A DNA stretch of 64,000 nucleotides from an uncultured Chloroflexia bacterium. Its GTDB lineage: Bacteria > Chloroflexota > Limnocylindria > Limnocylindrales > CSP1-4. The position numbers were made by a program, and so were the translations under genes. The DNA is taken from the NCBI GenBank assembly GCA_963713975.1, contig OY970218.1, positions 2,560,001 to 2,624,000 on the forward strand, in the 5' to 3' direction. Numbering within the stretch: the stretch's first letter is position 1; each line of letters begins with the position of its first letter. This document shows positions 1 through 64,000 of the stretch, one piece after another. The notes below the pieces were generated by a model. That model was not told the DNA's origin and searched no databases. It saw nothing but the letters and a program-made list of their open reading frames with translations.

Positions 1-2
1 TC

Positions 3-185
3 TTCCTGGGCTCACGGACGTCCGGGACACTGTCCGATGTGGGCAACCGGATGCAGGCCGTCCCCGGGGTGGAGCTCAACGCGACCACGCCGCCGTCCGA
101 GTACGCCACCAAGAAGACATGCAAGGCTGCCGGGTACACTTGGGTCGCCAAGGTGAAGAAGGTGCCCGCGCACTGCTCCGACTGA
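3..185 (+). CDS. 3' end of a small protein, possibly Flp-type pilin with a Cys-containing extension (5' truncated)
   Basis: Frame from nt 3 reads FLGSRTSGTLSDVGNRMQAVPGVELNATTPPSEYATKKTCKAAGYTWVAKVKKVPAHCSD-stop (TGA 183-185). FLGxxxSGTLSxVG resembles Flp pilin C-termini, but the diagnostic N-terminus is outside the window. Confidence 0.35.
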   Translation, partial: FLGSRTSGTLSDVGNRMQAVPGVELNATTPPSEYATKKTCKAAGYTWVAKVKKVPAHCSD

Positions 186-225
186 CCCGGCCGCCCGGGG
201 AGCGGCAGGTCCAGTGTGGCCGGCG

Positions 226-1911
226 CTACCCCTTCGCCTGCACCTTCGCCCAGGTGTCCTTGAGCGTCATCGTCCGGTTGAACACCGGCGCGCCGGGCGT
301 CGTTTCCGTGTCCGCGCAGAAGTAGCCCAGCCGCTCGAACTGCACGGTTTCCCCAACCGCCACTTCCGCCAGTGACGGCTCCACGAGGGCACCGCGGATC
401 ACGGTCTCGGATGCGGGGTTCAGGTCCGCGAACAGGTCGCCGTCCGCGCCCGGATCCGGCCTGCTGAACAGGTGGTCGTATAGCCGCACCTCCGCGCGAA
501 CGGCGTGCGCGGCCGACACCCAGTGGAGCGTCGCCTTGGGCCGCCGCCCGTCCGGGGAGTCCCCACCACGCGTCGCCGGGTCGTACGTGCAGCGCAGCTC
601 GACGATGTCGCCGGCCTCGTCCTTCACGATCCCGGTGCAGGTCACGAAATAGGCGGATCGCAGCCGCACCTCGCGGCCGGGAGCCAGGCGGAAGAACCTG
701 GGCGCCGGCTCCTCCATGAAGTCGTCGCGCTCGATCCACAGCTCACGCCCGAACTCGACCTTGCGGGTCCCGGCTGACGGGTCCTCGGGGTTGTTGACGA
801 CGTCCATCTCCTCGGACGCGCCATCGGGGAAGTTCTCGATGACCACCTTGAGCGGGTTGAGCACCCCGAAGCGCCGGGGCGAGGTCCGGTTCAGCACGCC
901 GCGGACCGCGTGCTCGAGGGCACCGAACTCCACGACGCTGTCGGCCTTGGCCACGCCGATCATCGCCGCGAAGTCGCGGATCCCCTCGGCGGGGAAGCCG
1001 CGCCTGCGGATGCCCGCGATCGTCGGCATCCGGGGGTCGTCCCAGCCGCGCACCAGGCCCTCGTTCACGAGCCGCAGCAGCACGCGCTTGGAGAGCACCG
1101 TGTAGGTGAGGTTGAGCCGTGCGAACTCGTACTGGCGCGGACGGGAGGGAACCGGGAGGTTGTCGATGAACCAGTCGTAGAGGGGCCGATGGTTCTCGAA
1201 CTCCAGGGTGCAGATCGAATGGGTGACACCCTCGATCGCATCCGACTGGCCGTGCGCGAAGTCGTACGTCGGGTAGATGCACCACGCACTGCCGGTCCGC
1301 GGATGCTCGGCGTGCACGATCCGGTAGAGCACCGGGTCGCGCAGGATGATGTTGGGCGCCGCCATGTCGATCCTGGCGCGCAGCACGCGTGCCCCGTTCT
1401 CGAACTCGCCCGCCCGCATCCGCGCAAACAGGTCGAGGCTCTCTGCGACGGGGCGGTCCCGCCAGGGCGAGTCGCGCCCGGGCTCGGTCAGCGTGCCGCG
1501 GTGCTCGCGGATCTCGTCGGCCGTGAGGTCGTCCACGTAGGCGTTGCCGGTCTCGACCAGGTGGACGGCCCAGGCGTACAGCTGCTCGAAGTAGTCGGAC
1601 GCGTGGTAGAGGTGCTCGCCCCAGTCGAAGCCGAGCCAGCGCACGTCTGCCTCGATGGCGTCGATGTACTCCTGCTCCTCCTTGACCGGGTTGGTGTCGT
1701 CGAACCGGAGGTTGCAGCGACCGCCGAACTCCGCGGCAATGCCGAAGTTGAGGCAGATGGACTTGGCATGCCCGATGTGCAGGTAGCCGTTGGGCTCCGG
1801 CGGGAAGCGGGTGACGACGGTCTCGTGCTGGCCCGTGCGCAGGTCCGCGGCCACGATGTCGCGGATGAAGTCGGTCCGTTCCGGGGTGGGGGAGGGGGTC
1901 GCTTCGGTCAC
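226..1911 (-). CDS. glnS: Glutamine--tRNA ligase
   Basis: [18 protein letters not shown] (HIGH), [47 protein letters not shown]; GTG start with AGGAG upstream. Confidence 0.97.
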
Positions 1912-2415
1912 CGGGGCAGCGCTCCTGGCTCAAGTCAGGCCCACATCGTAGATGGCCGATCAGTCACGCGCCATCCGTGCCTGCTGGGTTCCCTTTGCGA
2001 TGGCGGCCAGGAGCACGAGCAGGCATGGCGTGCACCGATAGGGCACCGCCGCAGCCGGCGCCCGATCCTTGAGGTACCCCGCGCTGTCTTATGGCCGGTC
2101 CCGCACCACCGTTGAGACGGCCCATCTGGCCGAGATCAACGGCATCGACGTCCGACAGGACGGGCTCCGGGCGGCGGCCGCTGGGGACCAGTCGGTCCAC
2201 GCCGCGCAGGCGGATCCCAAGGAGGTCGCGGCTGCTGTCGGGCGCCCTCACCGCAAGGATCTGGTCAGCAGAGCTGCATCGACTCGTAGTTGTGGCACAT
2301 CTCGACGGCCTCGCCAGATCGGGCGGATCGCGGCATCTAGGGCTGATTGCGCTGGACGCCGTCCTAAGGCGCCAGCTCGGTCGTTTTGGTGGTCGGGGTC
2401 GGGGCGGTCGCGCGC

Positions 2416-3234
2416 TTACGTTGCCGAGGTTCCGGCCACGAGCACTTCAGTACCCAGCAACTCGACCTCGTCGCGCATTCCGCCCGGGACTTGCGTATCC
2501 GTCACGATGATGTTCACGCCGGTAACGGGTGCGATGAGTCCCATGAATACCCGCCCCCACTTTTCGCTGTCCACAAGCGCCACTGACCGCCGCGCGATCT
2601 TCAGCATCAGGCGCTTCATGGGGACCTCCTCCAGGACCGGGTTTGTCAGGCCGTTCACAGGTGTCAAGCCACGGGCGCCGACGAACGCTATGTCAACGAA
2701 CAGCTGCGCGAGCGCCTGCTCGGCGAGGACACCGACCAGCGAGCTTGCACGCGTGTGGACGTGCCCCCCGGTGACGATGAGCTCGATGTTCGCCTGGCCA
2801 CGCAACTGCCAGGCGAGCGGGAGCGAGGTGGTGACAACCGTCAGCCGCTTGCGAGATAGCAGATGAGGTGCCATCAGTTCCGTGGTCGACCCGGCGTCGA
2901 TGACGATGGCGTCGCCGTCGTTCACGAGGTCCGCGGCTGCCTTGGCGATCTCCGCCTTCGCCTGGGCGTTCTCCTTCTGTCGGCTCGCGAGCACGTGATC
3001 TTCCGTCCGTTGCGCCCGCACCGCGTCACCCGCAACAGCGCCGCCCCATGTCCGGGCGATGATCCTGTGGTTCGCGAGCCAGATCAGATCGCGCCGGACC
3101 GTCGAGGGCGAGACCGAGAGGGACCGCGCAAGTTCGTCAACCGATGCGCCCCCAGCGGATCGGATCATCTCCGCGATCCGCAGCCGCCGCTCGGCGACCA
3201 GCGGTTCGCGCGCTTCCGGCTCGTCCTGGTGCAT
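2416..3234 (-). CDS. DeoR/GlpR family transcriptional regulator
   Basis: HTH VDELARSLSVSPSTVRRDL, RTWGGA, KAEIAKAAADLVNDGDAIVIDAGSTT, LVDSEKW; divergent from the catabolic operon. Confidence 0.93.
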   Translation of the reverse strand: MHQDEPEAREPLVAERRLRIAEMIRSAGGASVDELARSLSVSPSTVRRDLIWLANHRIIARTWGGAVAGDAVRAQRTEDHVLASRQKENAQAKAEIAKAAADLVNDGDAIVIDAGSTTELMAPHLLSRKRLTVVTTSLPLAWQLRGQANIELIVTGGHVHTRASSLVGVLAEQALAQLFVDIAFVGARGLTPVNGLTNPVLEEVPMKRLMLKIARRSVALVDSEKWGRVFMGLIAPVTGVNIIVTDTQVPGGMRDEVELLGTEVLVAGTSAT

Positions 3235-3250
3235 CGCGACCCTCCTGAGG

Positions 3251-3330
3251 ACTGAGCATACCGGACGGGCAACCCAAGAATGAGCAGAAATGAGCAGACT
3301 TAAGTGCGCAAAGATGGCGTATACTGAGCG
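3251..3330. promoter_or_regulatory. Divergent promoter region with tandem TGAGCAGA repeats (candidate DeoR operator) and TATACT -10
   Basis: AATGAGCAGA-AATGAGCAGA at 3279-3298, further TGAGC at 3253 and 3325, TATACT at 3320-3325. Confidence 0.5.
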
Positions 3331-3392
3331 AACTCGCTCGCAGGCGTCCCCTTGGAGCGGCCAAAGCGATCGCTTTTGACCGGAGGATGGGG

Positions 3393-4391
3393 ATGAAGAA
3401 GATCATCAACGAGCCCGCGAGCTTCGTGGATCAGATGCTCGACGGGCTACTGGTTGCCCATCCCGACATGCTCCGCGCGGCATCACCCGATAGGCGCGCG
3501 CTCGTCCGCGCTGATGCTCCGGTAACAGGGCACGTCGGCATCGTGACCGGAGGCGGCTCAGGTCACTTGCCCGTCTTTCTGGGATATGTGGGCGTCGGCC
3601 TGTGTACTGGCGTCGCCATCGGCAACGTCTTCTCGTCACCGTCGATGGACCAGGTCCTCGACGCGACGCGCGCGGTAAACGGCGGTGCCGGAGTCCTCTA
3701 CCTCTACGGCAACTACGGCGGCGACGTCATGAACTTCGACCTTGCGGGCGAGCTCGCGGAGGCCGAGGGGATTACTACCACGACGGTGCTTGTCGCGGAC
3801 GATGTTGCATCCGCCCCGGCCGATCGAGCGGACACCCGCCGAGGCGTCGCTGGCATGGTGTTCGCGTTCAAGTGCGCCGGCGCCGCCGCGGAGCGCGGCG
3901 ACGACTTGGAGGCCGTCGCCGATGTTGCCCGGCATGCGATTGCGAACACGCGCTCGATGGGTGTCGGCCTTTCGCCCACGATCCTCCCCGCGGCCGGCAA
4001 GCCCACGTTCGAGCTTGGGCCCGACGAGATGGAGATCGGCATCGGCATCCATGGCGAGCCCGGCGTCCGACGGGGCGCGCTCGAACCTGCGGACGCAATC
4101 GCGGATGACCTCCTGGGCGCGATCAGCGCCGATCTGGCGCTCGCGCCAGGAGATCGGGTCGCAGTGATGGTCAACGGCCTTGGCGCAACCCCTCTCGAGG
4201 AACTCTACGTCCTGTACCGGCGGATCAACGCCCGACTCACCGCGGCCGGGATCGCCATCCACCGCCCGTACATCGGTGAGTACGCGACGAGTCTTGAGAT
4301 GGCCGGAGCCTCTCTGACAATCATGCGCCTTGACGGCCGCCTCACCGAGCTGCTCGACGCTCCGGCACGCTCCCCGTTCTTCCGGCAATGA
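3393..4391 (+). CDS. dhaK: Dihydroxyacetone/short-chain ketose kinase, DhaK subunit
   Basis: MKKIINEP, GGGSGHLP, GNVFSSP, NYGGDVMNF, DDVAS, RRGVAG, EIGIGIHGEPG, NGLGATP, TSLEMAG; GGAGG 6 nt upstream. Confidence 0.92.
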   Translation: MKKIINEPASFVDQMLDGLLVAHPDMLRAASPDRRALVRADAPVTGHVGIVTGGGSGHLPVFLGYVGVGLCTGVAIGNVFSSPSMDQVLDATRAVNGGAGVLYLYGNYGGDVMNFDLAGELAEAEGITTTTVLVADDVASAPADRADTRRGVAGMVFAFKCAGAAAERGDDLEAVADVARHAIANTRSMGVGLSPTILPAAGKPTFELGPDEMEIGIGIHGEPGVRRGALEPADAIADDLLGAISADLALAPGDRVAVMVNGLGATPLEELYVLYRRINARLTAAGIAIHRPYIGEYATSLEMAGASLTIMRLDGRLTELLDAPARSPFFRQ

Positions 4392-5014
4392 CGGGCCTCG
4401 AACTCCGCCGGCTGCTGTCGGCCGCCCTCTCCAGGATGCCTGCCGCATCAGACGAGTTGCGTGACCTCGATGCCGCGATCGGGGACGGTGACCTCGGGAT
4501 TACGGTCTCGGAGGGGAGTATGGCGGCGCGCGCCGCACTGGATGGGCTACCCGCGGAGGCAACGCCCGGGGAGGTCCTCCGAGCCATGGGCCCGGCCGTT
4601 GCCCGGGCCAACCCGTCGACGTTTGCCGCTTTGGTGGCGTCTGCCCTGCTGGCCGGTGCCCGTTCATTGGGCGACCGCGAGACAGTGACGGGTGAGGACC
4701 TCATCGAGGCCGGGCGTGTCGCTGCTCAGGCCATCGCGACACGAGGCAAGTCCGAGGTGGGCGACAAGACGGTCCTCGACGCGCTGGTGCCCAGCCTGGA
4801 GGCCGCGGCAACGCACCCGAGTGCACCGTTCTCGGCAGCGCTCGAGGCGGCTCGCACCGGGGTCGACGCCACCCTCGATCTCGTCTCGGTGCGGGGCCGC
4901 GCCGCATGGGTCGGCGAGCGCACGCGCGGTCATGCGGACCCTGGTGCCACGGCATACCTGCGACTGCTCGAGGCGATCGACGCAGCCTCACACGACACGG
5001 AGGCGACAGTATGA
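4388..5014 (+). CDS. dhaL: Dihydroxyacetone kinase DhaL (DAK2) subunit
   Basis: LDAAIGDGDLG, GKSEVGDKTVLDAL, GRAAWVGERTRGHADPGA; ATGA overlap with dhaK. Confidence 0.9.
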   Translation: MTGLELRRLLSAALSRMPAASDELRDLDAAIGDGDLGITVSEGSMAARAALDGLPAEATPGEVLRAMGPAVARANPSTFAALVASALLAGARSLGDRETVTGEDLIEAGRVAAQAIATRGKSEVGDKTVLDALVPSLEAAATHPSAPFSAALEAARTGVDATLDLVSVRGRAAWVGERTRGHADPGATAYLRLLEAIDAASHDTEATV

Positions 5015-5784
5015 GCACGAACTTCGTGATCCCCACCTATAGGGTCACCGCCATCAATCTGGGCAACATCATCCTCGACAAATCTGCCATGACCTACATG
5101 AGCGGTGTCGGCACGAAGGTTACGGTCCCGGTCTGGGGGGCCGCCGTCGAGGGGAACGGCCTGAAAATCCTCGTGGACACGGGGATCAGCGATCCCGAGA
5201 AGTACGTGCCATACCACCCATGCTGGCAGGAGAAGGACGAGACGCTCGAAGCAGGCCTGGCCGAGCTCGGCTGGGGTTTCAACGACATCGACATCGTAAT
5301 CAACTCGCACCTCCACTACGACCACAGCGAGAACAACCCGCGCCTCCCCAATGCGCGGTTCTTTGTCTCGCTACGCGAGTGGGAGTTCGCGAAGAACCCC
5401 ATCGTGACGCAGGCCTGGCTGTACGGGCACAACTGGGACCGCGAGCCATTGAGCGTCATGAACTACACGCTGATTGACCAGGACCTCTTTGATGTCGTCC
5501 CGGGCATCAAGACCATCGAGACGCCTGGCCACTCGGCGGGCCACCAGTCGATCCTCGTCCAGACAGGCGAGGGCCTCCTGTGCATCGCCGGCGATGCGGC
5601 CTGCTTCATGGAGAACTTCACGCGGCCGACCCCGCCAGGCGGACTGACCTCCGTGGAGGAGGGCCTGGCCTCCATCGAGAAGATGCGCCGATACGCAGAC
5701 CGGATCTTCATGAACCACGACCCGGAGATCAAGAAGTACCAGCAGGGCGGGTTCCCGGAGGTGCCGAAGTCGACCCTCACCTGA
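5011..5784 (+). CDS. Metallo-beta-lactamase-fold hydrolase, N-acyl-homoserine lactonase-like
   Basis: LVDTG, SHLHYDH, TPGHSAGHQS, IAGDA, NHD; GGAGG RBS; ATGA overlap. Confidence 0.85.
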   Translation: MSTNFVIPTYRVTAINLGNIILDKSAMTYMSGVGTKVTVPVWGAAVEGNGLKILVDTGISDPEKYVPYHPCWQEKDETLEAGLAELGWGFNDIDIVINSHLHYDHSENNPRLPNARFFVSLREWEFAKNPIVTQAWLYGHNWDREPLSVMNYTLIDQDLFDVVPGIKTIETPGHSAGHQSILVQTGEGLLCIAGDAACFMENFTRPTPPGGLTSVEEGLASIEKMRRYADRIFMNHDPEIKKYQQGGFPEVPKSTLT

Positions 5785-5828
5785 TCCCCAGCCGTCGATC
5801 CCACCAACGAAAGAGAGAGGACACCCCC

Positions 5829-7019
5829 GTGTACTTCAACCAGTGGCGCCGGTTTCTCGGCGTCGCAGCGATCGCGGCCCTGACCGTCAGCGCCTGCGGT
5901 GGCGGCACCGCCACGGCGGCCCCGTCAGCGGCCGCATCGACTGGCGCGTCGGAGGCACCCAGTGCAGCAGCCGGCATTGACCCGGCCGTCGACCTGTTTC
6001 CCGTGGAGGGCAACTGGAAGGTCGGCCTGAGCATGAGCTACTTCGGCAACGGCTGGCAAACCGAGAACCAGTACGCCGCTCAGGCGCTAACCGGGCTCGG
6101 CGCCTACAAGGATCACGTCGAGCTCACCGTGACCCAGTCGGGCCCGGACGTGCAGAAGCAGAACGCGCAGATCAACCAGCTGATCGCCGAGGGTGTGAAC
6201 GCCATCATCGGCTTCGCGATCTCGCCGGACGGGCTGAATAACACGGTCAAGGCCGCGTGCGACGCCGGCATCGTCGTCGTCTTCTATAGCGGCCACTCGA
6301 CCGAGACCTGCTCCCACTTCGTCGGCGTCGACTACGCGCTCCAGGGCAAGGTCATGGCCGAGTGGCTCGCCGATGCCATGAACGGCACAGGCAACATCTT
6401 GATGAACCACGGCGTTGCCGGAACGGGCCCAATGGTGCAGCGCGACGAGGCCGCGAAGGCGGTCTTCGCCCAGTACCCGGACCTCAAGGTGGTTGCCGAG
6501 ATCAATGGCGACTGGTCGGCGGCCGTGTCGCAGACGCAGGCCGCCCAGGCACTCGCCGCGCACCCGGACATCCAGGGGGTGTGGTCCGAGGCAGGATCTG
6601 ACGGCGTCGTGCGGGCGATGCAGGCCCAGGGCCTGAAGCTCGTACCGACCACGGGTGAAGGCACCAACGGCTGGCACCGGATGCTTGTCGACCAGGACCT
6701 CGCGGCCGCTGGCCTGACCGGCATGAGCACCGCCGACGCGTCCTTCGACGCGCCGCTCGCGCTCAAGCTCGCGGTTGCGCAACTCGAAGGCATCGACATC
6801 CCGGGCAAGTACATCATCCCGGTCCCCACGGTCTACCAGCAGACCCCTGCAAAGGTCGACCCCGGGATCGCGGTCGGCGAGCTCAAGGAGTGCACGGATA
6901 TCCAGGCCGGATGCACCGTGTTCCCAACGGGGCTGTTCCCGGACGATTACTTCGTTTCGTTCTACTTCGAGGGCCTGCCTGAGCTCACGCTCGACTCGTA
7001 CGTGACCGGCAAGTCATAG
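5829..7019 (+). CDS. Sugar ABC transporter substrate-binding lipoprotein (RbsB-like)
   Basis: GTG start after GAGAGG; signal peptide ending LTVSAC; Ala-rich linker; GLSMSYFGNGWQ, QINQLIAEGVNAII. Confidence 0.88.
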   Translation: MYFNQWRRFLGVAAIAALTVSACGGGTATAAPSAAASTGASEAPSAAAGIDPAVDLFPVEGNWKVGLSMSYFGNGWQTENQYAAQALTGLGAYKDHVELTVTQSGPDVQKQNAQINQLIAEGVNAIIGFAISPDGLNNTVKAACDAGIVVVFYSGHSTETCSHFVGVDYALQGKVMAEWLADAMNGTGNILMNHGVAGTGPMVQRDEAAKAVFAQYPDLKVVAEINGDWSAAVSQTQAAQALAAHPDIQGVWSEAGSDGVVRAMQAQGLKLVPTTGEGTNGWHRMLVDQDLAAAGLTGMSTADASFDAPLALKLAVAQLEGIDIPGKYIIPVPTVYQQTPAKVDPGIAVGELKECTDIQAGCTVFPTGLFPDDYFVSFYFEGLPELTLDSYVTGKS

Positions 7020-7031
7020 TCGCTCCTCCCT

Positions 7032-7071
7032 GCCAGCTGCTGCTGGGTGCTCCGCCCCCGCAGCAGCTGGC
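7032..7071 (+). terminator. Intergenic stem-loop after the binding-protein gene (mRNA stabiliser or partial terminator)
   Basis: GCCAGCTGCTGC (7032-7043) pairs with GCAGCAGCTGGC (7060-7071); no U-tract. Confidence 0.6.
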
Positions 7072-7094
7072 CTCCCCCGCCTGGAGGCGCCCTG

Positions 7095-8609
7095 ATGGGT
7101 GAAGACGTCCTCGCGCTAACCGCGGTCAACAAGCACTACGGCACGACACTTGCCCTGCACGACGTGTCCCTCTCGGTGCGTTCCGGGGAGATCCATGCGC
7201 TTCTGGGTGAGAACGGTGCCGGCAAGTCGACGCTGATCAAGATCGTCACTGCCGTGCTTGCGCCCGATGACGGCGCCGTCACCGTTCTCGGCGCGCCGGT
7301 GGCGTTCGGTCATCCCGACCAGATGATCCGCGCCGGCCTGTCCACGGTCTATCAGGACCTCAGCCTCATCCCGGGTCTCACCGTGGCCGCGAACCTCGAC
7401 CTCGGCCGGCCCGGCATGCTGAAGCCCGTCGCGCGCTCGCGGCGCGAGGCGGCAAAAGTGCTCGCTGCCTTCGACGTCGACGACATCGACCCCGAGGATC
7501 TGGTCGAGGACCTCTCCTTCGCTCAACGCCAGCGGCTCGAGATCGTGCGTGCGCTCGCGCGTCGGCCCAAGATCCTGCTCCTCGACGAGCCGACCTCCGC
7601 CCTGGGCCAGCCCGAGGTCGACTGGCTGTTCGGTCTGCTGATTGAAGAACGATCGCGCGGGACCGCGATCGTCATCATCTCTCACCGGATGGGCGAGATC
7701 CGCGAGATCTGCGATCGCGTCACCATCCTCCGCAACGGCCAGAACGTCGGCACCCTCGTCGCTGCCGAGGTCACCGATGCTGCCATCGTCCAGCTCATGC
7801 TCGGGCGAAGCCTCGCGGCCGCCTTTCCTGATCGAGGCGAGCATGCGCGGCCTGCCCGGGAGCCGGTCTTGGAAGTTCGCGCCATGGCGGTGCCTCGCCT
7901 GCTGCGCGAGGCATCGTTCACGCTGGCAGGCGGGGAGGTGCTCGGGCTCGCCGGCCTCGACGGCCAGGGTCAGCGCCAGATCCTCCAAGCGCTCGGAGGC
8001 CTTGTGGCCACGACGGGTGGGTCGATCTCCCGACGGGGCGGCCCAGTGCGGATCACGTCGCCGGGCGCCGCGATCAAGGCCGGGATCGTACTCATCCCGG
8101 CCGACCGGGCCAGAGAGGGGCTGCTCCTCCCCATGACCGTGGGTTGGAACATGTCCCTCCCCGTGGTGGGCCAGTTCACGAGGGCACTCCTCATCGACGA
8201 GGGCGCAGAGCGGGCGGCCGTGCTGACGATGGCGCGCAGCCTGGACCTTGCGGAGGATCGCGTCAGCCTGCCGGTCGGTGCCCTGAGCGGGGGTAACCAG
8301 CAGAAGGTGCTCCTCGGGAAGTGGCTGATGACCGATGCGGAGGTGATCCTCCTTGATGACCCCACGCAAGGTGTCGATGTAGGGACGAAGTACGAGATCG
8401 GCGCTCAGATCATCCGTCTCGCGAGCGCCGGGAAGGGCGTGATCCTGTACTCGACTGACTTGGACGAGCTCGTGCACCTCGCCGATCGAGTGTTGGTCCT
8501 GTACCAGGGACGCGTCGTTGCCGAGCTGCTCCAGCCCGATCTCGACGCGGAGGCAATCCTCGCGCCGATGACGGGCCACGTCCGCGAAGCCGCGGAAGCG
8601 GGCCTCTGA
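7095..8609 (+). CDS. Sugar ABC transporter ATP-binding protein (two domains, RbsA-like)
   Basis: GENGAGKS, LLLDEPT, ISHRM, LSGGNQQKV, LLDDPTQGVDVG. Confidence 0.95.
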   Translation: MGEDVLALTAVNKHYGTTLALHDVSLSVRSGEIHALLGENGAGKSTLIKIVTAVLAPDDGAVTVLGAPVAFGHPDQMIRAGLSTVYQDLSLIPGLTVAANLDLGRPGMLKPVARSRREAAKVLAAFDVDDIDPEDLVEDLSFAQRQRLEIVRALARRPKILLLDEPTSALGQPEVDWLFGLLIEERSRGTAIVIISHRMGEIREICDRVTILRNGQNVGTLVAAEVTDAAIVQLMLGRSLAAAFPDRGEHARPAREPVLEVRAMAVPRLLREASFTLAGGEVLGLAGLDGQGQRQILQALGGLVATTGGSISRRGGPVRITSPGAAIKAGIVLIPADRAREGLLLPMTVGWNMSLPVVGQFTRALLIDEGAERAAVLTMARSLDLAEDRVSLPVGALSGGNQQKVLLGKWLMTDAEVILLDDPTQGVDVGTKYEIGAQIIRLASAGKGVILYSTDLDELVHLADRVLVLYQGRVVAELLQPDLDAEAILAPMTGHVREAAEAGL

Positions 8610-9607
8610 TGGCCGCCACGCTCGCCCCCGCGCAGCCTCGCGCCAGACGCGTCCGCGCCGTGTCGCGCAATCAGGGCGCGATCATCGCTGGCGTCATCCT
8701 CGTCGTGCTCCTTGTCGTGTACCAGGCACAATCCGGCAAGATCCTCTCAACGATCCAGATGCGCATCCTGCTCAACGGGGCGCTCGCGCTCGTGTGGGCG
8801 GCGATCGGTCTGACGTTCGTCGTCGTTGCGGGTGGCTTCGACCTCTCCGTCGGCGCACTCATGAGTCTCGCGAACGTCCTTGCGGCCACCCTCTTGGCCG
8901 GAACGGTCAGCGACCCGTTCGTGATCGCCGCCATCCTGCTGGTCGGTGGCCTCGCCGGGCTCGCAAATGGTGTCCTCATCGCCGTCGTCCGAATCCAGTC
9001 GATCATCGTGACACTCTCTGCGATGTTCATCTGGTCCGGGGTCGCCCTGCTGATCATGCCGCAGCCGGGAGGCGTGATCCCGGGCTATGTCTCCGATCTC
9101 ACTGGCGGGTCGCTCGGCGGCGTCCCGGTGGCGCTCATCTGGATCGCGGCCATCGTGGGGGCGATCGCCGTGTTCAGCCAAAGCTCGGCATGGAACGTGC
9201 TGTTCTCTCTCGGCGGCGACGAGGTTGGAGCCCGCCGCAGCGGGGTTCGCGTGACACGCGGCAAGCTTCTCGCCTACACGACCGCGGGGGTCTGCTACGC
9301 GATTGCCGGCCTCTTCCTGAGCGCCCAGAGCACAGGGGGAGACGCGAACATCGGCACGCCATTCCTGCTCACGGCCTTCGCCGCTGTCATCCTCGGCGGC
9401 ACGCCGCTCGGTGGGGGACGCGGCACGTTCGTTGGCACAGTGCTCGGCGCGCTCGTGGTGGCGACGCTCGGCAGCGTGCTGCTCTCGCTGGGCGTGACGT
9501 CATACTGGACCGACGTGGTCCAGGGGGCGGTGCTGATCCTCGCCGTCGTCCTGCCGACGCTTGTGGCACGCATCGCGCGTCGGCGCGCGGCGAGGGACGC
9601 GAGGTGA
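8609..9607 (+). CDS. Sugar ABC transporter permease
   Basis: GGFDLSVG, IQSIIVTL, AAVILGGTPLGGGRG; multiple hydrophobic segments. Confidence 0.93.
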   Translation: MAATLAPAQPRARRVRAVSRNQGAIIAGVILVVLLVVYQAQSGKILSTIQMRILLNGALALVWAAIGLTFVVVAGGFDLSVGALMSLANVLAATLLAGTVSDPFVIAAILLVGGLAGLANGVLIAVVRIQSIIVTLSAMFIWSGVALLIMPQPGGVIPGYVSDLTGGSLGGVPVALIWIAAIVGAIAVFSQSSAWNVLFSLGGDEVGARRSGVRVTRGKLLAYTTAGVCYAIAGLFLSAQSTGGDANIGTPFLLTAFAAVILGGTPLGGGRGTFVGTVLGALVVATLGSVLLSLGVTSYWTDVVQGAVLILAVVLPTLVARIARRRAARDAR

Positions 9608-10581
9608 CCACGGTGGGCTCGAAACGGCGCATCCGTTCCTTCATCGCCGACAACCGTGTCGTCCTGCCAGTCTATGTTGCGATCGTCGTCCTCGCGGTGG
9701 CCGCGGCGGCTGTCAGCTCGAACCTCGCGACGTTCGAGAGCATCCGGACCATCCTGACGCTCTCGACCTTCCTGGCTGTCCTCGGGATCGGGCAAGGGCT
9801 GGTGATCCTCACCGGTGGCATTGACATGTCGGTCCCCTGGGGCATGGCCACGGCCGGAATCATGCTCACTACCATGACCGCCGGCCTGGACGGGGCGCTG
9901 GTCTGGGTCCTCCCCGCGATACTGCTGTTCGGCGTGGTGCTCGGCCTCGCCAACGGGATTGGCGTGGCGATCCTTGGCGTCTCGCCGCTGGTGATGACCC
10001 TCGCAATGAACGTGGTTCTCCGCGGCTTGACCCTGGTCGCGGTGAACGGCACGCCGACAGGGCTCACGCCGCCCGTGATCACAGACCTGATGTCCGGGCG
10101 GTTACTCGGGTGGCTACCGCCCGTGTTCCTCCTGGTCGCACTCTTGTACGCCGTCACGATCGTTGCTCTCCGACGGACGCCGTACGGACGGCGGGTCTAT
10201 GCGGTCGGCACGAACGCGCACGTCACCTGGCTCGCCGGCGTTCGCGTGCCCCTCATCGTGATCTCGGCCTACGTCGTATCGGGCGTCATGTCCGCGATTG
10301 CGGGGGTGCTACTCACCGGCTACTCCACCCTCGCCTTCGTCAACATGGGCGACCCGTACCTGCTGCCGTCGATCGCCGCGGTAGTCGTAGGTGGGGCCGC
10401 GATCACCGGCGGACGCGGCTCCCCGGTCGGGTCGCTGGGCGGCGCAATCATGCTCACGCTTCTTGGCACGCTCCTCACTGCTCTCGTGCTGCCGCCCGCA
10501 GTCCGCAATATTGCGTTCGGCGTCGTCGTGCTGGTTGCGGTGCTGGCCACCTCCTGGGAATCGCGTGACTCCCGCGTCTGA
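9604..10581 (+). CDS. Sugar ABC transporter permease
   Basis: GTG start overlapping upstream TGA; TGGIDMSV, YGRRVYAVG, IAAVVVGGAAITGGRG. Confidence 0.92.
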   Translation: MTTVGSKRRIRSFIADNRVVLPVYVAIVVLAVAAAAVSSNLATFESIRTILTLSTFLAVLGIGQGLVILTGGIDMSVPWGMATAGIMLTTMTAGLDGALVWVLPAILLFGVVLGLANGIGVAILGVSPLVMTLAMNVVLRGLTLVAVNGTPTGLTPPVITDLMSGRLLGWLPPVFLLVALLYAVTIVALRRTPYGRRVYAVGTNAHVTWLAGVRVPLIVISAYVVSGVMSAIAGVLLTGYSTLAFVNMGDPYLLPSIAAVVVGGAAITGGRGSPVGSLGGAIMLTLLGTLLTALVLPPAVRNIAFGVVVLVAVLATSWESRDSRV

Positions 10582-10605
10582 CCCTGCAAAGTTTGGAGGC
10601 CCGGA

Positions 10606-10992
10606 ATGGGCATGGATGACGGTCGCGGCCTGGAAATCTATCGCGAGGTGATCGGGGACCTGGGCCCCATCGAGCAACTGCGCGAAGTGTTGCCGGATAT
10701 CGACCGATACGTCGTCGATTTCTTCTACGGTGAGATCTACGCGCGTCCCGCTCTCGACCTCAAAGCGCGCGAGGCCGTCAGCGTCGCGTCACTCGCGGCG
10801 CTCGGTACCGCCGGGCCGCAACTGCGAGCGCACATCAATGGGGCCCTCAATGTTGGCTGGCGGCGGGAGGAGATCGTTGAGATCCTCCTCCAGGTGGCGC
10901 TGCATGCGGGCTTCCCAGCGACGCTCAACGGCCTCGCGGCCGCACGCGAGGTCTTTGCCGCACGGGACGCAGCCAGCGCCGCGCCTCGCTAG
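10606..10992 (+). CDS. Carboxymuconolactone decarboxylase (CMD/AhpD-like) family protein
   Basis: YGEIYARPALDLKARE, QLRAHINGALNVG, EIVEILLQVALHAGFPA; GGAGG RBS. Confidence 0.88.
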   Translation: MGMDDGRGLEIYREVIGDLGPIEQLREVLPDIDRYVVDFFYGEIYARPALDLKAREAVSVASLAALGTAGPQLRAHINGALNVGWRREEIVEILLQVALHAGFPATLNGLAAAREVFAARDAASAAPR

Positions 10993-10993
10993 A

Positions 10994-11210
10994 TGTGCAA
11001 CTGACGATGGCGGGTCATACCGCGGCTCCGGTCTTCTGGCACAGTCTCTCATAGGGCGTCTGACCGCCGAGGCCGCCGTGGGGACGGTCGTAGTTGCAGC
11101 AGTCCTCCCACTCCCGCAGGCGCTCGGCGAAGAGACCGGACTCGTCGATCGCGACGCCATCGGGGAGGTCGTAGAACTCGTCGGCGTCGATCCGGTGGGA
11201 CCGCTCGACC
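10994..11210 (-). mobile_element. IS481-family insertion sequence remnant (transposase C-terminus and one end)
   Basis: Minus frame VERSHRIDADEFY...LREWEDCCNYDRPHGGLGGQTPYERL-stop matches an IS481 integrase-core end; terminal TGTGCAACTGACG at 10994; upstream part of the transposase absent. Confidence 0.8.
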
Positions 11211-11496
11211 CATATTTCGTGCTGGACAGGGTCGACGAGGCGGACGGCGCCGTGGCCGGCGAACCGAACGCGATGGCTGTGCGTCGACATGCCGCCGACG
11301 GACAAGTCGGATGGTGTTGGGCAAGGAGTGCCAGCGATCGCCGGCCAAGCGGTGGCCCGTTGCACCAGGAGCAGGTTGGACCCAGGATCGGTCAGATGAG
11401 GGGCGATGGCTCGATCACTCGATCTGCGAGTGCGCTCAGGCAATGGGGTGCCACCCCCTCGTTGGTCAGGCGCCAATTGCATCGCCCAGCCGCCTT

Positions 11497-11619
11497 GGAG
11501 ATGCCGTCCGCCACCCTCAGAACCACGTCATCTGGCGGTCCGCCCTCAGGCAGACCCCAACATGTCGGGGAGTTGGCTGGCGCGCCAGGATTTCGAACCT
11601 GGAACCCCCTGATCCAGAG
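11497..11619 (-). repeat. att-like direct repeat: 3' half of tRNA-Gln plus 77 nt downstream flank (copy of 17010-17131)
   Basis: Identical to 17010-17131 apart from one extra T in the T-loop (GGATTTCGAACC vs GGATTCGAACC); identity stops at the anticodon loop. Confidence 0.93.
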
Positions 11620-12238
11620 GTAGACGCGGGAATCAGGGCTCGCAAGCCATCGTTTGAGCGTGAAGGACAGCGATCTCTGTCCGATTCCGGGATGAGTCAT
11701 CCGCACATCCCGGCGCCAGCTAGGCGTATACCGTAAATGGCTTGTGAGTCAGGCGCCATCGGCGCCCTCGCCCGAGAGGACTGCTGCGGACAGGGTTCGA
11801 ACATTGCCGCCAGCACTGGCCGGAAGCCGCCGGTCACGAAGCCGTGCCGTCCGACGAACGGCCGCCCTGCATCGAGAAGGGCGAGCGGCGCCGAGGGACC
11901 GGCTACGGCAGTACGGCGTGCTGGGAGACCCGCTTGGGGACTGGCCGAACGAGGGTGCCGGCTCGGTCTCGGGTAGAAGTCGCATCGAGATGCGGAAGCT
12001 CTCCTCCAGCCATCCGAAGGTACGGCCGAGTCAAGCTCTCGGGTCGCCCGTAGGCATGCGGCCCGCATGCCGGCCCAGTCGAATCGGTTGTGCTCGACCA
12101 GGCGGTCCCAAGCGAGCCTGTTGGCCTCGCTGTGAGCGGCAGCCCTCGCTCCACCTGAGCCGAGATCTACGACCGCCGGGCGCCCGACCGAGCATCGATC
12201 TTGATATGGTTGGCTCGCCGCGATGGACGTCCCGGCGA

Positions 12239-12346
12239 CCGTGAGCGACCTGGGTCCCAATCAGATTCCGCTCCACCAGGACCAGCGCCGTCCGGCGGCC
12301 AGGTGGGTGCAGTTCGGCGCTCGAGACTGACGCAGGTCGCTCACGG
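12239..12346. mobile_element. MITE-like 108-bp element
   Basis: 17/18-bp terminal inverted repeats CCGTGAGCGACCTG(G/C)GTC (12239-12256, 12329-12346) flanked by a direct GCGA 4-mer (12235-12238, 12347-12350). Confidence 0.6.
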
Positions 12347-12518
12347 GCGAAGGTGTGCATCACCTCGACGTGGCCATTCCCGGCCAAACACACGATCGGC
12401 ACCGCCATCAACGTGCTTCCGGTGCCCCAGGACTCTGAGCGTCCCCCACATTGACGAGATGCCACTTCGGGCCCACTCCCCGGTCGGTATCTCGATGCAA
12501 TTCAAGGAGGTAGCTCAA

Positions 12519-13361
12519 ATGCCGTCCGATCGTCAATCCGTTCTTGATCGTCTTCATCGCCGGATCGACGCGGGCGAGGCCGTGATCTTCGGAGCAGCGG
12601 GCGTCGGGCTCGTAGCGTCGGCAGCGCGGTCCGAAGACATCGATGTCCTGATGACATACAACATCGCGAAGTTCCGCATGGATGGACATCCATCGATCAT
12701 CGGCTATCTCCCCTATGGCGACGCCAACGCCATCACGGTCGAGATGGCGAGTCGGGTCATCCCGGTTGCCGGGGACGTTCCGGTCGTCGCCGGGGTCGGG
12801 GCTGCCGATCCATATCGCACGCTCGACCAGCTCTTGGACGGCGTGCTCGCGGTCGGCTACTCGGGCGTCACGAACACTCCGACGGCCGGGGTGTACGAGG
12901 GGGAGATGCGCCGGCTCATGGAATCGTTCGGGATTGGCTATGCACGCGAGGTCGAGATGGCGCGCCGTTGCCGCGAGCGGGACATCTTCACGGTGCTGTA
13001 CGCCTTCAGCCCTGAGGACGCGTCGGCCCTGGCGGCCGCGGGGACCGACGTCATCGCCGCGCACCTCGGCAACACGAAGGCGTCCGAGAACCCAGCCGAA
13101 GACATCGCTGATGCGATCAAACGGACCCAGGAGATGATCGACGCGGCTCGCTCGGTCGACCCCAACGCGATGGTCGTGGCCCACGGCGGCCCGCTGGAGA
13201 ACGCCGAGAACGTCGCGAAGGTGCTGGCCGCCACCTCGGCAGTCGGCTACATCGCGGGCTCGTCGATGGAGCGGCTCCCGGTCGTTGCGTCTGTCAGGCA
13301 GGCGGCGAAGCAGATGCGCCAGCTCAAGCTCGGTCCGGGCGCCACCTCGATGAAGGACTAG
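12519..13361 (+). CDS. TIM-barrel protein, PEP-hydrolase-like/TBST family (Tm-1 C-terminal domain homologue), copy 1
   Basis: GAAGVGLVA, YNIAKFRMDG, GYLPYGDAN, PVVAGV, AHLG, HGGP, GYIAGSSMERLP; AAGGAGG RBS. Confidence 0.85.
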   Translation: MPSDRQSVLDRLHRRIDAGEAVIFGAAGVGLVASAARSEDIDVLMTYNIAKFRMDGHPSIIGYLPYGDANAITVEMASRVIPVAGDVPVVAGVGAADPYRTLDQLLDGVLAVGYSGVTNTPTAGVYEGEMRRLMESFGIGYAREVEMARRCRERDIFTVLYAFSPEDASALAAAGTDVIAAHLGNTKASENPAEDIADAIKRTQEMIDAARSVDPNAMVVAHGGPLENAENVAKVLAATSAVGYIAGSSMERLPVVASVRQAAKQMRQLKLGPGATSMKD

Positions 13362-13369
13362 GAGACACG

Positions 13370-14644
13370 ATGCCAGCCGCCAGTCGGCCGACGGTCCTGC
13401 TCCCCGGTGCGTTCGACACCAAGGGACGCGAGAACCTGTTCGTCCGCGATCTCCTCCTCGGGCTGGGTGTCGAGCCCGTCCTGATCGACTTCGGGATCCT
13501 GCGCGACCCGGAGTTCGAGCCCGACATCACGGCATCAGCCGTGGCGAAGGCTGCTGGGACCGACTTGGCGCAGCTTCGCGCCAGGCGCGATGTCCCGGGG
13601 GCTCGCTTCGAGGCGATCACCGCCATGCGCTCGGGGTTGATCCAGATCGTCACCGAGCTTCACCGGGGGGGTCGGGTTGACGGGATCCTCGGGCTTGGAG
13701 GTGGCGAGGGGTCGACCGTCATCAGCGGGGCCATGCGAGAGCTCCCGTACGGACTGCCGAAGCTCCTCGTGACGACGATGACGCCGTCGAACATCGGCGA
13801 CTACTTCGGCTTGCGGGACCTGAGCGTGATGTGGACGGTGACCGACATCGCGGGCCTGAACCCCATCCTCGAGAAGATCCTCATCAACGCGGCGCACGCG
13901 ATGGCCGGGATGGTGCTGGCGCCGCCGCCGCCGGAACGTGATCGAAAGCCATTGATCGCGATCTCGATGTTCGGCATCACCACAACGGGTGCGATGCGCA
14001 TCCAGCAACGGCTCGAGGAGGCGGGCCTGGCCACGATCGTGTTCCATGCCATCGGAAGTGGCGGTGCCGCGATGGAACAGATGATCAGCGAGGGCCTGAT
14101 CGACGGCGTGGTTGATTTCACGCCGAGTGAGATCAATGACGACCTCTACGGTGGCATCTTCTCTGCCGGTCCGACTCGCATGCTCGCGGCGGCGGACCGC
14201 GGCATCCCGCAGGTTGTGGTCCCGGGTTCGCTCACGCTCCTGACGTTCGGCGGCCAGGCCGACACCCCGCCGCAGTTCATTGCGCCCGGACGAACGTGGG
14301 TCGCCCACTCACCAAATGTCACCTGCGTCCGGGCCAATGAAGAGGAGACCGCGGCGATCACGCAGGTGCTGGTCGATCGAGTCGCGGCGTCGAAAGGCGC
14401 CGTCGAGGTCGTCCTTCCCCTCGGGGGCATCTCTGACTACGAGATGCCCGGGGGCCCCCTCGACCACCCGGGATCCGATCAGGTCCTCTATTCAACCCTG
14501 CGACAGGGTTTGCCCGCTCGCGTGCGCCTGATCGAGGACCCGCGCGACATCAACGCTCCCGAGTTCGCCGACCTGGTGGCCGAGCGATTCGTCACGTTGT
14601 TCGAGAAGCGCGAACGCCAGTCCACCCAGAACCAGATCGCCTGA
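13370..14644 (+). CDS. Tm-1-like ATP-binding domain protein (UPF0261)
   Basis: GAFDTKGRE, GLGGGEG, LPYGLPKLLVTT, DIAGLN, SMFGITT, VFHAIGSGGAAME, GIPQVVVPG. Confidence 0.9.
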   Translation: MPAASRPTVLLPGAFDTKGRENLFVRDLLLGLGVEPVLIDFGILRDPEFEPDITASAVAKAAGTDLAQLRARRDVPGARFEAITAMRSGLIQIVTELHRGGRVDGILGLGGGEGSTVISGAMRELPYGLPKLLVTTMTPSNIGDYFGLRDLSVMWTVTDIAGLNPILEKILINAAHAMAGMVLAPPPPERDRKPLIAISMFGITTTGAMRIQQRLEEAGLATIVFHAIGSGGAAMEQMISEGLIDGVVDFTPSEINDDLYGGIFSAGPTRMLAAADRGIPQVVVPGSLTLLTFGGQADTPPQFIAPGRTWVAHSPNVTCVRANEEETAAITQVLVDRVAASKGAVEVVLPLGGISDYEMPGGPLDHPGSDQVLYSTLRQGLPARVRLIEDPRDINAPEFADLVAERFVTLFEKRERQSTQNQIA

Positions 14645-14660
14645 CAACCAGGAGTCATTC

Positions 14661-15497
14661 ATGAAGAGCAAGAGTGAGATTGTGGCTGACCTCCGCTCGA
14701 AAGCGGCGAGGTCGGAGTTCATCATCGGTGCGGGTGCGGGCATCGGGCTGTCGGCCAAGTGCGCTGTTGACGGGGGCGCCGACCTGGTGCTCGTGTTCAA
14801 CTCGGGCCGCTACCGGATGGCCGGGCGTGGATCGACCGCCGGATACCTGCCCTTCGGCGACGCCAACGCGATCGTGGCGGACATGGCTGGCGAGATCATC
14901 CCTATGTCCGGCGACGTCCCGGTCATCGCAGGCGTGTGCGGCACGGATCCCTTCAAGATCATGACCCACTACCTCGAGGACCTTGGTCACCGCGGCTACC
15001 AGGGTGTCCTGAACTTCCCGACCGTGGGCCTGATCGACGGCCTCTTCCGGCAGAGCCTCGAGGAGACGGGTCTCGGTTGGGACAACGAGGTCCGGATGAT
15101 CAAGACGGCTGCCGAGCTCGGGTTGCTGACCACCCCGTACGTCTTTACCCCAGAGGAGGGCGTCCAGATGGCGTCCGCCGGCGCCGACGTCGTCGTCGCC
15201 CACATGGGTGTAACGGTGAAGGGAACGATCGGCGCCAAGCAGTCGATGTCGCTCGGCGATGCCGCCAGCCGGTGCCAGGCGATCGCGGACGCCGTGCATG
15301 GCTCGCACCCCGATGTCCTCGTGATGTGCCACGGAGGGCCGATCGCCGAGCCTGGCGACGCGCAATACATCGCCGACCACACCACGGGCATCGTTGGTTT
15401 CTACGGCGCCAGCAGCACGGAGCGCATCCCGAGCGAGCGGGCGATGCTCGCCAAGATGCAGGAGTTCAAGGGCGTGACCGCAAGCCAGGCATCGTAG
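14661..15497 (+). CDS. TIM-barrel protein, PEP-hydrolase-like/TBST family, copy 2
   Basis: IIGAGAGIGLSAKC, NSGRYRMAGRGS, PVIAGVCGTDPF, NFPTVGLIDG, CHGGPI, GFYGASSTERIP. Confidence 0.92.
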   Translation: MKSKSEIVADLRSKAARSEFIIGAGAGIGLSAKCAVDGGADLVLVFNSGRYRMAGRGSTAGYLPFGDANAIVADMAGEIIPMSGDVPVIAGVCGTDPFKIMTHYLEDLGHRGYQGVLNFPTVGLIDGLFRQSLEETGLGWDNEVRMIKTAAELGLLTTPYVFTPEEGVQMASAGADVVVAHMGVTVKGTIGAKQSMSLGDAASRCQAIADAVHGSHPDVLVMCHGGPIAEPGDAQYIADHTTGIVGFYGASSTERIPSERAMLAKMQEFKGVTASQAS

Positions 15498-15530
15498 GGG
15501 ACGATCCGTCCTCCACGCCCGGCGGGCTGG

Positions 15531-16844
15531 TCACCAGTACCGCATCGCCCCGCGGAACAGGGCCGTGAGCAGCTTCCCGTTAACTTCGACCGGGGCCAGC
15601 TTGGTCACCCGGTGCTGGGGTAGCGTCGCTTCGACGAGGGCGGGGATGTCCGGCTCCGCATAGCCGACGTCCGCGAGGCCGTTCGGGATGCGCGCCTGGC
15701 GCATGAGCTCGATCACGCGCGCCGCGACGAGCTCACCTGACTCCCGGGCCGGGACGCCGGCGACCGAGGCGCCGAGCAGCTCGGCCGCCCGAAGGTGGCG
15801 CTCCGGGGACGCGGCTGCCGTGTGCCGGAAGACCGACGGGGCGTTGAGGATCACGGACATCCCGTGCGGGACTAGAGGGCGGGTGCGCGGGTAGTCGGGG
15901 GCGATGTACTCCTTCACCCCGCCCGAGACGGCATACGACATGCCGTGAGGCAGGTGGACACCGGCGTTCCCGAATCCGATGCCCGCCCAGGTCGCCGCCA
16001 GCGCCAGCTCGGTCCGAGCCGCAACATCCGACGGGCTGGCGATCACTCGCCCGAGAGCCCCCGGAAGCATGGACAGCGTGCGTTCCGCCCAGATATCGCT
16101 GAACGGGTTCGACCCCTGGTAGGCGGGCCGGGCGCTCGGCGTGTCCGGCCGGGGGCGGGTCGAGTATCGCCGGGCGGTATACGCCTCGAGGGCATGGCAC
16201 AGGATGTCGAAGGCAGACGATGCCGTGACCATGGGCGGCAGGGAAAGCGTGTTCAGCGGATCGATGATCGCAAGCGACGGGCGCAGCAGACGGTGGGAGA
16301 TCCCGGTCTTGGCGTGCATCGACTCGAGGTCGAAGATCGCGACACCCGTCGTTTCGCTGCCAGTCCCGGCGGTCGTCGGGATGGCGATCAGCGGGCGGAG
16401 CGGTCCGGGCGGCGGGACGCCATTGCCAATCGGCGGATTCACATAGGCGAGGAAGTCGTTCGGGTAGGTGGAGTACAGGTTGGCGGCTTTCGCGGTGTCC
16501 ATGACCGAGCCGCCGCCGATGGCGACGAACCCGTCGTACGTGGCAGCGCTTGCAGCCTCTGCCGCAAGCGCAAACGAGCGGTCCGTTGGCTCGATGGCGA
16601 CATCGACGAACAGATCCGTCTCGATCCCCGCAGATCGAAGCGACTCGAGGGCGTGGACCGCAGCCCCGGACTCAACGACTCGCGGGTCCGAGAACAGGAG
16701 GACCCGCTTGAGGCCAAGGTCATGGGCGTGGTCCCCGAGCTCATTCGTCGCGCCCGGACCAACCACGAGATTGGCGACACCGACGGAGAAGGCGACGTCA
16801 AAGGCTGTGGCTTCCTGACGTAGCTGCGGTTGCTCGGCACCCAT
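15531..16844 (-). CDS. Hydroxyacid-oxoacid transhydrogenase (Fe-ADH family, ADHFE1/HOT-like)
   Basis: EPTDRSF, GGGSVMDTAKAANLY, PTTAGTGSETTGVAIFD, RPAYQGSNP, GFGNAGVHLPHGMSY, VPHGMSV. Confidence 0.9.
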   Translation of the reverse strand: MGAEQPQLRQEATAFDVAFSVGVANLVVGPGATNELGDHAHDLGLKRVLLFSDPRVVESGAAVHALESLRSAGIETDLFVDVAIEPTDRSFALAAEAASAATYDGFVAIGGGSVMDTAKAANLYSTYPNDFLAYVNPPIGNGVPPPGPLRPLIAIPTTAGTGSETTGVAIFDLESMHAKTGISHRLLRPSLAIIDPLNTLSLPPMVTASSAFDILCHALEAYTARRYSTRPRPDTPSARPAYQGSNPFSDIWAERTLSMLPGALGRVIASPSDVAARTELALAATWAGIGFGNAGVHLPHGMSYAVSGGVKEYIAPDYPRTRPLVPHGMSVILNAPSVFRHTAAASPERHLRAAELLGASVAGVPARESGELVAARVIELMRQARIPNGLADVGYAEPDIPALVEATLPQHRVTKLAPVEVNGKLLTALFRGAMRYW

Positions 16845-17086
16845 GGAAACTCCCGATGGTCGCCCGGACAGCTGGCTGTGCAGCGTCCCGCGCCCGATCA
16901 GATCCGGGCGGAGTGGCGATACCGGGCGAAGGAATTGTACAGGCCCGATCGCTCGCCGCAAGGATCACTGCGCACCGAGTGCCGGCACCGCGGCGAGTTG
17001 CGCTTCGCCGGAGATGCCGTCCGCCACCCTCAGAACCACGTCATCTGGCGGTCCGCCCTCAGGCAGACCCCAACATGTCGGGGAGT

Positions 17087-17161
17087 TGGCTGGCGCGCCA
17101 GGATTCGAACCTGGAACCCCCTGATCCAGAGTCAGGTGCCATACCGTTAGGCCACGCGCCA
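17087..17161 (-). tRNA. tRNA-Gln, anticodon CTG
   Basis: Minus strand TGGCGCG...CCTGA-CTCTGGA-TCAGG...CCAGG-TTCGAAT-CCTGG-CGCGCCA-G-CCA; full cloverleaf with encoded CCA; TACCAT -10 upstream. Confidence 0.97.
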
Positions 17162-17387
17162 GCGACCGCCCGGAATGGTACCGCAAGTCCACGAGAGGGG
17201 GCTACCCGCAGGCTCCGCCGCGGGACCGGTGTCGCGCTGGAGTGGGCGCGGCCCGGTCCATCCAGCCCGTGGCGATGCGCCCGATGGCCCTGTGGGCCGG
17301 CACGTGACTCCCCGCAAGGTCGCGGGCAGCCCTGCCGTCGCCGCGGCCGCCCAAGTCCGTGGCCAGGCAGATGATCAAGGAGCCCTG

Positions 17388-18524
17388 TTGCCCGCTGCCA
17401 TCGGCCCGCGGATCGTGGCGCCGCAGCCCGCCCATAGATTCGGACCGGGACGGCCGATCGCCCTCCTCGTCGCCATGCTGCTTGTCGGGATGCTTGCGCT
17501 GCCCGGGCTCGCGCAGGGGGGCGCCGGTCCGAAGGTCGTCGTGATCGTGGGGCCTGTCGCCGCGCACAACGCCAGCTACAAGGCGGAGGCGAACGAGGTC
17601 GTCGCCGAGGCGCGCAAGCACACCTCCAACGTCGTCGTCCTGTACACGCCGAGGGCGACCTGGTCGAGGGTGAAGCAGGCTGCCGCGGGGGCCTCCGTGC
17701 TTGTCTACTTCGGGCACGGGTGGGGTTATCCGTCGCGATACGGTCCGTTCAACCCGCTCAAGATGAACGGCATGGCGCTCGACCCCGCGTCGGGTGCCGA
17801 TGGTCGTCGTCGCGTGTACTACGGCGAGAGCCTGGTCAGGACCTCGATCCGCCTCGCGCCCGACGCCGCGGTCCTGCTCTTCCACCTGTGCTACGCGTCG
17901 GGCAACACCGAGCCCGGCCTGTCTGAGGGCACCACCGCGCAGTCCAGGCGCCGTGTCGACAATTTCGGGGCAGGATGGCTCCGCGCCGGCGCGGGGATCG
18001 TCCTCGCCGACGGCCACCCCAAGGCGCCGGGCAGCTACATCCGCCAGCTGTTCACGAAGGATCGCACCGCCTGGGAGATGTTCAAGGCGGCTCCGGACTA
18101 TCACGGGCACGCCGCCGGGACCTACGCATCGGCGCGAACGCCCGACGCCCGATACGCGATGGATCCGGACCGCGGCGGCTCGAACCCGAGGGGGTTCTAC
18201 CGCTCGATCATCGGAAACCTGTCCCTGCGGACGACGACCATCACCGGGCGGGTCGGGCCCGAGTCGCCCAGCCCCAGCGACCCTGGGTCGCCCGGCCCCG
18301 ATGACTCGGCTTCGCCGTCCCTGGAGCCCACCCCGGAGCCGACGCCTGAACCGACCCCTGCGCCGACCGCCGAGCCCACTGCAGAGCCGACGGCTGAGCC
18401 ACCCGAGGCGCCCACCGCCGAGCCCACCCCTGCGCCGACCGCCGAGCCCACCGCCGAGCCCACCGCCGAGCCCACCCCTGAGCCGTCCCCGGCGCCGACC
18501 GCGGAGCCCACCGGCGAGCCGTAG
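17388..18524 (+). CDS. Secreted protein with candidate caspase/gingipain-like His-Cys dyad and C-terminal Pro/Thr/Glu repeats
   Basis: AAGGAG then TTG start; signal peptide ending ALPGLAQG; VLVYFGHG and VLLFHLCYASG; (PTAE)n tail. Confidence 0.65.
   Translation: MPAAIGPRIVAPQPAHRFGPGRPIALLVAMLLVGMLALPGLAQGGAGPKVVVIVGPVAAHNASYKAEANEVVAEARKHTSNVVVLYTPRATWSRVKQAAAGASVLVYFGHGWGYPSRYGPFNPLKMNGMALDPASGADGRRRVYYGESLVRTSIRLAPDAAVLLFHLCYASGNTEPGLSEGTTAQSRRRVDNFGAGWLRAGAGIVLADGHPKAPGSYIRQLFTKDRTAWEMFKAAPDYHGHAAGTYASARTPDARYAMDPDRGGSNPRGFYRSIIGNLSLRTTTITGRVGPESPSPSDPGSPGPDDSASPSLEPTPEPTPEPTPAPTAEPTAEPTAEPPEAPTAEPTPAPTAEPTAEPTAEPTPEPSPAPTAEPTGEP
18322..18521 (+). repeat. Imperfect 12-nt coding repeats (PTAE/PTPE/PTPA)
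   Basis: Recurrent GAGCCCACCGCC / CCGACCGCCGAG units. Confidence 0.85.
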
Positions 18525-18535
18525 CCGATGGGCCG

Positions 18536-18964
18536 TCAGCGCGGCTGCGTGACCCGGAAGCCTTCGCGCTCGGCGGCCCGCGCGAGCCGTTCATCCAGCG
18601 TCACCAATGGCAACGTGCCCGGGTCGCCGTCCGCAGCGGCAATGGCAGCTGCGAGTTGTAGGGCATCGGCCGCCCGGAGCGGGTGAGTCCGGACGAGGCG
18701 TTCCGCGGTCCGGCGCACGCGGGTGGTGGGTTGGAGCTCCTCCCACGCCGAGCTGAGAGCCGCCAGCCGTTCCAGAGCGGTGCCGATGAGACGGGCGTCG
18801 CTGTTGCCCTGGCGCTCGCGGCGTGCCACGGCCGAGACGCACTCAACGACCGTGCTCCACCAGACCACCATCACGGGATCAAGCTCGTACTCCGCCGTGG
18901 TCGCCCGGGTACCGTCCTCGTCCACGAGCAAGGGGACGATGGCGGAGGTATCCCAGAACCTCAC
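18536..18964 (-). CDS. vapC: VapC PIN-domain toxin
   Basis: FWDTSAIVPL, VECVSA, LRAADALQLAAA, VTLDERLARAAEREGF; overlaps antitoxin stop. Confidence 0.92.
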   Translation of the reverse strand: MRFWDTSAIVPLLVDEDGTRATTAEYELDPVMVVWWSTVVECVSAVARRERQGNSDARLIGTALERLAALSSAWEELQPTTRVRRTAERLVRTHPLRAADALQLAAAIAAADGDPGTLPLVTLDERLARAAEREGFRVTQPR

Positions 18965-19257
18965 CAGCCCGACCTGCGCTCCTCGAGGACCGCGTCCACG
19001 AGGCTGGGGCCGTCACCGCGCAGCCGCGGCCCAGGTGTCCGGATCATCTCGACCGGGGGTTTCCCAGTCCCTCGGCGGATGATCCCGGCCCGCTCCAGGC
19101 GGAGCAGCCGATCCTCGACGTCGACGCGGTCCGCAACAGGCTCGATCACGGCGACGGGGACGCCACGATCGGTGACAACGACCGATTCGCCCGCCTTGAC
19201 ACGATCGAGGATCGCGGACAGGCCGTTCTTGACCTCGGTGATGGTGGCTGTGATCAT
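18961..19257 (-). CDS. Phd/YefM family antitoxin
   Basis: MITATITEVKNGLSAILDRVKAGESVVVTDRGVPVAVIEP. Confidence 0.9.
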   Translation of the reverse strand: MITATITEVKNGLSAILDRVKAGESVVVTDRGVPVAVIEPVADRVDVEDRLLRLERAGIIRRGTGKPPVEMIRTPGPRLRGDGPSLVDAVLEERRSGW

Positions 19258-19292
19258 CTGGCTAGAATGGCCAGATCGAATTGGCCTGTCAA
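19256..19292 (-). promoter_or_regulatory. Sigma70 promoter (leaderless) with overlapping palindromic operator for vapBC
   Basis: TTGACA (19292-19287)-17 nt-CATTCT (19269-19264)-6 nt-ATG; inverted repeat ATCTGGCTA-GAA-TGGCCAGAT 19256-19276. Confidence 0.8.
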
Positions 19293-19331
19293 GGCCAGTC
19301 CGGCGCCTGCCCGGGTCTGCCGGCCTCGTGC

Positions 19332-20483
19332 TCAGGCCGCCCCGGCGCCCGTCCGCGCGGGGACCGCGTGGATGCCCCGACGCGCTGCCCGGGCGGCGCC
19401 GTCCGCGAGCGCATCGACCAGTGCCGTGCCGAGCTGGCCCCACTCGGTGAGGAACGCGTCGTGCCCCTTGACCGAGTCGAGCTCCCGGTACGTGGCATCC
19501 ACGCCGGCCGCGGTGGCATCGGCGACCAGTGCCCGGACCTGGGTGGGGCCGTACAGGATGTCGCCTTCAATGCCCAGGCCGGTGAGTCCCATCTCGGTGG
19601 TCGCGAGTGCGCCGAACGCCTCGAGGATCCCGCCCCGGCCCCGGCCCACGTCGTGGCCGTCCATGACCCGGACGAGGACGCGGTAGGTCTCGGCGTCGAA
19701 CCGGTCCGTCAGCTTGGCGCCCTGGTGGTCGAGGTACGAGTTGACCGCGAAGCGCCCGTCCGCCTGGATGGAGCGGCCGAACCGGGCGTCGAAGTCGGCT
19801 TCGGAGCGGTAGGTGGTCATGGCCAGCTGGCGGGCGATCGCGAGACCCTCCTCGCCCAGCCGGTCCAGGATCTCCAGCTGGATGTGGTTCCAGGCGATGG
19901 CGAGGCCCCCGGTCGCCGCCGGCGCCGCGACCGGCATGACGTGGTCCACGCCGTCCGGTCGCTCAAGGGCGACCTCGAGCGAGATCATGCCGCCCAGGGA
20001 GCCGCCCGCGACCAGCGCGAACCGCCCGATGCCCAACCGGTCCGCGAGCGCCCACAGGATGCGAGCCTCGTCGCGAGCGGTGGGCTGGGGGAAGGCCGCC
20101 CCATACGGCTCGCCGGTATCCGGGTCCAGCGAGGTGGGTCCCGTGGATCCGTACCGGCCGCCGAGCAGGTTCGCGCACAGGACGCCAACGCGGTTGGTGT
20201 CGAGTGCCCGTCCGGGACCGATGACCGGCGCCCACCAATCGCCGGCCGCGTCGGCCGATCCGGTGAGCGCATGGACGACGAGTACCTGCGGCGCGTCCGG
20301 TCCGGGGCCGTCGTGCCGGTACGCGATGGTCACCGGGATGGTCGAGCCTTCTTCCAGGCTCACCGGCCCGAGGTCGGCGGCCTCGAGCCGCCCGGTCCCC
20401 AAGGGGAGGCGGGCGGCCTGGTTCACGGTTCCGGGCCCCGGGAGGGTTCCGTCTCCCGGGGCGTTCTCCTGGTCTGGCGCCAT
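19332..20483 (-). CDS. metX: Homoserine O-acetyltransferase
   Basis: VVHALTGS, WWAPVIGPG, NLLGGRYGSTGP, GGSLGGM, SYLDHQG, GHDAFL; start could alternatively be GTG at 20426. Confidence 0.9.
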   Translation of the reverse strand: MAPDQENAPGDGTLPGPGTVNQAARLPLGTGRLEAADLGPVSLEEGSTIPVTIAYRHDGPGPDAPQVLVVHALTGSADAAGDWWAPVIGPGRALDTNRVGVLCANLLGGRYGSTGPTSLDPDTGEPYGAAFPQPTARDEARILWALADRLGIGRFALVAGGSLGGMISLEVALERPDGVDHVMPVAAPAATGGLAIAWNHIQLEILDRLGEEGLAIARQLAMTTYRSEADFDARFGRSIQADGRFAVNSYLDHQGAKLTDRFDAETYRVLVRVMDGHDVGRGRGGILEAFGALATTEMGLTGLGIEGDILYGPTQVRALVADATAAGVDATYRELDSVKGHDAFLTEWGQLGTALVDALADGAARAARRGIHAVPARTGAGAA

Positions 20484-20491
20484 GGCGGGGC

Positions 20492-21898
<1,407 letters not shown>

Positions 21899-21920
21899 CT
21901 ACCCGTCGCTTGTGCCGGAG

Positions 21921-21954
21921 AACAACAAAGCCGCGAACCGTCCTGGTTCGCGGC
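21921..21954 (-). terminator. Intrinsic terminator in the metY leader (attenuator)
   Basis: Minus strand GCCGCGAACC-AGGAC-GGTTCGCGGC followed by TTTGTTGTT, about 100 nt before the metY ATG. Confidence 0.85.
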
Positions 21955-21998
21955 CCCGGGACCTCGGCTCCGAGATCCCCGCTGTCACTCGCTGAAGG

Positions 21999-22097
21999 TC
22001 AGCGCGCGGAGTCTCGGCGCCCGTCCTCCGAACGACGGGGCCGCCCACGCATGCACATCAGCCAGGAGACGGTGGTGTGGCTCATCAGGCTGCGCAT
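21999..22097 (-). CDS. Putative Met/Cys-sensing leader peptide of metY-metX
   Basis: MRSLMSHTTVSWLMCMRGRPRRSEDGRRDSAR-stop with an ATG-TGC-ATG core; alternative start at 22085; lies just upstream of the terminator. Confidence 0.7.
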   Translation of the reverse strand: MRSLMSHTTVSWLMCMRGRPRRSEDGRRDSAR

Positions 22098-22201
22098 GGT
22101 GGGGGAGCGGCCCGGCCTTCGTCAAGTCAAGCCGGGCGCCGCAACCGAAACACAACCTCACGGCGGGTCCGAACGCAGGAACGCGTCCGCGGCGTGACGA
22201 G

Positions 22202-22231
22202 AAGGGCCCGCCGTCGCCGGCGGGCCCTGTT
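22202..22231. terminator. Stem-loop downstream of secreted-protein paralogue 1
   Basis: AGGGCCCGCCG-TCGC-CGGCGGGCCCT; near-identical hairpin at ~22971-22998. Confidence 0.7.
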
Positions 22232-22249
22232 GAGCGAGGGAGGTGGAGG

Positions 22250-22834
22250 TCAGCCGCTGGTGCCGGCCGACGGGGCGGGTGTTGCGTTCGGGTTCGTGCC
22301 GTCGGGAGCCGTGCCGTCCCAGTCGCCGCCCGGGCCGCCGCGGAAGCCGCCGTGACCACGGCCGCCGCCCATGAGGCCGCGCCCGATGGCCTGGAGCTCG
22401 TCGGTCGTGATCTTGCCGTCGTCCATCACCCCGGTCATCGCGCGGAGCCGGCTGTCGGCGGGGAGCTGGTTGAACTCGTCCTGGGTGATCACGCCGTCGG
22501 CGAGGAAGCCCTGGAGCTGGGTGCGCTCGGCGTCGCGCGCCGCGCGCTGGGCTGTGCGCTCGGCGACGAGTGCGTCGACGATGGCGGTCTTCTGCGCCTC
22601 GGTGATGGTTCCCTTGGCGACGAGGTCGTCGAGGACCGTGGACAGCTGGGTGTCCTCGAAGTCGGGCTTGACGTTGGTCCCGGCAGCCGGGTCCGGGGTT
22701 GCCGACGGGGCGGCGGGATCTGCGACGGTGGTCGCCGCGGAACCGTCGCCCGACGTCGCCAGGACCGCGCCGGTCGCCCCGACGAGGAGCACGCCGGCGA
22801 GCGGGATGCCGATGACGTTTCTGGTGAGCTTCAC
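22250..22834 (-). CDS. Secreted hypothetical protein (paralogue 1)
   Basis: 194 aa; CCGGAGG RBS; signal peptide; LDDLVAKGTITEAQKTAI, FLADGVITQDEF, MDDGKITTDEL; Gly-rich tail. Confidence 0.85.
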   Translation of the reverse strand: MKLTRNVIGIPLAGVLLVGATGAVLATSGDGSAATTVADPAAPSATPDPAAGTNVKPDFEDTQLSTVLDDLVAKGTITEAQKTAIVDALVAERTAQRAARDAERTQLQGFLADGVITQDEFNQLPADSRLRAMTGVMDDGKITTDELQAIGRGLMGGGRGHGGFRGGPGGDWDGTAPDGTNPNATPAPSAGTSG

Positions 22835-22922
22835 GATTGCCTCCGGGGTGGGGACGCGTCGTCCGACGCGCCTGGATTGACCCCAGCGTCACTGCGCCGG
22901 CTGAACGCTCGCCATGCAGCGG

Positions 22923-22939
22923 CTGTGAACTGGCTGTGA
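22923..22939 (-). promoter_or_regulatory. OmpR/MprA-type direct-repeat box
   Basis: Minus strand TCACAG-CCAGT-TCACAG (11-bp period); matches the box at 25891-25907. Confidence 0.65.
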
Positions 22940-22970
22940 CCCCGAGGCGCACCCCCCGGCGCCCACGAAG

Positions 22971-22998
22971 AAGGCCCGCCGTTGCCGGCGGGCCTCTT
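22971..22998. terminator. Stem-loop downstream of secreted-protein paralogue 2
   Basis: AGGCCCGCCG-TTGC-CGGCGGGCCT followed on the minus strand by TCTTCGT. Confidence 0.65.
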
Positions 22999-23020
22999 GG
23001 GGGATCGTTCGCGTTGGGGG

Positions 23021-23605
23021 TCAGCCGCCGGTGCCGGCCGTCGGCGTGGGCGAAGCGTCCGGGGTCTTGTCCTTCCCGAACCAGCCGCCGCCGAAGCCGT
23101 GGCCGCGACCCTTGTCACCGCCGAAGAAGAACCCGCCGCGCCCGAGCGCCTTGAGCTCGTCGGTCGTGATCATGCCGTCATCCATCACGCCGGTCAGCTT
23201 GCGCAGGTAGCTGTCCGCGGGCAGCTTGTTGAACTCCTCCTTGGTGATCACGCCGTCGGCGAGGAAGTCCTTCGTCTGCCGCCAGTCGGCCTTCGCCTTC
23301 TCCATGGCGGCCTTGCGAGCCTCCTGGCGTGCGGTCTGCTCGGCTGCGACGGCCTCGAGGATCGCCGTCTTCTGGGCGGCGGTGATCGTGCCCTTCGCGA
23401 CCAGCGCGTCGAGCGCATCCGTGAGGACGGTGTCGGTCTTGAAGGGCTTCCTGGTCGGCTCCGCGGTCGGGGTGGCGGTCGGGGCGGCAGGAGCCTGGGC
23501 CTCGGGCGCGGCCGGGCTGCTCGTGGTCGCCATGACGGCGCCCGCGGCCCCGACGAGCAGGACAATCGCGAGCGGGATGCCGATGGTGGTCGTGTTGAGC
23601 TTCAC
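23021..23605 (-). CDS. Secreted hypothetical protein (paralogue 2)
   Basis: 194 aa from GTG after CCGGAGG; collinear with 22250-22834 (LDALVAKGTITAAQKTAI, FLADGVITKEEF, MDDGMITTDEL). Confidence 0.85.
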   Translation of the reverse strand: MKLNTTTIGIPLAIVLLVGAAGAVMATTSSPAAPEAQAPAAPTATPTAEPTRKPFKTDTVLTDALDALVAKGTITAAQKTAILEAVAAEQTARQEARKAAMEKAKADWRQTKDFLADGVITKEEFNKLPADSYLRKLTGVMDDGMITTDELKALGRGGFFFGGDKGRGHGFGGGWFGKDKTPDASPTPTAGTGG

Positions 23606-23651
23606 CTGATGCCTCCGGTGAGCGGCGCGTCGACGGGCGACGGCCGGATGG

Positions 23652-25103
23652 TCACGGCGTGGGCTCCACGACTGTACGCCCGGTGTCATGGGGCTGGCTA
23701 CCCCCGGTGATGCCGAGGCGCACCACAAACGTCGCACCACCATCGGGCGTGGTCTCGTGCCACATCCGCCCGCCGTGGGCCGCCACGATGGCCGCGACGA
23801 TCGAGAGACCGAGGCCGGATCCGCCCCGATCGCGCGATCGGCCGGGGTCGCCGCGGTAGAAGCGGTCGAAGACGCGGGGCCCGTGGTCGGGGTCGATCCC
23901 GGGGCCATGGTCCACGACGCGCAGCTCGGCATCGGTGTCGCGTGTGCCAACGACGATCTCGACCGGCGTCGACGCGCCGGCGTGCACTCGGACGTTGGCG
24001 AGGAGGTTGGCCACGACCTGGCGGAGGCGGTCATCGTCCCCCTGGACGATGACCGGCCGGTCGATGGCACCGGTCACGGGGCGGTCTGGCTCCATCGCCC
24101 GCAGGTCCTCGATGGCATCATCGGCGATCCGGGCCAGGTCCACCGGGTCACGCCGGATCGGGCGACCCTGGTCGAGCCGAACAAGCAGGAGCAGGTCCTC
24201 CACCAGGACGCCCATGCGCCGGCTCTCGGTCCCGATCCGGTCCATGGCGGTATCCAGCGCTCCAGCATCGGTCAGGCCACCCGCCCGGTACAGGTCGGCA
24301 TAGCCGCGCACGGTCGTGAGGGGCGTGCGCAGCTCGTGGGATGCATCGGCGACGAAGCGCCGGAGTCGATCCTCGCTCCACTCCTTGGCGGCGAGGGCGC
24401 CCTGCTGCTCGTCGAACGCGGTCTCGATCTGGTCCAGCATGCTGTCGAAGGCAGTCCCCAGCCGTCCGACCTCCGTTTCGTCGTGCGGGAGACCGGCGCG
24501 ATGAGTCAGGTCTCCGACCGCGATCTGGTCGGCGGTCGTGGCGATCCGCTCGAGGGGCAGGAGGTCGCGCCGGATCACCAGCCAGGCAACGGCCACGAGC
24601 CCGACCATCGCGATCGCGCCTACCACCAGCAGGGTGCGGATCAACGCCGCCTCGGCGGTCTCCACGCTCGTCATCGGCGCCGCGATCGCCACCACCTGGT
24701 CCGCACGTCCGCGGGCGGTGAGCACGCGGTAGGACAGGGAGCCGTCAACGGCCTGCCGGTCCTCGATGCGCCCGAAGGCAGAATCCGGGAGGCCGGCCTC
24801 GTAGACGGGAAGGGCTGGCAGGGGATCGGGGTCGGTCGCGAAGCCGGACGGTACGCCGCGGACCACGTTGCCGCGGCGGTCGAGGCGGATCACCGCGAGG
24901 CGGCGGCCGGCCTCGGTGTCGGAGTCCGTGAGCCCGGTGAGGCGGTCGAGGGGTCCGGACTGGGCGACGAGGGACTCGAGATCGCGGTCGATACGGTCGA
25001 TGAGCGCCACCCGCGTCAGGCCGACCAGGAGGAAGCCGGAGACGACGAGCGCGACGGCCAGCATCAGCGCCAGCGATGCGAGGAGGCGGCTGCGGAGGCT
25101 CAC
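23652..25103 (-). CDS. HAMP-domain sensor histidine kinase
   Basis: Two TM segments, HAMP (EVGRLGTAFDSML), FVADASHELRTPL, NLLAN, DHGPGI, FDRFYR, GGSGLGL. Confidence 0.96.
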   Translation of the reverse strand: MSLRSRLLASLALMLAVALVVSGFLLVGLTRVALIDRIDRDLESLVAQSGPLDRLTGLTDSDTEAGRRLAVIRLDRRGNVVRGVPSGFATDPDPLPALPVYEAGLPDSAFGRIEDRQAVDGSLSYRVLTARGRADQVVAIAAPMTSVETAEAALIRTLLVVGAIAMVGLVAVAWLVIRRDLLPLERIATTADQIAVGDLTHRAGLPHDETEVGRLGTAFDSMLDQIETAFDEQQGALAAKEWSEDRLRRFVADASHELRTPLTTVRGYADLYRAGGLTDAGALDTAMDRIGTESRRMGVLVEDLLLLVRLDQGRPIRRDPVDLARIADDAIEDLRAMEPDRPVTGAIDRPVIVQGDDDRLRQVVANLLANVRVHAGASTPVEIVVGTRDTDAELRVVDHGPGIDPDHGPRVFDRFYRGDPGRSRDRGGSGLGLSIVAAIVAAHGGRMWHETTPDGGATFVVRLGITGGSQPHDTGRTVVEPTP

Positions 25104-25157
25104 CTGGACCTCACCACCGGCTGGTTGCGCCGGCTTTGTGCGGTCGTCGTGCGCATG

Positions 25158-25868
25158 TCAGGCGGCGTCCTCGGCGCGCAGGACGTAGCCGAAGCCGCGG
25201 ACGGTCCTGATCAGGCGTGGTCCCGCATCGTCCAGCTTGCGGCGGAGGTAGCTCACGTATGTCTCCACGACGTTGTCCTCGCCGTTGAAGTCGTACTGCC
25301 AGACGTGGTCCAGGATCTGTTGCTTGGACAGCACGCGCTCCGGGTTGAGCAGGAAGTAGCGCAGGAGCCGGAACTCGGTGGGGGAGAGAAGTGCCTCGCG
25401 GCCCGAGCGCCAGACCTGGTGCCGATCCTCGTCCATCTCCAGGTCTCGGTAACGAAGGCGCGGGAGTGCGTCCTCGTCGCCATCCCGTCCCTTGCCGACC
25501 CGCCGCAGGAGCGCCGAGATGCGCAGCGTCAGCTCCTCCAGCGAGAACGGCTTGGTGACGTAGTCGTCGCCCCCGCGGACGAACCCCGTGACCCGGTCGT
25601 CCTCTGAGTCGCGCGCGGAAAGGAACATCACCGGGACGTGATCGCGCGCGTCGCGCAGCCTGCGGCAGACCTCGAAGCCGTCGATGTCGGGGAGCATCAC
25701 GTCCAGGACCACCAGGTCCGGCGCGACCGTGGCGGCAGCGTCGAGGGCGGCGAAGCCGGTGGGCGCAACGGTCACCTGGTAGCCCATGTAGCGCAGGGCC
25801 GTCGCGAGCAGCTCGGTGATGGCCGGCTCGTCGTCGACGACGAGGATGTGGGCGGGGGCGGCGCGCAT
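25158..25868 (-). CDS. OmpR-family response regulator
   Basis: ILVVDDE, VLDVMLPD, DDYVTKPF, LSPTEF, VVETYVSYLRRK, IRTVRGFGY. Confidence 0.96.
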   Translation of the reverse strand: MRAAPAHILVVDDEPAITELLATALRYMGYQVTVAPTGFAALDAAATVAPDLVVLDVMLPDIDGFEVCRRLRDARDHVPVMFLSARDSEDDRVTGFVRGGDDYVTKPFSLEELTLRISALLRRVGKGRDGDEDALPRLRYRDLEMDEDRHQVWRSGREALLSPTEFRLLRYFLLNPERVLSKQQILDHVWQYDFNGEDNVVETYVSYLRRKLDDAGPRLIRTVRGFGYVLRAEDAA

Positions 25869-25874
25869 GCGTCC

Positions 25875-25907
25875 ATTCCACGCCCCTCTCCTGAGAGGTT
25901 CCTGTGA
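25875..25907 (-). promoter_or_regulatory. Autoregulatory MprA-like box and leaderless promoter of the response regulator
   Basis: Minus strand TCACAG-GAACC-TCTCAG, 10 nt, TGGAAT, 6 nt, ATG. Confidence 0.65.
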
Positions 25908-26044
25908 GGTTTGGCTGGGACGCCCGAGCCAGGGCCCGACCGCCCACGGGGCTGCATCCCGCCAGGCACGACGCCGCCGATCCCATCGACGCCGCGAGAC
26001 GCAACGCGGGTGACGCGACTGCGCCCGCAGTGCATCATCCGGGC

Positions 26045-27049
26045 ATGTCAGACCTGCCTGCCTCGTTCCGCGCCTACGTCGTCGACCGTCCCGAGGGCGG
26101 CACCTTCTCTCGCGGTCTCCGTGAGATGAGCCCGGCGGAGCTGCCACCCGGCGAGATCACGATCCGGGTGGAATGGTCCAGCGTGAACTTCAAGGACGGC
26201 CTGGCCGCTCGCGAGGACGGCCGCGTGGCGCGCTCCTACCCGCTGATCCCCGGCATCGACCTCGCCGGCGTGGTCGTGGCCTCGGACGACGCCGCAGTGC
26301 CCGTGGGCGCCCGGGTTCTTGCCAACGGGTACGAGATCGGCACCGGGCGCCACGGTGGGTACGGCGAGCTCGCACGCCTGCCGTCGGACTGGGTGATTCC
26401 CCTGCCCGACGGGCTGACAGCCCGGGACGCGATGGCGATCGGCACCGCCGGGTTCACCGCCGCGATGAGCGTCCAGGCCCTGGAAGAGCGTGGTCTCCGC
26501 CCCGGCGACGGCCCGGTCCTCGTGACCGGCGCATCGGGCGGCGTGGGCTCGACCGCAATTGCGATCCTGTCATCACGCGGCCACGAGGTCTGGGCGGCGA
26601 CCGGCAAGGCGGATGAGGCCGACCGGCTGACGGCCCTGGGTGCCTCGGGGGTGCTGACTCGTGACGATGTCACCGCCCCGGGCCGGCCGCTCGACTCCGC
26701 GCGCTGGGCGGGCGCCGTGGACACGGTTGGCGCCGCCACCCTGCCCTACGTGTTGCGGACGCTCAAGCTGGGCGCCGCGGTCGCATCGTCGGGCAACGCG
26801 AGCGGCGCGGAGCTCACCACGACCGTGTTCCCGTTCATCCTGCGGGGCGTAGCGCTGCTCGGCATGGACTCCGCGAACATGGCGATCGAGGCGCGCCGGG
26901 CCCTCTGGAACCGGCTCGCCACGGACCTGTCGCCGCGTGGCATCGCCGTCGGCATCGCCGAGGTGGACCTGGCACACGTGGAGCCGGCCCTCGACGCGAT
27001 CGTCGCGGGCAAGGCACGCGGCCGCTGGGTGCTCCGCGTCTCCGAGTAG
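26045..27049 (+). CDS. YhdH/AcuI-family MDR oxidoreductase (acryloyl-CoA reductase-like)
   Basis: SSVNFKDGLA, PGIDLAG, AMAIGTAGFTA, VTGASGGVGS, PFILRGVALLGMDS. Confidence 0.92.
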   Translation: MSDLPASFRAYVVDRPEGGTFSRGLREMSPAELPPGEITIRVEWSSVNFKDGLAAREDGRVARSYPLIPGIDLAGVVVASDDAAVPVGARVLANGYEIGTGRHGGYGELARLPSDWVIPLPDGLTARDAMAIGTAGFTAAMSVQALEERGLRPGDGPVLVTGASGGVGSTAIAILSSRGHEVWAATGKADEADRLTALGASGVLTRDDVTAPGRPLDSARWAGAVDTVGAATLPYVLRTLKLGAAVASSGNASGAELTTTVFPFILRGVALLGMDSANMAIEARRALWNRLATDLSPRGIAVGIAEVDLAHVEPALDAIVAGKARGRWVLRVSE

Positions 27050-27096
27050 GTCCTCGTGGCCGGGTCGCGGATCGGCGGTCAGGCTCGCAGCTGCTT

Positions 27097-27918
27097 TCAG
27101 CCGTCGAGCTCGCCTCGTAGTTGCGCGAGCGCTCGCTCCAGCGGTTCCCGCGCCGTCGCGGCCGGGTAGGGTGCCGCCTCGATCGCCGCAGCAAGGTCCA
27201 TCTCGCCCGCGCTGACACGCCGTGCCAACGCCGCGATGGACCGGAACCCCTCCACGGAGGTCTCCACGAATGCCTTCCCGGCATGGGGGCCGTGCCCCGG
27301 CACCACCACGGTCCGCTCGCCCGTCATCGCCAGAATCCCGTCGGCCGTCGCCGGCCAGTCCATAGGGAAGCCGTCGCCGAAGTAGGGGGTCGCGCCGTTC
27401 TCCAGGAGGTCGCCCGCACAGAGGACTTCGGCGTCGGGAACCGTCACCACGATGTCGTTGTCCGTGTGGCCGCGTCCCAGGTACGCGAGCCGGATCTCGC
27501 GCCCGCCCAGGTCCAGCACGGCCGTCTCCGAGAACGTCTGGTCCGGCGGGTCCAGCACCACCTCGGCGAAATCTCCGGCGAGGTCGGGCATCTCCGCCGC
27601 GAGGGAGGCACGCCGTGTCTCGCCGTCGCGCTCGATCATCGCGACACACCGCTCGTGGCCCCAGATCACCGCCGGCCGGAAGACGTGGTTGCCGAACACG
27701 TGGTCGTAGTGGCCGTGGGTGTTGACGACGATGCCCACCCGCGGCGAGCCGAGGGCGCGGAGGTCGCCGAGGATCTCGCGCGCCTGGGCGTGCGTCGTGC
27801 GGGTGTCGATCACGAGGGCCTCGCCGTCGTCGCCCAGCACGGCCACGATGTTCTGGTCGTAGATGCGATAGCGACGCACGAACACGCGGTCGCCGATCTC
27901 GGTCCATGGTGCCGTCAT
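27097..27918 (-). CDS. Metallo-beta-lactamase-fold hydrolase
   Basis: VNTHGHYDHVFGN, GRGHTDND, AGDL, VPGHG. Confidence 0.9.
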   Translation of the reverse strand: MTAPWTEIGDRVFVRRYRIYDQNIVAVLGDDGEALVIDTRTTHAQAREILGDLRALGSPRVGIVVNTHGHYDHVFGNHVFRPAVIWGHERCVAMIERDGETRRASLAAEMPDLAGDFAEVVLDPPDQTFSETAVLDLGGREIRLAYLGRGHTDNDIVVTVPDAEVLCAGDLLENGATPYFGDGFPMDWPATADGILAMTGERTVVVPGHGPHAGKAFVETSVEGFRSIAALARRVSAGEMDLAAAIEAAPYPAATAREPLERALAQLRGELDG

Positions 27919-27964
27919 GCGCGGATCGTAGCCGGAGCCGCCTCCGACGGGCTACCCTGACGCG

Positions 27965-28885
27965 ATGGATGTACCGGTCGATCCCTGGGGCCCGACGATC
28001 GGCGCCGCGCCGATGGCGGATGGGACGAACCTGCGCACGCTGCACTGGGAGTCCGATGGCGAGCCGTGGGCGGTGACGGAGATCGTGCACGGACTGGGCG
28101 AGCACGGCGGCCGGTACGGCAACGTTGCCGGGGCGATGACCGACGCCGGCATCGACACCTGGGCCTACGACCACCGCGGCAACGGTGGCTCGGACGGACC
28201 CAGCGTGTACGTCGAGCGCTGGTCGATCCTGCACGACGATCTCCAGGCCCGGCTCACCAGCCTCCGCGAGGCGCACCCCGGCAGGCCGCTGGTCCTGTAC
28301 GGCCACTCGCTGGGCGGCCTCGTCGCCCTGGGCTATGTGCTCGCTGGGCGTGACCGCCCGCAGCCGGACCTGCTCGTGCTCTCGGCGCCGGCCCTCGATG
28401 CCGACCTGCCGGCCTGGAAGCGCCGGCTGGCGGGGGTCCTGACCGGGGTCGTGCCGAAGCTGCAGATGGCCAACGACCTGCCGGGTGGCGCCCGATCGCG
28501 TGACAAGGCCGTCGATTCGAACGTCGCGGCAGACCCGCTGTGCGCCGACAAGTCCACGGTCCGCTTCGGTGCCGAGGGGTTCAAGGAACAGGAGCGCGTC
28601 CGCCGCCTGCTCTCGGGCATGGCCGCGATGCCGGTCCCCACCTATGTCCTGCACGGGTCCGCGGATCCGATCGTGCCGCTCCGGGCGACCGACGTCTTCG
28701 ACGACATGGGCAACACGACCCGGCGCATCCACGGCGGCCTGCGCCACGAGTGCCACAACGAGCCCGAGCACGCCGAGGTCCTGGCGGAGGTCGTCGAATG
28801 GCTGGGTGCGACGGCTCCGGGTTCGGGTCCCGGGGCGCAGGGCACGCCGGATGCCGTACCCGAGCCCGCGTCGGCCGGGGTGTAG
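27965..28885 (+). CDS. Alpha/beta hydrolase (lysophospholipase/monoglyceride lipase-like)
   Basis: VHGLGEHGGRY, DHRGNG, GHSLGG, HGSADPIV, RHECHNE. Confidence 0.92.
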   Translation: MDVPVDPWGPTIGAAPMADGTNLRTLHWESDGEPWAVTEIVHGLGEHGGRYGNVAGAMTDAGIDTWAYDHRGNGGSDGPSVYVERWSILHDDLQARLTSLREAHPGRPLVLYGHSLGGLVALGYVLAGRDRPQPDLLVLSAPALDADLPAWKRRLAGVLTGVVPKLQMANDLPGGARSRDKAVDSNVAADPLCADKSTVRFGAEGFKEQERVRRLLSGMAAMPVPTYVLHGSADPIVPLRATDVFDDMGNTTRRIHGGLRHECHNEPEHAEVLAEVVEWLGATAPGSGPGAQGTPDAVPEPASAGV

Positions 28886-28907
28886 ACTCCGCGGACAATC
28901 ACATATC

Positions 28908-29000
28908 CGCCTCCGGGGAGCGCGACAAGCGCTGAGAGTGTGGCTCCCGCAGCCACAGACCCGCGGAACCTGATCCGGCTCGTACCGGTGTAGGAAGCAG
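28908..29000 (+). ncRNA. TPP riboswitch
   Basis: GGGGAGC...GCTGAGA...GACCC...GAACCTGATCCGGCTCGTACCGGTGTAGGAA matches the TPP aptamer; upstream of a ThiY-like gene. Confidence 0.93.
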
Positions 29001-29071
29001 GCCCGCTCGGTTCCACGCCGTCCCCGGTTCCCGGGGGCGGTCGTTTCCTGTCTGGAGGCACCGACGCCCTC

Positions 29072-30103
29072 GTGAATACCAGGTACCGCGCCAACGTGGC
29101 CCTCGTCGCTCTCGTGGCCCTGCCACTGCTGGTGACGGCGTGTGGTCCCTCTGCCCCGTCGCCGTCCGCTGCCGCGCCGTCCGCCGTCCGGCTGGCCCTG
29201 GACTGGACGCCCAACACCAACCACATGGCCTTCTTCGTGGCGCAGGCCAAGGGCTGGTACGAGGAGGCCGGCATCGAGCTCGACGTGCTGCCCTATGGCG
29301 GCACGGCGCCGGAGGCCATCCTCGCCGCCCACCAGGCCGAGTGTGGGATCAGCTTCCAGGATGCGCTCACCTTCGCGGCTGCGGCCGGCGCACCCATCGT
29401 GAGCACCATGGCGATCCTCCAGCACACGGCGCAGGACATCGCCGTGCTGGCCTCGTCCCCGGTCACCCGCCCGGCGCAGCTCGACGGAATGGTGTATGCC
29501 GGATTCGGCTACCCGAATGAGGTGCCCACGCTCGAGGCGGTCATCCAGGCCGATGGCGGCACCGGCGAGTTCGACACGGTCACCCTGGACACGGCCGCCT
29601 ACGAGGCGCTCTACAACCAGCGGGCCGACTTCGTGATCACGTTCAGCGCCTGGGAGGGGGTGGAGGCGGCCCAGCGGGGCATCGCGCTCCGGACGTTCAG
29701 GTTCACGGACTATGGCTTCCCGGACTTCTACCAGGTGGTCCTCGCCTGCGACAGGGACTGGATCGAGCGGAACCCGGCGGCCGCGAAGGCGTTCGTGGGC
29801 GCTACGGTCCGCGGTCTCGAGTTCGCGGCGGCCAACCCGGACGAGGCGGCCGACGTCCTCGTTGCCCAGAACCCGGGTGTGTTCGACGCCAACCCGGACC
29901 TGCCGAAGGCGTCCGCCCGCTTCATGGCGGAGCAGGGCCTGCTGCTGGACGCGGACGGGCGCGCCGGCACGCAGACCCTGGACACGTGGACCGGCTACTC
30001 GGGCTTCCTCTACGAGCAGGGGCTGCTGGTGGATCCCGCCGGCAAGCCGCTCACGGCGCCGCCGGATTACGGAGCGCTGTACACCAGCGACCTGATGCCA
30101 TGA
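29072..30103 (+). CDS. thiY: NMT1/THI5-like ABC substrate-binding lipoprotein (thiamine precursor uptake)
   Basis: Lipobox LVTAC, LALDWTPNTNH, KGWYEEAGI; under a TPP riboswitch. Confidence 0.85.
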   Translation: MNTRYRANVALVALVALPLLVTACGPSAPSPSAAAPSAVRLALDWTPNTNHMAFFVAQAKGWYEEAGIELDVLPYGGTAPEAILAAHQAECGISFQDALTFAAAAGAPIVSTMAILQHTAQDIAVLASSPVTRPAQLDGMVYAGFGYPNEVPTLEAVIQADGGTGEFDTVTLDTAAYEALYNQRADFVITFSAWEGVEAAQRGIALRTFRFTDYGFPDFYQVVLACDRDWIERNPAAAKAFVGATVRGLEFAAANPDEAADVLVAQNPGVFDANPDLPKASARFMAEQGLLLDADGRAGTQTLDTWTGYSGFLYEQGLLVDPAGKPLTAPPDYGALYTSDLMP

Positions 30104-30141
30104 CCGCACCGGTGATCCCGACTGGGCCGCGTCCGCGATGA
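30100..30141 (+). other. 13-codon bridging mini-ORF, possible scar of a deleted gene
   Basis: MTAPVIPTGPRPR-stop with ATGA overlaps at both the thiY stop and the permease start. Confidence 0.5.
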
Positions 30142-30926
30142 CCGGGCTCCGGAGGCGCCTGCCGACGCTGGTCCTGGTCGGGGCGATCCTGGTCCTGTGG
30201 GAGGCCTATGTCCGCCTCGCCGGGGTGGATCCCATCGTCCTGCCTGGGCCGGTGCGGATCGCCGATGCGCTCTGGACCTATCGCGACGACGCCGTCCGGC
30301 ATGCCCTGCCCACCGCCCTCGAGACCGTCCTCGGGTTCGCGCTCGCGGTGGTGCTGGCGATCGCGGCGGCGGCGGCGATGGACCGGGTGACCGCGGTCCG
30401 GCGCGCGGTCGAGCCAGTCCTCGTGACCTCGCAGACCATCCCCATCGTGGCCCTCGCGCCGCTGTTCCTGCTGTGGTTCGGGTTCGGGCTGCTGCCCAAG
30501 GTGCTGATCGTGATCCTGGTCACGTTCTTCCCCATCGTGGTCTCCCTCCTCGACGGGTTCCGGAGCACGCCTCCGGATGCCGAGGACCTGATGCGCTCCT
30601 ACGGCGCCACGGACGGCCAGGTGTTCCGCAAGCTGCGCTGGCCGGCCGCCCTGCCGTTCTTCTTCACGGGCCTGCGGATCTCCGTGGTGTACGCGGTGAT
30701 CGGGGCGGTGTTCGGCGAGTACGTTGGGGCGCGCGAGGGGTTGGGGATCTGGATGCAGATCAGCCAGAACGCGTTCAGGACGGACCTCGTGTTCGCGGCG
30801 ATCGTCGTCACGTCTGCGCTGTCGCTCGTGCTCTACGGCCTGGTTGGCGTAGCACGGCGGATCGCGATCCCGTGGGCGCCGGGCGTCCGTCGCGAGCCCG
30901 GGCTCGAGGACCAGCCGTTCACGTAG
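30138..30926 (+). CDS. thiX: ABC permease, SsuC/TauC/ThiX type
   Basis: SQTIPIVALAPL, FFPIVVSLLDG, WPAALPFFFTGLRIS, GEYVGAREGLG. Confidence 0.85.
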   Translation: MTGLRRRLPTLVLVGAILVLWEAYVRLAGVDPIVLPGPVRIADALWTYRDDAVRHALPTALETVLGFALAVVLAIAAAAAMDRVTAVRRAVEPVLVTSQTIPIVALAPLFLLWFGFGLLPKVLIVILVTFFPIVVSLLDGFRSTPPDAEDLMRSYGATDGQVFRKLRWPAALPFFFTGLRISVVYAVIGAVFGEYVGAREGLGIWMQISQNAFRTDLVFAAIVVTSALSLVLYGLVGVARRIAIPWAPGVRREPGLEDQPFT

Positions 30927-31158
30927 GCCGCGGGGCCTCGCCCGGTACCCCGGGACACCATCGGGCTATTGCGCCTTCGCGCGCGACGAGGCATCAAGGT
31001 GGTGCGCGAGAGCACCGTGTTTCGCGATGCTCGTCGTGCCCTCCGGGAAGTCGTCAACTGCCGCAGCCATCCACCGTCCACGCAAGCATCAGCCAGCGCC
31101 GGGTGAGCGTCCGCCGGCGACGGACGAGGCTGCCCGCGTCCAGCCCCGTGGGGGTCAC

Positions 31159-31737
31159 GTGATCTCCACTGGGCGCATGGTCCGCCGCCGCCGGCGCATC
31201 CTCGCCTTCGCGTGGGTCGTCGCGATCGCCGTCGCGGGCGGCGCCGGCGCCGTCTCGCTGGCCCTCTTCACCCGGGAGGGGCCGGTTGAAGTGCCATTCA
31301 CCGTGGGGACGATCTCGCTTGGGCTGGCTCCGGCGGGGACGCTCATCACGTTCTCGGGGATGGTTCCCGGAGATGCGGTGGCGGGCCCGCTCGAGATCGC
31401 CAACGGGGGAACCGGAGCGCTCCGGTATTCGATGACATCCGAGGCGACGGACCTGGATGGGAAGCACCTTCTCGACGTCCTGATGCTCGCCGTGGAGCGC
31501 CGGAGCGGGTGCGACGGCGCCGTCCTCGAGACGATCTACAGCGGCCCCATCGGTCTGGCCGCGTTCGGGGATCCAGCCCCCGGTCTCGACCCTGGCGACC
31601 GCGCGCTCGGGTCCGGCTCGTCCGAGGTCCTGTGCTTGAGCGCGATGCTGCCGGTGGGGACCGACTTCCTGTACGGCGGGGCGGCATCCACCGCGACGCT
31701 CACGTTCTGGGCCGAGCAGACGGCGGGGAACCCGTGA
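31159..31737 (+). CDS. TasA/camelysin-family protein with SipW-type signal peptide (subunit 1)
   Basis: RRRRR-hydrophobic-GAGAVSLA|LFT; FTVGTISL, GMVPGD, IANGGTGALRY, C-terminal TLTFWAEQTAGNP. Confidence 0.8.
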   Translation: MISTGRMVRRRRRILAFAWVVAIAVAGGAGAVSLALFTREGPVEVPFTVGTISLGLAPAGTLITFSGMVPGDAVAGPLEIANGGTGALRYSMTSEATDLDGKHLLDVLMLAVERRSGCDGAVLETIYSGPIGLAAFGDPAPGLDPGDRALGSGSSEVLCLSAMLPVGTDFLYGGAASTATLTFWAEQTAGNP

Positions 31738-34700
31738 GCGGGCCGAGGCGCGCCCTCGTGACCGCGCTGCGATGCGCCTTGTTCGCCATGGTGCTTGGCG
31801 GCCTCCTCGTGGCCGGTAGTGCAGCCGCGGCTCCGGCCACCAGCTATCGCCTGATCGCCCTCACCTCCGGCTCGATGGCTCCGACGGTTCCCATGGGCTC
31901 GCTCGCCGTCATCGAGAGCGTCGAGCCGGGTGAGGTCCAGGCGGGTGACGTGGTGACGGTCCGGCTGGGGTCCGGCGCCCTCCTCACGCACCGGGTCATC
32001 GAGGTCACCACGCAGGACGGGTATCCGGCACTGCTCCTGCGCGGCGACGCCAACCCGGTCGCCGACCGTGCGGTCATTCCGCTCGACAGCCTCGTCGGTC
32101 GCGTCTCGGCGGTTGTGCCGGCTGCGGGATACCTCCTGTGGGCGCTCAGCCGGCCCGAGGGCATCGCCACCTGGGCAGCGGTTGCGTGCCTCCTGCTGCT
32201 CGGACTTGCGGCTGCTGGTGGGACTGGCGGTCGGAAGCCCCACCGGGGTGCACGCCTCTGGCGGGCGATGCGGGGGGGTCGCCTCAGAGCCCCGGCGATG
32301 GCGCTCCGGCGTGCGATGTGGCTTGGCCTCGACCAGCCTGCCATGGCCGCCGTGATCTTCGTCGTGCTGGTCGCGGGCGGGAGCTCGACCCTGGCATCCG
32401 CCGCCATCTTCACCACGTCGGCCACGGTCGGCGACAACACCTTCAGCACCGGGACCTGGTCCGCGAGTGCCTATCGCTCGGTGGCCAGCGGTGCCTGGGC
32501 CGACCCGGCGACGTGGCAGCGGCATAACGGGGTTGGCTGGGTGTCTGCCACCAGGCCGCCCGAATCCATGGACGGCGTGGTGACCGTGGGCAGTGGCCAT
32601 GTCGTGACCGTCGAACGGCCGGTGGCCGTCGATGAGGTCGTTGTGGCCTCTGGAGGCCAGCTTGCCGTGGCGGATGGCGTGATCCTTACCGTCGAGGACG
32701 GCTCGGGCGCGGACCTTGGCATCGCGGGCACGTTCGACACGATCGGGACGACGACGCTCGATTCCGGGGCGGATGTCGCGATCGAGAGCGGCGGGCTCCT
32801 CGTCGTGTCGGGGACCCTCGATGGCGCGGGATCCCTCACCGGGCGGTCGGGCACGCTCCAGGCGAGCGGAGGCGCACGATCCATCCCGGTTCCGGTGATG
32901 CTCGAGACGTCCCTGACCGTTGCCGGAACCGAAGGCATGTCGCTCGGGGACGAGGTGGGCGGTACCGGCGCGCTCATCAAGAACGGCACCGGCACCCTGA
33001 CCCTGGGTGGCGCCAGCACCTACACCGGGGCCACCACCGTCAACGCCGGCACCCTCCGGCTGGGGACCGCCAACGCGATCGGCCCGTCGAGCGCGACCAC
33101 GGTCGCCGCGGGCGCGGTGCTCGATCTCGCGGGCCACGACGAGACCCTGGGCTCGCTCGCCGGGGCGGGCACGGTGACCAGCGGGGTGCCCGGCGCAGTG
33201 ACCCTGACCGTGGGCGGCAACGGCGTCGGCACCGGCACCTTCTCCGGGCTGCTCGAGGACGGGGGCGGCCAGCTGGCCCTGGTCAAGACCGGCACCGGCA
33301 CCCTGACCCTGTCGGGCACCCTCAGCACGTACACGGGGACCACCACGATCAGCGCCGGCATCCTCTCGGTCAGCAACGACCGGGCGCTCGGTGCCGTGCC
33401 ACTCGTTCCGTCCCCGGGCCGGCTCGTGATCGGCACCGCCACCCTGGCCACCACCGCGACGTTCACCCTCGACGCCGACCGGGGCATCGCGACCAGCGGC
33501 ACCAGCACCGTCTCGGCGGGCACCGGCACCACGCTCACCTACGGCGGGACCATCGCGGGCACGGGAGCGCTGGCCAAGACCGGCACCGGCACCCTCGTCC
33601 TGTCGGGTGCCAGCACGTACACGGGGACCACCACGATCAGCGCCGGCATCCTCTCGATCGCGGACGACACCGCCCTGGGCGCCGTCCCGGACTCGCCCAC
33701 GCCGGGCCGGCTCGTGATCGGCACCGCCACCCTGGCCACCACCGCGACGTTCACCCTCGACGCCGACCGGGGCATCGCGACCAGCGGCACCAGCACCGTC
33801 TCGGCGGGCACCGGCACCACGCTCACCTACGGCGGGACCATCGCGGGCACGGGAGCGCTGGCCAAGACCGGCACCGGCACCCTCGTCCTGTCGGGTGCCA
33901 GCACGTACACGGGGACCACCACGATCAGCGCCGGCATCCTCTCGATCGCGGACGACACCGCCCTGGGCGCCGTCCCGGACTCGCCCACGCCGGGCCGGCT
34001 CGTGATCGGCACCGCCACCCTGGCCACCACCGCGACGTTCACCCTCGACGCCGACCGGGGCATCGCGACCAGCGGCACCAGCACCGTCTCGGCGGGCACC
34101 GGCACCACGCTCACCTACGGCGGGACCATCGCGGGCACGGGAGCGCTGGCCAAGACCGGCACCGGCACCCTCGTCCTGTCGGGTGCCAGCACGTACACCG
34201 GGATCACCACCATCAGCGCGGGGGTCATCCGGGTGCAGCACGAGAGCGCCCTGGGCTCCACGGCCGGCGGCACCACCGTCACCTCGGGCGCGGCGATCGA
34301 GATCGACGGCAGCGGCCTCGCCCTCGCCCTCGCCGACGCGATCACCAGCCTCAACGGCACCGGCGTGGGCGGCACGGGCGCGATCCGCAACCTGGCCGGC
34401 GCCAACAGCTGGTCGGGGGCGATCACGATGGCCGCGAACTCCACGGTCAGCACCGACGCCGGCACGCTCACCCTCGGAGCGATCGCCGGCAACACCCGCA
34501 CCCTGACCATCATCGGGGCCGGGAACACGACCATCGGCGGCGTGATCGCCACGACCACCGGCGCGCTCATCAAGAACGGCACCGGCACCCTGACCCTGGG
34601 TGGCGCCAGCACCTACACCGGGGCCACCACCGTCAACGCCGGCACCCTCCGGCTGGGGACCGCCAACGCGATCGGCCCGTCGAGCGCGACCACGGTCGCC

Positions 34701-37700
34701 GCGGGCGCGGTGCTCGATCTCGCGGGCCACGACGAGACCCTGGGCTCGCTCGCCGGGGCGGGCACGGTGACCAGCGGGGTGCCCGGCGCAGTGACCCTGA
34801 CCGTGGGCGGCAACGGCGTCGGCACCGGCACCTTCTCCGGGCTGCTCGAGGACGGGGGCGGCCAGCTGGCCCTGGTCAAGACCGGCACCGGCACCCTGAC
34901 CCTGTCGGGCACCCTCAGCACGTACACGGGGACCACCACGATCAGCGCCGGCATCCTCTCGGTCAGCAACGACCGGGCGCTCGGTGCCGTGCCACTCGTT
35001 CCGTCCCCGGGCCGGCTCGTGATCGGCACCGCCACCCTGGCCACCACCGCGACGTTCACCCTCGACGCCGACCGGGGCATCGCGACCAGCGGCACCAGCA
35101 CCGTCTCGGCGGGCACCGGCACCACGCTCACCTACGGCGGGACCATCGCGGGCACGGGAGCGCTGGCCAAGACCGGCACCGGCACCCTCGTCCTGTCGGG
35201 TGCCAGCACGTACACGGGGACCACCACGATCAGCGCCGGCATCCTCTCGATCGCGGACGACACCGCCCTGGGCGCCGTCCCGGACTCGCCCACGCCGGGC
35301 CGGCTCGTGATCGGCACCGCCACCCTGGCCACCACCGCGACGTTCACCCTCGACGCCGACCGGGGCATCGCGACCAGCGGCACCAGCACCGTCTCGGCGG
35401 GCACCGGCACCACGCTCACCTACGGCGGGACCATCGCGGGCACGGGAGCGCTGGCCAAGACCGGCACCGGCACCCTCGTCCTGTCGGGTGCCAGCACGTA
35501 CACCGGGATCACCACCATCAGCGCGGGGGTCATCCGGGTGCAGCACGAGAGCGCCCTGGGCTCCACGGCCGGCGGCACCACCGTCACCTCGGGCGCGGCG
35601 ATCGAGATCGACGGCAGCGGCCTCGCCCTCGCCCTCGCCGACGCGATCACCAGCCTCAACGGCACCGGCGTGGGCGGCACGGGCGCGATCCGCAACCTGG
35701 CCGGCGCCAACAGCTGGTCGGGGGCGATCACGATGGCCGCGAACTCCACGGTCAGCACCGACGCCGGCACGCTCACCCTCGGAGCGATCGCCGGCAACAC
35801 CCGCACCCTGACCATCATCGGGGCCGGGAACACGACCATCGGCGGCGTGATCGCCACGACCACCGGCGCGCTCATCAAGAACGGCACCGGCACCCTGACC
35901 CTGGGTGGCGCCAGCACCTACACCGGGGCCACCACCGTCAACGCCGGCACCCTCCGGCTGGGGACCGCCAACGCGATCGGCCCGTCGAGCGCGACCACGG
36001 TCGCCGCGGGCGCGGTGCTCGATCTCGCGGGCCACGACGAGACCCTGGGCTCGCTCGCCGGGGCGGGCACGGTGACCAGCGGGGTGCCCGGCGCAGTGAC
36101 CCTGACCGTGGGCGGCAACGGCGTCGGCACCGGCACCTTCTCCGGGCTGCTCGAGGACGGGGGCGGCCAGCTGGCCCTGGTCAAGACCGGCACCGGCACC
36201 CTGACCCTGTCGGGCACCCTCAGCACGTACACGGGGACCACCACGATCAGCGCCGGCATCCTCTCGGTCAGCAACGACCGGGCGCTCGGTGCCGTGCCAC
36301 TCGTTCCGTCCCCGGGCCGGCTCGTGATCGGCACCGCCACCCTGGCCACCACCGCGACGTTCACCCTCGACGCCGACCGGGGCATCGCGACCAGCGGCAC
36401 CAGCACCGTCTCGGCGGGCACCGGCACCACGCTCACCTACGGCGGGACCATCGCGGGCACGGGAGCGCTGGCCAAGACCGGCACCGGCACCCTCGTCCTG
36501 TCGGGTGCCAGCACGTACACGGGGACCACCACGATCAGCGCCGGCATCCTCTCGATCGCGACGACACCGCCCTGGGCGCCGTGCCCGGACTCGCCCGTCG
36601 CCGGGCCGGCTCGTGATCGGCACCGCCACCCTGGCCACCACCGCGACGTTCACCCTCGACGCCGACCGGGGCATCGCGACCAGCGGCACCAGCACCGTCT
36701 CGGCGGGCACCGGCACCACGCTCACCTACGGCGGGACCATCGCGGGCACGGGAGCGCTGGCCAAGACCGGCACCGGCACCCTCGTCCTGTCGGGTGCCAG
36801 CACGTACACGGGGACCACCACGATCAGCGCCGGCATCCTCTCGATCGCGGACGACACCGCCCTGGGCGCCGTCCCGGACTCGCCCACGCCGGGCCGGCTC
36901 GTGATCGGCACCGCCACCCTGGCCACCACCGCGACGTTCACCCTCGACGCCGACCGGGGCATCGCGACCAGCGGCACCAGCACCGTCTCGGCGGGCACCG
37001 GCACCACGCTCACCTACGGCGGGACCATCGCGGGCACGGGAGCGCTGGCCAAGACCGGCACCGGCACCCTCGTCCTGTCGGGTGCCAGCACGTACACCGG
37101 GATCACCACCATCAGCGCGGGGGTCATCCGGGTGCAGCACGAGAGCGCCCTGGGCTCCACGGCCGGCGGCACCACCGTCACCTCGGGCGCGGCGATCGAG
37201 ATCGACGGCAGCGGCCTCGCCCTCGCCCTCGCCGACGCGATCACCAGCCTCAACGGCACCGGCGTGGGCGGCACGGGCGCGATCCGCAACCTGGCCGGCG
37301 CCAACAGCTGGTCGGGGGCGATCACGATGGCCGCGAACTCCACGGTCAGCACCGACGCCGGCACGCTCACCCTCGGAGCGATCGCCGGCAACACCCGCAC
37401 CCTGACCATCATCGGGGCCGGGAACACGACCATCGGCGGCGTGATCGCCACGACCACCGGCGCGCTCATCAAGAACGGCACCGGCACCCTGACCCTGGGT
37501 GGCGCCAGCACCTACACCGGGGCCACCACCGTCAACGCCGGCACCCTCGACGTCAACGGGAGCACCGCCGGCGGCGGGTTCACCGTGGCGGCTGGTGCCA
37601 CGCTGGGAGGCTCCGGAACCGTCGGTGGAACGGTCAGCGTCTCGGGCACGCTGAGCCCTGGCTCATCCGCCGGGCGGCTGACGAACGGTGCGCTGACGCT

Positions 37701-38019
37701 GGTCGCAGCGTCCACGTTCGCCGTCGAGATCGGTGGCACGACGCCCGCCAGCCAGCACGACCAGGACCGCGTTGCCAGCGGCGCGATCACGATCGGCGCT
37801 GGCGTCCAGCTCTCGCTGGTCACGATCGGAGGCTTCACTCCGACCATCGGCCAGACGTTCCTGATCCTCGACAAGGCGTCCGCCGGCGCGATCAGCGGCA
37901 CCTTCACCGGCCTCCCCCAGGGCTCGACGATCGCGACGTTCCTGGGCAGCGCGCTGAGCGCGCAGATCAGCTACACCGCCGGCGATGGCAACGACGTGGT
38001 GCTCACGGTCCTGCCCTGA
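31734..38019 (+). CDS. SipW-type signal peptidase fused to a giant beta-helix adhesin with autotransporter-associated beta-strand repeats (one apparent frameshift at ~36560-36600)
   Basis: GTGA overlap start; SGSMAPT, GDVVT, THRV, RGDAN; internal signal ...AGGSSTLASAA|IFTTSATVGDNTFSTGTW; repeated LxKxGTGTLxLxGASTYTGxTT(I/V)xAGxL; ends ISYTAGDGNDVVLTVLP in the +1 frame; ~2094 aa if corrected. Confidence 0.85.
32964..37548 (+). repeat. Near-identical intragenic tandem macro-repeats (1593, 1305, 1594 nt plus a partial unit) built with 288-nt subunits
   Basis: Unit start ACCGGCGCGCTCATCAAGAAC at 32964, 34557, 35862 and 37456; the 288-nt module occurs 2, 1 and 2 times. Confidence 0.95.
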
Positions 38020-38268
38020 CCGTCCGCGGATCCCGTCCTCGGTGCGTTGACGCACCGGGCGCGCGGCCTTCGACCGGCCGGCGGGGCACGTCGGCGAACG
38101 AAGGTACTCCCGCCGATGGCCCCTCCGGCTGGTGCGCACGGTCACGCCGATCCTGTCCACTACGGCGAACCGCGAGCAGCGTCGGGACGATGACCTTCGG
38201 GCAGCCGGTAGCGCGGCCGAACGACGGCCCCGACGGGCGCGGCAGCTCATATGGGAGCATGAAGCAAA

Positions 38269-38853
38269 TTGACCCAGCACCAGCCATTCCCGCCCCTTGC
38301 GGGCCGCTCTTGGTGGCGCCACGGCCAGGTCGCCCTCATCGCAGGCTCGCTGGTCGCCATGATCGGCGCCGGTGCGATGTCACTTGCAACGTTCACCGAC
38401 AGTGAGGCGTCCACCGGCTCATGGACGGCGGGCACGATCGTGCTCGGCGTAAGCCCGACGACCACATTCACGGCAAACAACATCATGCCCGGCGACACCG
38501 GCAGCCAGGACCTCACCGTCTCGAACAACGGGACCGGCGCCCTGCGCTATGCGATGTCGGGCGCCTCCACCAACCTTGACGGACTCGGGCTCGCGGCCCA
38601 GGTGGCCCTGACCATCCAGGCGGGCACCTGCGCCTCCCCGACGTCCACGTTGTTCGTCGGCACCCTCGCGACGGCTGCCCTCGGCAGCAACGCCACCGGG
38701 CAGGACACGGGCGACCGCCCGGTCGCGGCTCAGGCCTCCGACAGCCTGTGCTTCACGTGGGACTTCCCGCTCGCTTCCGGCAACGCCTTCCAGGGCGCGG
38801 CCACGGGCACCACGTTCACGTTCGACGCCGAGCAGACCGCCAACAACCCGTAG
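38269..38853 (+). CDS. TasA/camelysin-family protein with SipW-type signal peptide (subunit 2, likely major)
   Basis: GAGAMSLA|TFTDSEASTGSWTAGTIVL, NIMPGDTGSQDLTVSNNGTGALRY, FQGA..TFTFDAEQTANNP; TTG start uncertain. Confidence 0.88.
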   Translation: MTQHQPFPPLAGRSWWRHGQVALIAGSLVAMIGAGAMSLATFTDSEASTGSWTAGTIVLGVSPTTTFTANNIMPGDTGSQDLTVSNNGTGALRYAMSGASTNLDGLGLAAQVALTIQAGTCASPTSTLFVGTLATAALGSNATGQDTGDRPVAAQASDSLCFTWDFPLASGNAFQGAATGTTFTFDAEQTANNP

Positions 38854-38870
38854 CCTGATCGTTCCAGCCC

Positions 38871-38908
38871 GATCGCGCCCGCTCCCCATCGCCGGGGCGG
38901 GCGCGGTC
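38871..38908 (+). terminator. Strong stem-loop between the TasA-like gene and sipW
   Basis: GATCGCGCCCGCTCC pairs with GGGGCGGGCGCGGTC; no U-tract. Confidence 0.65.
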
Positions 38909-38929
38909 CCGTCGGTGGAGCCCTGCGTC

Positions 38930-39574
38930 ATGTCCATCGCCACGATCACGATCCGGATCCTGCGGCGCACGATCGATGTGGCCCTGCTGCTTCTGATCGT
39001 GCTCGTGCTCGGAACCCTCGCCATCTCGAAGGTCGTGCCCTCCGTCACCGGCGGCACGACCTTCGTCGTCCAGGGCGGATCGATGCAGCCCGCGATCCCA
39101 TACGGATCCGCCGTGATCGTGACCCCGGTGGGCCCGGGCGAGCTCCGGTCGGGCGACGTCGTCAGCCTCCGGGTGGGCGAGCGGCGGCTGGTGTTCACGC
39201 ACCGCATCATCCGGCTCGTTCCCCGCGACGACGGCCTGTGGCTCGAGACCCGGGGGGACGCCAACACCGACCCCGACCCGGCGCTCGTGCCGGCATCCGC
39301 GGTGATCGGCAGGCTCGCTGCCACGATCCCCGTTGCCGGCTACGCCGTTGCCCTGCTCGGATCCGTTTCAGGGATTGCTTTCGTCGTGGCGCTCGCATGC
39401 GCCCTGCTGATGGGCGGTGGCCTCCTCGGCGGGCTTGACGCGGAGCGGCGCGCGGAACGCCTCCGCCCGGTTCCCAGCCCGGTCCCCGGCCGGCAGGCGG
39501 GAGTCCACCGGCTTCCCCGGGATCGTCGGAGCCGGCGACCCGTTGTCCCTCCGCCCGTCGTCCGGGAGGTCTGA
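38930..39574 (+). CDS. sipW: Signal peptidase I, SipW/ER type (S26B)
   Basis: N-terminal TM, GGSMQPAI, GDVVS, FTHRII, TRGDAN.D, C-terminal TM. Confidence 0.88.
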   Translation: MSIATITIRILRRTIDVALLLLIVLVLGTLAISKVVPSVTGGTTFVVQGGSMQPAIPYGSAVIVTPVGPGELRSGDVVSLRVGERRLVFTHRIIRLVPRDDGLWLETRGDANTDPDPALVPASAVIGRLAATIPVAGYAVALLGSVSGIAFVVALACALLMGGGLLGGLDAERRAERLRPVPSPVPGRQAGVHRLPRDRRSRRPVVPPPVVREV

Positions 39575-39633
39575 CCACACGGGGGTGGCGCTGCGCCGGC
39601 CGGCCGCACGCACGTAACGACCGCCCGCCGCGC

Positions 39634-41007
39634 ATGCGAGGTGCGATCATCCCGGCTGCGGAGCCAGCGAGTCGACTCGACGAGGTGCTGAAGGTGGGCG
39701 ACGGCCGGACGATCGTGTTCTTTCCCGAGGGCGCCTACGGACCGACCAACAACTGCGCCGGCATCGGCAGCGTGCTGCGGGAGCGCGGCCACCGGGTCGT
39801 GTTCATCGTGGAGGAGTCCTTCGCGGGCAGCCTGGAGGCGAAGGGCTTCGAGGAGCGCCTGATGCGCCTGGGTCCGCCACCCGCGGAACCCGAGGTCCCG
39901 GGCCAGTTCTGGATCGACTTCATCCGGGACACGGCGCCTGTCTTCCGCAAGCCCACGATCGAGCAGCTGGGCGAGTTCATCGCCCCCACCTTCCAGGCCC
40001 TCATCGACGGCGCGAAGCACGTCCACCCGCGCCTCCTGGAGATCATCGACGAGCTCCGGCCGGACGCGATCGTGGAGGACAACGTCGTCAGCTTCCCCGC
40101 GATCATGGCGAGCGGCCGTCCGTGGATCCGGCTCCTGTCGTGCAACCCCGCCGAGATCAAGGACCCGCTGGTGGCCCCGTTCTCGTCCGGCTATCCAGTC
40201 GCGGACAGGGCTGGCTGGCCGGCCTTCCTCGAGGAGGTCGGGCGGACGCATCGCGAGCTCTGGGCCGACTTCGACGCCTTCTGCCGGGACACTGGTGCCG
40301 GCGGCCTGGCGTGGGGCGCGAATGGCCCCGACTTCATGCACGAGTCGCCGTACCTCAACCTGTACTCGTACCCGGAGGAGGTCGACTACGCGCGAGCGGC
40401 GGCGCTGGGGCTCACCTGGCATCAACTGGACTCCACGGTTCGTGCGGCGGACGCGGGGTGGGAGCTGCCGGAGGCCCTGGCGAACCGGAAGGGAGCCCTG
40501 ACCTACCTCTCCCTGGGCAGCCTGGGATCCGCCGACGTGGGCCTGATGCAGCGGCTGGTGGACGTCCTCGGCCGGACGGAGCATCGCGTGATCGTGTCCA
40601 AGGGCCCGCTCGCGGACGAGATCACGCTCCGCGACAACATGGCCGGCGAGGGCTTCCTGCCGCAGCCCGCGATCCTGCCCCTGGTGGACCTGGTGATCAC
40701 GCACGGCGGCAACAACACCGTGGTCGAGTCCTTCCACCATGGGAAGCCGATGGTGGTGCTGCCCCTGTTCTGGGACCAGGTCGATAACGCCCAGCGCGTG
40801 GACGAGACGGGATACGGCCGACGCCTGGCCACCTATGACTTCGCCGACGAGGAGCTGACCGGGGCGATCGATGCGCTGCTGGCCGACACCGGGCTGCGCG
40901 GGCGCATGGCTGCCATCTCGGCGCGCATGAAGGCTGCCGACGGGACCAGGAAGGCGGCCGACCTCATCGAGCGTGTCGCGATCACGGGAGCGCCCGTCAC
41001 GCGGTAG
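39634..41007 (+). CDS. GT1-family (MGT/UGT-like) glycosyltransferase
   Basis: RERGHRV, YLSLGSLGS, LPQPAIL, ITHGGNNTVVES, PLFWDQVDNA; start uncertain (GTG at 39684 or 39693 possible). Confidence 0.9.
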   Translation: MRGAIIPAAEPASRLDEVLKVGDGRTIVFFPEGAYGPTNNCAGIGSVLRERGHRVVFIVEESFAGSLEAKGFEERLMRLGPPPAEPEVPGQFWIDFIRDTAPVFRKPTIEQLGEFIAPTFQALIDGAKHVHPRLLEIIDELRPDAIVEDNVVSFPAIMASGRPWIRLLSCNPAEIKDPLVAPFSSGYPVADRAGWPAFLEEVGRTHRELWADFDAFCRDTGAGGLAWGANGPDFMHESPYLNLYSYPEEVDYARAAALGLTWHQLDSTVRAADAGWELPEALANRKGALTYLSLGSLGSADVGLMQRLVDVLGRTEHRVIVSKGPLADEITLRDNMAGEGFLPQPAILPLVDLVITHGGNNTVVESFHHGKPMVVLPLFWDQVDNAQRVDETGYGRRLATYDFADEELTGAIDALLADTGLRGRMAAISARMKAADGTRKAADLIERVAITGAPVTR

Positions 41008-41146
41008 CGGGCCGTCGCACGGGACGGTCCTCGCTGGAACACGCGCGGAGACTGGAGCACAATCGGCGCACGCACCCTCGTCCGCGGCCAGAGCGCCGGC
41101 CAGAGCGCCGGCCCGAAACGCCAGCTTGCGCCCCTTGGAGGCCCTC

Positions 41147-42601
41147 GTGACCGAGACCCTGAACTCCGTCAAGTCCTACCAGCAGCTCATCGGCGGCCAG
41201 TGGGTGGACGCCGCTTCCGGCGAGACGCTGGCCGTCGAGAACCCGGCGTCGGGGGTCCAGGTCGCCACCGTGCCCGCCTCCGGCCAGGAGGACGTGGATC
41301 GTGCCGTGGATGCGGCGGCGGACGCCTTCGAGACCTGGTCGCTGACCACACCCCAGACCCGCAGCCTCGCGCTGCTCAAGATCGCGGACATCCTCGATGC
41401 CAACGCCGACGAGCTCGGCCGCCTCGAGTCCCGCCAGACCGGCAAGCCCACCGTGGCTGCCATCGACGAGATGGCCGTTTCGAGCGACCTGTTCCGGTTC
41501 TTCGCCGGCGCCTGCCGGGTCATGGATGGCCTCGCGGTCACCGAGTACCTCGAGGGCCACACCTCGATGGTTCGTCGGGACCCGGTCGGCGTGGTGGCGA
41601 GCATCGCGCCCTGGAACTACCCGCTCTACATGGCGGCCTGGAAGCTCGGCCCGGCCCTGGCGACCGGCAACACCGTCGTCCTCAAGCCCGCGGCGCGCAC
41701 GCCGCTGTCCGCCTTGCGGTTCGCCGAGCTGGTCGCGGATGCGCTGCCGGCCGGCGTGCTCAACGTGCTGACGGGCTCGGGTGGTGAGATGGGCGACCTG
41801 CTCGTCGGGCACCCCAAGGTCCGGATGGTGTCCATCACGGGCGACACCTCGACCGGCAAGCACATCGCGACCGTCGCGGCGGGCACCGTCAAGCGGCTCC
41901 ACCTGGAGCTGGGCGGCAAGGCGCCGGTCATCGTGTTCGACGACGCCGACGTGGACCTCGCGGCCGAGATCCTCAAGTCCGCGGGCTACTGGAATGCCGG
42001 TCAGGACTGCACCGCCGCGTGCCGCGTGATCGCCGGTCCGGCGGTATACGACAAGCTCCTGGCCGCCCTCTCGGACCAGGTCCGGACGATCAAGTGGGGC
42101 AACCCTGCCGATGCCGACGACCTGGACATGGGCTCCCTGATCGCGCAGGCCCAGGCCGACAAGGTGGAGGGCATGGTCAACCGGGCGCTCGAGGCCAAGG
42201 CGGAGCTGGTGCTCGGCGGTCACCGGCCCGACCGTCCCGGCGCCTACTTCGAGCCGACCATCCTCGCCAACCCCGACCAGCACAGCGAGATCGTCCAGGA
42301 CGAGGTCTTCGGCCCGGTCGTCACGGTCCAGCGCTTCGCAGACGAGGAGCAGGCCGTGCAGTGGGCGAACGACGTCAAGTTCGGCCTCTCGTCCTCGCTG
42401 TTCACGGGCTCCATCGGCAAGGCGATGCGCGTCGCCCGGCGGCTCCAGTTCGGGACAGTCTGGATCAACGAGCATTTCACCCTCGCCAGCGAGACCCCGC
42501 ACGGCGGCGTCAAGGAGTCGGGCTACGGCAAGGACGGGAGCAAGTACGCGCTCGAGGACTACACGACGGTGAAGCACATCACGATCAACACGGGCGTCTG
42601 A
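41147..42601 (+). CDS. Aldehyde dehydrogenase, aminobutyraldehyde (PatD/YdcW)-like
   Basis: GGAGG then GTG; IAPWNYPL, LELGGKAP, NAGQDCTAA, EVFGPV, PHGGVKESGYGKD. Confidence 0.92.
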   Translation: MTETLNSVKSYQQLIGGQWVDAASGETLAVENPASGVQVATVPASGQEDVDRAVDAAADAFETWSLTTPQTRSLALLKIADILDANADELGRLESRQTGKPTVAAIDEMAVSSDLFRFFAGACRVMDGLAVTEYLEGHTSMVRRDPVGVVASIAPWNYPLYMAAWKLGPALATGNTVVLKPAARTPLSALRFAELVADALPAGVLNVLTGSGGEMGDLLVGHPKVRMVSITGDTSTGKHIATVAAGTVKRLHLELGGKAPVIVFDDADVDLAAEILKSAGYWNAGQDCTAACRVIAGPAVYDKLLAALSDQVRTIKWGNPADADDLDMGSLIAQAQADKVEGMVNRALEAKAELVLGGHRPDRPGAYFEPTILANPDQHSEIVQDEVFGPVVTVQRFADEEQAVQWANDVKFGLSSSLFTGSIGKAMRVARRLQFGTVWINEHFTLASETPHGGVKESGYGKDGSKYALEDYTTVKHITINTGV

Positions 42602-44112
42602 AGCTGATCGATCGCGCGTCTGTCTCGGCGGCGGTCGGCGCCCTCGACCTCGAGGATCTTGCCGCCCGGCGGTGGTACGCCGCCAAGGGCACGGTGCCCA
42701 TCTCGGCGCGCCTGGCGCACGCGTTCCTGCTCGCCCCCGACGCGGCCCTGGCCCTCGTGGACCTGGCGGTGGGGGAGGCGGGCGATGGGAACGCCCGGCG
42801 CGACCGGTACGCGATCCCATTCGTGGTCCGCCGCGGCTCCGTGCGCGAGGCGGTCGAAGGCGACGGTGCCTGGCGAGCCCTCGCCGTCGCCATCGCCGAG
42901 GGTCACACCATCGGGGCCCTCGAGCGTGTTGGCGAGACGGGAGCGCCCGATGCCGCCCTGGTCTGCCGTCCGGCTCCGGGATTCGGGCCGGCCTGGGCTG
43001 CGGACGCGGCAGGGGGCGAGTACGCGGCAGGGGGCGAGGAGGGGACGTTCGGGCCCCTTGCCGAGGCGGAGGAGACGGCCCTCGGTCGCGACCAGTCGAA
43101 CACGTCGGCAGTCATCGGCGGCCGCCTGCTGGTGAAGGCCTATCGACGGCTCCAGCCCGGGCTCAACCCGGACCTTGAGCTGACCGCCTACCTGTCGGAG
43201 GAGGTGGGCTTTCCCGGCGTACCGCGGCTCGCCGGTTGGGCCGAGGCGGTGACGCGCGACGGAGGCGTGGCCACCGTGGCCATGCTCCAGGCCTTCGTCC
43301 GGGATGCCGACGACCTCTACGAGCAGACCGCCGAGCAGCTGGCGGAGCTCGTGGCGGCTCCGGGCGCCGTGTCCCTGGAATGGGCGACCGAGGTTGCGGC
43401 TGATCTCGGGATCCTCGTTGCCGGGCTGCACGCCGCCCTGGCCACGCCACCCGCGGAGGCGCCGGACCTCGCTCCCCGGGACGCCACCCACGACGAGCTC
43501 AAGGCCTGGCGGCACGACGCCCACCGCCAGCTCAACCTTGCGATCTCGGCCGTGACGGCCGTGGATCCGGTCGCCGGTGCAGAGCTCCGGGACGAGGCCG
43601 CCGCGATCGCCTCCCGCTTCTCCCGGTTCGAGGCCGTGGCGACCACCCCACGGCTGATGAGGATCCACGCGGACCTGCACCTGGGCCAGATCCTGGTGGC
43701 GGACGATGGCTATCGCGTCATCGACTTCGAGGGCGAGCCGCTGCGCCCGATCGATGAGCGCCGGCGCCCGGACTCCCCGCTGCGGGACGTGGCGTCCCTG
43801 CTGCGCTCGCTGGACCACGTGGCGCGCAGCGCACGACGGAGGGCCGAACGGCGCGCGGGCGGTCCGATCGAGGAGCCCGGGCTGGACGTCGAGGCATGGA
43901 TCGAGCGGGCCCGGGCCCGCTTCCTCGAGGCGTACGCGGATGGCCTGCGGCGCGCCGGTGCACCGATCGCGCTGGACCTGGACCTGCTCGACGCGTTCGA
44001 GGTGGCCAAGGAGGCCTACGAGTTCGTGTACGCGGCCACGGTGCTCCCGTCATGGCTCTGGGCCGCGAGGGAGGGGATGCGCTGGCTGCTGGCGCACGGC
44101 GAGCCAGGCTGA
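42598..44112 (+). CDS. Maltokinase (Mak/Pep2)-like phosphotransferase
   Basis: RRWYAAKG, DQSNTS, KAYRRLQPGLNPDLE, RIHADLHLGQ, IDFEGEP, SPLRDVA; no nearby ATG/GTG precedes the N-terminal motif, so the start is uncertain. Confidence 0.8.
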   Translation: MKLIDRASVSAAVGALDLEDLAARRWYAAKGTVPISARLAHAFLLAPDAALALVDLAVGEAGDGNARRDRYAIPFVVRRGSVREAVEGDGAWRALAVAIAEGHTIGALERVGETGAPDAALVCRPAPGFGPAWAADAAGGEYAAGGEEGTFGPLAEAEETALGRDQSNTSAVIGGRLLVKAYRRLQPGLNPDLELTAYLSEEVGFPGVPRLAGWAEAVTRDGGVATVAMLQAFVRDADDLYEQTAEQLAELVAAPGAVSLEWATEVAADLGILVAGLHAALATPPAEAPDLAPRDATHDELKAWRHDAHRQLNLAISAVTAVDPVAGAELRDEAAAIASRFSRFEAVATTPRLMRIHADLHLGQILVADDGYRVIDFEGEPLRPIDERRRPDSPLRDVASLLRSLDHVARSARRRAERRAGGPIEEPGLDVEAWIERARARFLEAYADGLRRAGAPIALDLDLLDAFEVAKEAYEFVYAATVLPSWLWAAREGMRWLLAHGEPG

Positions 44113-44154
44113 CGCCGGGCGGGGCCGCCGCGTCCGGCAGGGGCCCGCGTCGGG

Positions 44155-46140
44155 CTACGCGATACCGAGCAGCCTCGCCAGGACCACGCCCACGCCCAGA
44201 GCCAGGACCAGGGACCCGATCGCGATCCCGGCGGCAGCCCGGGTTCCGAGCTCGCCACGGAGCGCCGCCAGTGTGGCAAGGCAGGGGATGGAGATGCTGG
44301 AGACGACCGCAAACACGAACAGCTGCTGCGGCGTCATCAGGTCGCCCAGCGCAGCCTGGTGGCCGAGCTGGACCGCGGCGAACACGAGCAGCAGCTGGAG
44401 CGCGAGCTCCTTGCGCAGGAACGCGAACATGAGCGCGACGCCGGCGATGGCCGGCAGGCCGAGGGATGCCTCGAAGGCAGGACCGATCATGACGGCCACG
44501 TCCTGCCACAGCCCGGTCTCGTAGATGACGCCCAGGACGAGCGACCCGACGAGCATGATCGGGGTTGCGGTCAGCACGAACGCCCGAAAGCGCCACCAGG
44601 CCTTGCGCCCGACGTGCGAGAGGATGGGTGCCCGCAGCGGGGCCAGCTCCAGCACGAGCGACGGCTGGCGCCCCGGGATCATGGCATTCGCGCCGAGGCC
44701 GGCGGCGACGGTGGCGACGCCGATCAGGACGAAGGCCCCGATGGCAGCCGGGATCCCCGCGAACGGCGCGAGGGCCGCGATCACGACCGCGGACCTCGCC
44801 GAGCAGGGGGTCAAGGTGACCAGGAAGGATGCGAGGACGCGTTCCCGGCGCGTGCGCAGGACGCGAGTGCCATAGATGGCCGGGACGTTGCATCCGGCCG
44901 CCGCCAGCAGCGGGATCGCCGTTCGGCCGGGGAGGCCCAGCGCGCCGAACACCCGGTCCATGAGCACGGCGGCGCTGGTCAGGTAGCCGGAATCCTCGAG
45001 TGCCGCCAGCAGCAGGTAGAACGTGAGCACGTACGGGATGCCCACGGCCAGCATCCCGAGGATGCCTCCGTCGAGTGCCCAGAGCGCGGAGTTCGCCACG
45101 ACGGGAACCGGGATGATCGCCGGAACCGCAGTGGCCAGGAAGGGCGACACCACGCCCGCCCACATGGTGCCCAGGGCCGCCGCCAGCCAACCCCCCACGA
45201 GGATGACGGTGGCGAACATGGCGAGGCTGATCGCGATGAACGCCGGGATCCCGGGCCACGGGGTCGTCGCCCACCGGGCGAGCCGGTCGACCACGGGCTC
45301 CGTGACGTCGTGTCGCCGTTCCACCCGCCCTGCCCAGCGCGTCGAGACGGCCCAGCGGACGGGCTCGAGGGTGGATGCCAGCCGGATGGACGCTCCGCCC
45401 CGGGGCGAGACGAGCCCGGCGAGCACCCCGACGTGGAGGGGATCGAGGGCTGCGGCTGCGCCCAGCGAGCGGGGCTCCGCGGCGAGGAGGGCGGCCTCCC
45501 GCGCCAGCCGTTGCTCCAGGGAGAAGTCATACAGGGGTGCGGGAATGGTCGCCCTGGACGATGCTCCGCCGGTCCGGAACTCGCGACGGACGGCCGCCAG
45601 GCGGACGGCATCGGCGAGGGCGGCGTCCACGCCTTCACCGGTTCGCCCACACGTCGCGTGCGCCGGGGCATTCAACAGCTGGCCCAGGCGTCCGGCGTCC
45701 ACGGTGATGCCGCGGCGTGCAGCCTCGTCGGTGAGGTTTGCCGCCAGCACCACCGGCAGGCCGAGGTCCCGGCAGGCCAGCGCGAGCGGCAGGTGTCGAG
45801 GGAGGTTCCCCGCATCGGCCACGATCAGGATCGCGTCGGGGGCGGCCTCGAACAGGAGGGTCCAGAACGGCTCGTCGCCAGCCGGCGCATCATCCATGGC
45901 GCGAGTCCCGGGCAGGTCCACCAGCCACGCCTTCCGGTTGCCGGCCGTGACCAGGCGGCGTTCAAGGGTGACAGTGGTCCCGGGCGCGTTCGCAGTCTCG
46001 ACGAAGCGGCGGCTCGCACGGGCGAGGAACGTGGACTTGCCGACGTTGGGCCGGCCGACCAGGGCCACGACGGGCAGCCGGCCCGCATCGGCATCAGGCT
46101 GGACGCCAAGGGTCACCGGATGGACTGCCACAGTGGCCAT
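44155..46140 (-). CDS. feoB: Ferrous iron transporter B
   Basis: GRPNVGKST, NAPGTTV, DLPG, LEDSGY, GCNVPA, PCSAR, LELAP, RKE, IPCLAT. Confidence 0.95.
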   Translation of the reverse strand: MATVAVHPVTLGVQPDADAGRLPVVALVGRPNVGKSTFLARASRRFVETANAPGTTVTLERRLVTAGNRKAWLVDLPGTRAMDDAPAGDEPFWTLLFEAAPDAILIVADAGNLPRHLPLALACRDLGLPVVLAANLTDEAARRGITVDAGRLGQLLNAPAHATCGRTGEGVDAALADAVRLAAVRREFRTGGASSRATIPAPLYDFSLEQRLAREAALLAAEPRSLGAAAALDPLHVGVLAGLVSPRGGASIRLASTLEPVRWAVSTRWAGRVERRHDVTEPVVDRLARWATTPWPGIPAFIAISLAMFATVILVGGWLAAALGTMWAGVVSPFLATAVPAIIPVPVVANSALWALDGGILGMLAVGIPYVLTFYLLLAALEDSGYLTSAAVLMDRVFGALGLPGRTAIPLLAAAGCNVPAIYGTRVLRTRRERVLASFLVTLTPCSARSAVVIAALAPFAGIPAAIGAFVLIGVATVAAGLGANAMIPGRQPSLVLELAPLRAPILSHVGRKAWWRFRAFVLTATPIMLVGSLVLGVIYETGLWQDVAVMIGPAFEASLGLPAIAGVALMFAFLRKELALQLLLVFAAVQLGHQAALGDLMTPQQLFVFAVVSSISIPCLATLAALRGELGTRAAAGIAIGSLVLALGVGVVLARLLGIA

Positions 46141-46412
46141 CACGCCGTCTCCGTCCCGCCGGGGAAGGGGAGGGTCCCGACCTGGGCGGCCGTAGCGGCC
46201 GACAAGGCGAGGCGCACACGTCCGAGCTCCACGACGACCGGGCCGCCGAAGGGAGTCCGCGCCGTCACGACCACGACGCTGCCGGGGAGGATTCCCTCCC
46301 GCCCGAGATTCTCGCGATCCGGTCCCTCGACGGATGCGACCACGCGGCGCCAGCCCACGGCGACTAGGGAGAGCGGGATGGACGTGGTGGCAGGGCGGGA
46401 CGACTGGCTCAT
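46140..46412 (-). CDS. feoA: FeoA family protein
   Basis: LGREGILPGSVV, PFGGPVVV, RLALS; TGATG coupling to feoB. Confidence 0.9.
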   Translation of the reverse strand: MSQSSRPATTSIPLSLVAVGWRRVVASVEGPDRENLGREGILPGSVVVVTARTPFGGPVVVELGRVRLALSAATAAQVGTLPFPGGTETA

Positions 46413-46705
46413 GGGTGAGAGTCAGTCACATCAGGTAGGGTTGATGACAGGGACCAAGGGCACCTGAATCTGAGGACCCCATGGCCCGGTCGGCCCTCTT
46501 GGGCCGTGCGGCTCGTCCCATATTGGGGTGATCGGCGGGCGAAATACCAAGGTTCGGGCCCTCATGGCGGCGCCACGTCACAGCCCCAAACGGGCCGGAT
46601 GGAACACAACCGGGGCCGGACGGCCCTCCCGGGCCCTCACCGATCCACCCGTAGCATGGGGTCATATTCGAAGGGTTTGGGAGATTTGGGAGGTTTCGCG
46701 TCCCG

Positions 46706-47422
46706 ATGGCCATGCGGGCTGGCACCAAGGACCCGGATTGGGTCTCGCTGACCGAGGCTTGTCGCCTGCTCGGCGTCTCCCCGTCCTCCATCCGCCGTTG
46801 GGCCGACAGCGGCATGGTCCGGACCTTCGTCACCCCCGGCGGGCACCGCCGCTTCTCCCGCGCGGGCCTCGCGTCTCTCCTGCCCGATCGCCCCACCGGC
46901 CACCCGTCCCTCGCGGATCTTGGTGAGACGCCGGACCGGATGGCGCGCGGCTACCGTCGCGCTTCCGACGATGGGGCGGGCCGGATCCCCTGGGTCGCGG
47001 AGCTGGACGATACCCACCGCGCGCGCTTCCGGACCTATGGCCGCGCCATCGTGACCTCGCTCGTGGCCGCCCTGGACGCCGCGGACCCGCGGTTGAGGGC
47101 CGACCGCCTCCGCGAGGCGGACGATGCCTGCGCCGAGTACGGCCGCGTCGCCGGTCGCGAAGGCCTGGGCGTCTCGATGACGGCCGACCTGTTCCTGCGC
47201 TTCCGCCGCCCGTTCCTTGCGGAGCTTGGCTCGCTCGCCAGGCGCCGCGAGCTTGACGCGGCCGCTACAGCCTCGCTCATGGACGACGCCAACGGCGCTC
47301 TCGACGGCCTGCTGCTCGCCACCCTGCGAGGGTGGGAATCGGCGGGCCACGGCGTCGGCCGAGCCGCCCCGGCGCCAGAGTCCCCAGCGTCCCCAGCGTC
47401 CCATGCGTCCCCAGCGTCCTGA
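46706..47422 (+). CDS. Xis/BldC-type (MerR-like) HTH regulator with a helical C-terminal sensor-like domain
   Basis: WVSLTEACRLLGVSPSSIRRWADSG..TPGGHRRF; first gene of the hem operon; ends in 9-nt SPA repeats. Confidence 0.85.
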   Translation: MAMRAGTKDPDWVSLTEACRLLGVSPSSIRRWADSGMVRTFVTPGGHRRFSRAGLASLLPDRPTGHPSLADLGETPDRMARGYRRASDDGAGRIPWVAELDDTHRARFRTYGRAIVTSLVAALDAADPRLRADRLREADDACAEYGRVAGREGLGVSMTADLFLRFRRPFLAELGSLARRRELDAAATASLMDDANGALDGLLLATLRGWESAGHGVGRAAPAPESPASPASHASPAS

Positions 47423-47441
47423 CCGCCACCCGGAGCCCATC

Positions 47442-48659
47442 GTGACCGACCACCGTGCCAACCTCGGGCTGATCGCGCTCGTCACCCACGCCCGGTCCGT
47501 CCCCAGCGAGGATCGCGAGGCGTTCGGCGACGCCGCAGCAGCCATCGCCGGCGACCCGCGCACCATCCTGCTGCGAACGTGTCACAGGGTGGAGCTGTAT
47601 GGCGCCGACGACCCCACCGCGGGCCATCCACCGCTCGACCTGCCGGCGCTGCCGGCCGGCGGACGACGTCTCGAGGGGCTGGGCGTTGCCCGCCATGTCT
47701 TCTCGGTCGCTGCCGGCATGGACAGCGTGGTCGTGGGCGAGGACCAGATCCTCCACCAGCTCCGCGAGTGCCTCTCGGACCGTCACGTCCCAGGCGCCGC
47801 GCGATGCCCGGTGGATATCGGCTCCCGGGATCCGCGGGCGACCCGCCTGGACCCGGTCCTGGAACGGCTGTTCCAGGTCGCGCTGCACCTCGGTCGCGAG
47901 ACTCGATCCTGGCGCGAGGGACCCCCGCGCTCGCTGGCAGATGTCGCGCTTGACCGGGTTGTGCCGGTGACCGGTCCGCTCCTGGGCAAGCGCGTGCTCG
48001 TGGTAGGGGCCGGGCGCATGGCGCGTCTCAACGCCCTCGCGGCGGCCCGCCAGGGTGCCCGTGTCCTCGTGGCCAACCGCAGCAGCGACCGCGCGGCCGC
48101 CCTCGCCTACGACGCGAACGGCGAGCCCGCCGCCTTCGGACTTGAGGCTCCGCTCCCGGACGTCGATGCGGTGATCCTGGCGATCTCCGGACGCTGGCCC
48201 CTCTCCGACACGGCCCGTGCCGACCTGTTGAAGGGCGAGCAGCCCGTGGTGGACCTGAGCTCGCCCCCGGCGATCGATACGGACCTCCGGGCGGCCCTCG
48301 GGCCGCGCTTCACCTCTGTGGACGACCTTGCCCGCAGCCCCCAGGACGCACTCCGCAAGCGCCTGCGCACCCGGTTCGAACGCACGCTGGATGATGCCGA
48401 GCAGAGCCTGGTTGCCTGGATCCGCACCCGCGACAGCGTCCCGGCCATCCAGGCCCTCAGCGATCACGCGGAAGCCCGCCGCGCAGAGGAGCTGGACCGC
48501 CTTTTCCGGCGCCTGCAGCTCGAGGAGCATGAGCGGGAGCTTGTGGAGCAGATGAGTCACCGCCTGGTCGCGGGCCTCCTGCACGCCCCTCTGGTCACGC
48601 TCCGCGAGGACGGCACGGGCGACGCCGAGCGCGCCGCGCGCACCCTCTTCTCCCTCTAG
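47442..48659 (+). CDS. hemA: Glutamyl-tRNA reductase
   Basis: TCHRVELY, GMDSVVVGEDQILHQ, VVGAGRMA, VANRS, VDLSSP, LLHAP. Confidence 0.9.
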   Translation: MTDHRANLGLIALVTHARSVPSEDREAFGDAAAAIAGDPRTILLRTCHRVELYGADDPTAGHPPLDLPALPAGGRRLEGLGVARHVFSVAAGMDSVVVGEDQILHQLRECLSDRHVPGAARCPVDIGSRDPRATRLDPVLERLFQVALHLGRETRSWREGPPRSLADVALDRVVPVTGPLLGKRVLVVGAGRMARLNALAAARQGARVLVANRSSDRAAALAYDANGEPAAFGLEAPLPDVDAVILAISGRWPLSDTARADLLKGEQPVVDLSSPPAIDTDLRAALGPRFTSVDDLARSPQDALRKRLRTRFERTLDDAEQSLVAWIRTRDSVPAIQALSDHAEARRAEELDRLFRRLQLEEHERELVEQMSHRLVAGLLHAPLVTLREDGTGDAERAARTLFSL

Positions 48660-48662
48660 GCG

Positions 48663-50396
48663 GTGACCACGATGACGCGAACGCTCCGCATCGGGACGCG
48701 CGGCAGCGCCCTGGCCCTCGTCCAGGCCAACTGGGTCGCCGCCCGCCTCGCCGAGCTCGACATCCCGACGGACATCGTCATCATCCGGACCGAGGGCGAT
48801 GATCGCCCGGTCGACACGGCCTGGGGCGAGGGCGCCTTCGTCGGCCGGATCGTGGCTGCGCTGCTCGACGGCTCCGTGGACCTGGCCGTTCACTCCGCGA
48901 AGGACGTGCCCACGGACGAACACCCGCTCCTGACGATCGCCGCCTACCCGCCCCGCGAGGACCCGCGTGACGCGCTCGTGTGCCGGGAGCGGGGGACGAC
49001 CCTCGCCACGCTCCCGATCGGCGCCAGGGTCGGCACGGACAGCCCGCGCCGGGTCGCGTTCCTGCGGACCGCACGCCCGGATCTCGAGATGCACCCGCTC
49101 CACGGGAACGTGGACACGCGGCTGGCGAAGCTGGATCGCGGGGACTCCGACGCGCTGGTCCTGGCCGTCGCCGGCCTCACGCGCCTGGGCCGAGCGGACC
49201 GCATCGACGACATCCTCCCGCTCGAGCTCGTGCCGTCCGCGCCCGGGCAGGGCTCCCTCGCGCTCCAGGTGCGGGTCGATGACGCCGAGGCGATCGGGGC
49301 CGTTGGCCGGCTCGACGATCGGCCGACCCGGGTCGCCGTGGAGGCCGAGCGGGCCCTGCTGAACGGGACCGGCGGGGGATGCCGCTCACCGATCGGTGCC
49401 GTGGGCCGAGTGACCGGCAGCACCCTGGACCTCGTGGCCGCCGCCGAACGGGCGTGGCAGCCCGAGCACGAGGCGACGATCGCGTGCGCCCCCGTCGTCC
49501 GGGTTCGCGGCACCGCTGACAGCGAGGACCGGCGCGAGCTCGCGCTCCGTCTCGCCGCGCGCGTCGTCACGCTGCGCGCGCGGCCGCGGGCGCTGGTGGC
49601 ACGCCCGGCCGGTCAGGCCGGGCCGCTGCTCGCCGCGCTCGCCGCTAGCGGCGTGGATGTCGTCCACGTCCCGGCGATCGAGATCCGTCCCACCCCCGCC
49701 GGCGGGGAGCTGGACGAGGCGATCCTCGCGACCGGCCCAGGCGCCGTCGTCGTCGCCACGAGCGTCAACGCGGCGACGGCGATCCTGGGGGCACTGGGGC
49801 GGACCGGCTCGGAGCCCGCGTCTTATCGTTGGGCGGCCGTGGGCGATGCCACCGCCGCCGTCCTCCGCGAGGCAGGGGTCGCGGACGTCTTCGTCCCGAC
49901 GGTGGCCGATGGCGCCACGCTCGCCGCGGAGATGCCGCTCTCCCCTGGCGACCGCGTGCTCCTGCCCCGCGCCGACATCGCGGACCATACCCTGCCGGCG
50001 GCCCTGCGCGGCCGCGGCGCCGGCGTCGGCGAGGTCGTCGCCTATGTGACCGCCGAAGCGCCCGAGGCGTCCCGGCCCATGCTCGCCGCGGCCCTGGACG
50101 ACGGGCATCCCGACGTGCTCGTCCTGACCAGCGGCTCCACCGTGCGCGGGCTCCTGGCCCTCGCCTCGGGCGGCGCGCACGCCTGTCTCCTGGCCACGCC
50201 CGTCGTGGCCGTCGGGGCCCAGACCGCCGCCGCCGCGCGGGAAGCGGGGTTCCGCCAGGTCCTCGTCGCCCCCGCGCCCGACGCCGACTCCCTCGCAGCC
50301 TTCACCGCCGCCGCCCTGGGCGTGCCCGCCGAGTCGTCAGACCCCGAAATCCAACGCGACCTGGATCCCTCACCCGCCCCCGGAGGAGCCCGATGA
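48663..50396 (+). CDS. hemC: Hydroxymethylbilane synthase fused to uroporphyrinogen-III synthase (HemC-HemD)
   Basis: IGTRGSALALVQ, VHSAKDVP, GNVDTRL, GGGCRSPIG; C-terminal ATSVNA, AVGDATA, LTSGSTV. Confidence 0.93.
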   Translation: MTTMTRTLRIGTRGSALALVQANWVAARLAELDIPTDIVIIRTEGDDRPVDTAWGEGAFVGRIVAALLDGSVDLAVHSAKDVPTDEHPLLTIAAYPPREDPRDALVCRERGTTLATLPIGARVGTDSPRRVAFLRTARPDLEMHPLHGNVDTRLAKLDRGDSDALVLAVAGLTRLGRADRIDDILPLELVPSAPGQGSLALQVRVDDAEAIGAVGRLDDRPTRVAVEAERALLNGTGGGCRSPIGAVGRVTGSTLDLVAAAERAWQPEHEATIACAPVVRVRGTADSEDRRELALRLAARVVTLRARPRALVARPAGQAGPLLAALAASGVDVVHVPAIEIRPTPAGGELDEAILATGPGAVVVATSVNAATAILGALGRTGSEPASYRWAAVGDATAAVLREAGVADVFVPTVADGATLAAEMPLSPGDRVLLPRADIADHTLPAALRGRGAGVGEVVAYVTAEAPEASRPMLAAALDDGHPDVLVLTSGSTVRGLLALASGGAHACLLATPVVAVGAQTAAAAREAGFRQVLVAPAPDADSLAAFTAAALGVPAESSDPEIQRDLDPSPAPGGAR

Positions 50397-51439
50397 GCCT
50401 CGCCCTCGACCGCCCGTCATCCGTGACCGAGCCGGGGGGCCCGGGCGCGGTGTCCGTCCCCGACCCCGCGCACCGTCTGCGACGGACCCGCCGGACCGCT
50501 GCCCTGCGCGAGCTGGTGCGCGAGACCCGGATCCACCCACGCCAGCTCGTCGCCCCGATGTTCGTGACCCCGGGGCGCGAGGGCCGCGAGCCCGTCGGCT
50601 CGATGCCGGGCGTGATGCGCGTGACACCGGACGAGGCGGAGAAGGACGCGCGAGCGCTCCAGGCACTGGGCGTGGGTGGCGTGATCCTGTTCGGCCTGCC
50701 GGCCGACAAGGACGCCATCGGCACCGGCGGCTGGGTGGCGGACGGGATCGTCCAGGAGACGCTGCGCCGGTTCCGGGACGCGGACCTGGACCTCGTGCTG
50801 ATCGCCGACACCTGCCTGTGCGAGTACACGGACCACGGGCACTGCGGCCCCGTGCTCGAGGACGGGCGGGTGGACAACGACGCCAGCATCGAGCTGTTTG
50901 CCACGACGGCGGCCTCGCAGGCAGAGGCCGGCGCCGACATCGTGGCGCCCAGCGGCATGATGGACGGTCAGGTCGCCGCGATCCGCCGGGGCCTCGACGC
51001 CACCGGCCACCATGACACCGCGATCCTCGCCTACGCCGCCAAGACCGCATCAGCCTTCTACGGGCCGTTCCGCGACGCGGCGGGCTCTGCCCCGTCCTTC
51101 GGCGACCGCCGGGGCTACCAGATGGACCCGGCCAACGCCCGGGAGGCCATGCGCGAGATCGCCGTGGACATCGCCGAGGGCGCGGACATGCTGCTGGTCA
51201 AGCCGGCGCTGCCGTCGCTGGACATCCTCGCCGCCGCCCGCGCGCGGTACGACGTACCCATCGGTGCCTACCAGGTGAGCGGCGAGTACGCGTCCATCGA
51301 GGCCGCCGCGCAGCGCGGATGGCTGGACCGCCGCCGGGCGCTGACCGAGAGCACGGTCTCCATCCTGCGCGCCGGGGCCGGGTTCGTGATCACCTACGCC
51401 GCCGTGGACCTCGCGGCCTGGGCACGGGAGGGCCGCTGA
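50393..51439 (+). CDS. hemB: Porphobilinogen synthase (Zn type)
   Basis: CLCEYTDHGHC, APSGMMDG, SAFYGPFRDAA, LVKPA, AYQVSGEY. Confidence 0.96.
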   Translation: MSLALDRPSSVTEPGGPGAVSVPDPAHRLRRTRRTAALRELVRETRIHPRQLVAPMFVTPGREGREPVGSMPGVMRVTPDEAEKDARALQALGVGGVILFGLPADKDAIGTGGWVADGIVQETLRRFRDADLDLVLIADTCLCEYTDHGHCGPVLEDGRVDNDASIELFATTAASQAEAGADIVAPSGMMDGQVAAIRRGLDATGHHDTAILAYAAKTASAFYGPFRDAAGSAPSFGDRRGYQMDPANAREAMREIAVDIAEGADMLLVKPALPSLDILAAARARYDVPIGAYQVSGEYASIEAAAQRGWLDRRRALTESTVSILRAGAGFVITYAAVDLAAWAREGR

Positions 51440-52740
51440 TGACCACCGACATCCAGTCCACGCCCGAGGCCGGCCGCCAGGACGACCTGCGAGCGCGAGC
51501 GCTCGGCCTGTTCCCAGGTGGCGTCAACAGTCCCGTGCGCGCCTTCCGGTCCGTGGGCCGACCGCCGCTGGTGCTGGACCGCGGCGAGGGCGCCCGCGTG
51601 CGCGATGCCGATGGCCGCTGGTATCTCGACTACATCGGATCATGGGGTCCGGCGATCCTGGGCCACGCCGCACCGGCCGTCGTCGAGGCGGTCCGAGAGG
51701 CGGCGCTCGACGGCTTCGCCTTGGGCGCGACCGGCCCGCGCGAGGTGGAGCTGGGCGAGCGGGTCCGTGCAGCGATGCCCTCGATGGAGCGGCTGCGCTT
51801 CGTGTCCTCGGGCACCGAGGCGGTGATGAGCGCGATCCGCCTCGCGCGTGGCGCCACCGGCAGGGACCTGATCGTCAAGTTCGCCGGCGGCTACCACGGC
51901 CACGGCGACAGCCTGCTGGTGGACGCCGGATCCGGCCTCGCGACGCTTGCGATGCCCGGTTCCGCCGGCGTGACCGCCGGTGCCGCGTCGGACACGGTGG
52001 TCCTCCCGTACAACGACCCGGAGGCCGTGGCGACGGCATTCCTGACCCATCCCAACCGGATCGCGGCGGTGATCGTCGAGCCGGTGGGAGCCAACGTCGG
52101 TGTGATCGCGCCCGAGCCCGGGTTCCTCGAGGCGTTGCGCGAGCTGACCGAGGCAAACGGCGCGCTGCTGATCTTCGACGAGGTCATCACGGGGTTCCGT
52201 GTCGCACGCGGCGGGGCGCAGGAGCGGTACGGGATCGTGCCGGACCTCACGACGCTGGGCAAGATCGTGGGTGGCGGGATGCCCGTCGGCGCCTACGGCG
52301 GCCGGGCCGACCTGATGGCGAACATCGCTCCCGACGGCCCGGTCTACCAGGCCGGCACGCTGTCGGGGCACCCCCTCGCGATGGCGGCCGGGATCGCCAC
52401 CCTGGACCTGCTCACACCCGCTGTCTACGAGGTGCTGGAGGACACCGGTGCCGCGCTCGAGGCAGGCCTGCGCGAGGCGGCCACGGCGGCTGGACGCGAG
52501 GTCGCCATCGCGCGCGTGGGATCGCTCCTGACGGTGTTCTTCCGGGCCGGCGTGCCGCACAGCGGTGAGGAGGCCATGGCATCCGACCGGGAGGCGTACA
52601 CGCGCTTCTTCGGGACGATGCTCGACGAGGGCGTGCTGCTGGCACCGTCACCGTTCGAGGCCTGGTTCATCTCGGCCGCGCACGGCGCGCCCGAGGTCGA
52701 GGCGACGCTCGAGGCGGCCAGCAAGGCGTTCGCGGCATGA
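51439..52740 (+). CDS. hemL: Glutamate-1-semialdehyde 2,1-aminomutase
   Basis: PGGVNSPVRAF, SGTEAVM, FDEVITGFR, GKIVGGGMPVGA, YQAGTLSG. Confidence 0.96.
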   Translation: MTTDIQSTPEAGRQDDLRARALGLFPGGVNSPVRAFRSVGRPPLVLDRGEGARVRDADGRWYLDYIGSWGPAILGHAAPAVVEAVREAALDGFALGATGPREVELGERVRAAMPSMERLRFVSSGTEAVMSAIRLARGATGRDLIVKFAGGYHGHGDSLLVDAGSGLATLAMPGSAGVTAGAASDTVVLPYNDPEAVATAFLTHPNRIAAVIVEPVGANVGVIAPEPGFLEALRELTEANGALLIFDEVITGFRVARGGAQERYGIVPDLTTLGKIVGGGMPVGAYGGRADLMANIAPDGPVYQAGTLSGHPLAMAAGIATLDLLTPAVYEVLEDTGAALEAGLREAATAAGREVAIARVGSLLTVFFRAGVPHSGEEAMASDREAYTRFFGTMLDEGVLLAPSPFEAWFISAAHGAPEVEATLEAASKAFAA

Positions 52741-53807
52741 GCAGCGCCATGCAGGACGGGATCGCCGATCCTCACGCCACCCGCTCCGACGCGCGGTACC
52801 TGCGCGCGACCCGCGGCCTGCCCGTGGACGTCACCCCGGTCTGGTTCATGCGCCAGGCGGGCCGGGCGCTCCCGGAGTACCGCAAGGTCCGCGAGCGGGC
52901 GACGCTGCTCGAGATCACCCGGGACCCTGCGCTGTGCGCGGAGGTGACGCTCCAGCCCGTCCGGCGCCTGGGCGTGGACGCCGCCATCCTGTTCGCGGAC
53001 ATCACGACCCCGTTCGCCGGCCTCGGCGTCGCCTTCGACATCAAGGAGGGCGTCGGTCCCGTCATCGAGCATCCGGTCCGGACCATGGCCGACGTGCAGG
53101 CCCTGCGCCCCTTCGATCCCGAGGCTGCCGTGGCGCCCCTGCTCGAGGCCATCCGGCTGATCCGGGCGGAGTCCCCCGTGCCGCTCATCGGCTTCGCTGG
53201 TGCCCCGTTCACGCTCGCCTGCTATCTCGTCGAGGGCGGCCCGTCGCGTGACTTCCAGAACACGAAGCGGCTGATGCACGCGGAGCCCGAGACGTGGGCT
53301 GCGCTGCTGGACCGCCTGGTCGATGCGACGATCGCCTACCTGGCGGCCCAGGTGGCCGCGGGCGTGGAGGCCGTCCAGGTGTTCGACTCCTGGGTCGGCG
53401 GGCTCAGCCCGCTGGACTACGAGCGCCGCCTGTGGCCCTGGATGCGACGCCTGTTCGAGGGCATCGCGCCCCTGGGCGTCCCGGCGACGCACTTCGGGGT
53501 CGGTACCGGTGGGATCCTGGGCCTCCAGGCCTCGGCCGGCGGTGACGTGATCGGCCTGGACTGGCGGATCGCGCTGTCCGAGGGCAGGCGCCTGGTCGGT
53601 GACCGGGCCGTCCAGGGCAACCTCGACCCCGTGCTCCTCCGGGGCCCCTGGGAGGGCGTCGAGGAGGCGGCCCGCTGGGTCCTGGACGAGAACGGCGGTC
53701 GGCCCGGCCACGTCTTCAACCTCGGCCACGGGGTCCTCCCCGGCACCGACCCCGACCACCTTGCCCGCCTCGTCGACCTCGTCCATACCTACGGAGCGTC
53801 CCGATGA
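52737..53807 (+). CDS. hemE: Uroporphyrinogen decarboxylase
   Basis: PVWFMRQAGR, AILFADI, GFAGAPFTL, QVFDSW, QGNLDP, FNLGHG. Confidence 0.96.
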   Translation: MSSAMQDGIADPHATRSDARYLRATRGLPVDVTPVWFMRQAGRALPEYRKVRERATLLEITRDPALCAEVTLQPVRRLGVDAAILFADITTPFAGLGVAFDIKEGVGPVIEHPVRTMADVQALRPFDPEAAVAPLLEAIRLIRAESPVPLIGFAGAPFTLACYLVEGGPSRDFQNTKRLMHAEPETWAALLDRLVDATIAYLAAQVAAGVEAVQVFDSWVGGLSPLDYERRLWPWMRRLFEGIAPLGVPATHFGVGTGGILGLQASAGGDVIGLDWRIALSEGRRLVGDRAVQGNLDPVLLRGPWEGVEEAARWVLDENGGRPGHVFNLGHGVLPGTDPDHLARLVDLVHTYGASR

Positions 53808-54727
53808 CCAGCGCCGTCCTCCTCATGGCCTATGGCTCCCCCGACTCGCTCGACCAGGTGGAGGCCTACTACACGGACATCCGCCGCGGGTCGCCGGCCC
53901 CGCCGCACCTGCTCGAGGAGCTCCTGGACCGGTACCGGGCCATCGGCGGTGGGTCGCCGCTGTCGGGGATCGTTGAGGAGCAGCGGGCCGCCGTGGAAGC
54001 GGAGCTCGCGAACCGCGGGCTGCCGGTCCGCGTGTACGCGGGCATGCGCCACATCGCTCCGCGCATCGGCGACATCGTCAAGTGCATGGCCGCGGACGGC
54101 GTCGACGAGCTCGTGGCCATCGCGCTGGCCCCGCAGGCGTCGTCGAATGCCGCGGGCTACCGGCGCGCCGTGGACACCGCGCTCGCGGAGCTGGGCGACG
54201 GGGCGCCGACCGTGGAGTACGTGGCGTCGTGGCATGACCAGCCCCGGTTCATCGAGGCGCTGGCGCAGACCACGCAGGAGGCGCTCGCCCGCTTCGAGAA
54301 TCCGAGCGGCGTCCGCGTCATGTTTACCGCCCACAGCCTGCCCGCCCGGGTGCTCGCGGCCGGCGACCCGTACCCCGAGGAGCTGGCGGCCACGGCGCGG
54401 CTCGTGGCGGAGGCGCTGGACATCGGCGCCTACGAGTTCGCCTTCCAGAGCGCCGGCCGCACCGGGGAACCGTGGCTTGGCCCGGACATCCTCGACGAGA
54501 TCCGCCGGCTGGCCGCCGATGGTGTCCTCGGCCTGGTCATCCGGCCAGTGGGGTTCGTGGCAGACCACCTTGAGGTGCTCTACGACATCGATATCGAGGC
54601 GCAGGGCGTGGCCCGGGAGGTGGGCATCCGCCTGGAGCGCGCACGGTCGATGAACACCGATCCCACCTTCATCGCGGGCCTGGCCGACATCGCGGCCGCC
54701 GCGCTCCGTCCCTCTGCGACCGCCTAG
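53804..54727 (+). CDS. hemH: Ferrochelatase (coproporphyrin type likely)
   Basis: LLMAYGSP, YRAIGGGSPL, FTAHSLP, PWLGPDI, GFVADHLEVLYDID. Confidence 0.95.
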   Translation: MTSAVLLMAYGSPDSLDQVEAYYTDIRRGSPAPPHLLEELLDRYRAIGGGSPLSGIVEEQRAAVEAELANRGLPVRVYAGMRHIAPRIGDIVKCMAADGVDELVAIALAPQASSNAAGYRRAVDTALAELGDGAPTVEYVASWHDQPRFIEALAQTTQEALARFENPSGVRVMFTAHSLPARVLAAGDPYPEELAATARLVAEALDIGAYEFAFQSAGRTGEPWLGPDILDEIRRLAADGVLGLVIRPVGFVADHLEVLYDIDIEAQGVAREVGIRLERARSMNTDPTFIAGLADIAAAALRPSATA

Positions 54728-54746
54728 ACACCTGGAGAGCCGTCCC

Positions 54747-55937
54747 ATGACCACGCAGATCGATCCCGTCCCGGCCGGCCGTCCGTCCGGGCATCCCGGA
54801 GGCCATCCGGGCGGCCACCCCGGCGGCATCACCGGCGTCGGCGCCGTGCGCGCCCAGGGCTATATCTATGACCGGGCCCCGATGCTCGTGTACTGGGAGA
54901 CGACGCTCGCGTGCGGGCTGGCCTGTCGTCACTGTCGCGCGACGGCCCAGGCGGAGCGCAGCCCGCTCGAGCTGACCACCGAGGAGGGCTACCGGCTGCT
55001 GGACGAGGTCATCAGGTTCGGCCGGCCGTACCCGCACGTCGTGTTCACGGGGGGCGATCCGCTCAACCGCCCGGACCTTCACGAGCTGGTCCGCGCGGCC
55101 ACGGAGCGGGGCATCGGGGCCTCGCTGGCGCCGGCCGCCACGCCGCTGCTCACCCAGGAGGTGATGGAGAGCCTGCGCGACGCGGGCATCCAGAACATCT
55201 CGCTCTCGCTCGACGGCTCGGATGCCGCGCGCCACGACGGGTTCCGGATGGTCGAGGGCACGTTCGAGAAGACGCTCCAGGCGGCTCGCTGGGCCCGGGC
55301 CGCCGGCTTGCCGATCCAGGTCAACACGCTGGTCACGAACGAGACGCTCGCTGACCTGCCGGCCGTCTACGAGCTCCTCCTGGGCATGGACATCATGCGC
55401 TGGAGCCTGTTCATGCTGATCACGACCGGGCGCGGCAGCGATCTCAAGGAGATCACGCCGGGCGAGTCCGAGAAGCTCCACGCGTGGCTGTTCGAGCTCG
55501 GCAAGACCGCGCCGTTCCAGGTCAAGACGACCGAGGCCACGCACTACCGGCGCCACGCGATCCGGGAGATGGAAGCGGCCGGCATGGACCTGGAGGCGAT
55601 CCTCAGGACCTCGGTCGGCCGCGGCTTCGGCATCCGGGATGGCAACGGCATCGTGTTCATCAACCACGACGGGACCGTGAACCCGTCGGGCTTCCTGCCG
55701 ATCCCGCTGGGCAATGTGCGCGAGGCGTCCATCGTGGACCTGTACCGGGATCACGAGGTCATGCGCGGGCTCCGCAACCCGGAGGGATTCAAGGGCCGCT
55801 GCGGCATCTGCGAGTTCTCGCGTGTCTGCGGTGGGTCGCGGGCCCGGGCGTACGCCTGGACGGGCGACCCGCTCGAGTCCGATCCGCTCTGCCCGTACGT
55901 CCCGTCGGGCGACGTCCCGCAGTACGGCATGGCGTAG
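54747..55937 (+). CDS. Radical SAM/SPASM protein (NirJ/AhbD-like)
   Basis: YWETTLACGLACRHC, FTGGDPL, SLDG, GRCGICEFSRVCGGSRARAY...DPLC; N-terminal (GHPG)3. Confidence 0.88.
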   Translation: MTTQIDPVPAGRPSGHPGGHPGGHPGGITGVGAVRAQGYIYDRAPMLVYWETTLACGLACRHCRATAQAERSPLELTTEEGYRLLDEVIRFGRPYPHVVFTGGDPLNRPDLHELVRAATERGIGASLAPAATPLLTQEVMESLRDAGIQNISLSLDGSDAARHDGFRMVEGTFEKTLQAARWARAAGLPIQVNTLVTNETLADLPAVYELLLGMDIMRWSLFMLITTGRGSDLKEITPGESEKLHAWLFELGKTAPFQVKTTEATHYRRHAIREMEAAGMDLEAILRTSVGRGFGIRDGNGIVFINHDGTVNPSGFLPIPLGNVREASIVDLYRDHEVMRGLRNPEGFKGRCGICEFSRVCGGSRARAYAWTGDPLESDPLCPYVPSGDVPQYGMA

Positions 55938-55947
55938 GCGTCTTCCA

Positions 55948-57375
55948 GTGAGCGTCCTGGTCGTCGGCGGCGGCATCACGGGTCTCGCAGCCGCACGTGC
56001 CCTCGTGCTCGATGGCGTCCCGGTCACCCTCGTGGATGCGGGTCCTCGCCTGGGCGGGAAGATCGCCACGGAACGCGTGGACGGGCTGCTGCTGGAGCAG
56101 GGCCCGGACTCGTTCCTGGCCACCCGTCCGGCGGCGATCACGCTGGCACGGGACCTTGGCCTGGGCGACGACCTGGTCGGGACGAAGGATCCGCGGGCGG
56201 TCTATATCCGCCACCACGGCGAGCTGGTCCGGATGCCGGAGGGTCTCGGACTCGTCCTGCCCACAAAGGCGATGCCGTTCGCGAGGACCCGACTGTTCAC
56301 GTGGCCGGAGAAGATCCGGATGGCGAGGGACGTCGCGTGGCCACGCACGCTCGGGAGCGACGACATCGCCGTGGGCACGTTCCTGCGACGGCGCCTCGGG
56401 TCCCCGTTGGTGGACCGCCTCGCCGGGCCCCTGGTGGGCGGTGTCTACGGGACCCCGATCGACGAGCTGTCGCTCGATGCCGTCGTGCCCCAGCTACGGG
56501 TCGCGGAGCGCGAGCACCGGAGCCTGCTGTTCGCCGGTCTGGCGGAAGGACGCGCGATGCGGGCCGCCGTGGCCAAGCGGCCCCCCGGATCGAAGAGCCT
56601 CGGCGTCTTCGTGTCGCTGCGGAGCGGGATGGACACGCTCACCGATGCCCTTGCCGCATCGCTGGCCGATGCCGGCGCGGACCTCAGGACCGGTTGCTCC
56701 GTGCGCTCGTTGAGCCGCGCCGGGACGGGCGTGGCGGCGCGGTTCGCAGACGGCTCACTGGCCCGGTTCGACGGCGTCATCCTGGCCACGCCCGCGCCCG
56801 TGTCGGCACACCTGCTGGAGGGGGAGGTGCCCGGCGCGGCGAGCGCCCTGGGCGGGATCCCGCACGGGACCAGCATCCTCGTCACGCTGGCGTATGACCG
56901 GCAGTACGTGGACCGCGAGCTCGTGGGTCACGGCTATCTCGTCCCGACGTCGCACGGGGGCGCCATCTCTGCCTGCACCTGGTCGTCCGAGAAGTGGCCG
57001 GATCGCGCGCCGGACGATCGCCTCCTGCTCCGGATGTTCGTCCGCGACGAGGGCGCCTGGACCTCGATGCCGGAGCCGGAGCTCGTGGCGGCCGCGCGTG
57101 CGGAGGCCGAGGCCACGCTGCGTATCGCGGGCGAGCCGCTCCTGGCCCGTGTCTCGCGCTGGGACGGTGCCATGCCCCGCTACACGGTGGGTCACCTGGG
57201 ACGGGTAGCGGCGATCGAGGAAGCGGTCTCGGCCTGGCCTGCGGTCACGGTTGCCGGTGCCTCGTACCGGGGCGTGGGCCTGCCGGACTGCGTGACGCAG
57301 GGGCTGGCCGCCGCGGCCCGGATGGGGGAGTGGCTGGGCACTCACAGCGTCGAGGACGAGGCGCTGGCAAGCTAG
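55948..57375 (+). CDS. hemY: Proto/coproporphyrinogen oxidase, HemY type
   Basis: VVGGGITGL, RLGGKI, EQGPDSFL, SSEKWP, MPRYTVGH, GVGLPDCV. Confidence 0.93.
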   Translation: MSVLVVGGGITGLAAARALVLDGVPVTLVDAGPRLGGKIATERVDGLLLEQGPDSFLATRPAAITLARDLGLGDDLVGTKDPRAVYIRHHGELVRMPEGLGLVLPTKAMPFARTRLFTWPEKIRMARDVAWPRTLGSDDIAVGTFLRRRLGSPLVDRLAGPLVGGVYGTPIDELSLDAVVPQLRVAEREHRSLLFAGLAEGRAMRAAVAKRPPGSKSLGVFVSLRSGMDTLTDALAASLADAGADLRTGCSVRSLSRAGTGVAARFADGSLARFDGVILATPAPVSAHLLEGEVPGAASALGGIPHGTSILVTLAYDRQYVDRELVGHGYLVPTSHGGAISACTWSSEKWPDRAPDDRLLLRMFVRDEGAWTSMPEPELVAAARAEAEATLRIAGEPLLARVSRWDGAMPRYTVGHLGRVAAIEEAVSAWPAVTVAGASYRGVGLPDCVTQGLAAAARMGEWLGTHSVEDEALAS

Positions 57376-57420
57376 CCCTCAGTTGGCTCGCTCGGGGCAT
57401 TGGACCCGATCCGTCAGACC

Positions 57421-58128
57421 TCAGGATGGGCCCTTCGGCGACAGGTAGTCCGGCCCCGGGGCGTGGATATCGCGGTCGTCCAGTGTCCAGTCGATATCGG
57501 TCTCCGCACTCACGATGCCGGGCAGCATCTCGACCATGCGTCCGACCATCGCTGCGGTCGATCGCCGTTCGACCTTGCCGCTGATCCTGGCCATGCCGTT
57601 CGTGACCTCCACCGAGAATGCGTTCGGATCCAGCCACAGGGACCGCCGCAGGACCTCGTCGCGAATAGCCTCGGCCAGCGCCTCGTCCGTCTGGACGAAG
57701 GAGCGGATCACGTCGGCCCGGGTGATGATCCCGACCAGCTTGCCCTGCTCCGCGACGGGCAGCCGGTTGACCGTGCGCTCGATCATCTGAGCTGCCGCAG
57801 CTCCGACCAGGGCGTCTGGCTCGATCGTGATCGGCGGCGAGGTCATCGCGTCACCGGCGATGCTGGCCTCGGCCTTGGCGATCAGTCGCCGGGTCGCGGC
57901 CGACTCCCCGAACAGGCGGGCCAGCGGCCGATGGCGGATGGCACCGGGCTCCTGCTCCTTGACCAGCAGGTCGCCCTCGGAGATGACGCCCACCACCTTC
58001 CCCGCGGCGTCGACGACCGGCAGCCCACTGATCCGGTGCTCGATGAGCAGTTGCGCAACCTCCTTGAGCGGCGTGTCCGGGCGGACCGAGAGCACGGACC
58101 TGGTCATCACGTCGCGCACGGTCGTCAT
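57421..58128 (-). CDS. CBS-pair plus BON domain protein
   Basis: VRDVMT, ISGLPVVD..VVGVISEGDL, VNRLPV..LVGIITRADV, VEVTNGMARISG. Confidence 0.9.
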   Translation of the reverse strand: MTTVRDVMTRSVLSVRPDTPLKEVAQLLIEHRISGLPVVDAAGKVVGVISEGDLLVKEQEPGAIRHRPLARLFGESAATRRLIAKAEASIAGDAMTSPPITIEPDALVGAAAAQMIERTVNRLPVAEQGKLVGIITRADVIRSFVQTDEALAEAIRDEVLRRSLWLDPNAFSVEVTNGMARISGKVERRSTAAMVGRMVEMLPGIVSAETDIDWTLDDRDIHAPGPDYLSPKGPS

Positions 58129-58469
58129 CGAAGGTCATCCTCCTGGACACGTCTCGCGGGTTGGCGCGAGGACGGCATCTGCAGATCGTAGCGCCAGCAT
58201 TCGGGGCAAGGAAGTGATCTCGGGCACCGACTACCCTGCCCTTCCGAGCCGTCGTGCCACGGGTGCCGACACCCTTCGACTCGACCGTCGGCGGGCCTGG
58301 CCGAGCCCGACGTCATGGGTGACCCGGCGGCTGTCGCGCGCTGAGTTCCGGCGGCCGTGCCGCGCTCACCCGGCGGCTGTGCCCTCGCCTGAACCCTCCC
58401 GCGATCACCCAGGGTGATCATCACCGCCGTGATCGGCCAATTCGTGCGCTGCACCACCACTTGTCGCAC
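58125..58469 (-). CDS. Possible small hypothetical protein
   Basis: Strong GGAGGTGA SD before GTG, but the product has no recognisable motif and its C-terminal half looks non-coding. Confidence 0.25.
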   Translation of the reverse strand: MRQVVVQRTNWPITAVMITLGDRGRVQARAQPPGERGTAAGTQRATAAGSPMTSGSARPADGRVEGCRHPWHDGSEGQGSRCPRSLPCPECWRYDLQMPSSRQPARRVQEDDLR

Positions 58470-58603
58470 CGAATATCACCTCCGGTAGTGAACGCCTCCA
58501 CAAGCGGCGGTTCGCGGCGGTTTCTGGCAGCGCATAGCACTCCTGGTGATCAGGAGATGAGGAGTCCGACGTGAGCCTCGATGAGTCCTGCACCGGGCTC
58601 GGA

Positions 58604-59533
58604 TTACTGGTCAAGCGCCGCGCGCAGGTCCGGGAGGCGGTCCATGGTCTCGGCGTCGAAGGGCGACCGGAAGATGATCACGATGTGCCGGAAGCCAACC
58701 CGAGCGTAGCCGGCGAGCACCTCCGCCACCTCGTCCACCGATCCGGCTGCGTCCAGGTGCTCCTCGCCGGGCTGCGGGACGTGCCGCGCCACCACGTTCT
58801 CCCAGTCCCGCGTCGCGGTCTCGCGGTCCTGCCGGATGACCACGTTGAGGTTGACCGTGCGCTCGATCTGGTCAGCGCTACGCCCCACCGCACCGCAGGC
58901 CGCGCGGAGGATCGCGTCGGACCGGGCGAGCGCTTCGGGCGTGCCGTAGGCGTTCCACATATCCCCGTAGCGGGCGATGAGCGGCAGCGTCTTCTTCGGG
59001 CCCGAGCCGCCGATGAGGATGGGCACCCGCGGCTGGACAGGCCGTGGTGCGCACACGGCCTCGTCGAACCGGTAGAAGCGGCCCTCGTGCGTAACCATCT
59101 CGCCGTCCAGGAGCCGGCGGATCAGCGGCACGGCCTCGCCGAGGCGGTCCAGGCGCTCACCGATCCCGGACCCGAAGTCGAACCCGAAGGCAGCGTGCTC
59201 GCGTTCGAACCAGCCCGCACCGATGCCGAGGATCGCGCGACCCCCGGACAGGTGATCGACCGTGGCGGTCATCTTCGCCGTGAGGCCGGGGTTGCGGAGG
59301 GTGTTGGCCACGACCATGTGACCGATCCTTGCCCGCTCCGTGACGGCGGCGATGGCCGCGAGCGTGGTCCAGCCCTCCAGCTTGGCGTCGTGCCAGTCGC
59401 CCTCGTCGGACAGGAGGTGGTCGTCGACCCAGAGGTCGTCGAAACCGGCCGCCTCCGCGCGCACGATCGCTTCGCGCAGCTCCGGCCAACCGGTCCGCTG
59501 CACCCAGAACGCCGCGCCAAACTGCATCGCCAT
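58604..59533 (-). CDS. LLM-class flavin/F420-dependent oxidoreductase
   Basis: AEAAGFDDLWVDDHL, LRNPGLTAKM, SGGRAILGIGAGW, PILIGGSG. Confidence 0.92.
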   Translation of the reverse strand: MAMQFGAAFWVQRTGWPELREAIVRAEAAGFDDLWVDDHLLSDEGDWHDAKLEGWTTLAAIAAVTERARIGHMVVANTLRNPGLTAKMTATVDHLSGGRAILGIGAGWFEREHAAFGFDFGSGIGERLDRLGEAVPLIRRLLDGEMVTHEGRFYRFDEAVCAPRPVQPRVPILIGGSGPKKTLPLIARYGDMWNAYGTPEALARSDAILRAACGAVGRSADQIERTVNLNVVIRQDRETATRDWENVVARHVPQPGEEHLDAAGSVDEVAEVLAGYARVGFRHIVIIFRSPFDAETMDRLPDLRAALDQ

Positions 59534-59610
59534 CGGATCGCCTCCTCGACCGTATCGTAGGGCGGAGCCGCCCGGCAGGCGGTCGCGCTCCGGAGCCGCA
59601 TCGGGCCCGA

Positions 59611-60240
59611 TCAGGGTGCTGCCGGCCCCCCGAAGCGAAGCGTCCGGAAGACCCAAAGCTCCGTGCCGGTCTCGCTCCACGCACCGGGACGCAGGCCCGC
59701 CTTCTTGCAGCAGGCCTCGAGCATCTGGGTCGGTCCGTGACCCACGGTATCGGCGACCTCGGGCAGCAGGAGCCCGCGCCGCCCACCCCTCGCCACCACG
59801 ATGCCGTCCGTGCCCGGCCGGAAGGCCTGCGCGTCCTCGAGCGGCACGAGCGGGCCCAGGACGGAGACGTCGATCTCGATCGCCGCAAGCTCGCCCGGCT
59901 CCACGCCCGGGAAGCGGGGATCGCCCCGGGCAGCCCACCGGGCCGCGTCCACGACGTTTGCCGAAGCGAGCTCGTCCGCGTCCAGGTTGCCCATGCAGCC
60001 ACGAAGCCGTCCGAGCTCGGTCAGGGTGACGAAGGCCGCGGCGCGGCGCTCCGGCACGGGACCGGCGTCGAGCGCCACCTGCAGCGCCGGACCGGGTTCC
60101 GCGCCCGTTGCCACGGCGACTGCGACCCGGGCAAGGTCGAGCAGGCGCGCCTGCTCCTCGGCCGGGATGTCTACGGGCGGGGGAGGACCCGGGCGGTCGG
60201 CATCGGTGTCACGGGTGGTGCTGAAGGTTGGACGAGCCAT
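59611..60240 (-). CDS. amrA: AmmeMemoRadiSam system protein A (AMMECR1 domain)
   Basis: AFVTL, LRGCMG, DPRF, IDVSVL, GLLLPEV, KKAGL. Confidence 0.9.
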   Translation of the reverse strand: MARPTFSTTRDTDADRPGPPPPVDIPAEEQARLLDLARVAVAVATGAEPGPALQVALDAGPVPERRAAAFVTLTELGRLRGCMGNLDADELASANVVDAARWAARGDPRFPGVEPGELAAIEIDVSVLGPLVPLEDAQAFRPGTDGIVVARGGRRGLLLPEVADTVGHGPTQMLEACCKKAGLRPGAWSETGTELWVFRTLRFGGPAAP

Positions 60241-60373
60241 GACGGGAGCCTCCGATGATGGCCGGATCGTGCCCCGTCGAAGCCCGGGGCCACAGGGCGC
60301 AACTGCCCCCAATCCGATGCCCCCGGCACTGGAGTCCCGAACGGTCCCGGGCGAGACTTGGCGGCGAACTGCC

Positions 60374-61450
60374 ATGCCGATGCCCGCACGTCCCACCACC
60401 GACGCCGTTCCCTCGGTCCTGGCCGAGACGCTGCCCGACGGAAGCGTCCGGTGTGGTGTCTGTGCCCACCGCTGCCTCGTCCGGCCCGGTCGCACGGGGA
60501 TCTGCGGCGTGCGCGAGAACCGCGACGGGACGCTGTGGTGCCTGGCCTACGGTGCGGTCGCCGCGATGGGCGTGGACCCGATCGAGAAGAAGCCCCTGTT
60601 CCACGTGGAGCCCGGATCGACCGCCTACTCCATCTCCACGACGGGCTGCCCGTTCCACTGCGTGTTCTGCCAGAACTGGGAGATCGCCCAGGGGCCACGG
60701 CTGGGCATCAAGGTCCCCCAGCGCCGGATGTCGCCCGCGCGCATTGTCGAGGAGGCGCTGCGGACGGGCGCGCGGTCCATCGCCTACACCTACGTCGAGC
60801 CCACGGTGTTCCTGGAGTACGCCCTCGATACCGCCCGCCTTGCCCGAGATGCGGGTCTGCGCAACGTGTTCATCACCGACGGTTACGCCACGCCTGAGGC
60901 CGTGACCCTGCTGTCGGGCGTGCTCGATGCCGCCAATGTCGATCTCAAGAGCTTCGACGACGCCTTCTATCGACGCCAGTGCGGTGCGAGGCTGGCACCC
61001 GTCCTCGAGGCGATCGTGGCGATGCGCCAGGCCGGCGTCTGGCTCGAGATCACCACGCTGGTCATCCCGGGCCACAACGACGGCGATGAGGAGCTGGGAG
61101 CGCTCACCGGCTGGATCAACGACACGCTCGGTCCGGAAACGCCCTGGCACGTGAGCCGGTTCCACCCGGCGTTCCGGATGCAGGACGTCCCATCGACACC
61201 GGCCGCGACGCTGCTGCGCGCCGCCGGCATCGGGCGGGATGCCGGCTTGCGTCACGTGTACGTGGGGAACGCGCCGGAGCTTGCCCTGGAGGACACCCGG
61301 TGCTCGGGATGTGGCCGGGTGCTCATCGAGCGGACCGGCTATCGGACCCGCTCCGTTCTCGCTCGGGACGGGGCCTGCCCCGACTGCGGCGAACGGCTCG
61401 CGGGACGCTGGGCGTCTACGCCGCCATCCAGCGTCGCGGGATCGCGATGA
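60374..61450 (+). CDS. amrS: AmmeMemoRadiSam system radical SAM enzyme
   Basis: CGVCAHRC, GICGVR, DPIEKKPLFH, GCPFHCVFCQNWEI, AYTYVEP, NVDLKSF, WHVSRFHP, VYVGN. Confidence 0.93.
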   Translation: MPMPARPTTDAVPSVLAETLPDGSVRCGVCAHRCLVRPGRTGICGVRENRDGTLWCLAYGAVAAMGVDPIEKKPLFHVEPGSTAYSISTTGCPFHCVFCQNWEIAQGPRLGIKVPQRRMSPARIVEEALRTGARSIAYTYVEPTVFLEYALDTARLARDAGLRNVFITDGYATPEAVTLLSGVLDAANVDLKSFDDAFYRRQCGARLAPVLEAIVAMRQAGVWLEITTLVIPGHNDGDEELGALTGWINDTLGPETPWHVSRFHPAFRMQDVPSTPAATLLRAAGIGRDAGLRHVYVGNAPELALEDTRCSGCGRVLIERTGYRTRSVLARDGACPDCGERLAGRWASTPPSSVAGSR

Positions 61451-62394
61451 CGGGGCCGGTTCGCGCCACGTCGGTCGCGGAGTCGTTCTATCCGCGCGAT
61501 CCGGGCGAGCTTGGGCGCCTGGTCGCTGGGCTGTTCAGCGCCGCCGAGCGCCTGCCTGGGCGGCCGGGGGTCCGGGTCGCCCAGGCAGGCGCCACGGCGC
61601 TGCCGACAGGGATCCTGGTGCCGCATGCGGGTCTCGTCTACTCGGGCGTCGTGGCGGCTGCGGCCTGGGCCTGTATGGGATCGGGTCCGGGAGCCGACCC
61701 GGGCAGGAGCGATGGCCACCAGTCGCCGCCCGTGGTCGTGCTCCTCGGGACCAACCACCGTGCCGGTTGGCTCGATGGAGTCGGCGCCTGGGATGCCGGC
61801 GCGTGGCAGACGCCGTCCGGCGCCGTGGCCGTGGACCAGGCACTCGCCACCGAGGTCCTCGCGCTTGGCCCGCCATTCGTCGTGGACCGGGACGCCCACC
61901 GGGGCGAGCACTCGCTCGAGGTCCAGCTGCCACTGCTCCGTGGGGTCGATCCAGGGGCGAGGATCGTGCCGCTCGCGGTCTCGGCCGGGGTCGGGGACCG
62001 GGCAATCACGGCGGGGGAGCGCCTTGGCCGGCTCCTCGCTGCGCGCCGTGATGCCGGCGAGCGGATCGTCCTCGCGATCAGTACGGACATGGCCCACTAC
62101 CCACCGGCCGATGAGTGTGCACGGGTGACCGAGCTGCTCCTGCCGGCCATCCTCGATCTCGATGCGGCCGGGCTCGCGGTGCTCGAGAGCGATGTTCGAC
62201 GGGCCGGGATCCGCGGCCTTGCCTGCGGGATGTGCGGGATCCAGCCGGCCGTGATGGGCCTCGCGGCACTGCGGGCGATGGGCGTTGAGTCCGGCACGTT
62301 CCTTGCTGCCGCGACGTCTGGGGACGCCGGAGGGCCCCGGGACGAGACCGTGGGCTATCTCGCCGTCCGGTTCGACCCTCGGCCCGTGTCGTAG
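61447..62394 (+). CDS. amrB: AmmeMemoRadiSam system protein B (Memo family)
   Basis: SFYP, VPHAGLVYSG, LLGTNH, EHSLEVQLP, STDMAHY, MCG, VGY. Confidence 0.92.
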   Translation: MTGPVRATSVAESFYPRDPGELGRLVAGLFSAAERLPGRPGVRVAQAGATALPTGILVPHAGLVYSGVVAAAAWACMGSGPGADPGRSDGHQSPPVVVLLGTNHRAGWLDGVGAWDAGAWQTPSGAVAVDQALATEVLALGPPFVVDRDAHRGEHSLEVQLPLLRGVDPGARIVPLAVSAGVGDRAITAGERLGRLLAARRDAGERIVLAISTDMAHYPPADECARVTELLLPAILDLDAAGLAVLESDVRRAGIRGLACGMCGIQPAVMGLAALRAMGVESGTFLAAATSGDAGGPRDETVGYLAVRFDPRPVS

Positions 62395-62494
62395 GGGCGT
62401 GGCAGCGCGCTCGACTGCCACACGGCCTGGGGAACCGAACGCAGACAGGCGCTCCTTGTCAGGCCGGTCGGACATCCAGGGCGGCGCCGTGGGT

Positions 62495-62959
62495 TCAGGG
62501 GCAGTTCATCGGACCGTCGCGCTGGAAGTAGCCGACCGGGACGACGCCGATGTGGATGGTCCGGGCATCGACCATCGCGCCGTTGGCGATCATGCCCTCC
62601 TCGGGCGGGGTCTCGCTGAGCCTGGGCCCACCGGGGAAGTGATCCATCTGCCACTCGACCGTGTAGCCGCGGTCGCGCAGCCATTGTTCCGCTTCGGGAG
62701 GCGTCATGAGCTCGACACCGCTGCAATAGAGCGGTTGCCCCTTGTTGAAGGCACCCTCGGCCGTGTGGACGTCGGTTCTGACGACGACCTGCGCGGCGGT
62801 CGTGAAGCCGGCACCGACTCCGAGCACGAGGCCGACCGCAAGCGACACAACAGCCACCGGGACAACACTCCCGCGTGCGCGGCGACGGCGGTCGGGAGTC
62901 CACTCGCCTTTCTCCATCGCACGCAGCCGCGCGTCAAGGTCTTCGTCCGAGGTGATCAT
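62495..62959 (-). CDS. Single-pass membrane protein, probable anti-sigma factor
   Basis: Translationally coupled to the ECF sigma; short charged N-terminus, one TM helix, extracytoplasmic domain with two Cys. Confidence 0.65.
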   Translation of the reverse strand: MITSDEDLDARLRAMEKGEWTPDRRRRARGSVVPVAVVSLAVGLVLGVGAGFTTAAQVVVRTDVHTAEGAFNKGQPLYCSGVELMTPPEAEQWLRDRGYTVEWQMDHFPGGPRLSETPPEEGMIANGAMVDARTIHIGVVPVGYFQRDGPMNCP

Positions 62960-63450
62960 CGCCGTTCCTCCCCGAGCTCGACCCGCAACCGGGCCTTCGC
63001 CCGTGATATCCAGCTCGCGACGGTGCCCTCCGGCACGTGGAGCGCATCGCCGATCTCCGCGTAGCCGACGCCGTCAAGGACGTGGAGCATGAGCGCCGCC
63101 CGCTGGTTGCGCGGCAGCCGGCGCAGGGCATCCCACAGCTCGAGGTCGGCGGGCACCAGAGGTGCCGGCGTCGCACGCAGAGCCGTGGCCAGCGCACGGC
63201 GCCGCCGGCGGAGCTCGTTGAGCGCAAGGCGGACGCCGATGACCTGGAGCCACGGCCAAAGCCCGTCACCATGGAAGTCCGCCTCGTGCCGGATGGCGCG
63301 GAGGCACGTCTCTTGAGCCAGGTCCTCCGCCTCGTCGTGGTCCCCGACCACGATGGCCAGGCGATGGACGAGCCGTGGCCGCAGCGCGAGGACGTCGTCC
63401 TCGAACGCCCGCGTCGCGGGTGCTGCGGCCTCGACCACCAGTTCGCTCAT
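62956..63450 (-). CDS. ECF RNA polymerase sigma factor
   Basis: AEDLAQETCLRA, PWL, LPRNQRAALML, YAEIGDALHVPEGTVASWISRA. Confidence 0.92.
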   Translation of the reverse strand: MSELVVEAAAPATRAFEDDVLALRPRLVHRLAIVVGDHDEAEDLAQETCLRAIRHEADFHGDGLWPWLQVIGVRLALNELRRRRRALATALRATPAPLVPADLELWDALRRLPRNQRAALMLHVLDGVGYAEIGDALHVPEGTVASWISRAKARLRVELGEERR

Positions 63451-63484
63451 GGCTGTCGTCGTCCTTGCGCATCTGGTCCCACCA

Positions 63485-63510
63485 CACGAACACCGACGAC
63501 CCGGGATTCC
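63485..63510 (-). promoter_or_regulatory. Candidate ECF-type autoregulatory promoter
   Basis: Minus strand GGAAT-17 nt-CGTG upstream of the sigma gene. Confidence 0.4.
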
Positions 63511-63640
63511 TTGCAGCTCGCGCTCCCGCGGCTGGAACCTGCCGCCAGAACTGTGGCGGGGTCGTGGGGCAACGCAAGGGCCATCGGAGCGAGGTTTCGC
63601 ACGCTGGGTGGCGCGGTTGGACCGCGGATACCCTTGGATG

Positions 63641-64000
63641 GTGACAACTCTCGCCCAGCCTGACGACCGCGTTCCGTCCGCCGCATGCGAGGCGATCCTC
63701 GGGTGGTACGACGCCGAGGGCCGGGATCTCGCCTTCCGCACCACCGCAGACCCGTACGCCGTGCTGGTGTCGGAGTTGATGGCCCAGCAGACGCAGGCGG
63801 CCCGTGCGGCGGAGGCATGGACGGCCTGGATGGCCCGCTGGCCCACCGTCGAGGACCTGGCCGCCGCACCGGTAGCCGAGGTGCTGCGCGCCTGGGCGGG
63901 TCTTGGCTACAACCGGCGCGCCGTGGCGCTCCACCGGGCGGCACGGGTCATCGTCGAGCGGCACGACGGTCGCGTCCCGTCCACCGTGGACGGACTCGAG
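63641..64000 (+). CDS. mutY: A/G-specific adenine glycosylase (3' truncated)
   Basis: ILGWYDAEGRDLAFR..DPYAVLVSELMAQQTQ, RWPTVEDLA, WAGLGYNRRA; TACCCT 6 nt before GTG. Confidence 0.92.
   Translation, partial: MTTLAQPDDRVPSAACEAILGWYDAEGRDLAFRTTADPYAVLVSELMAQQTQAARAAEAWTAWMARWPTVEDLAAAPVAEVLRAWAGLGYNRRAVALHRAARVIVERHDGRVPSTVDGLE

Follow-up and report, generated by a model that had tools for sequence, protein, structure and literature searches.

The leader of the metY-metX genes in the window (the whole 64,000-nucleotide stretch of DNA that was analysed) appears to be a ribosome-mediated transcription attenuator that couples the two genes to the supply of charged Met-tRNA and Cys-tRNA, a reading that is given a probability of about 0.8 on comparative sequence evidence. 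In textbooks the control of methionine genes falls to SAM riboswitches, T-boxes or repressors, whereas in this leader the translation of Met and Cys codons seems to take that role. Attenuation through a Met/Cys leader peptide had been the original prediction for this leader, and it is supported by a conserved short open reading frame (uORF), a covarying terminator, an antiterminator and sensor codons that match the pathway of the downstream genes. The element represents an RNA family that is absent from Rfam 15 and was found in roughly two in three of the genomes sampled from the host's family. Limnocylindria-type Chloroflexota are abundant but uncultured, and to our knowledge nothing has been reported about their gene regulation. 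A form of the same scaffold that carries Lys codons and precedes dapB provides a natural experiment on how attenuators change their specificity, and the scaffold offers a compact and portable design for amino-acid sensors. The element also marks genes tied to sulfur amino-acid supply, namely those for an OsmC-like protein, a beta-carbonic anhydrase, an SBP_bac_3 transporter and threonine synthase.

Anatomy of the metY-metX leader

All of the features described here lie on the minus strand and all coordinates are those of the window. The first gene, metY (20492..21823), encodes an O-acetylhomoserine sulfhydrylase of 443 aa and matches NCBIfam TIGR01326 with 662 bits against a cut-off of 495. 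The second, metX (19332..20483), begins with an ATG at 20483, 8 nt past the metY stop, and is assigned to the homoserine O-acetyltransferase family on matches to the NCBIfam MetX models (E 1e-82) that fall under the curated cut-offs. The ~300 nt 5' of metY contain a promoter, a short ORF, antiterminator strands, hairpins and an intrinsic terminator; this anatomy, first described in the original prediction, was re-found at the same positions, and the leader fold is more stable than that of shuffled sequence (z = -2.9).

The promoter (22096..22125) is made up of a -35 box TTGACG (22125-22120), an 18-nt spacer and a -10 box CACCAT (22101-22096). A strict sigma-70 consensus scan of 21600-22500 called no promoter at the leader, so the call rests on conservation. 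The pattern TTGnnn-16..19-nAnnnT, ending 6-11 nt 5' of the uORF start, was present in 75 of the 83 related leaders with enough upstream sequence, compared with 0/83 when the anchor was shifted by 45 nt as a control.

The uORF itself (21999..22085) has 28 codons plus a TGA, encodes MSHTTVSWLMCMRGRPRRSEDGRRDSAR and starts 10 nt after the -10 box at ATG 22085, a codon found in 30/30 sequences of the genus. The original prediction had allowed for an ORF of between 28 and 32 codons. The longer version would start at ATG 22097, which runs into the -10 hexamer and is missing from most of the 29 aligned genus relatives, whereas ATG 22085 is invariant, and the 28-codon version is therefore taken as the real uORF. 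Start codons chosen in the 83 leaders were ATG (56), GTG (26) and TTG (1), and since 75 of them lie 6-11 nt behind a conserved -10 box the uORFs would be leaderless or nearly leaderless. Three of the 30 aligned genus sequences have a -1 and a +1 indel that together restore the frame, so that the same TGA is reached. Towards its 5' end the ORF varies within the genus in the manner of coding sequence, with TCC/AGC serine switches and exchanges of TGC with TGT and of CTG with TTG; from the sensor codons to the terminator hardly any nucleotide varies in the 30-leader alignment. Family-wide, the N-terminal peptide has no excess of third-position variation, entropy being 1.18 at the first codon position, 1.15 at the second and 1.12 at the third. 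Homologous short ORFs are present across the host's family.

Downstream of the sensor codons lies the 5' strand of the antiterminator, GCGGCCCCG (22036..22044), which doubles as the 5' arm of hairpin P1 and is perfectly complementary over 9 nt, as had been noted originally, to the 3' strand CGGGGCCGC (21950..21958); both strands were identified from the sequence and from pair counts. Because CGGGGCCGC overlaps the 5' arm of the terminator, the antiterminator pairing and the terminator are mutually exclusive. Two hairpins were recovered where competing structures between the strands had been expected, both with compensatory pairs. P1 (22015..22043), recovered by RNAalifold, pair counts and single-sequence folds, is the core of an anti-antiterminator that sequesters the antiterminator strand, and P3 (GGGAUC...GGUCCC, 21958..21979), recovered by RNAalifold and pair counts, lies directly 5' of the terminator. 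The intrinsic terminator (21921..21954), called by a terminator scan and by covariation, has a 10-bp core, a 5-nt loop AGGAC and the tract TTTGTTGTT; its stem GCCGCGAACC/GGTTCGCGGC occupies 21954-21930 and is followed by the T-tract at 21929-21921, the scan allowing up to 14 pairs. It was the only site found in a scan of 21600-22500, for which 0.3 sites were expected from shuffles, and the terminator of the original prediction is in this way borne out by the scan as well as by covariation in 8 of its 13 pairs.

Covariation was counted on 92 copies aligned with a covariance model, and the counts consequently lean to the helices of that model. With this caveat, 94.7% of cells in P1, P3 and the terminator pair, against 37-55% with the partner slid, and compensatory change was found in 15 of the 28 pairs (terminator 8/13, P3 5/6, upper P1 helix 2/6), which provides the covarying helices in relatives that the prediction had called for. 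The 9-bp antiterminator helix is outside the structure of the covariance model used for the alignment; in the 92 copies 97.8% of its cells pair, a share that drops to 43-66% once the partner is moved along by 1-3 columns. In one antiterminator pair C-G is replaced by U-A in 10 copies and by U-G in 7, all of them in the Lys class described below, and this covariation in one pair probably reflects a single evolutionary event.

Distribution and sensor codons

Leader DNA (query 21600-22260) was matched in 68 of the 70 genomes of the genus, from ~22157 through to metY, and in some of these genomes partial leader copies also stand elsewhere, before genes for an SBP_bac_3 lipoprotein, an OsmC-like protein and a beta-carbonic anhydrase. 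When 20 diverse copies were used to build a covariance model, it matched 95 of the 151 sampled genomes of the host's family (a count that includes one genome, G148, flagged unpublished), distributed over 36 of 49 genera. A class-wide sample gave 43 matches in 151 genomes (including G302, likewise flagged unpublished), with 32/44 in the host's own family, 9/50 and 1/49 in two other families and 0/6 in a family of ~1-Mb genomes. Named genome records scanned for an exact pattern yielded at least 119 stretches; among the 80 matches listed, 76 were titled as Chloroflexota, Chloroflexia, Anaerolineaceae or Ca. Limnocylindrales/Limnocylindria MAGs and 4 had other labels, and these record titles imply that all of the carriers are uncultured. 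The genome from which the window is taken gave one strong match to the covariance model and three weak ones. One weak match (L046), which lies outside the window, is a real copy of the Lys type with an R-K-K sensor, placed before a DapB-family gene that scores 92 bits with TIGR00036, under the cut-off of 122; the other two (L045 and L047) look like chance. A strict regex scan of the whole of this genome found no copy besides that of the window. On the strength of these sequence matches the window's putative attenuator is a member of a family-wide scaffold of Limnocylindria-type Chloroflexota, which also stands before sulfur-assimilation and dapB-like genes.

The sensor of the window's copy is ATG-TGC-ATG (Met-Cys-Met, 22050..22058), codons -5 to -3 counted back from the CGG at the start of the antiterminator strand, and its codons lie 6-15 nt 5' of GCGGCCCCG. 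For the 92 copies, the ORF running through the antiterminator strand was translated and its codons were counted back from this CGG in the same way; downstream genes were assigned by tblastn and representatives were checked against Pfam and NCBIfam. All 50 metY leaders have Met at -3, and 48 have Met at -5 and 35 have Cys at -4, which answers in the affirmative the question raised with the original prediction of whether the Met/Cys codons are conserved in the metY leaders of relatives. The 17 dapB-like leaders all have Lys at both -5 and -3, with Lys at -4 in 10, and none has Met or Cys at these positions. A Met or Cys stands at one or more of positions -5 to -3 in 23 of the 25 copies with a different or unassigned downstream gene (e.g. 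ICC, CSC, VCM, MAM), the two without being L116 and L133, and Lys at -5 to -3 was found in 0/75 of the non-dapB copies. These 25 copies precede genes for OsmC-like proteins (9), carbonic anhydrase (5), SBP_bac_3 proteins (4), PALP enzymes (3) and the sulfite/nitrite reductase family (2), together with genes without an assignment (2); the carbonic anhydrase is of the beta type, the SBP_bac_3 gene encodes a lipoprotein, and CBS/cysteine-synthase-like enzymes and threonine synthase are among the products of the downstream genes. Some leaders have many sensor codons, as in MRMAMGMQMMQM and MDMWMCLSMCMCRM. The key observation is that the codons of the leader ORF match the amino acid of the regulated pathway, with no cross-over between Met/Cys and Lys in the 92 copies. 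Sensor codons swapped in this way on one homologous scaffold argue strongly, on comparative grounds, for ribosome-mediated attenuation.

The Lys class bears directly on an alternative in which the leader is a ligand- or protein-binding RNA switch, with P1 to P3 acting as an undescribed riboswitch for SAM, methionine or a sulfur metabolite, or as the target of an RNA-binding regulator, and the ORF being incidental. Almost invariant nucleotides from sensor to terminator within the genus, covarying helices, a coherent sulfur regulon behind the element and the lack of a wobble excess in the N-terminal part of the ORF would all be expected of such a switch. However, the dapB-like leaders are the same scaffold with three codons now specifying Lys and little else changed, and exchanging three codons of a single-stranded or lower-stem segment would not give a ligand pocket a new target. 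An incidental ORF is also difficult to reconcile with an in-frame start at a fixed promoter distance in 75/83 leaders and with the frame-restoring indels, and no Rfam model matches. With Rfam 15 at gathering score, no SAM, T-box or other family was found near the leader in the window, and at E<=10 nothing credible was found in 21750-22350, only miRNA, CRISPR and snoRNA noise. The SAM-I (RF00162), SAM-IV (RF00634) and lysine riboswitch models had no match in the whole genome; the T-box model (RF00230) gave two sub-threshold partial matches in the genome, both of them away from the leader. The earlier reading by eye, that no SAM-I or T-box consensus could be recognised, is therefore in agreement with a formal Rfam scan of the leader, and an RNA switch of this kind is considered very unlikely.

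A second alternative retains the ribosome as the agent that sets the RNA fold, but has it stalled by the nascent peptide. TnaC and SpeFL are known examples of nascent-peptide arrest that responds to a small molecule, and here the arrest sequence would be R-W/G-R-P-R-R-x-E-D-G. Trp/Arg/Gly-Arg-Pro follows the sensor codons in both the Met and the Lys classes, and in 33 unique metY leaders R-P-R-R-x-E-D-G is nearly invariant, such variation as there is being mostly at third codon positions. The stop codon is directly at +9 in 29 of these 33 leaders, and a ribosome at that position would mask the 3' arm of P1, leaving the antiterminator strand free. Against this, the stop position is +14 in the window's own genus, and the codons UGG-CGG-CCC are the antiterminator strand itself. 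The Lys class again provides a test: its peptide after W-R-P is C-R-E-A-R-A-L-G-L, unlike that of the metY class, whereas P1 and the antiterminator are kept by compensatory changes (CCCUGCC/GGCACGGG, CCCUUCC/GGAACGGG, GCGGCCCUG with CAGGGCCGC). A peptide that differs while the pairings are preserved places the constraint on the RNA, and arrest by the nascent peptide is regarded as highly improbable.

Proposed mechanism and folding models

Ribosome-mediated attenuation at the metY-metX leader would operate as follows. Transcription would begin a few bases 5' of the 28-codon ORF. With Met and Cys in good supply, the ribosome would pass the sensor codons and leave, after which GCGGCCCCG would be held in P1, a hairpin that in folding models is lengthened where the sensor codons pair with sequence on its 3' side; P3 and the terminator would then fold and transcription would stop at ~21921. 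A shortage of Met-tRNA or Cys-tRNA would make the ribosome stall on the sensor codons, melting or blocking the lower part of the hairpin, and the freed GCGGCCCCG would pair with CGGGGCCGC, thereby taking half of the 5' arm of the terminator and allowing RNA polymerase to enter metY-metX. That the ORF is translated, that ribosomes stall on it and which structure is favoured by each ribosome position are all points that we infer.

Equilibrium folding was carried out with the ribosome modelled as an unpaired mask and the transcript cut before the 3' arm of the terminator, on 84 of the 92 leaders, the 8 left out having no start codon within 9-20 codons by the rule used. The front edge of the ribosome, expressed as nt past the start of the A-site codon, was set either at 11 nt or at 7 nt, the latter value deriving from the position of the ribosomal helicase reportedly given by Takyar et al. 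in 2005. With no ribosome the probability of the antiterminator exceeded 0.5 in 41/84 leaders. With a ribosome stalled at codon -5 the corresponding figures were 57/84 for the 7-nt edge and 68/84 for the 11-nt edge, at codon -4 they were 65/84 and 61/84, and at codon -3 they were 72/84 and 0/84. In this model the original claim that stalling leaves the antiterminator free depends on the reach of the ribosome: with the 7-nt edge a stall at any of the three codons favours the antiterminator, with the 11-nt edge a stall at either of the first two does, and one at the third blocks it. The antiterminator is also possible with a ribosome placed at the stop codon, in 49/84 leaders with the 7-nt edge and 52/84 with the 11-nt edge, and the replete state must therefore rely on fast release. 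For the window's own leader the antiterminator had a probability of 0.86 without a ribosome and 0.98 with a stall, so that equilibrium folding is not discriminating in this case. Example folds without a ribosome have the sensor codons paired 3' of P1 in a long anti-antiterminator hairpin, and masking of these codons switches the minimum-energy fold to the antiterminator. The extended lower stem reached P>0.5 in only 37/84 leaders, in 28/45 of the metY leaders, and had a probability of 0.66 in the window's copy.

When the full-length leader is folded, the terminator is preferred in every condition (~0.8), as would be expected of a kinetic switch, although this preference proves nothing. The same dominance of the terminator can be read in favour of a constitutive leader, one that sets a fixed low level of read-through, stabilises the mRNA or controls translation only, through a helix at the Shine-Dalgarno (SD) sequence, in each case without amino-acid sensing. 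A predicted helix of this type is present. The sequence GTTCTCCGG (21915..21923), invariant in the genus, is the exact reverse complement of the metY SD region CCGGAGAAC (21839-21831), and the two are predicted to form an SD-sequestering helix that stays paired with either the terminator or the antiterminator forced, which is again what a constitutive leader might show. Such a leader would leave unexplained both the strict association of sensor codon with pathway and the conserved, mutually exclusive 9-bp pairing, and it is thought extremely improbable.

The possibility that in read-through mRNA the antiterminator frees the metY SD, with the 3' arm of the terminator pairing to the post-terminator block, is not supported by folding, in which the SD is paired in both states. 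Over 29 genus leaders the predicted unpaired probability of the SD was 0.06 with the antiterminator forced against 0.09 with the terminator forced, and under the antiterminator the SD was more open in 1/29 and less open in 3/29. With the SD predicted to be sequestered in both states, a further layer of control may exist. The conserved post-terminator block CGACGGGTAGCCGCCGAG (21891..21908) is complementary to the region of the antiterminator 5' strand too.

A broader account would combine several of these elements. According to it one ancestral scaffold was duplicated and re-coded for sulfur and for lysine, W-R-P acts as an arrest motif and the SD helix gates metY; the three-codon swap (from Met-Cys-Met to Lys-x-Lys or to a Cys-rich sensor) would then be a plug-in sensor within a ribosome-run regulon, and the invariant Trp-Arg-Pro would slow or arrest translation, parking the ribosome at the edge of the antiterminator strand. 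Taken jointly these propositions are unlikely.

Contigs from four RNA libraries were placed on the window at a likeness of at least 88%; the runs contain 12-21% of the window's words, that is the part conserved in relatives. The leader was covered in three of the four runs (X15, X16 and X18) by one contig each, of 158, 232 and 125 nt, and these contigs lie almost wholly inside 21883-22106. Two of them, from different studies, end at 21915, just past the T-tract, although contigs cannot show true ends or levels. Contigs covered metY in all four runs. No contig from the four libraries bridges the leader and metY, and the uncovered stretch 21833-21870 is variable among relatives and proves nothing. 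At most, the contigs point weakly to short leader transcripts in relatives.

Comparison with known attenuators and switches

Control of metY and metX by RNA in Gram-positive lineages is usually exerted by SAM riboswitches or Met T-boxes. These resemble the window's element in that a choice between terminator and antiterminator is made 5' of methionine genes, but they sense SAM or uncharged tRNA directly and without translation, unlike the element proposed here.

The logic of the element is that of the enterobacterial trp, his, leu, thr and ilv attenuators (Rfam Trp_leader, His_leader, Leu_leader and Thr_leader), in which leader peptides sense the end-product amino acid. The likeness extends to end-product codons in a short ORF, an intrinsic terminator with a mutually exclusive antiterminator, and a chain of anti-antiterminator, antiterminator and terminator. 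Unlike these attenuators, the window's element has a predicted sensor for Met/Cys (for Lys in the sister class) that comprises only three codons, an ORF that appears to be leaderless or nearly so, and a host in the Chloroflexota. It also differs in that the antiterminator strand is the 5' rather than the 3' arm of the first hairpin and starts 6 nt past the last sensor codon, and in that one homologous scaffold serves several pathways.

A survey of the literature on leader peptides or riboswitches in Chloroflexi and Limnocylindria (supplements aside) found no description of the element, nor did one of the literature on methionine-codon leader peptide attenuation in Actinobacteria. For Lys-codon leaders before lysine genes, nothing relevant was present among the literature matches listed, as judged by title and the start of the abstract. 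In the original prediction an attenuator of this kind was not known to be described for this operon; for Chloroflexi no account was found, whereas two precedents do exist in the form of the metL leader peptide of Streptomyces and the Cys-sensing short ORFs of mycobacteria.

The polycysteine short ORFs of mycobacteria, which are leaderless, sense Cys and form a 'Cys ribulon', act on translation, as experiments have shown (Canestrari et al., bioRxiv 10.1101/834739). They share with the present family the placing of leaderless sensory ORFs before sulfur and cysteine genes at several loci under one principle, and a ribosome stalled on Cys codons remodels mRNA structure, as is proposed for the window's leader (10.1101/834739). 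The present family differs from the Cys ribulon in the dominance of Met codons and in an RNA scaffold that forms a conserved family of its own. The mycobacterial mechanism is one of unmasking a ribosome-binding site; in the window an SD helix is predicted too, but without a response in the model. In Streptomyces lividans a leaderless, Met/Cys-rich leader peptide, metL (...CMCRRMCAF), was predicted from RNA-seq before the methionine-related operon metNIQ (Droste et al. 2021, PMC8079986). It is proposed to be methionine-dependent, its authors stating that there is no typical Rho-independent terminator, and its Met/Cys codons are followed by Arg codons, which may be compared with the M-C-M-R-x-R of the window (PMC8079986). 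Unlike the window's element, metL was predicted in one actinomycete and precedes a transporter, not metY-metX (PMC8079986). Set beside these systems, the metY-metX leader is a case of a known mechanism with new specifics, and the RNA family to which it belongs is an uncatalogued one with a re-coded sister class.

Sequences between the terminator and metY

Directly 3' of the terminator T-tract on the minus strand lies GTTCTCCGG (window 21915-21923). Over its full length it is perfectly complementary to CCGGAGAAC (21831-21839, minus strand), the Shine-Dalgarno region of metY, and corresponding pairs of a Shine-Dalgarno region and its complement were present in other genera, e.g. GUUUCCUCC and GGAGGAAC. 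Because the metY Shine-Dalgarno was paired in the predicted structure whichever of the two upstream states was forced, a second layer of control on metY is possible. Between the terminator and metY there is also a conserved block, CGACGGGTAGCCGCCGAG (21891-21908, minus strand), which is common to metY-type and OsmC-type leaders, is similar to the 5' flank of the terminator and is complementary to the region of the antiterminator 5' strand.

Genes behind Met/Cys leaders in relatives

The set of genes found downstream of the Met/Cys leader in relatives was broader than methionine synthesis. It included a threonine synthase-type PALP gene at two loci (L113 and L133), a CBS/cysteine synthase-like gene (L136) and members of the sulfite/nitrite reductase family (L104 and L098). 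Loci encoding OsmC-like proteins and beta-carbonic anhydrase were headed by the same type of leader, and these genes have no obvious connection with sulfur amino acids. Sensors with more Cys (CSC, ICC, CVCMC) tended to lie upstream of cysteine-side genes. One genome of the window's genus, G057, contained two full leader-plus-metY matches (contigs C1 and C15, with 89% and 87% identity); its listed contamination is 5% and the doubling could reflect either duplication or contamination.

Other features of the window and genome

Downstream of metX an ORF at 18964-19443 (minus strand) matched a Phd-family antitoxin (TIGR01552, 36.4 bits, cut-off 20.8) and the adjoining ORF (18539-18964) had no match among NCBIfam models; the two may form a toxin-antitoxin pair. 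The window also carries a tRNA gene (17090-17161, minus strand; Rfam tRNA model, 66 bits) and a TPP riboswitch (RF00059; 28904-29014, plus strand; 59.5 bits, gathering score 54.3). Elsewhere in the genome two partial T-box matches, both below the gathering score of 93 and both spanning model positions 7-103 of 219, were found on contig C1 at 60870-60964 (minus strand, 55.1 bits) and 2798814-2798910 (plus strand, 33.6 bits).

A Lys-type copy of the scaffold

Outside the window the same genome contains a Lys-type copy of the leader scaffold (locus L046, 1501-1654, plus strand), the uORF of which is MSHHTLVTFDARKKPWRPSRKARAQGL. It is followed by a DapB-family gene (L046, 1700-2452) that scored 92 bits against TIGR00036, below the cut-off of 122. 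This arrangement agrees with that in relatives, where Lys-x-Lys leaders lie upstream of dapB-like genes (n = 17).

Follow-up and report, generated by a model that had tools for sequence, protein, structure and literature searches.

In the window, the 64,000-nucleotide stretch of DNA analysed here, a SipW/ER-type signal peptidase, a substrate-type signal and a large cargo protein are encoded by a single gene. This gene belongs to a four-gene TasA-type fibre module, composed of TasA-like subunit 1, the SipW-cargo fusion, TasA-like subunit 2 and a free-standing SipW. Taking the evidence as a whole, we favour the explanation that the fusion is real and conserved, that the cargo is cut most likely by the peptidase domain of its own chain, and that the cargo, which is built of PATR repeats, probably serves as a TapA-like starter or tip adhesin of the fibre. 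All features of this locus given below lie on the + strand.

The frame of the fused gene opens at a GTG codon (31734) and runs without a stop through a SipW/ER-type peptidase, a second transmembrane helix, an Arg-rich loop, a third helix ending in ASAA|IF and the PATR cargo. The peptidase domain, of the signal peptidase I type (31734..32231), includes TM1 (residues 6-35, 31749-31838) and TM2 (residues 141-166, 32154-32231), and displays the motifs SGSM (residues 45-48, nt 31866-31877), THRV (residues 85-88, nt 31986-31997) and RGDAN (residues 103-107, nt 32040-32054). A preliminary description of this DNA had reported these motifs, the stop-free frame, a cut site and a run of seven G residues, and direct reading recovered all of them in place. 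By alignment, the catalytic residues of the fused peptidase are Ser47 (31872-31874), His86 (31989-31991) and Asp105 (32046-32048), which were invariant across an alignment of 83 sequences; the catalytic roles of Ser and His (plus Asp) are taken over from studies of SEC11 and of SipW in B. subtilis. The domain, of the kind classed as S26B in MEROPS, matched TIGR02228 (NCBIfam) over residues 28-156 with 80.2 bits against a curated cut-off of 51.85, and missed the Bacillus-specific SipW equivalog NF046067 (57.9 versus 190), as expected of a distant member. In an AlphaFold2 model, residues 1-160 had block pLDDT values of 85-97 and helices were formed by residues 2-36 and 141-161, with which the Kyte-Doolittle segments concur. 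The best Foldseek matches of the model were to chain A of the human signal peptidase complex, 7p2q_A (E 5.7e-5) and 7p2p_A (E 2.9e-4), with TM(target) values of 0.56-0.57, consistent with a SEC11-like fold flanked by N- and C-terminal membrane helices. We predict from these sequence and fold features that the fused peptidase is active.

Immediately upstream of the fused gene lies the gene for TasA/camelysin-like fibre subunit 1 (31177..31737), whose TGA stop overlaps GTG 31734 (GTGA) and whose SipW-type signal ends in VSLA|LFTREG, with the mature part beginning at nt 31264. Orthologues of this subunit are found directly 5' of the fused gene in L094 and L183, and a TasA-like gene overlaps or abuts the start of the fusion in all three loci that were read (the window, L094 and L183). 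Fibre subunit 2 (38269..38853), likewise TasA/camelysin-like and carrying the signal AMSLA|TFTDSEASTGSWTAGT, shares 38-39% identity with subunit 1. Against a Pfam cut-off of 22.5 for PF12389, subunit 2 scored above (50 bits) and subunit 1 below (16.5 bits); TIGR04088 gave 15.2 bits for subunit 2, under its cut-off of 19, and no match for subunit 1. The second, free-standing SipW-type signal peptidase (38915..39574, 219 aa, TIGR02228 78 bits) begins 0.9 kb downstream of the cargo stop codon (38019) and is 38% identical to the fused SipW domain. On the tree it falls into a well-supported clade of short peptidases, separate from the clade of the fused one. In the whole genome we found two PF12389 matches and two SipW-type matches, all within the fusion locus, together with three LepB-type peptidase matches elsewhere. 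A TapA homologue was absent among the Pfam and NCBIfam matches to the genes of the locus.

Three hydrophobic stretches were revealed by a Kyte-Doolittle scan of the N-terminal part of the fusion protein (residues 6-35, 141-166 and 202-227). Between the second and the third lies an Arg-rich loop (residues 162-200, 32217..32333), predicted to be cytoplasmic, which contains 10 Lys/Arg versus 1 Asp/Glu, holds the G7 run (32272-32278) and would form the n-region of an internal signal peptide. Helix 3 (32337..32405) would supply the h-region and c-region of this SipW-type signal, and the predicted scissile bond is A224|I225 (nt 32405|32406) in GGSSTLASAA|IFTTSATVGDNTFSTGTW. The signal pattern, comprising a basic n-region, a hydrophobic core, small residues at -3 and -1, an aromatic residue at +2 and [FW]-x-x-G-T some ten residues later, is present here and in both TasA-like genes of the locus. 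Across eight fused orthologues, S222, A224, F226, T227, N235, T236 and W242 are invariant; these include Ser at -3, Ala at -1 and Phe at +2 of the previously proposed cut site, which supports that site. A search of the cargo signal (residues 189-249) against TIGR04088, the curated model of SipW-cognate signals, gave 0 families at E values up to 10. The three-helix topology, with its strongly basic loop between helices 2 and 3, would bring the active site and the cut site to the same outer face, in agreement with what the preliminary description had suggested, and cleavage may take place in cis. In the AlphaFold2 model of residues 1-309 the cut site is undocked, and the model is uninformative on cis docking since residues 219-241 have a pLDDT below 50 (57-69 for the linker blocks).

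Following the cut site, the predicted mature N-terminus of the cargo (residues 225-245, 32406..32468, IFTTSATVGDNTFSTGTWSAS) is a segment resembling a TasA-type donor strand. The cargo continues in the peptidase frame (32406..36559) with an N-terminal domain (YRS..G.W...TWQR.NG..W) and then PATR beta-strand repeats, which matched PF12951 with 266.8 bits in 11 stretches within the frame, with 3 more past a frame break, and TIGR02601 with 313 bits. The repeats include 288-nt units plus a 1305-nt super-repeat in three copies. From an alignment of four repeat copies and direct reading, the frame break consists of a cluster of three lesions (36560..36598, net +1): one G is missing at about 36560, an extra G is present at 36583, and A has become GT at 36597-36598, in a repeat copy that is otherwise 100% identical. 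We rejected a programmed frameshift here, as a local consensus error or a dead copy better explains three lesions within 39 nt of such a repeat. Because the cargo frame is broken at this point in the assembly, the window may hold a truncated cargo or a pseudogene, should the lesions prove genuine. The remaining cargo lies in the next frame (36599..38019, within ORF 36505-38019), contains the three further PATR stretches and ends in ...ISYTAGDGNDVVLTVLP, the same C-terminus as in P0002, P0010 and the G139 orthologue. In searches of Pfam and NCBIfam we detected in the cargo neither an LPXTG-like or other anchoring domain nor the beta-barrel translocator family that would mark a type Va autotransporter; partial matches to ShdA/EprS repeats were far under their cut-offs.

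Since the fused architecture is conserved end to end in orthologues, it is not a chance open frame, and peptidase, substrate-type signal and cargo are truly one gene, as the preliminary description had held. Further fusions of a peptidase, an internal signal and a cargo were found in single frames with 42-57% identity, both in independent assemblies and across further genera of the family. Homologues are thus not always split, a possibility that had been raised, and split forms were found alongside the intact ones. For a 289-residue query, the search of which gave five matches among 8000 candidates scored, P0002, P0003 and P0004 are single proteins from three different sources, with 89-99% coverage and 50-55% identity. 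In an exhaustive search, the best five representatives (P0003; P0007, 1859 aa; P0008; P0009; and P0010, 1415 aa) each gave a single continuous match, from residues ~4-15 to 288-289. When 301 genomes of the order were searched, matches without a stop extended past residue 270 in G139, G273, G236, G184 and G197, and two matches fell within one 508-aa frame in G234. The fusion of G139 (52% identity) occupies an open frame of 2182 aa and is intact to the shared C-terminus. For one orthologue the source gives the name Candidatus Limnocylindrales. A metagenome scan keyed on the pattern of the cargo N-domain returned 80 loci, with the fusion only in L094, where it is intact, and in L095, a contig with several frame breaks that was left out. 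A genome-contig scan with the 289-residue query yielded only SipW domains (22-48% identity) and no close fused orthologue.

In three loci of the same genus, a substrate gene begins, with ATG or GTG, directly after the SipW stop codon (TAG) and shares the SipW frame. The well-supported clade of the window's peptidase has one short unfused row among nine, and P0012 (183 aa, 46% identity) is a further close unfused form, which was excluded from the trees by a motif filter; the fusion is therefore not obligatory. On the peptidase tree, a fused label defined by the signal required nine changes alone and eight when scored against short forms only; a label based on length only, which takes in false cases, required 12 changes on the FastTree tree. 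In Actinomycetota the fused layout turns up again with different cargos, and several independent origins are needed on the peptidase tree. Among candidate fusions we rejected L017, which looks like an opposite-strand shadow frame, P0015, which is out of frame past the linker, and P0020, P0022, P0027 and P0086, which are tandem peptidases or have other layouts.

In addition, we modelled mature TasA-like subunit 1 together with cargo residues 225-309. The complex scored 0.81, with a best control of 0.00, on a measure whose mark was passed by 58 of 80 solved complexes and by 2 of 110 mismatched pairs, a pass that may owe something to solved TasA fibres already known to the model. Runs agreed in at least 88% of contacts, with a partner pLDDT of at least 78, and in the modelled interface cargo residues 225-245 lie against residues 15-35 and 137-152 of the subunit. 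The mature N-terminal motif of the cargo also resembles the mature N-termini of both TasA-like proteins. According to the accessible text of one study, residues 28-38 at the mature N-terminus of TasA act as a donor strand, and the N-terminus of TapA resembles that strand (PMC9674648). The modelling suggests that the cargo would work like TapA, starting the fibre or sitting at its tip as an adhesin, a claim of function and not of homology. The preliminary description had the adhesin simply released; with its new N-terminus modelled as a donor strand in the neighbouring TasA-like subunit, this is probably not the case.

We propose that the fusion protein would insert with three membrane helices, the first anchoring the ER-type peptidase domain on the outer face and the second bringing the chain back to the cytoplasm. 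With the Arg-rich loop as n-region and helix 3 as h-region, the S-A-A|I-F site would be returned to the outer face beside the active site, and a SipW-type activity would cut after Ala224, most likely that of the fused domain itself, working either on its own chain or on a neighbouring one. The cut would free a PATR beta-helix protein some 1,870 residues long, whose new N-terminus IFTTSATVGDNTFSTGTW would plug as a TasA-type donor strand into the TasA-like subunit encoded just upstream, so that the cargo would act like Bacillus TapA at the start or tip of the fibre. The fusion may have arisen from a SipW gene with an in-frame substrate gene directly behind it, an arrangement that persists in relatives, once the intervening stop was lost; it would guarantee joint synthesis of peptidase and starter in a 1:1 ratio. 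More tentatively, the fusion could be a self-processing secretion polyprotein: insertion would present the signal to its own active site, and one intramolecular cut would yield, in equal numbers, a resident SipW, which matures the TasA-like subunits, and a giant PATR tip adhesin, which nucleates the fibre on the spot through its newly exposed donor strand.

Alternatively, trans cleavage of the cargo might be the work of the free SipW (38915-39574) or of a housekeeping LepB-type enzyme, with the fused domain serving only the TasA-like subunits and the fusion being a tolerated stop loss without a role of its own, which we consider rather unlikely. Cleavage by another enzyme is conceivable because the free SipW lies so close to the cargo stop codon and the genome encodes LepB-type peptidases; a second SipW likewise adjoins the fusion in G184, G197 and G273. 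The alternation of fused and split forms among close relatives, reflected in the label changes on the trees, also fits this explanation, as does the fact that a point change suffices to fuse split loci. However, a fusion without a role of its own sits poorly with its retention down to 42-57% identity and across genera, and the only other SipW-type match of G139 is ~270 kb away, so that the fused domain is the only local peptidase there.

A real fusion in which the cargo stays uncut, with the PATR adhesin tethered to the membrane by helix 3 as a signal-anchor, appears improbable to us. It would account for a cargo without a detected LPXTG-like or other anchoring domain, for a signal that TIGR04088 did not recognise and for an AlphaFold2 model that leaves the site outside the active site. 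Against it, the -3, -1 and +2 positions are invariant in eight orthologues, the catalytic triad has been kept, and the modelled donor strand begins at residue 225, a position from which it could hardly be delivered if still attached to a membrane helix.

Finally, the preliminary description had cautioned that the G7 run within the linker might be a sequencing slip or a phase-variable switch. The run itself is present, and runs of G7/C7 are uncommon genome-wide (49 + 30 in 3.62 Mb); a G6 would give the SipW a stop at 32355, an in-frame ATG is available at 32298, and the assembly has an indel cluster elsewhere in the same gene. However, fused orthologues from independent assemblies keep one frame on both sides of this position. 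Their linkers align across it in the window's frame (for example, RGGRLRAPA versus RGSPLRAPA) without large gaps, and R171, R177, R180, L191, R193, W196, L199, D200 and P202 are invariant in four sequences. A homopolymer of at least six was present in 0 of 4 readable orthologous linkers, L094 reading GTCCGCCGAGGC where the window has its G run, in contrast to a phase-variable contingency gene, in which the homopolymer tract is conserved at the switch point. The orthologues do not share the Met at 32298, and GC3 in the fused frame holds steady at 0.85-0.88 on either side of the run; the 20 codons preceding it have a GC3 of 0.65, which is uninformative for frame. Because orthologues hold the frame here without a homopolymer, we read the run as neither a slip nor a conserved phase switch, and a true state of two genes, with the SipW ending at 32355 and the cargo starting from ATG 32298, is very hard to credit.

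Among known systems, the locus is most readily compared with tapA-sipW-tasA of B. subtilis, in which a dedicated ER/archaeal-type signal peptidase is likewise encoded beside TasA-family subunits. As far as the accessible text of the sources goes, TasA also has a Phe at P2' (PMC10269814) and, as in our model of the fused cargo, the mature N-terminus of TasA serves as a donor strand that the N-terminus of the accessory protein TapA mimics (PMC9674648). In contrast to B. subtilis, the peptidase and the TapA-like partner form one polypeptide in the window, where SipW paralogues and TasA-like genes each number two; the partner is unrelated to TapA, being a PATR beta-helix about 1,870 residues long, and the host is a high-GC uncultured bacterium. 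A second parallel is offered by signal peptidase I fused to DUF5305 (TafG-like) in Tafi/AbpX-type fibre loci, represented by Actinoplanes, Tepidiforma and Anaerolinea proteins (PMC11821415; 10.64898/2026.01.04.697558). There too, a signal peptidase I of a fibre locus shares one chain with another component of the same locus; unlike in the window, the partner as presented in the accessible parts of these sources is an accessory subunit without its own signal peptide and cut site. Pfam and NCBIfam searches gave no DUF5305 in the window's fusion. LexA, lambda cI and UmuD (family S24, of the same clan as S26) also combine a protease fold and a scissile bond in the same chain, and Foldseek additionally matched the fused-peptidase model to 1f39_A (E 7.4e-4) and to LexA entries. 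Those proteins are cytoplasmic regulators with a Ser-Lys dyad and, unlike the fusion, have no membrane helices and are not exported. PATR autotransporter adhesins share the PF12951/TIGR02601 repeats of the cargo, which differs from them in having no detected beta-barrel translocator and in its predicted export by an internal SipW-type signal instead.

Textbooks treat signal peptidases as enzymes that act in trans. We found no published description of a peptidase-substrate fusion in the literature, where supplementary gene-neighbourhood tables might show one. Since such fusions are named only 'signal peptidase I' in databases, as P0003 and P0005 are, large adhesins are hidden there. If true, a conserved and recurrent peptidase-substrate fusion would represent a natural export enzyme built to release its own cargo, and would provide a handle on the start or capping of TasA-type fibres in bacteria other than Bacillus, among them Chloroflexota, Actinomycetota and members of the CPR. 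If, in addition, the reading as a self-processing polyprotein is true, fibre initiation would be coupled in space and number to the peptidase, by a logic that would have evolved repeatedly in monoderm bacteria.

Peptidase, internal signal and cargo lie in one stop-free frame, as the preliminary description had proposed and as direct reading confirmed; the frame starts with a GTG at 31734 that shares bases with the TGA stop of the preceding gene (GTGA). The SGSM, THRV and RGDAN motifs, the proposed cut between nt 32405 and 32406 and the G7 run at 32272-32278 were likewise found in place. The fused gene (31734-38019) encodes a hydrophobic helix (residues 6-35), an archaeal/ER-type signal peptidase I domain (TIGR02228, 80.2 bits, passing the curated cut-off of 51.85), a second helix (residues 141-166), a loop carrying 10 Lys/Arg and 1 Asp/Glu (residues 162-200), a third helix (residues 202-227) ending in GGSSTLASAA with the proposed cut before IFTTSATVGDNTFSTGTW, and a cargo of PATR beta-strand repeats (PF12951, 266.8 bits; TIGR02601, 313 bits). 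Residues S47, H86 and D105 of the peptidase showed no variation across 83 aligned homologues, and AlphaFold2 modelled residues 1-160 as a block with pLDDT 85-97, for which the closest solved structures were chain A of the human signal peptidase complex, 7p2q (E 5.7e-5) and 7p2p (E 2.9e-4). GC3 was similar along the fused frame (peptidase 0.86, linker plus signal 0.88, cargo 0.85) in a window of ~72% G+C; the source genome is one contig of 3.62 Mb with completeness rated at 92%. Separately, the G+C content of the window steps near 18 kb, from about 0.665-0.69 (1-18000) to 0.71-0.75 (18000-64000).

The gene belongs to a module limited to four genes: TasA-like 1 (31177-31737), the fusion, TasA-like 2 (38269-38853; PF12389, 50 bits) and an unfused second peptidase, the free SipW (38915-39574; TIGR02228, 78 bits). 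Its neighbours encode an S33 hydrolase, an ABC transporter, a glycosyltransferase and an aldehyde dehydrogenase. Genome-wide, PF12389 and SipW-type matches were confined to this locus, while three LepB-type matches lie elsewhere. A TasA-like gene also directly precedes the fusion at homologous locus L094 and in G139, a genome of the same order; in another, G184, genes are ordered as here, with the fusion followed by a TasA-like gene and a free SipW.

The G7 run in the linker had been flagged as a possible sequencing slip or phase-variable switch, a suggestion we reject, as aligned orthologous linkers keep the same frame on either side of the run position without a homopolymer. The run is absent at L094, and none of the four readable orthologous linkers (L174, L176, L177 and L094) contains a homopolymer of 6 or more; because the run is not conserved, nothing that we saw points to a switch. 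The genome has few G7/C7 runs (79 in total). A word-indexed search limited to longer proteins returned three single proteins from separate sources (P0002, P0003 and P0004) that cover 89-99% of the 289-residue N-terminal query at 50-55% identity and carry PATR repeats. In an exhaustive search of 1.84 billion representatives (15,074 matches, E up to 0.001), each of the top five (P0003, P0007, P0008, P0009 and P0010) aligned in a single stretch from the peptidase through the linker and signal into the beginning of the cargo. In a set of 301 genomes from this order, stop-free matches extended beyond residue 270 in G139, G273, G236, G184 and G197, and G234 gave two matches within a single frame; the tally takes in G225 and G248, both unpublished, and no result rests on them. 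The G139 orthologue is an unbroken frame of 2182 codons sharing the C-terminal motif of the window's last cargo piece. Judged from these alignments, the fusion is not an artefact of the G7 run.

Further downstream, three lesions in a 39-nt span interrupt the reading frame of the cargo in this assembly: one G is missing at about 36560, one is added at 36583, and GT stands in place of A at 36597-36598 (net +1). The window possibly holds a dead cargo copy. The lesion-bearing repeat is otherwise 100% identical to its sister copies, and the true frame resumes in ORF 36505-38019. In P0004 (residues ~1020-1355), from another assembly, the frame is lost at most a few codons from the equivalent repeat-unit position, after IDAGVV, which suggests that assemblies are prone to errors at this variable spot between repeat variants. 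Both breaks are probably consensus errors in long perfect repeats. The cargo region 32964-37186 holds tandem units of 288 nt and three copies of a 1305-nt super-repeat; these copies are 100% identical across the 300-nt segments compared, pointing to very recent expansion or gene conversion. The cargo N-terminal motif TW[QE]R[YFH]NGxxW was confirmed in 141 stretches of metagenome sequence (loci L096-L173), most matching only residues about 240-309; this domain is therefore a widespread head of PATR-type proteins, usually without the peptidase.

The active site and the cut site are both predicted to lie on the outer face, because of the hydropathy profile and the basic loop (positive-inside rule). 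Eight fused orthologues all keep S222 (-3), A224 (-1) and F226 (+2), and the internal signal shares Phe at P2' with TasA, for which SipW is required (PMC10269814). A profile search with the curated SipW-cognate signal model did not recognise the internal signal, and AlphaFold2 gave residues 219-241 around the cut site pLDDT <50. Structure matches of the peptidase model include LexA and lambda repressor, self-cleaving members of its fold family, so cis cleavage has clan precedent. An intramolecular cut is a putative mechanism, and the free SipW adjoins.

A search for other peptidase, internal signal and cargo architectures, as the preliminary description had advised, recovered several cargo types: collagen-like repeats (P0016, P0019, P0035 and, with PF01391, the G184 sister locus L184 at 2948-7075), OmpL47-type barrels (P0005) and unnamed C-terminal domains in isolate genomes of Gordonia, Williamsia, Rhodococcus, Arthrobacter and Glutamicibacter. 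We counted as fused any motif-defined peptidase frame with a tail of >230 residues, a third helix and an A-x-[FWL] motif. A motif-defined frame was present in 53 of 80 genome-contig loci, and 11 of these 53 were fused; among proteins, 22 of the 119 kept from 154 (the motif filter removed 35) were fused, 4 of them judged doubtful. In a quick IQ-TREE phylogeny of peptidase domains, the domain of the fused gene fell in a clade of 9 rows (SH-aLRT 95), of which 7 are fused, one is a long form with a damaged frame and one is a short form; the free SipW fell in a separate clade. The fused label requires 9 changes on this tree, and branches with good support force at least 5 of these; FastTree gave a similar picture. 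Unfused close relatives include P0012 and P0014. At three same-genus loci, the TAG stop of the SipW gene is followed immediately by the ATG or GTG of an in-frame substrate gene, and at seven further places in the order one in-frame stop separates peptidase from signal; a single stop change would therefore make a fusion. Four proteins (P0020, P0022, P0027 and P0086) have two SipW-type domains in two matched stretches, and the fused gene of G273 lies directly against a short SipW frame, so in-frame joining of neighbours seems common in these loci.

The window locus is of the same type as TasA/SipW fibre modules, but here peptidase and substrate are covalently joined. In the published accounts that we found, the partner of fused fibre-locus signal peptidases is a DUF5305 accessory domain (PMC11821415; preprint 10.64898/2026.01.04.697558), whereas here it is the substrate; a full-text literature search, with supplements outside its reach, found no description of a peptidase-substrate fusion.

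In TasA fibres, the first mature residues (28-38) form the donor strand, and the TapA N-terminus, which resembles it, is thought to provide the first strand (PMC9674648). We modelled a complex between mature TasA-like 1 and residues 225-309 of the cargo. Three runs scored 0.81, a value that may lean on solved TasA fibres, and the best of three controls scored 0.00; this mark was reached in 58 of 80 complexes of known structure and in 2 of 110 mismatched pairs. Contact agreement was at least 88% and partner pLDDT at least 78, with cargo residues 225-245 facing TasA-like 1 residues 15-35 and 137-152. The model supports a predicted binding of the cargo to TasA-like 1. The cut would expose the cargo N-terminus, which may serve as donor strand for TasA-like 1. 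Taken with the TapA precedent, the modelled complex leads us to read the cargo as a putative TapA-like starter or tip adhesin that is synthesised as a single chain with its own peptidase, and the most likely function of the fusion is that of a self-released fibre starter or tip adhesin.
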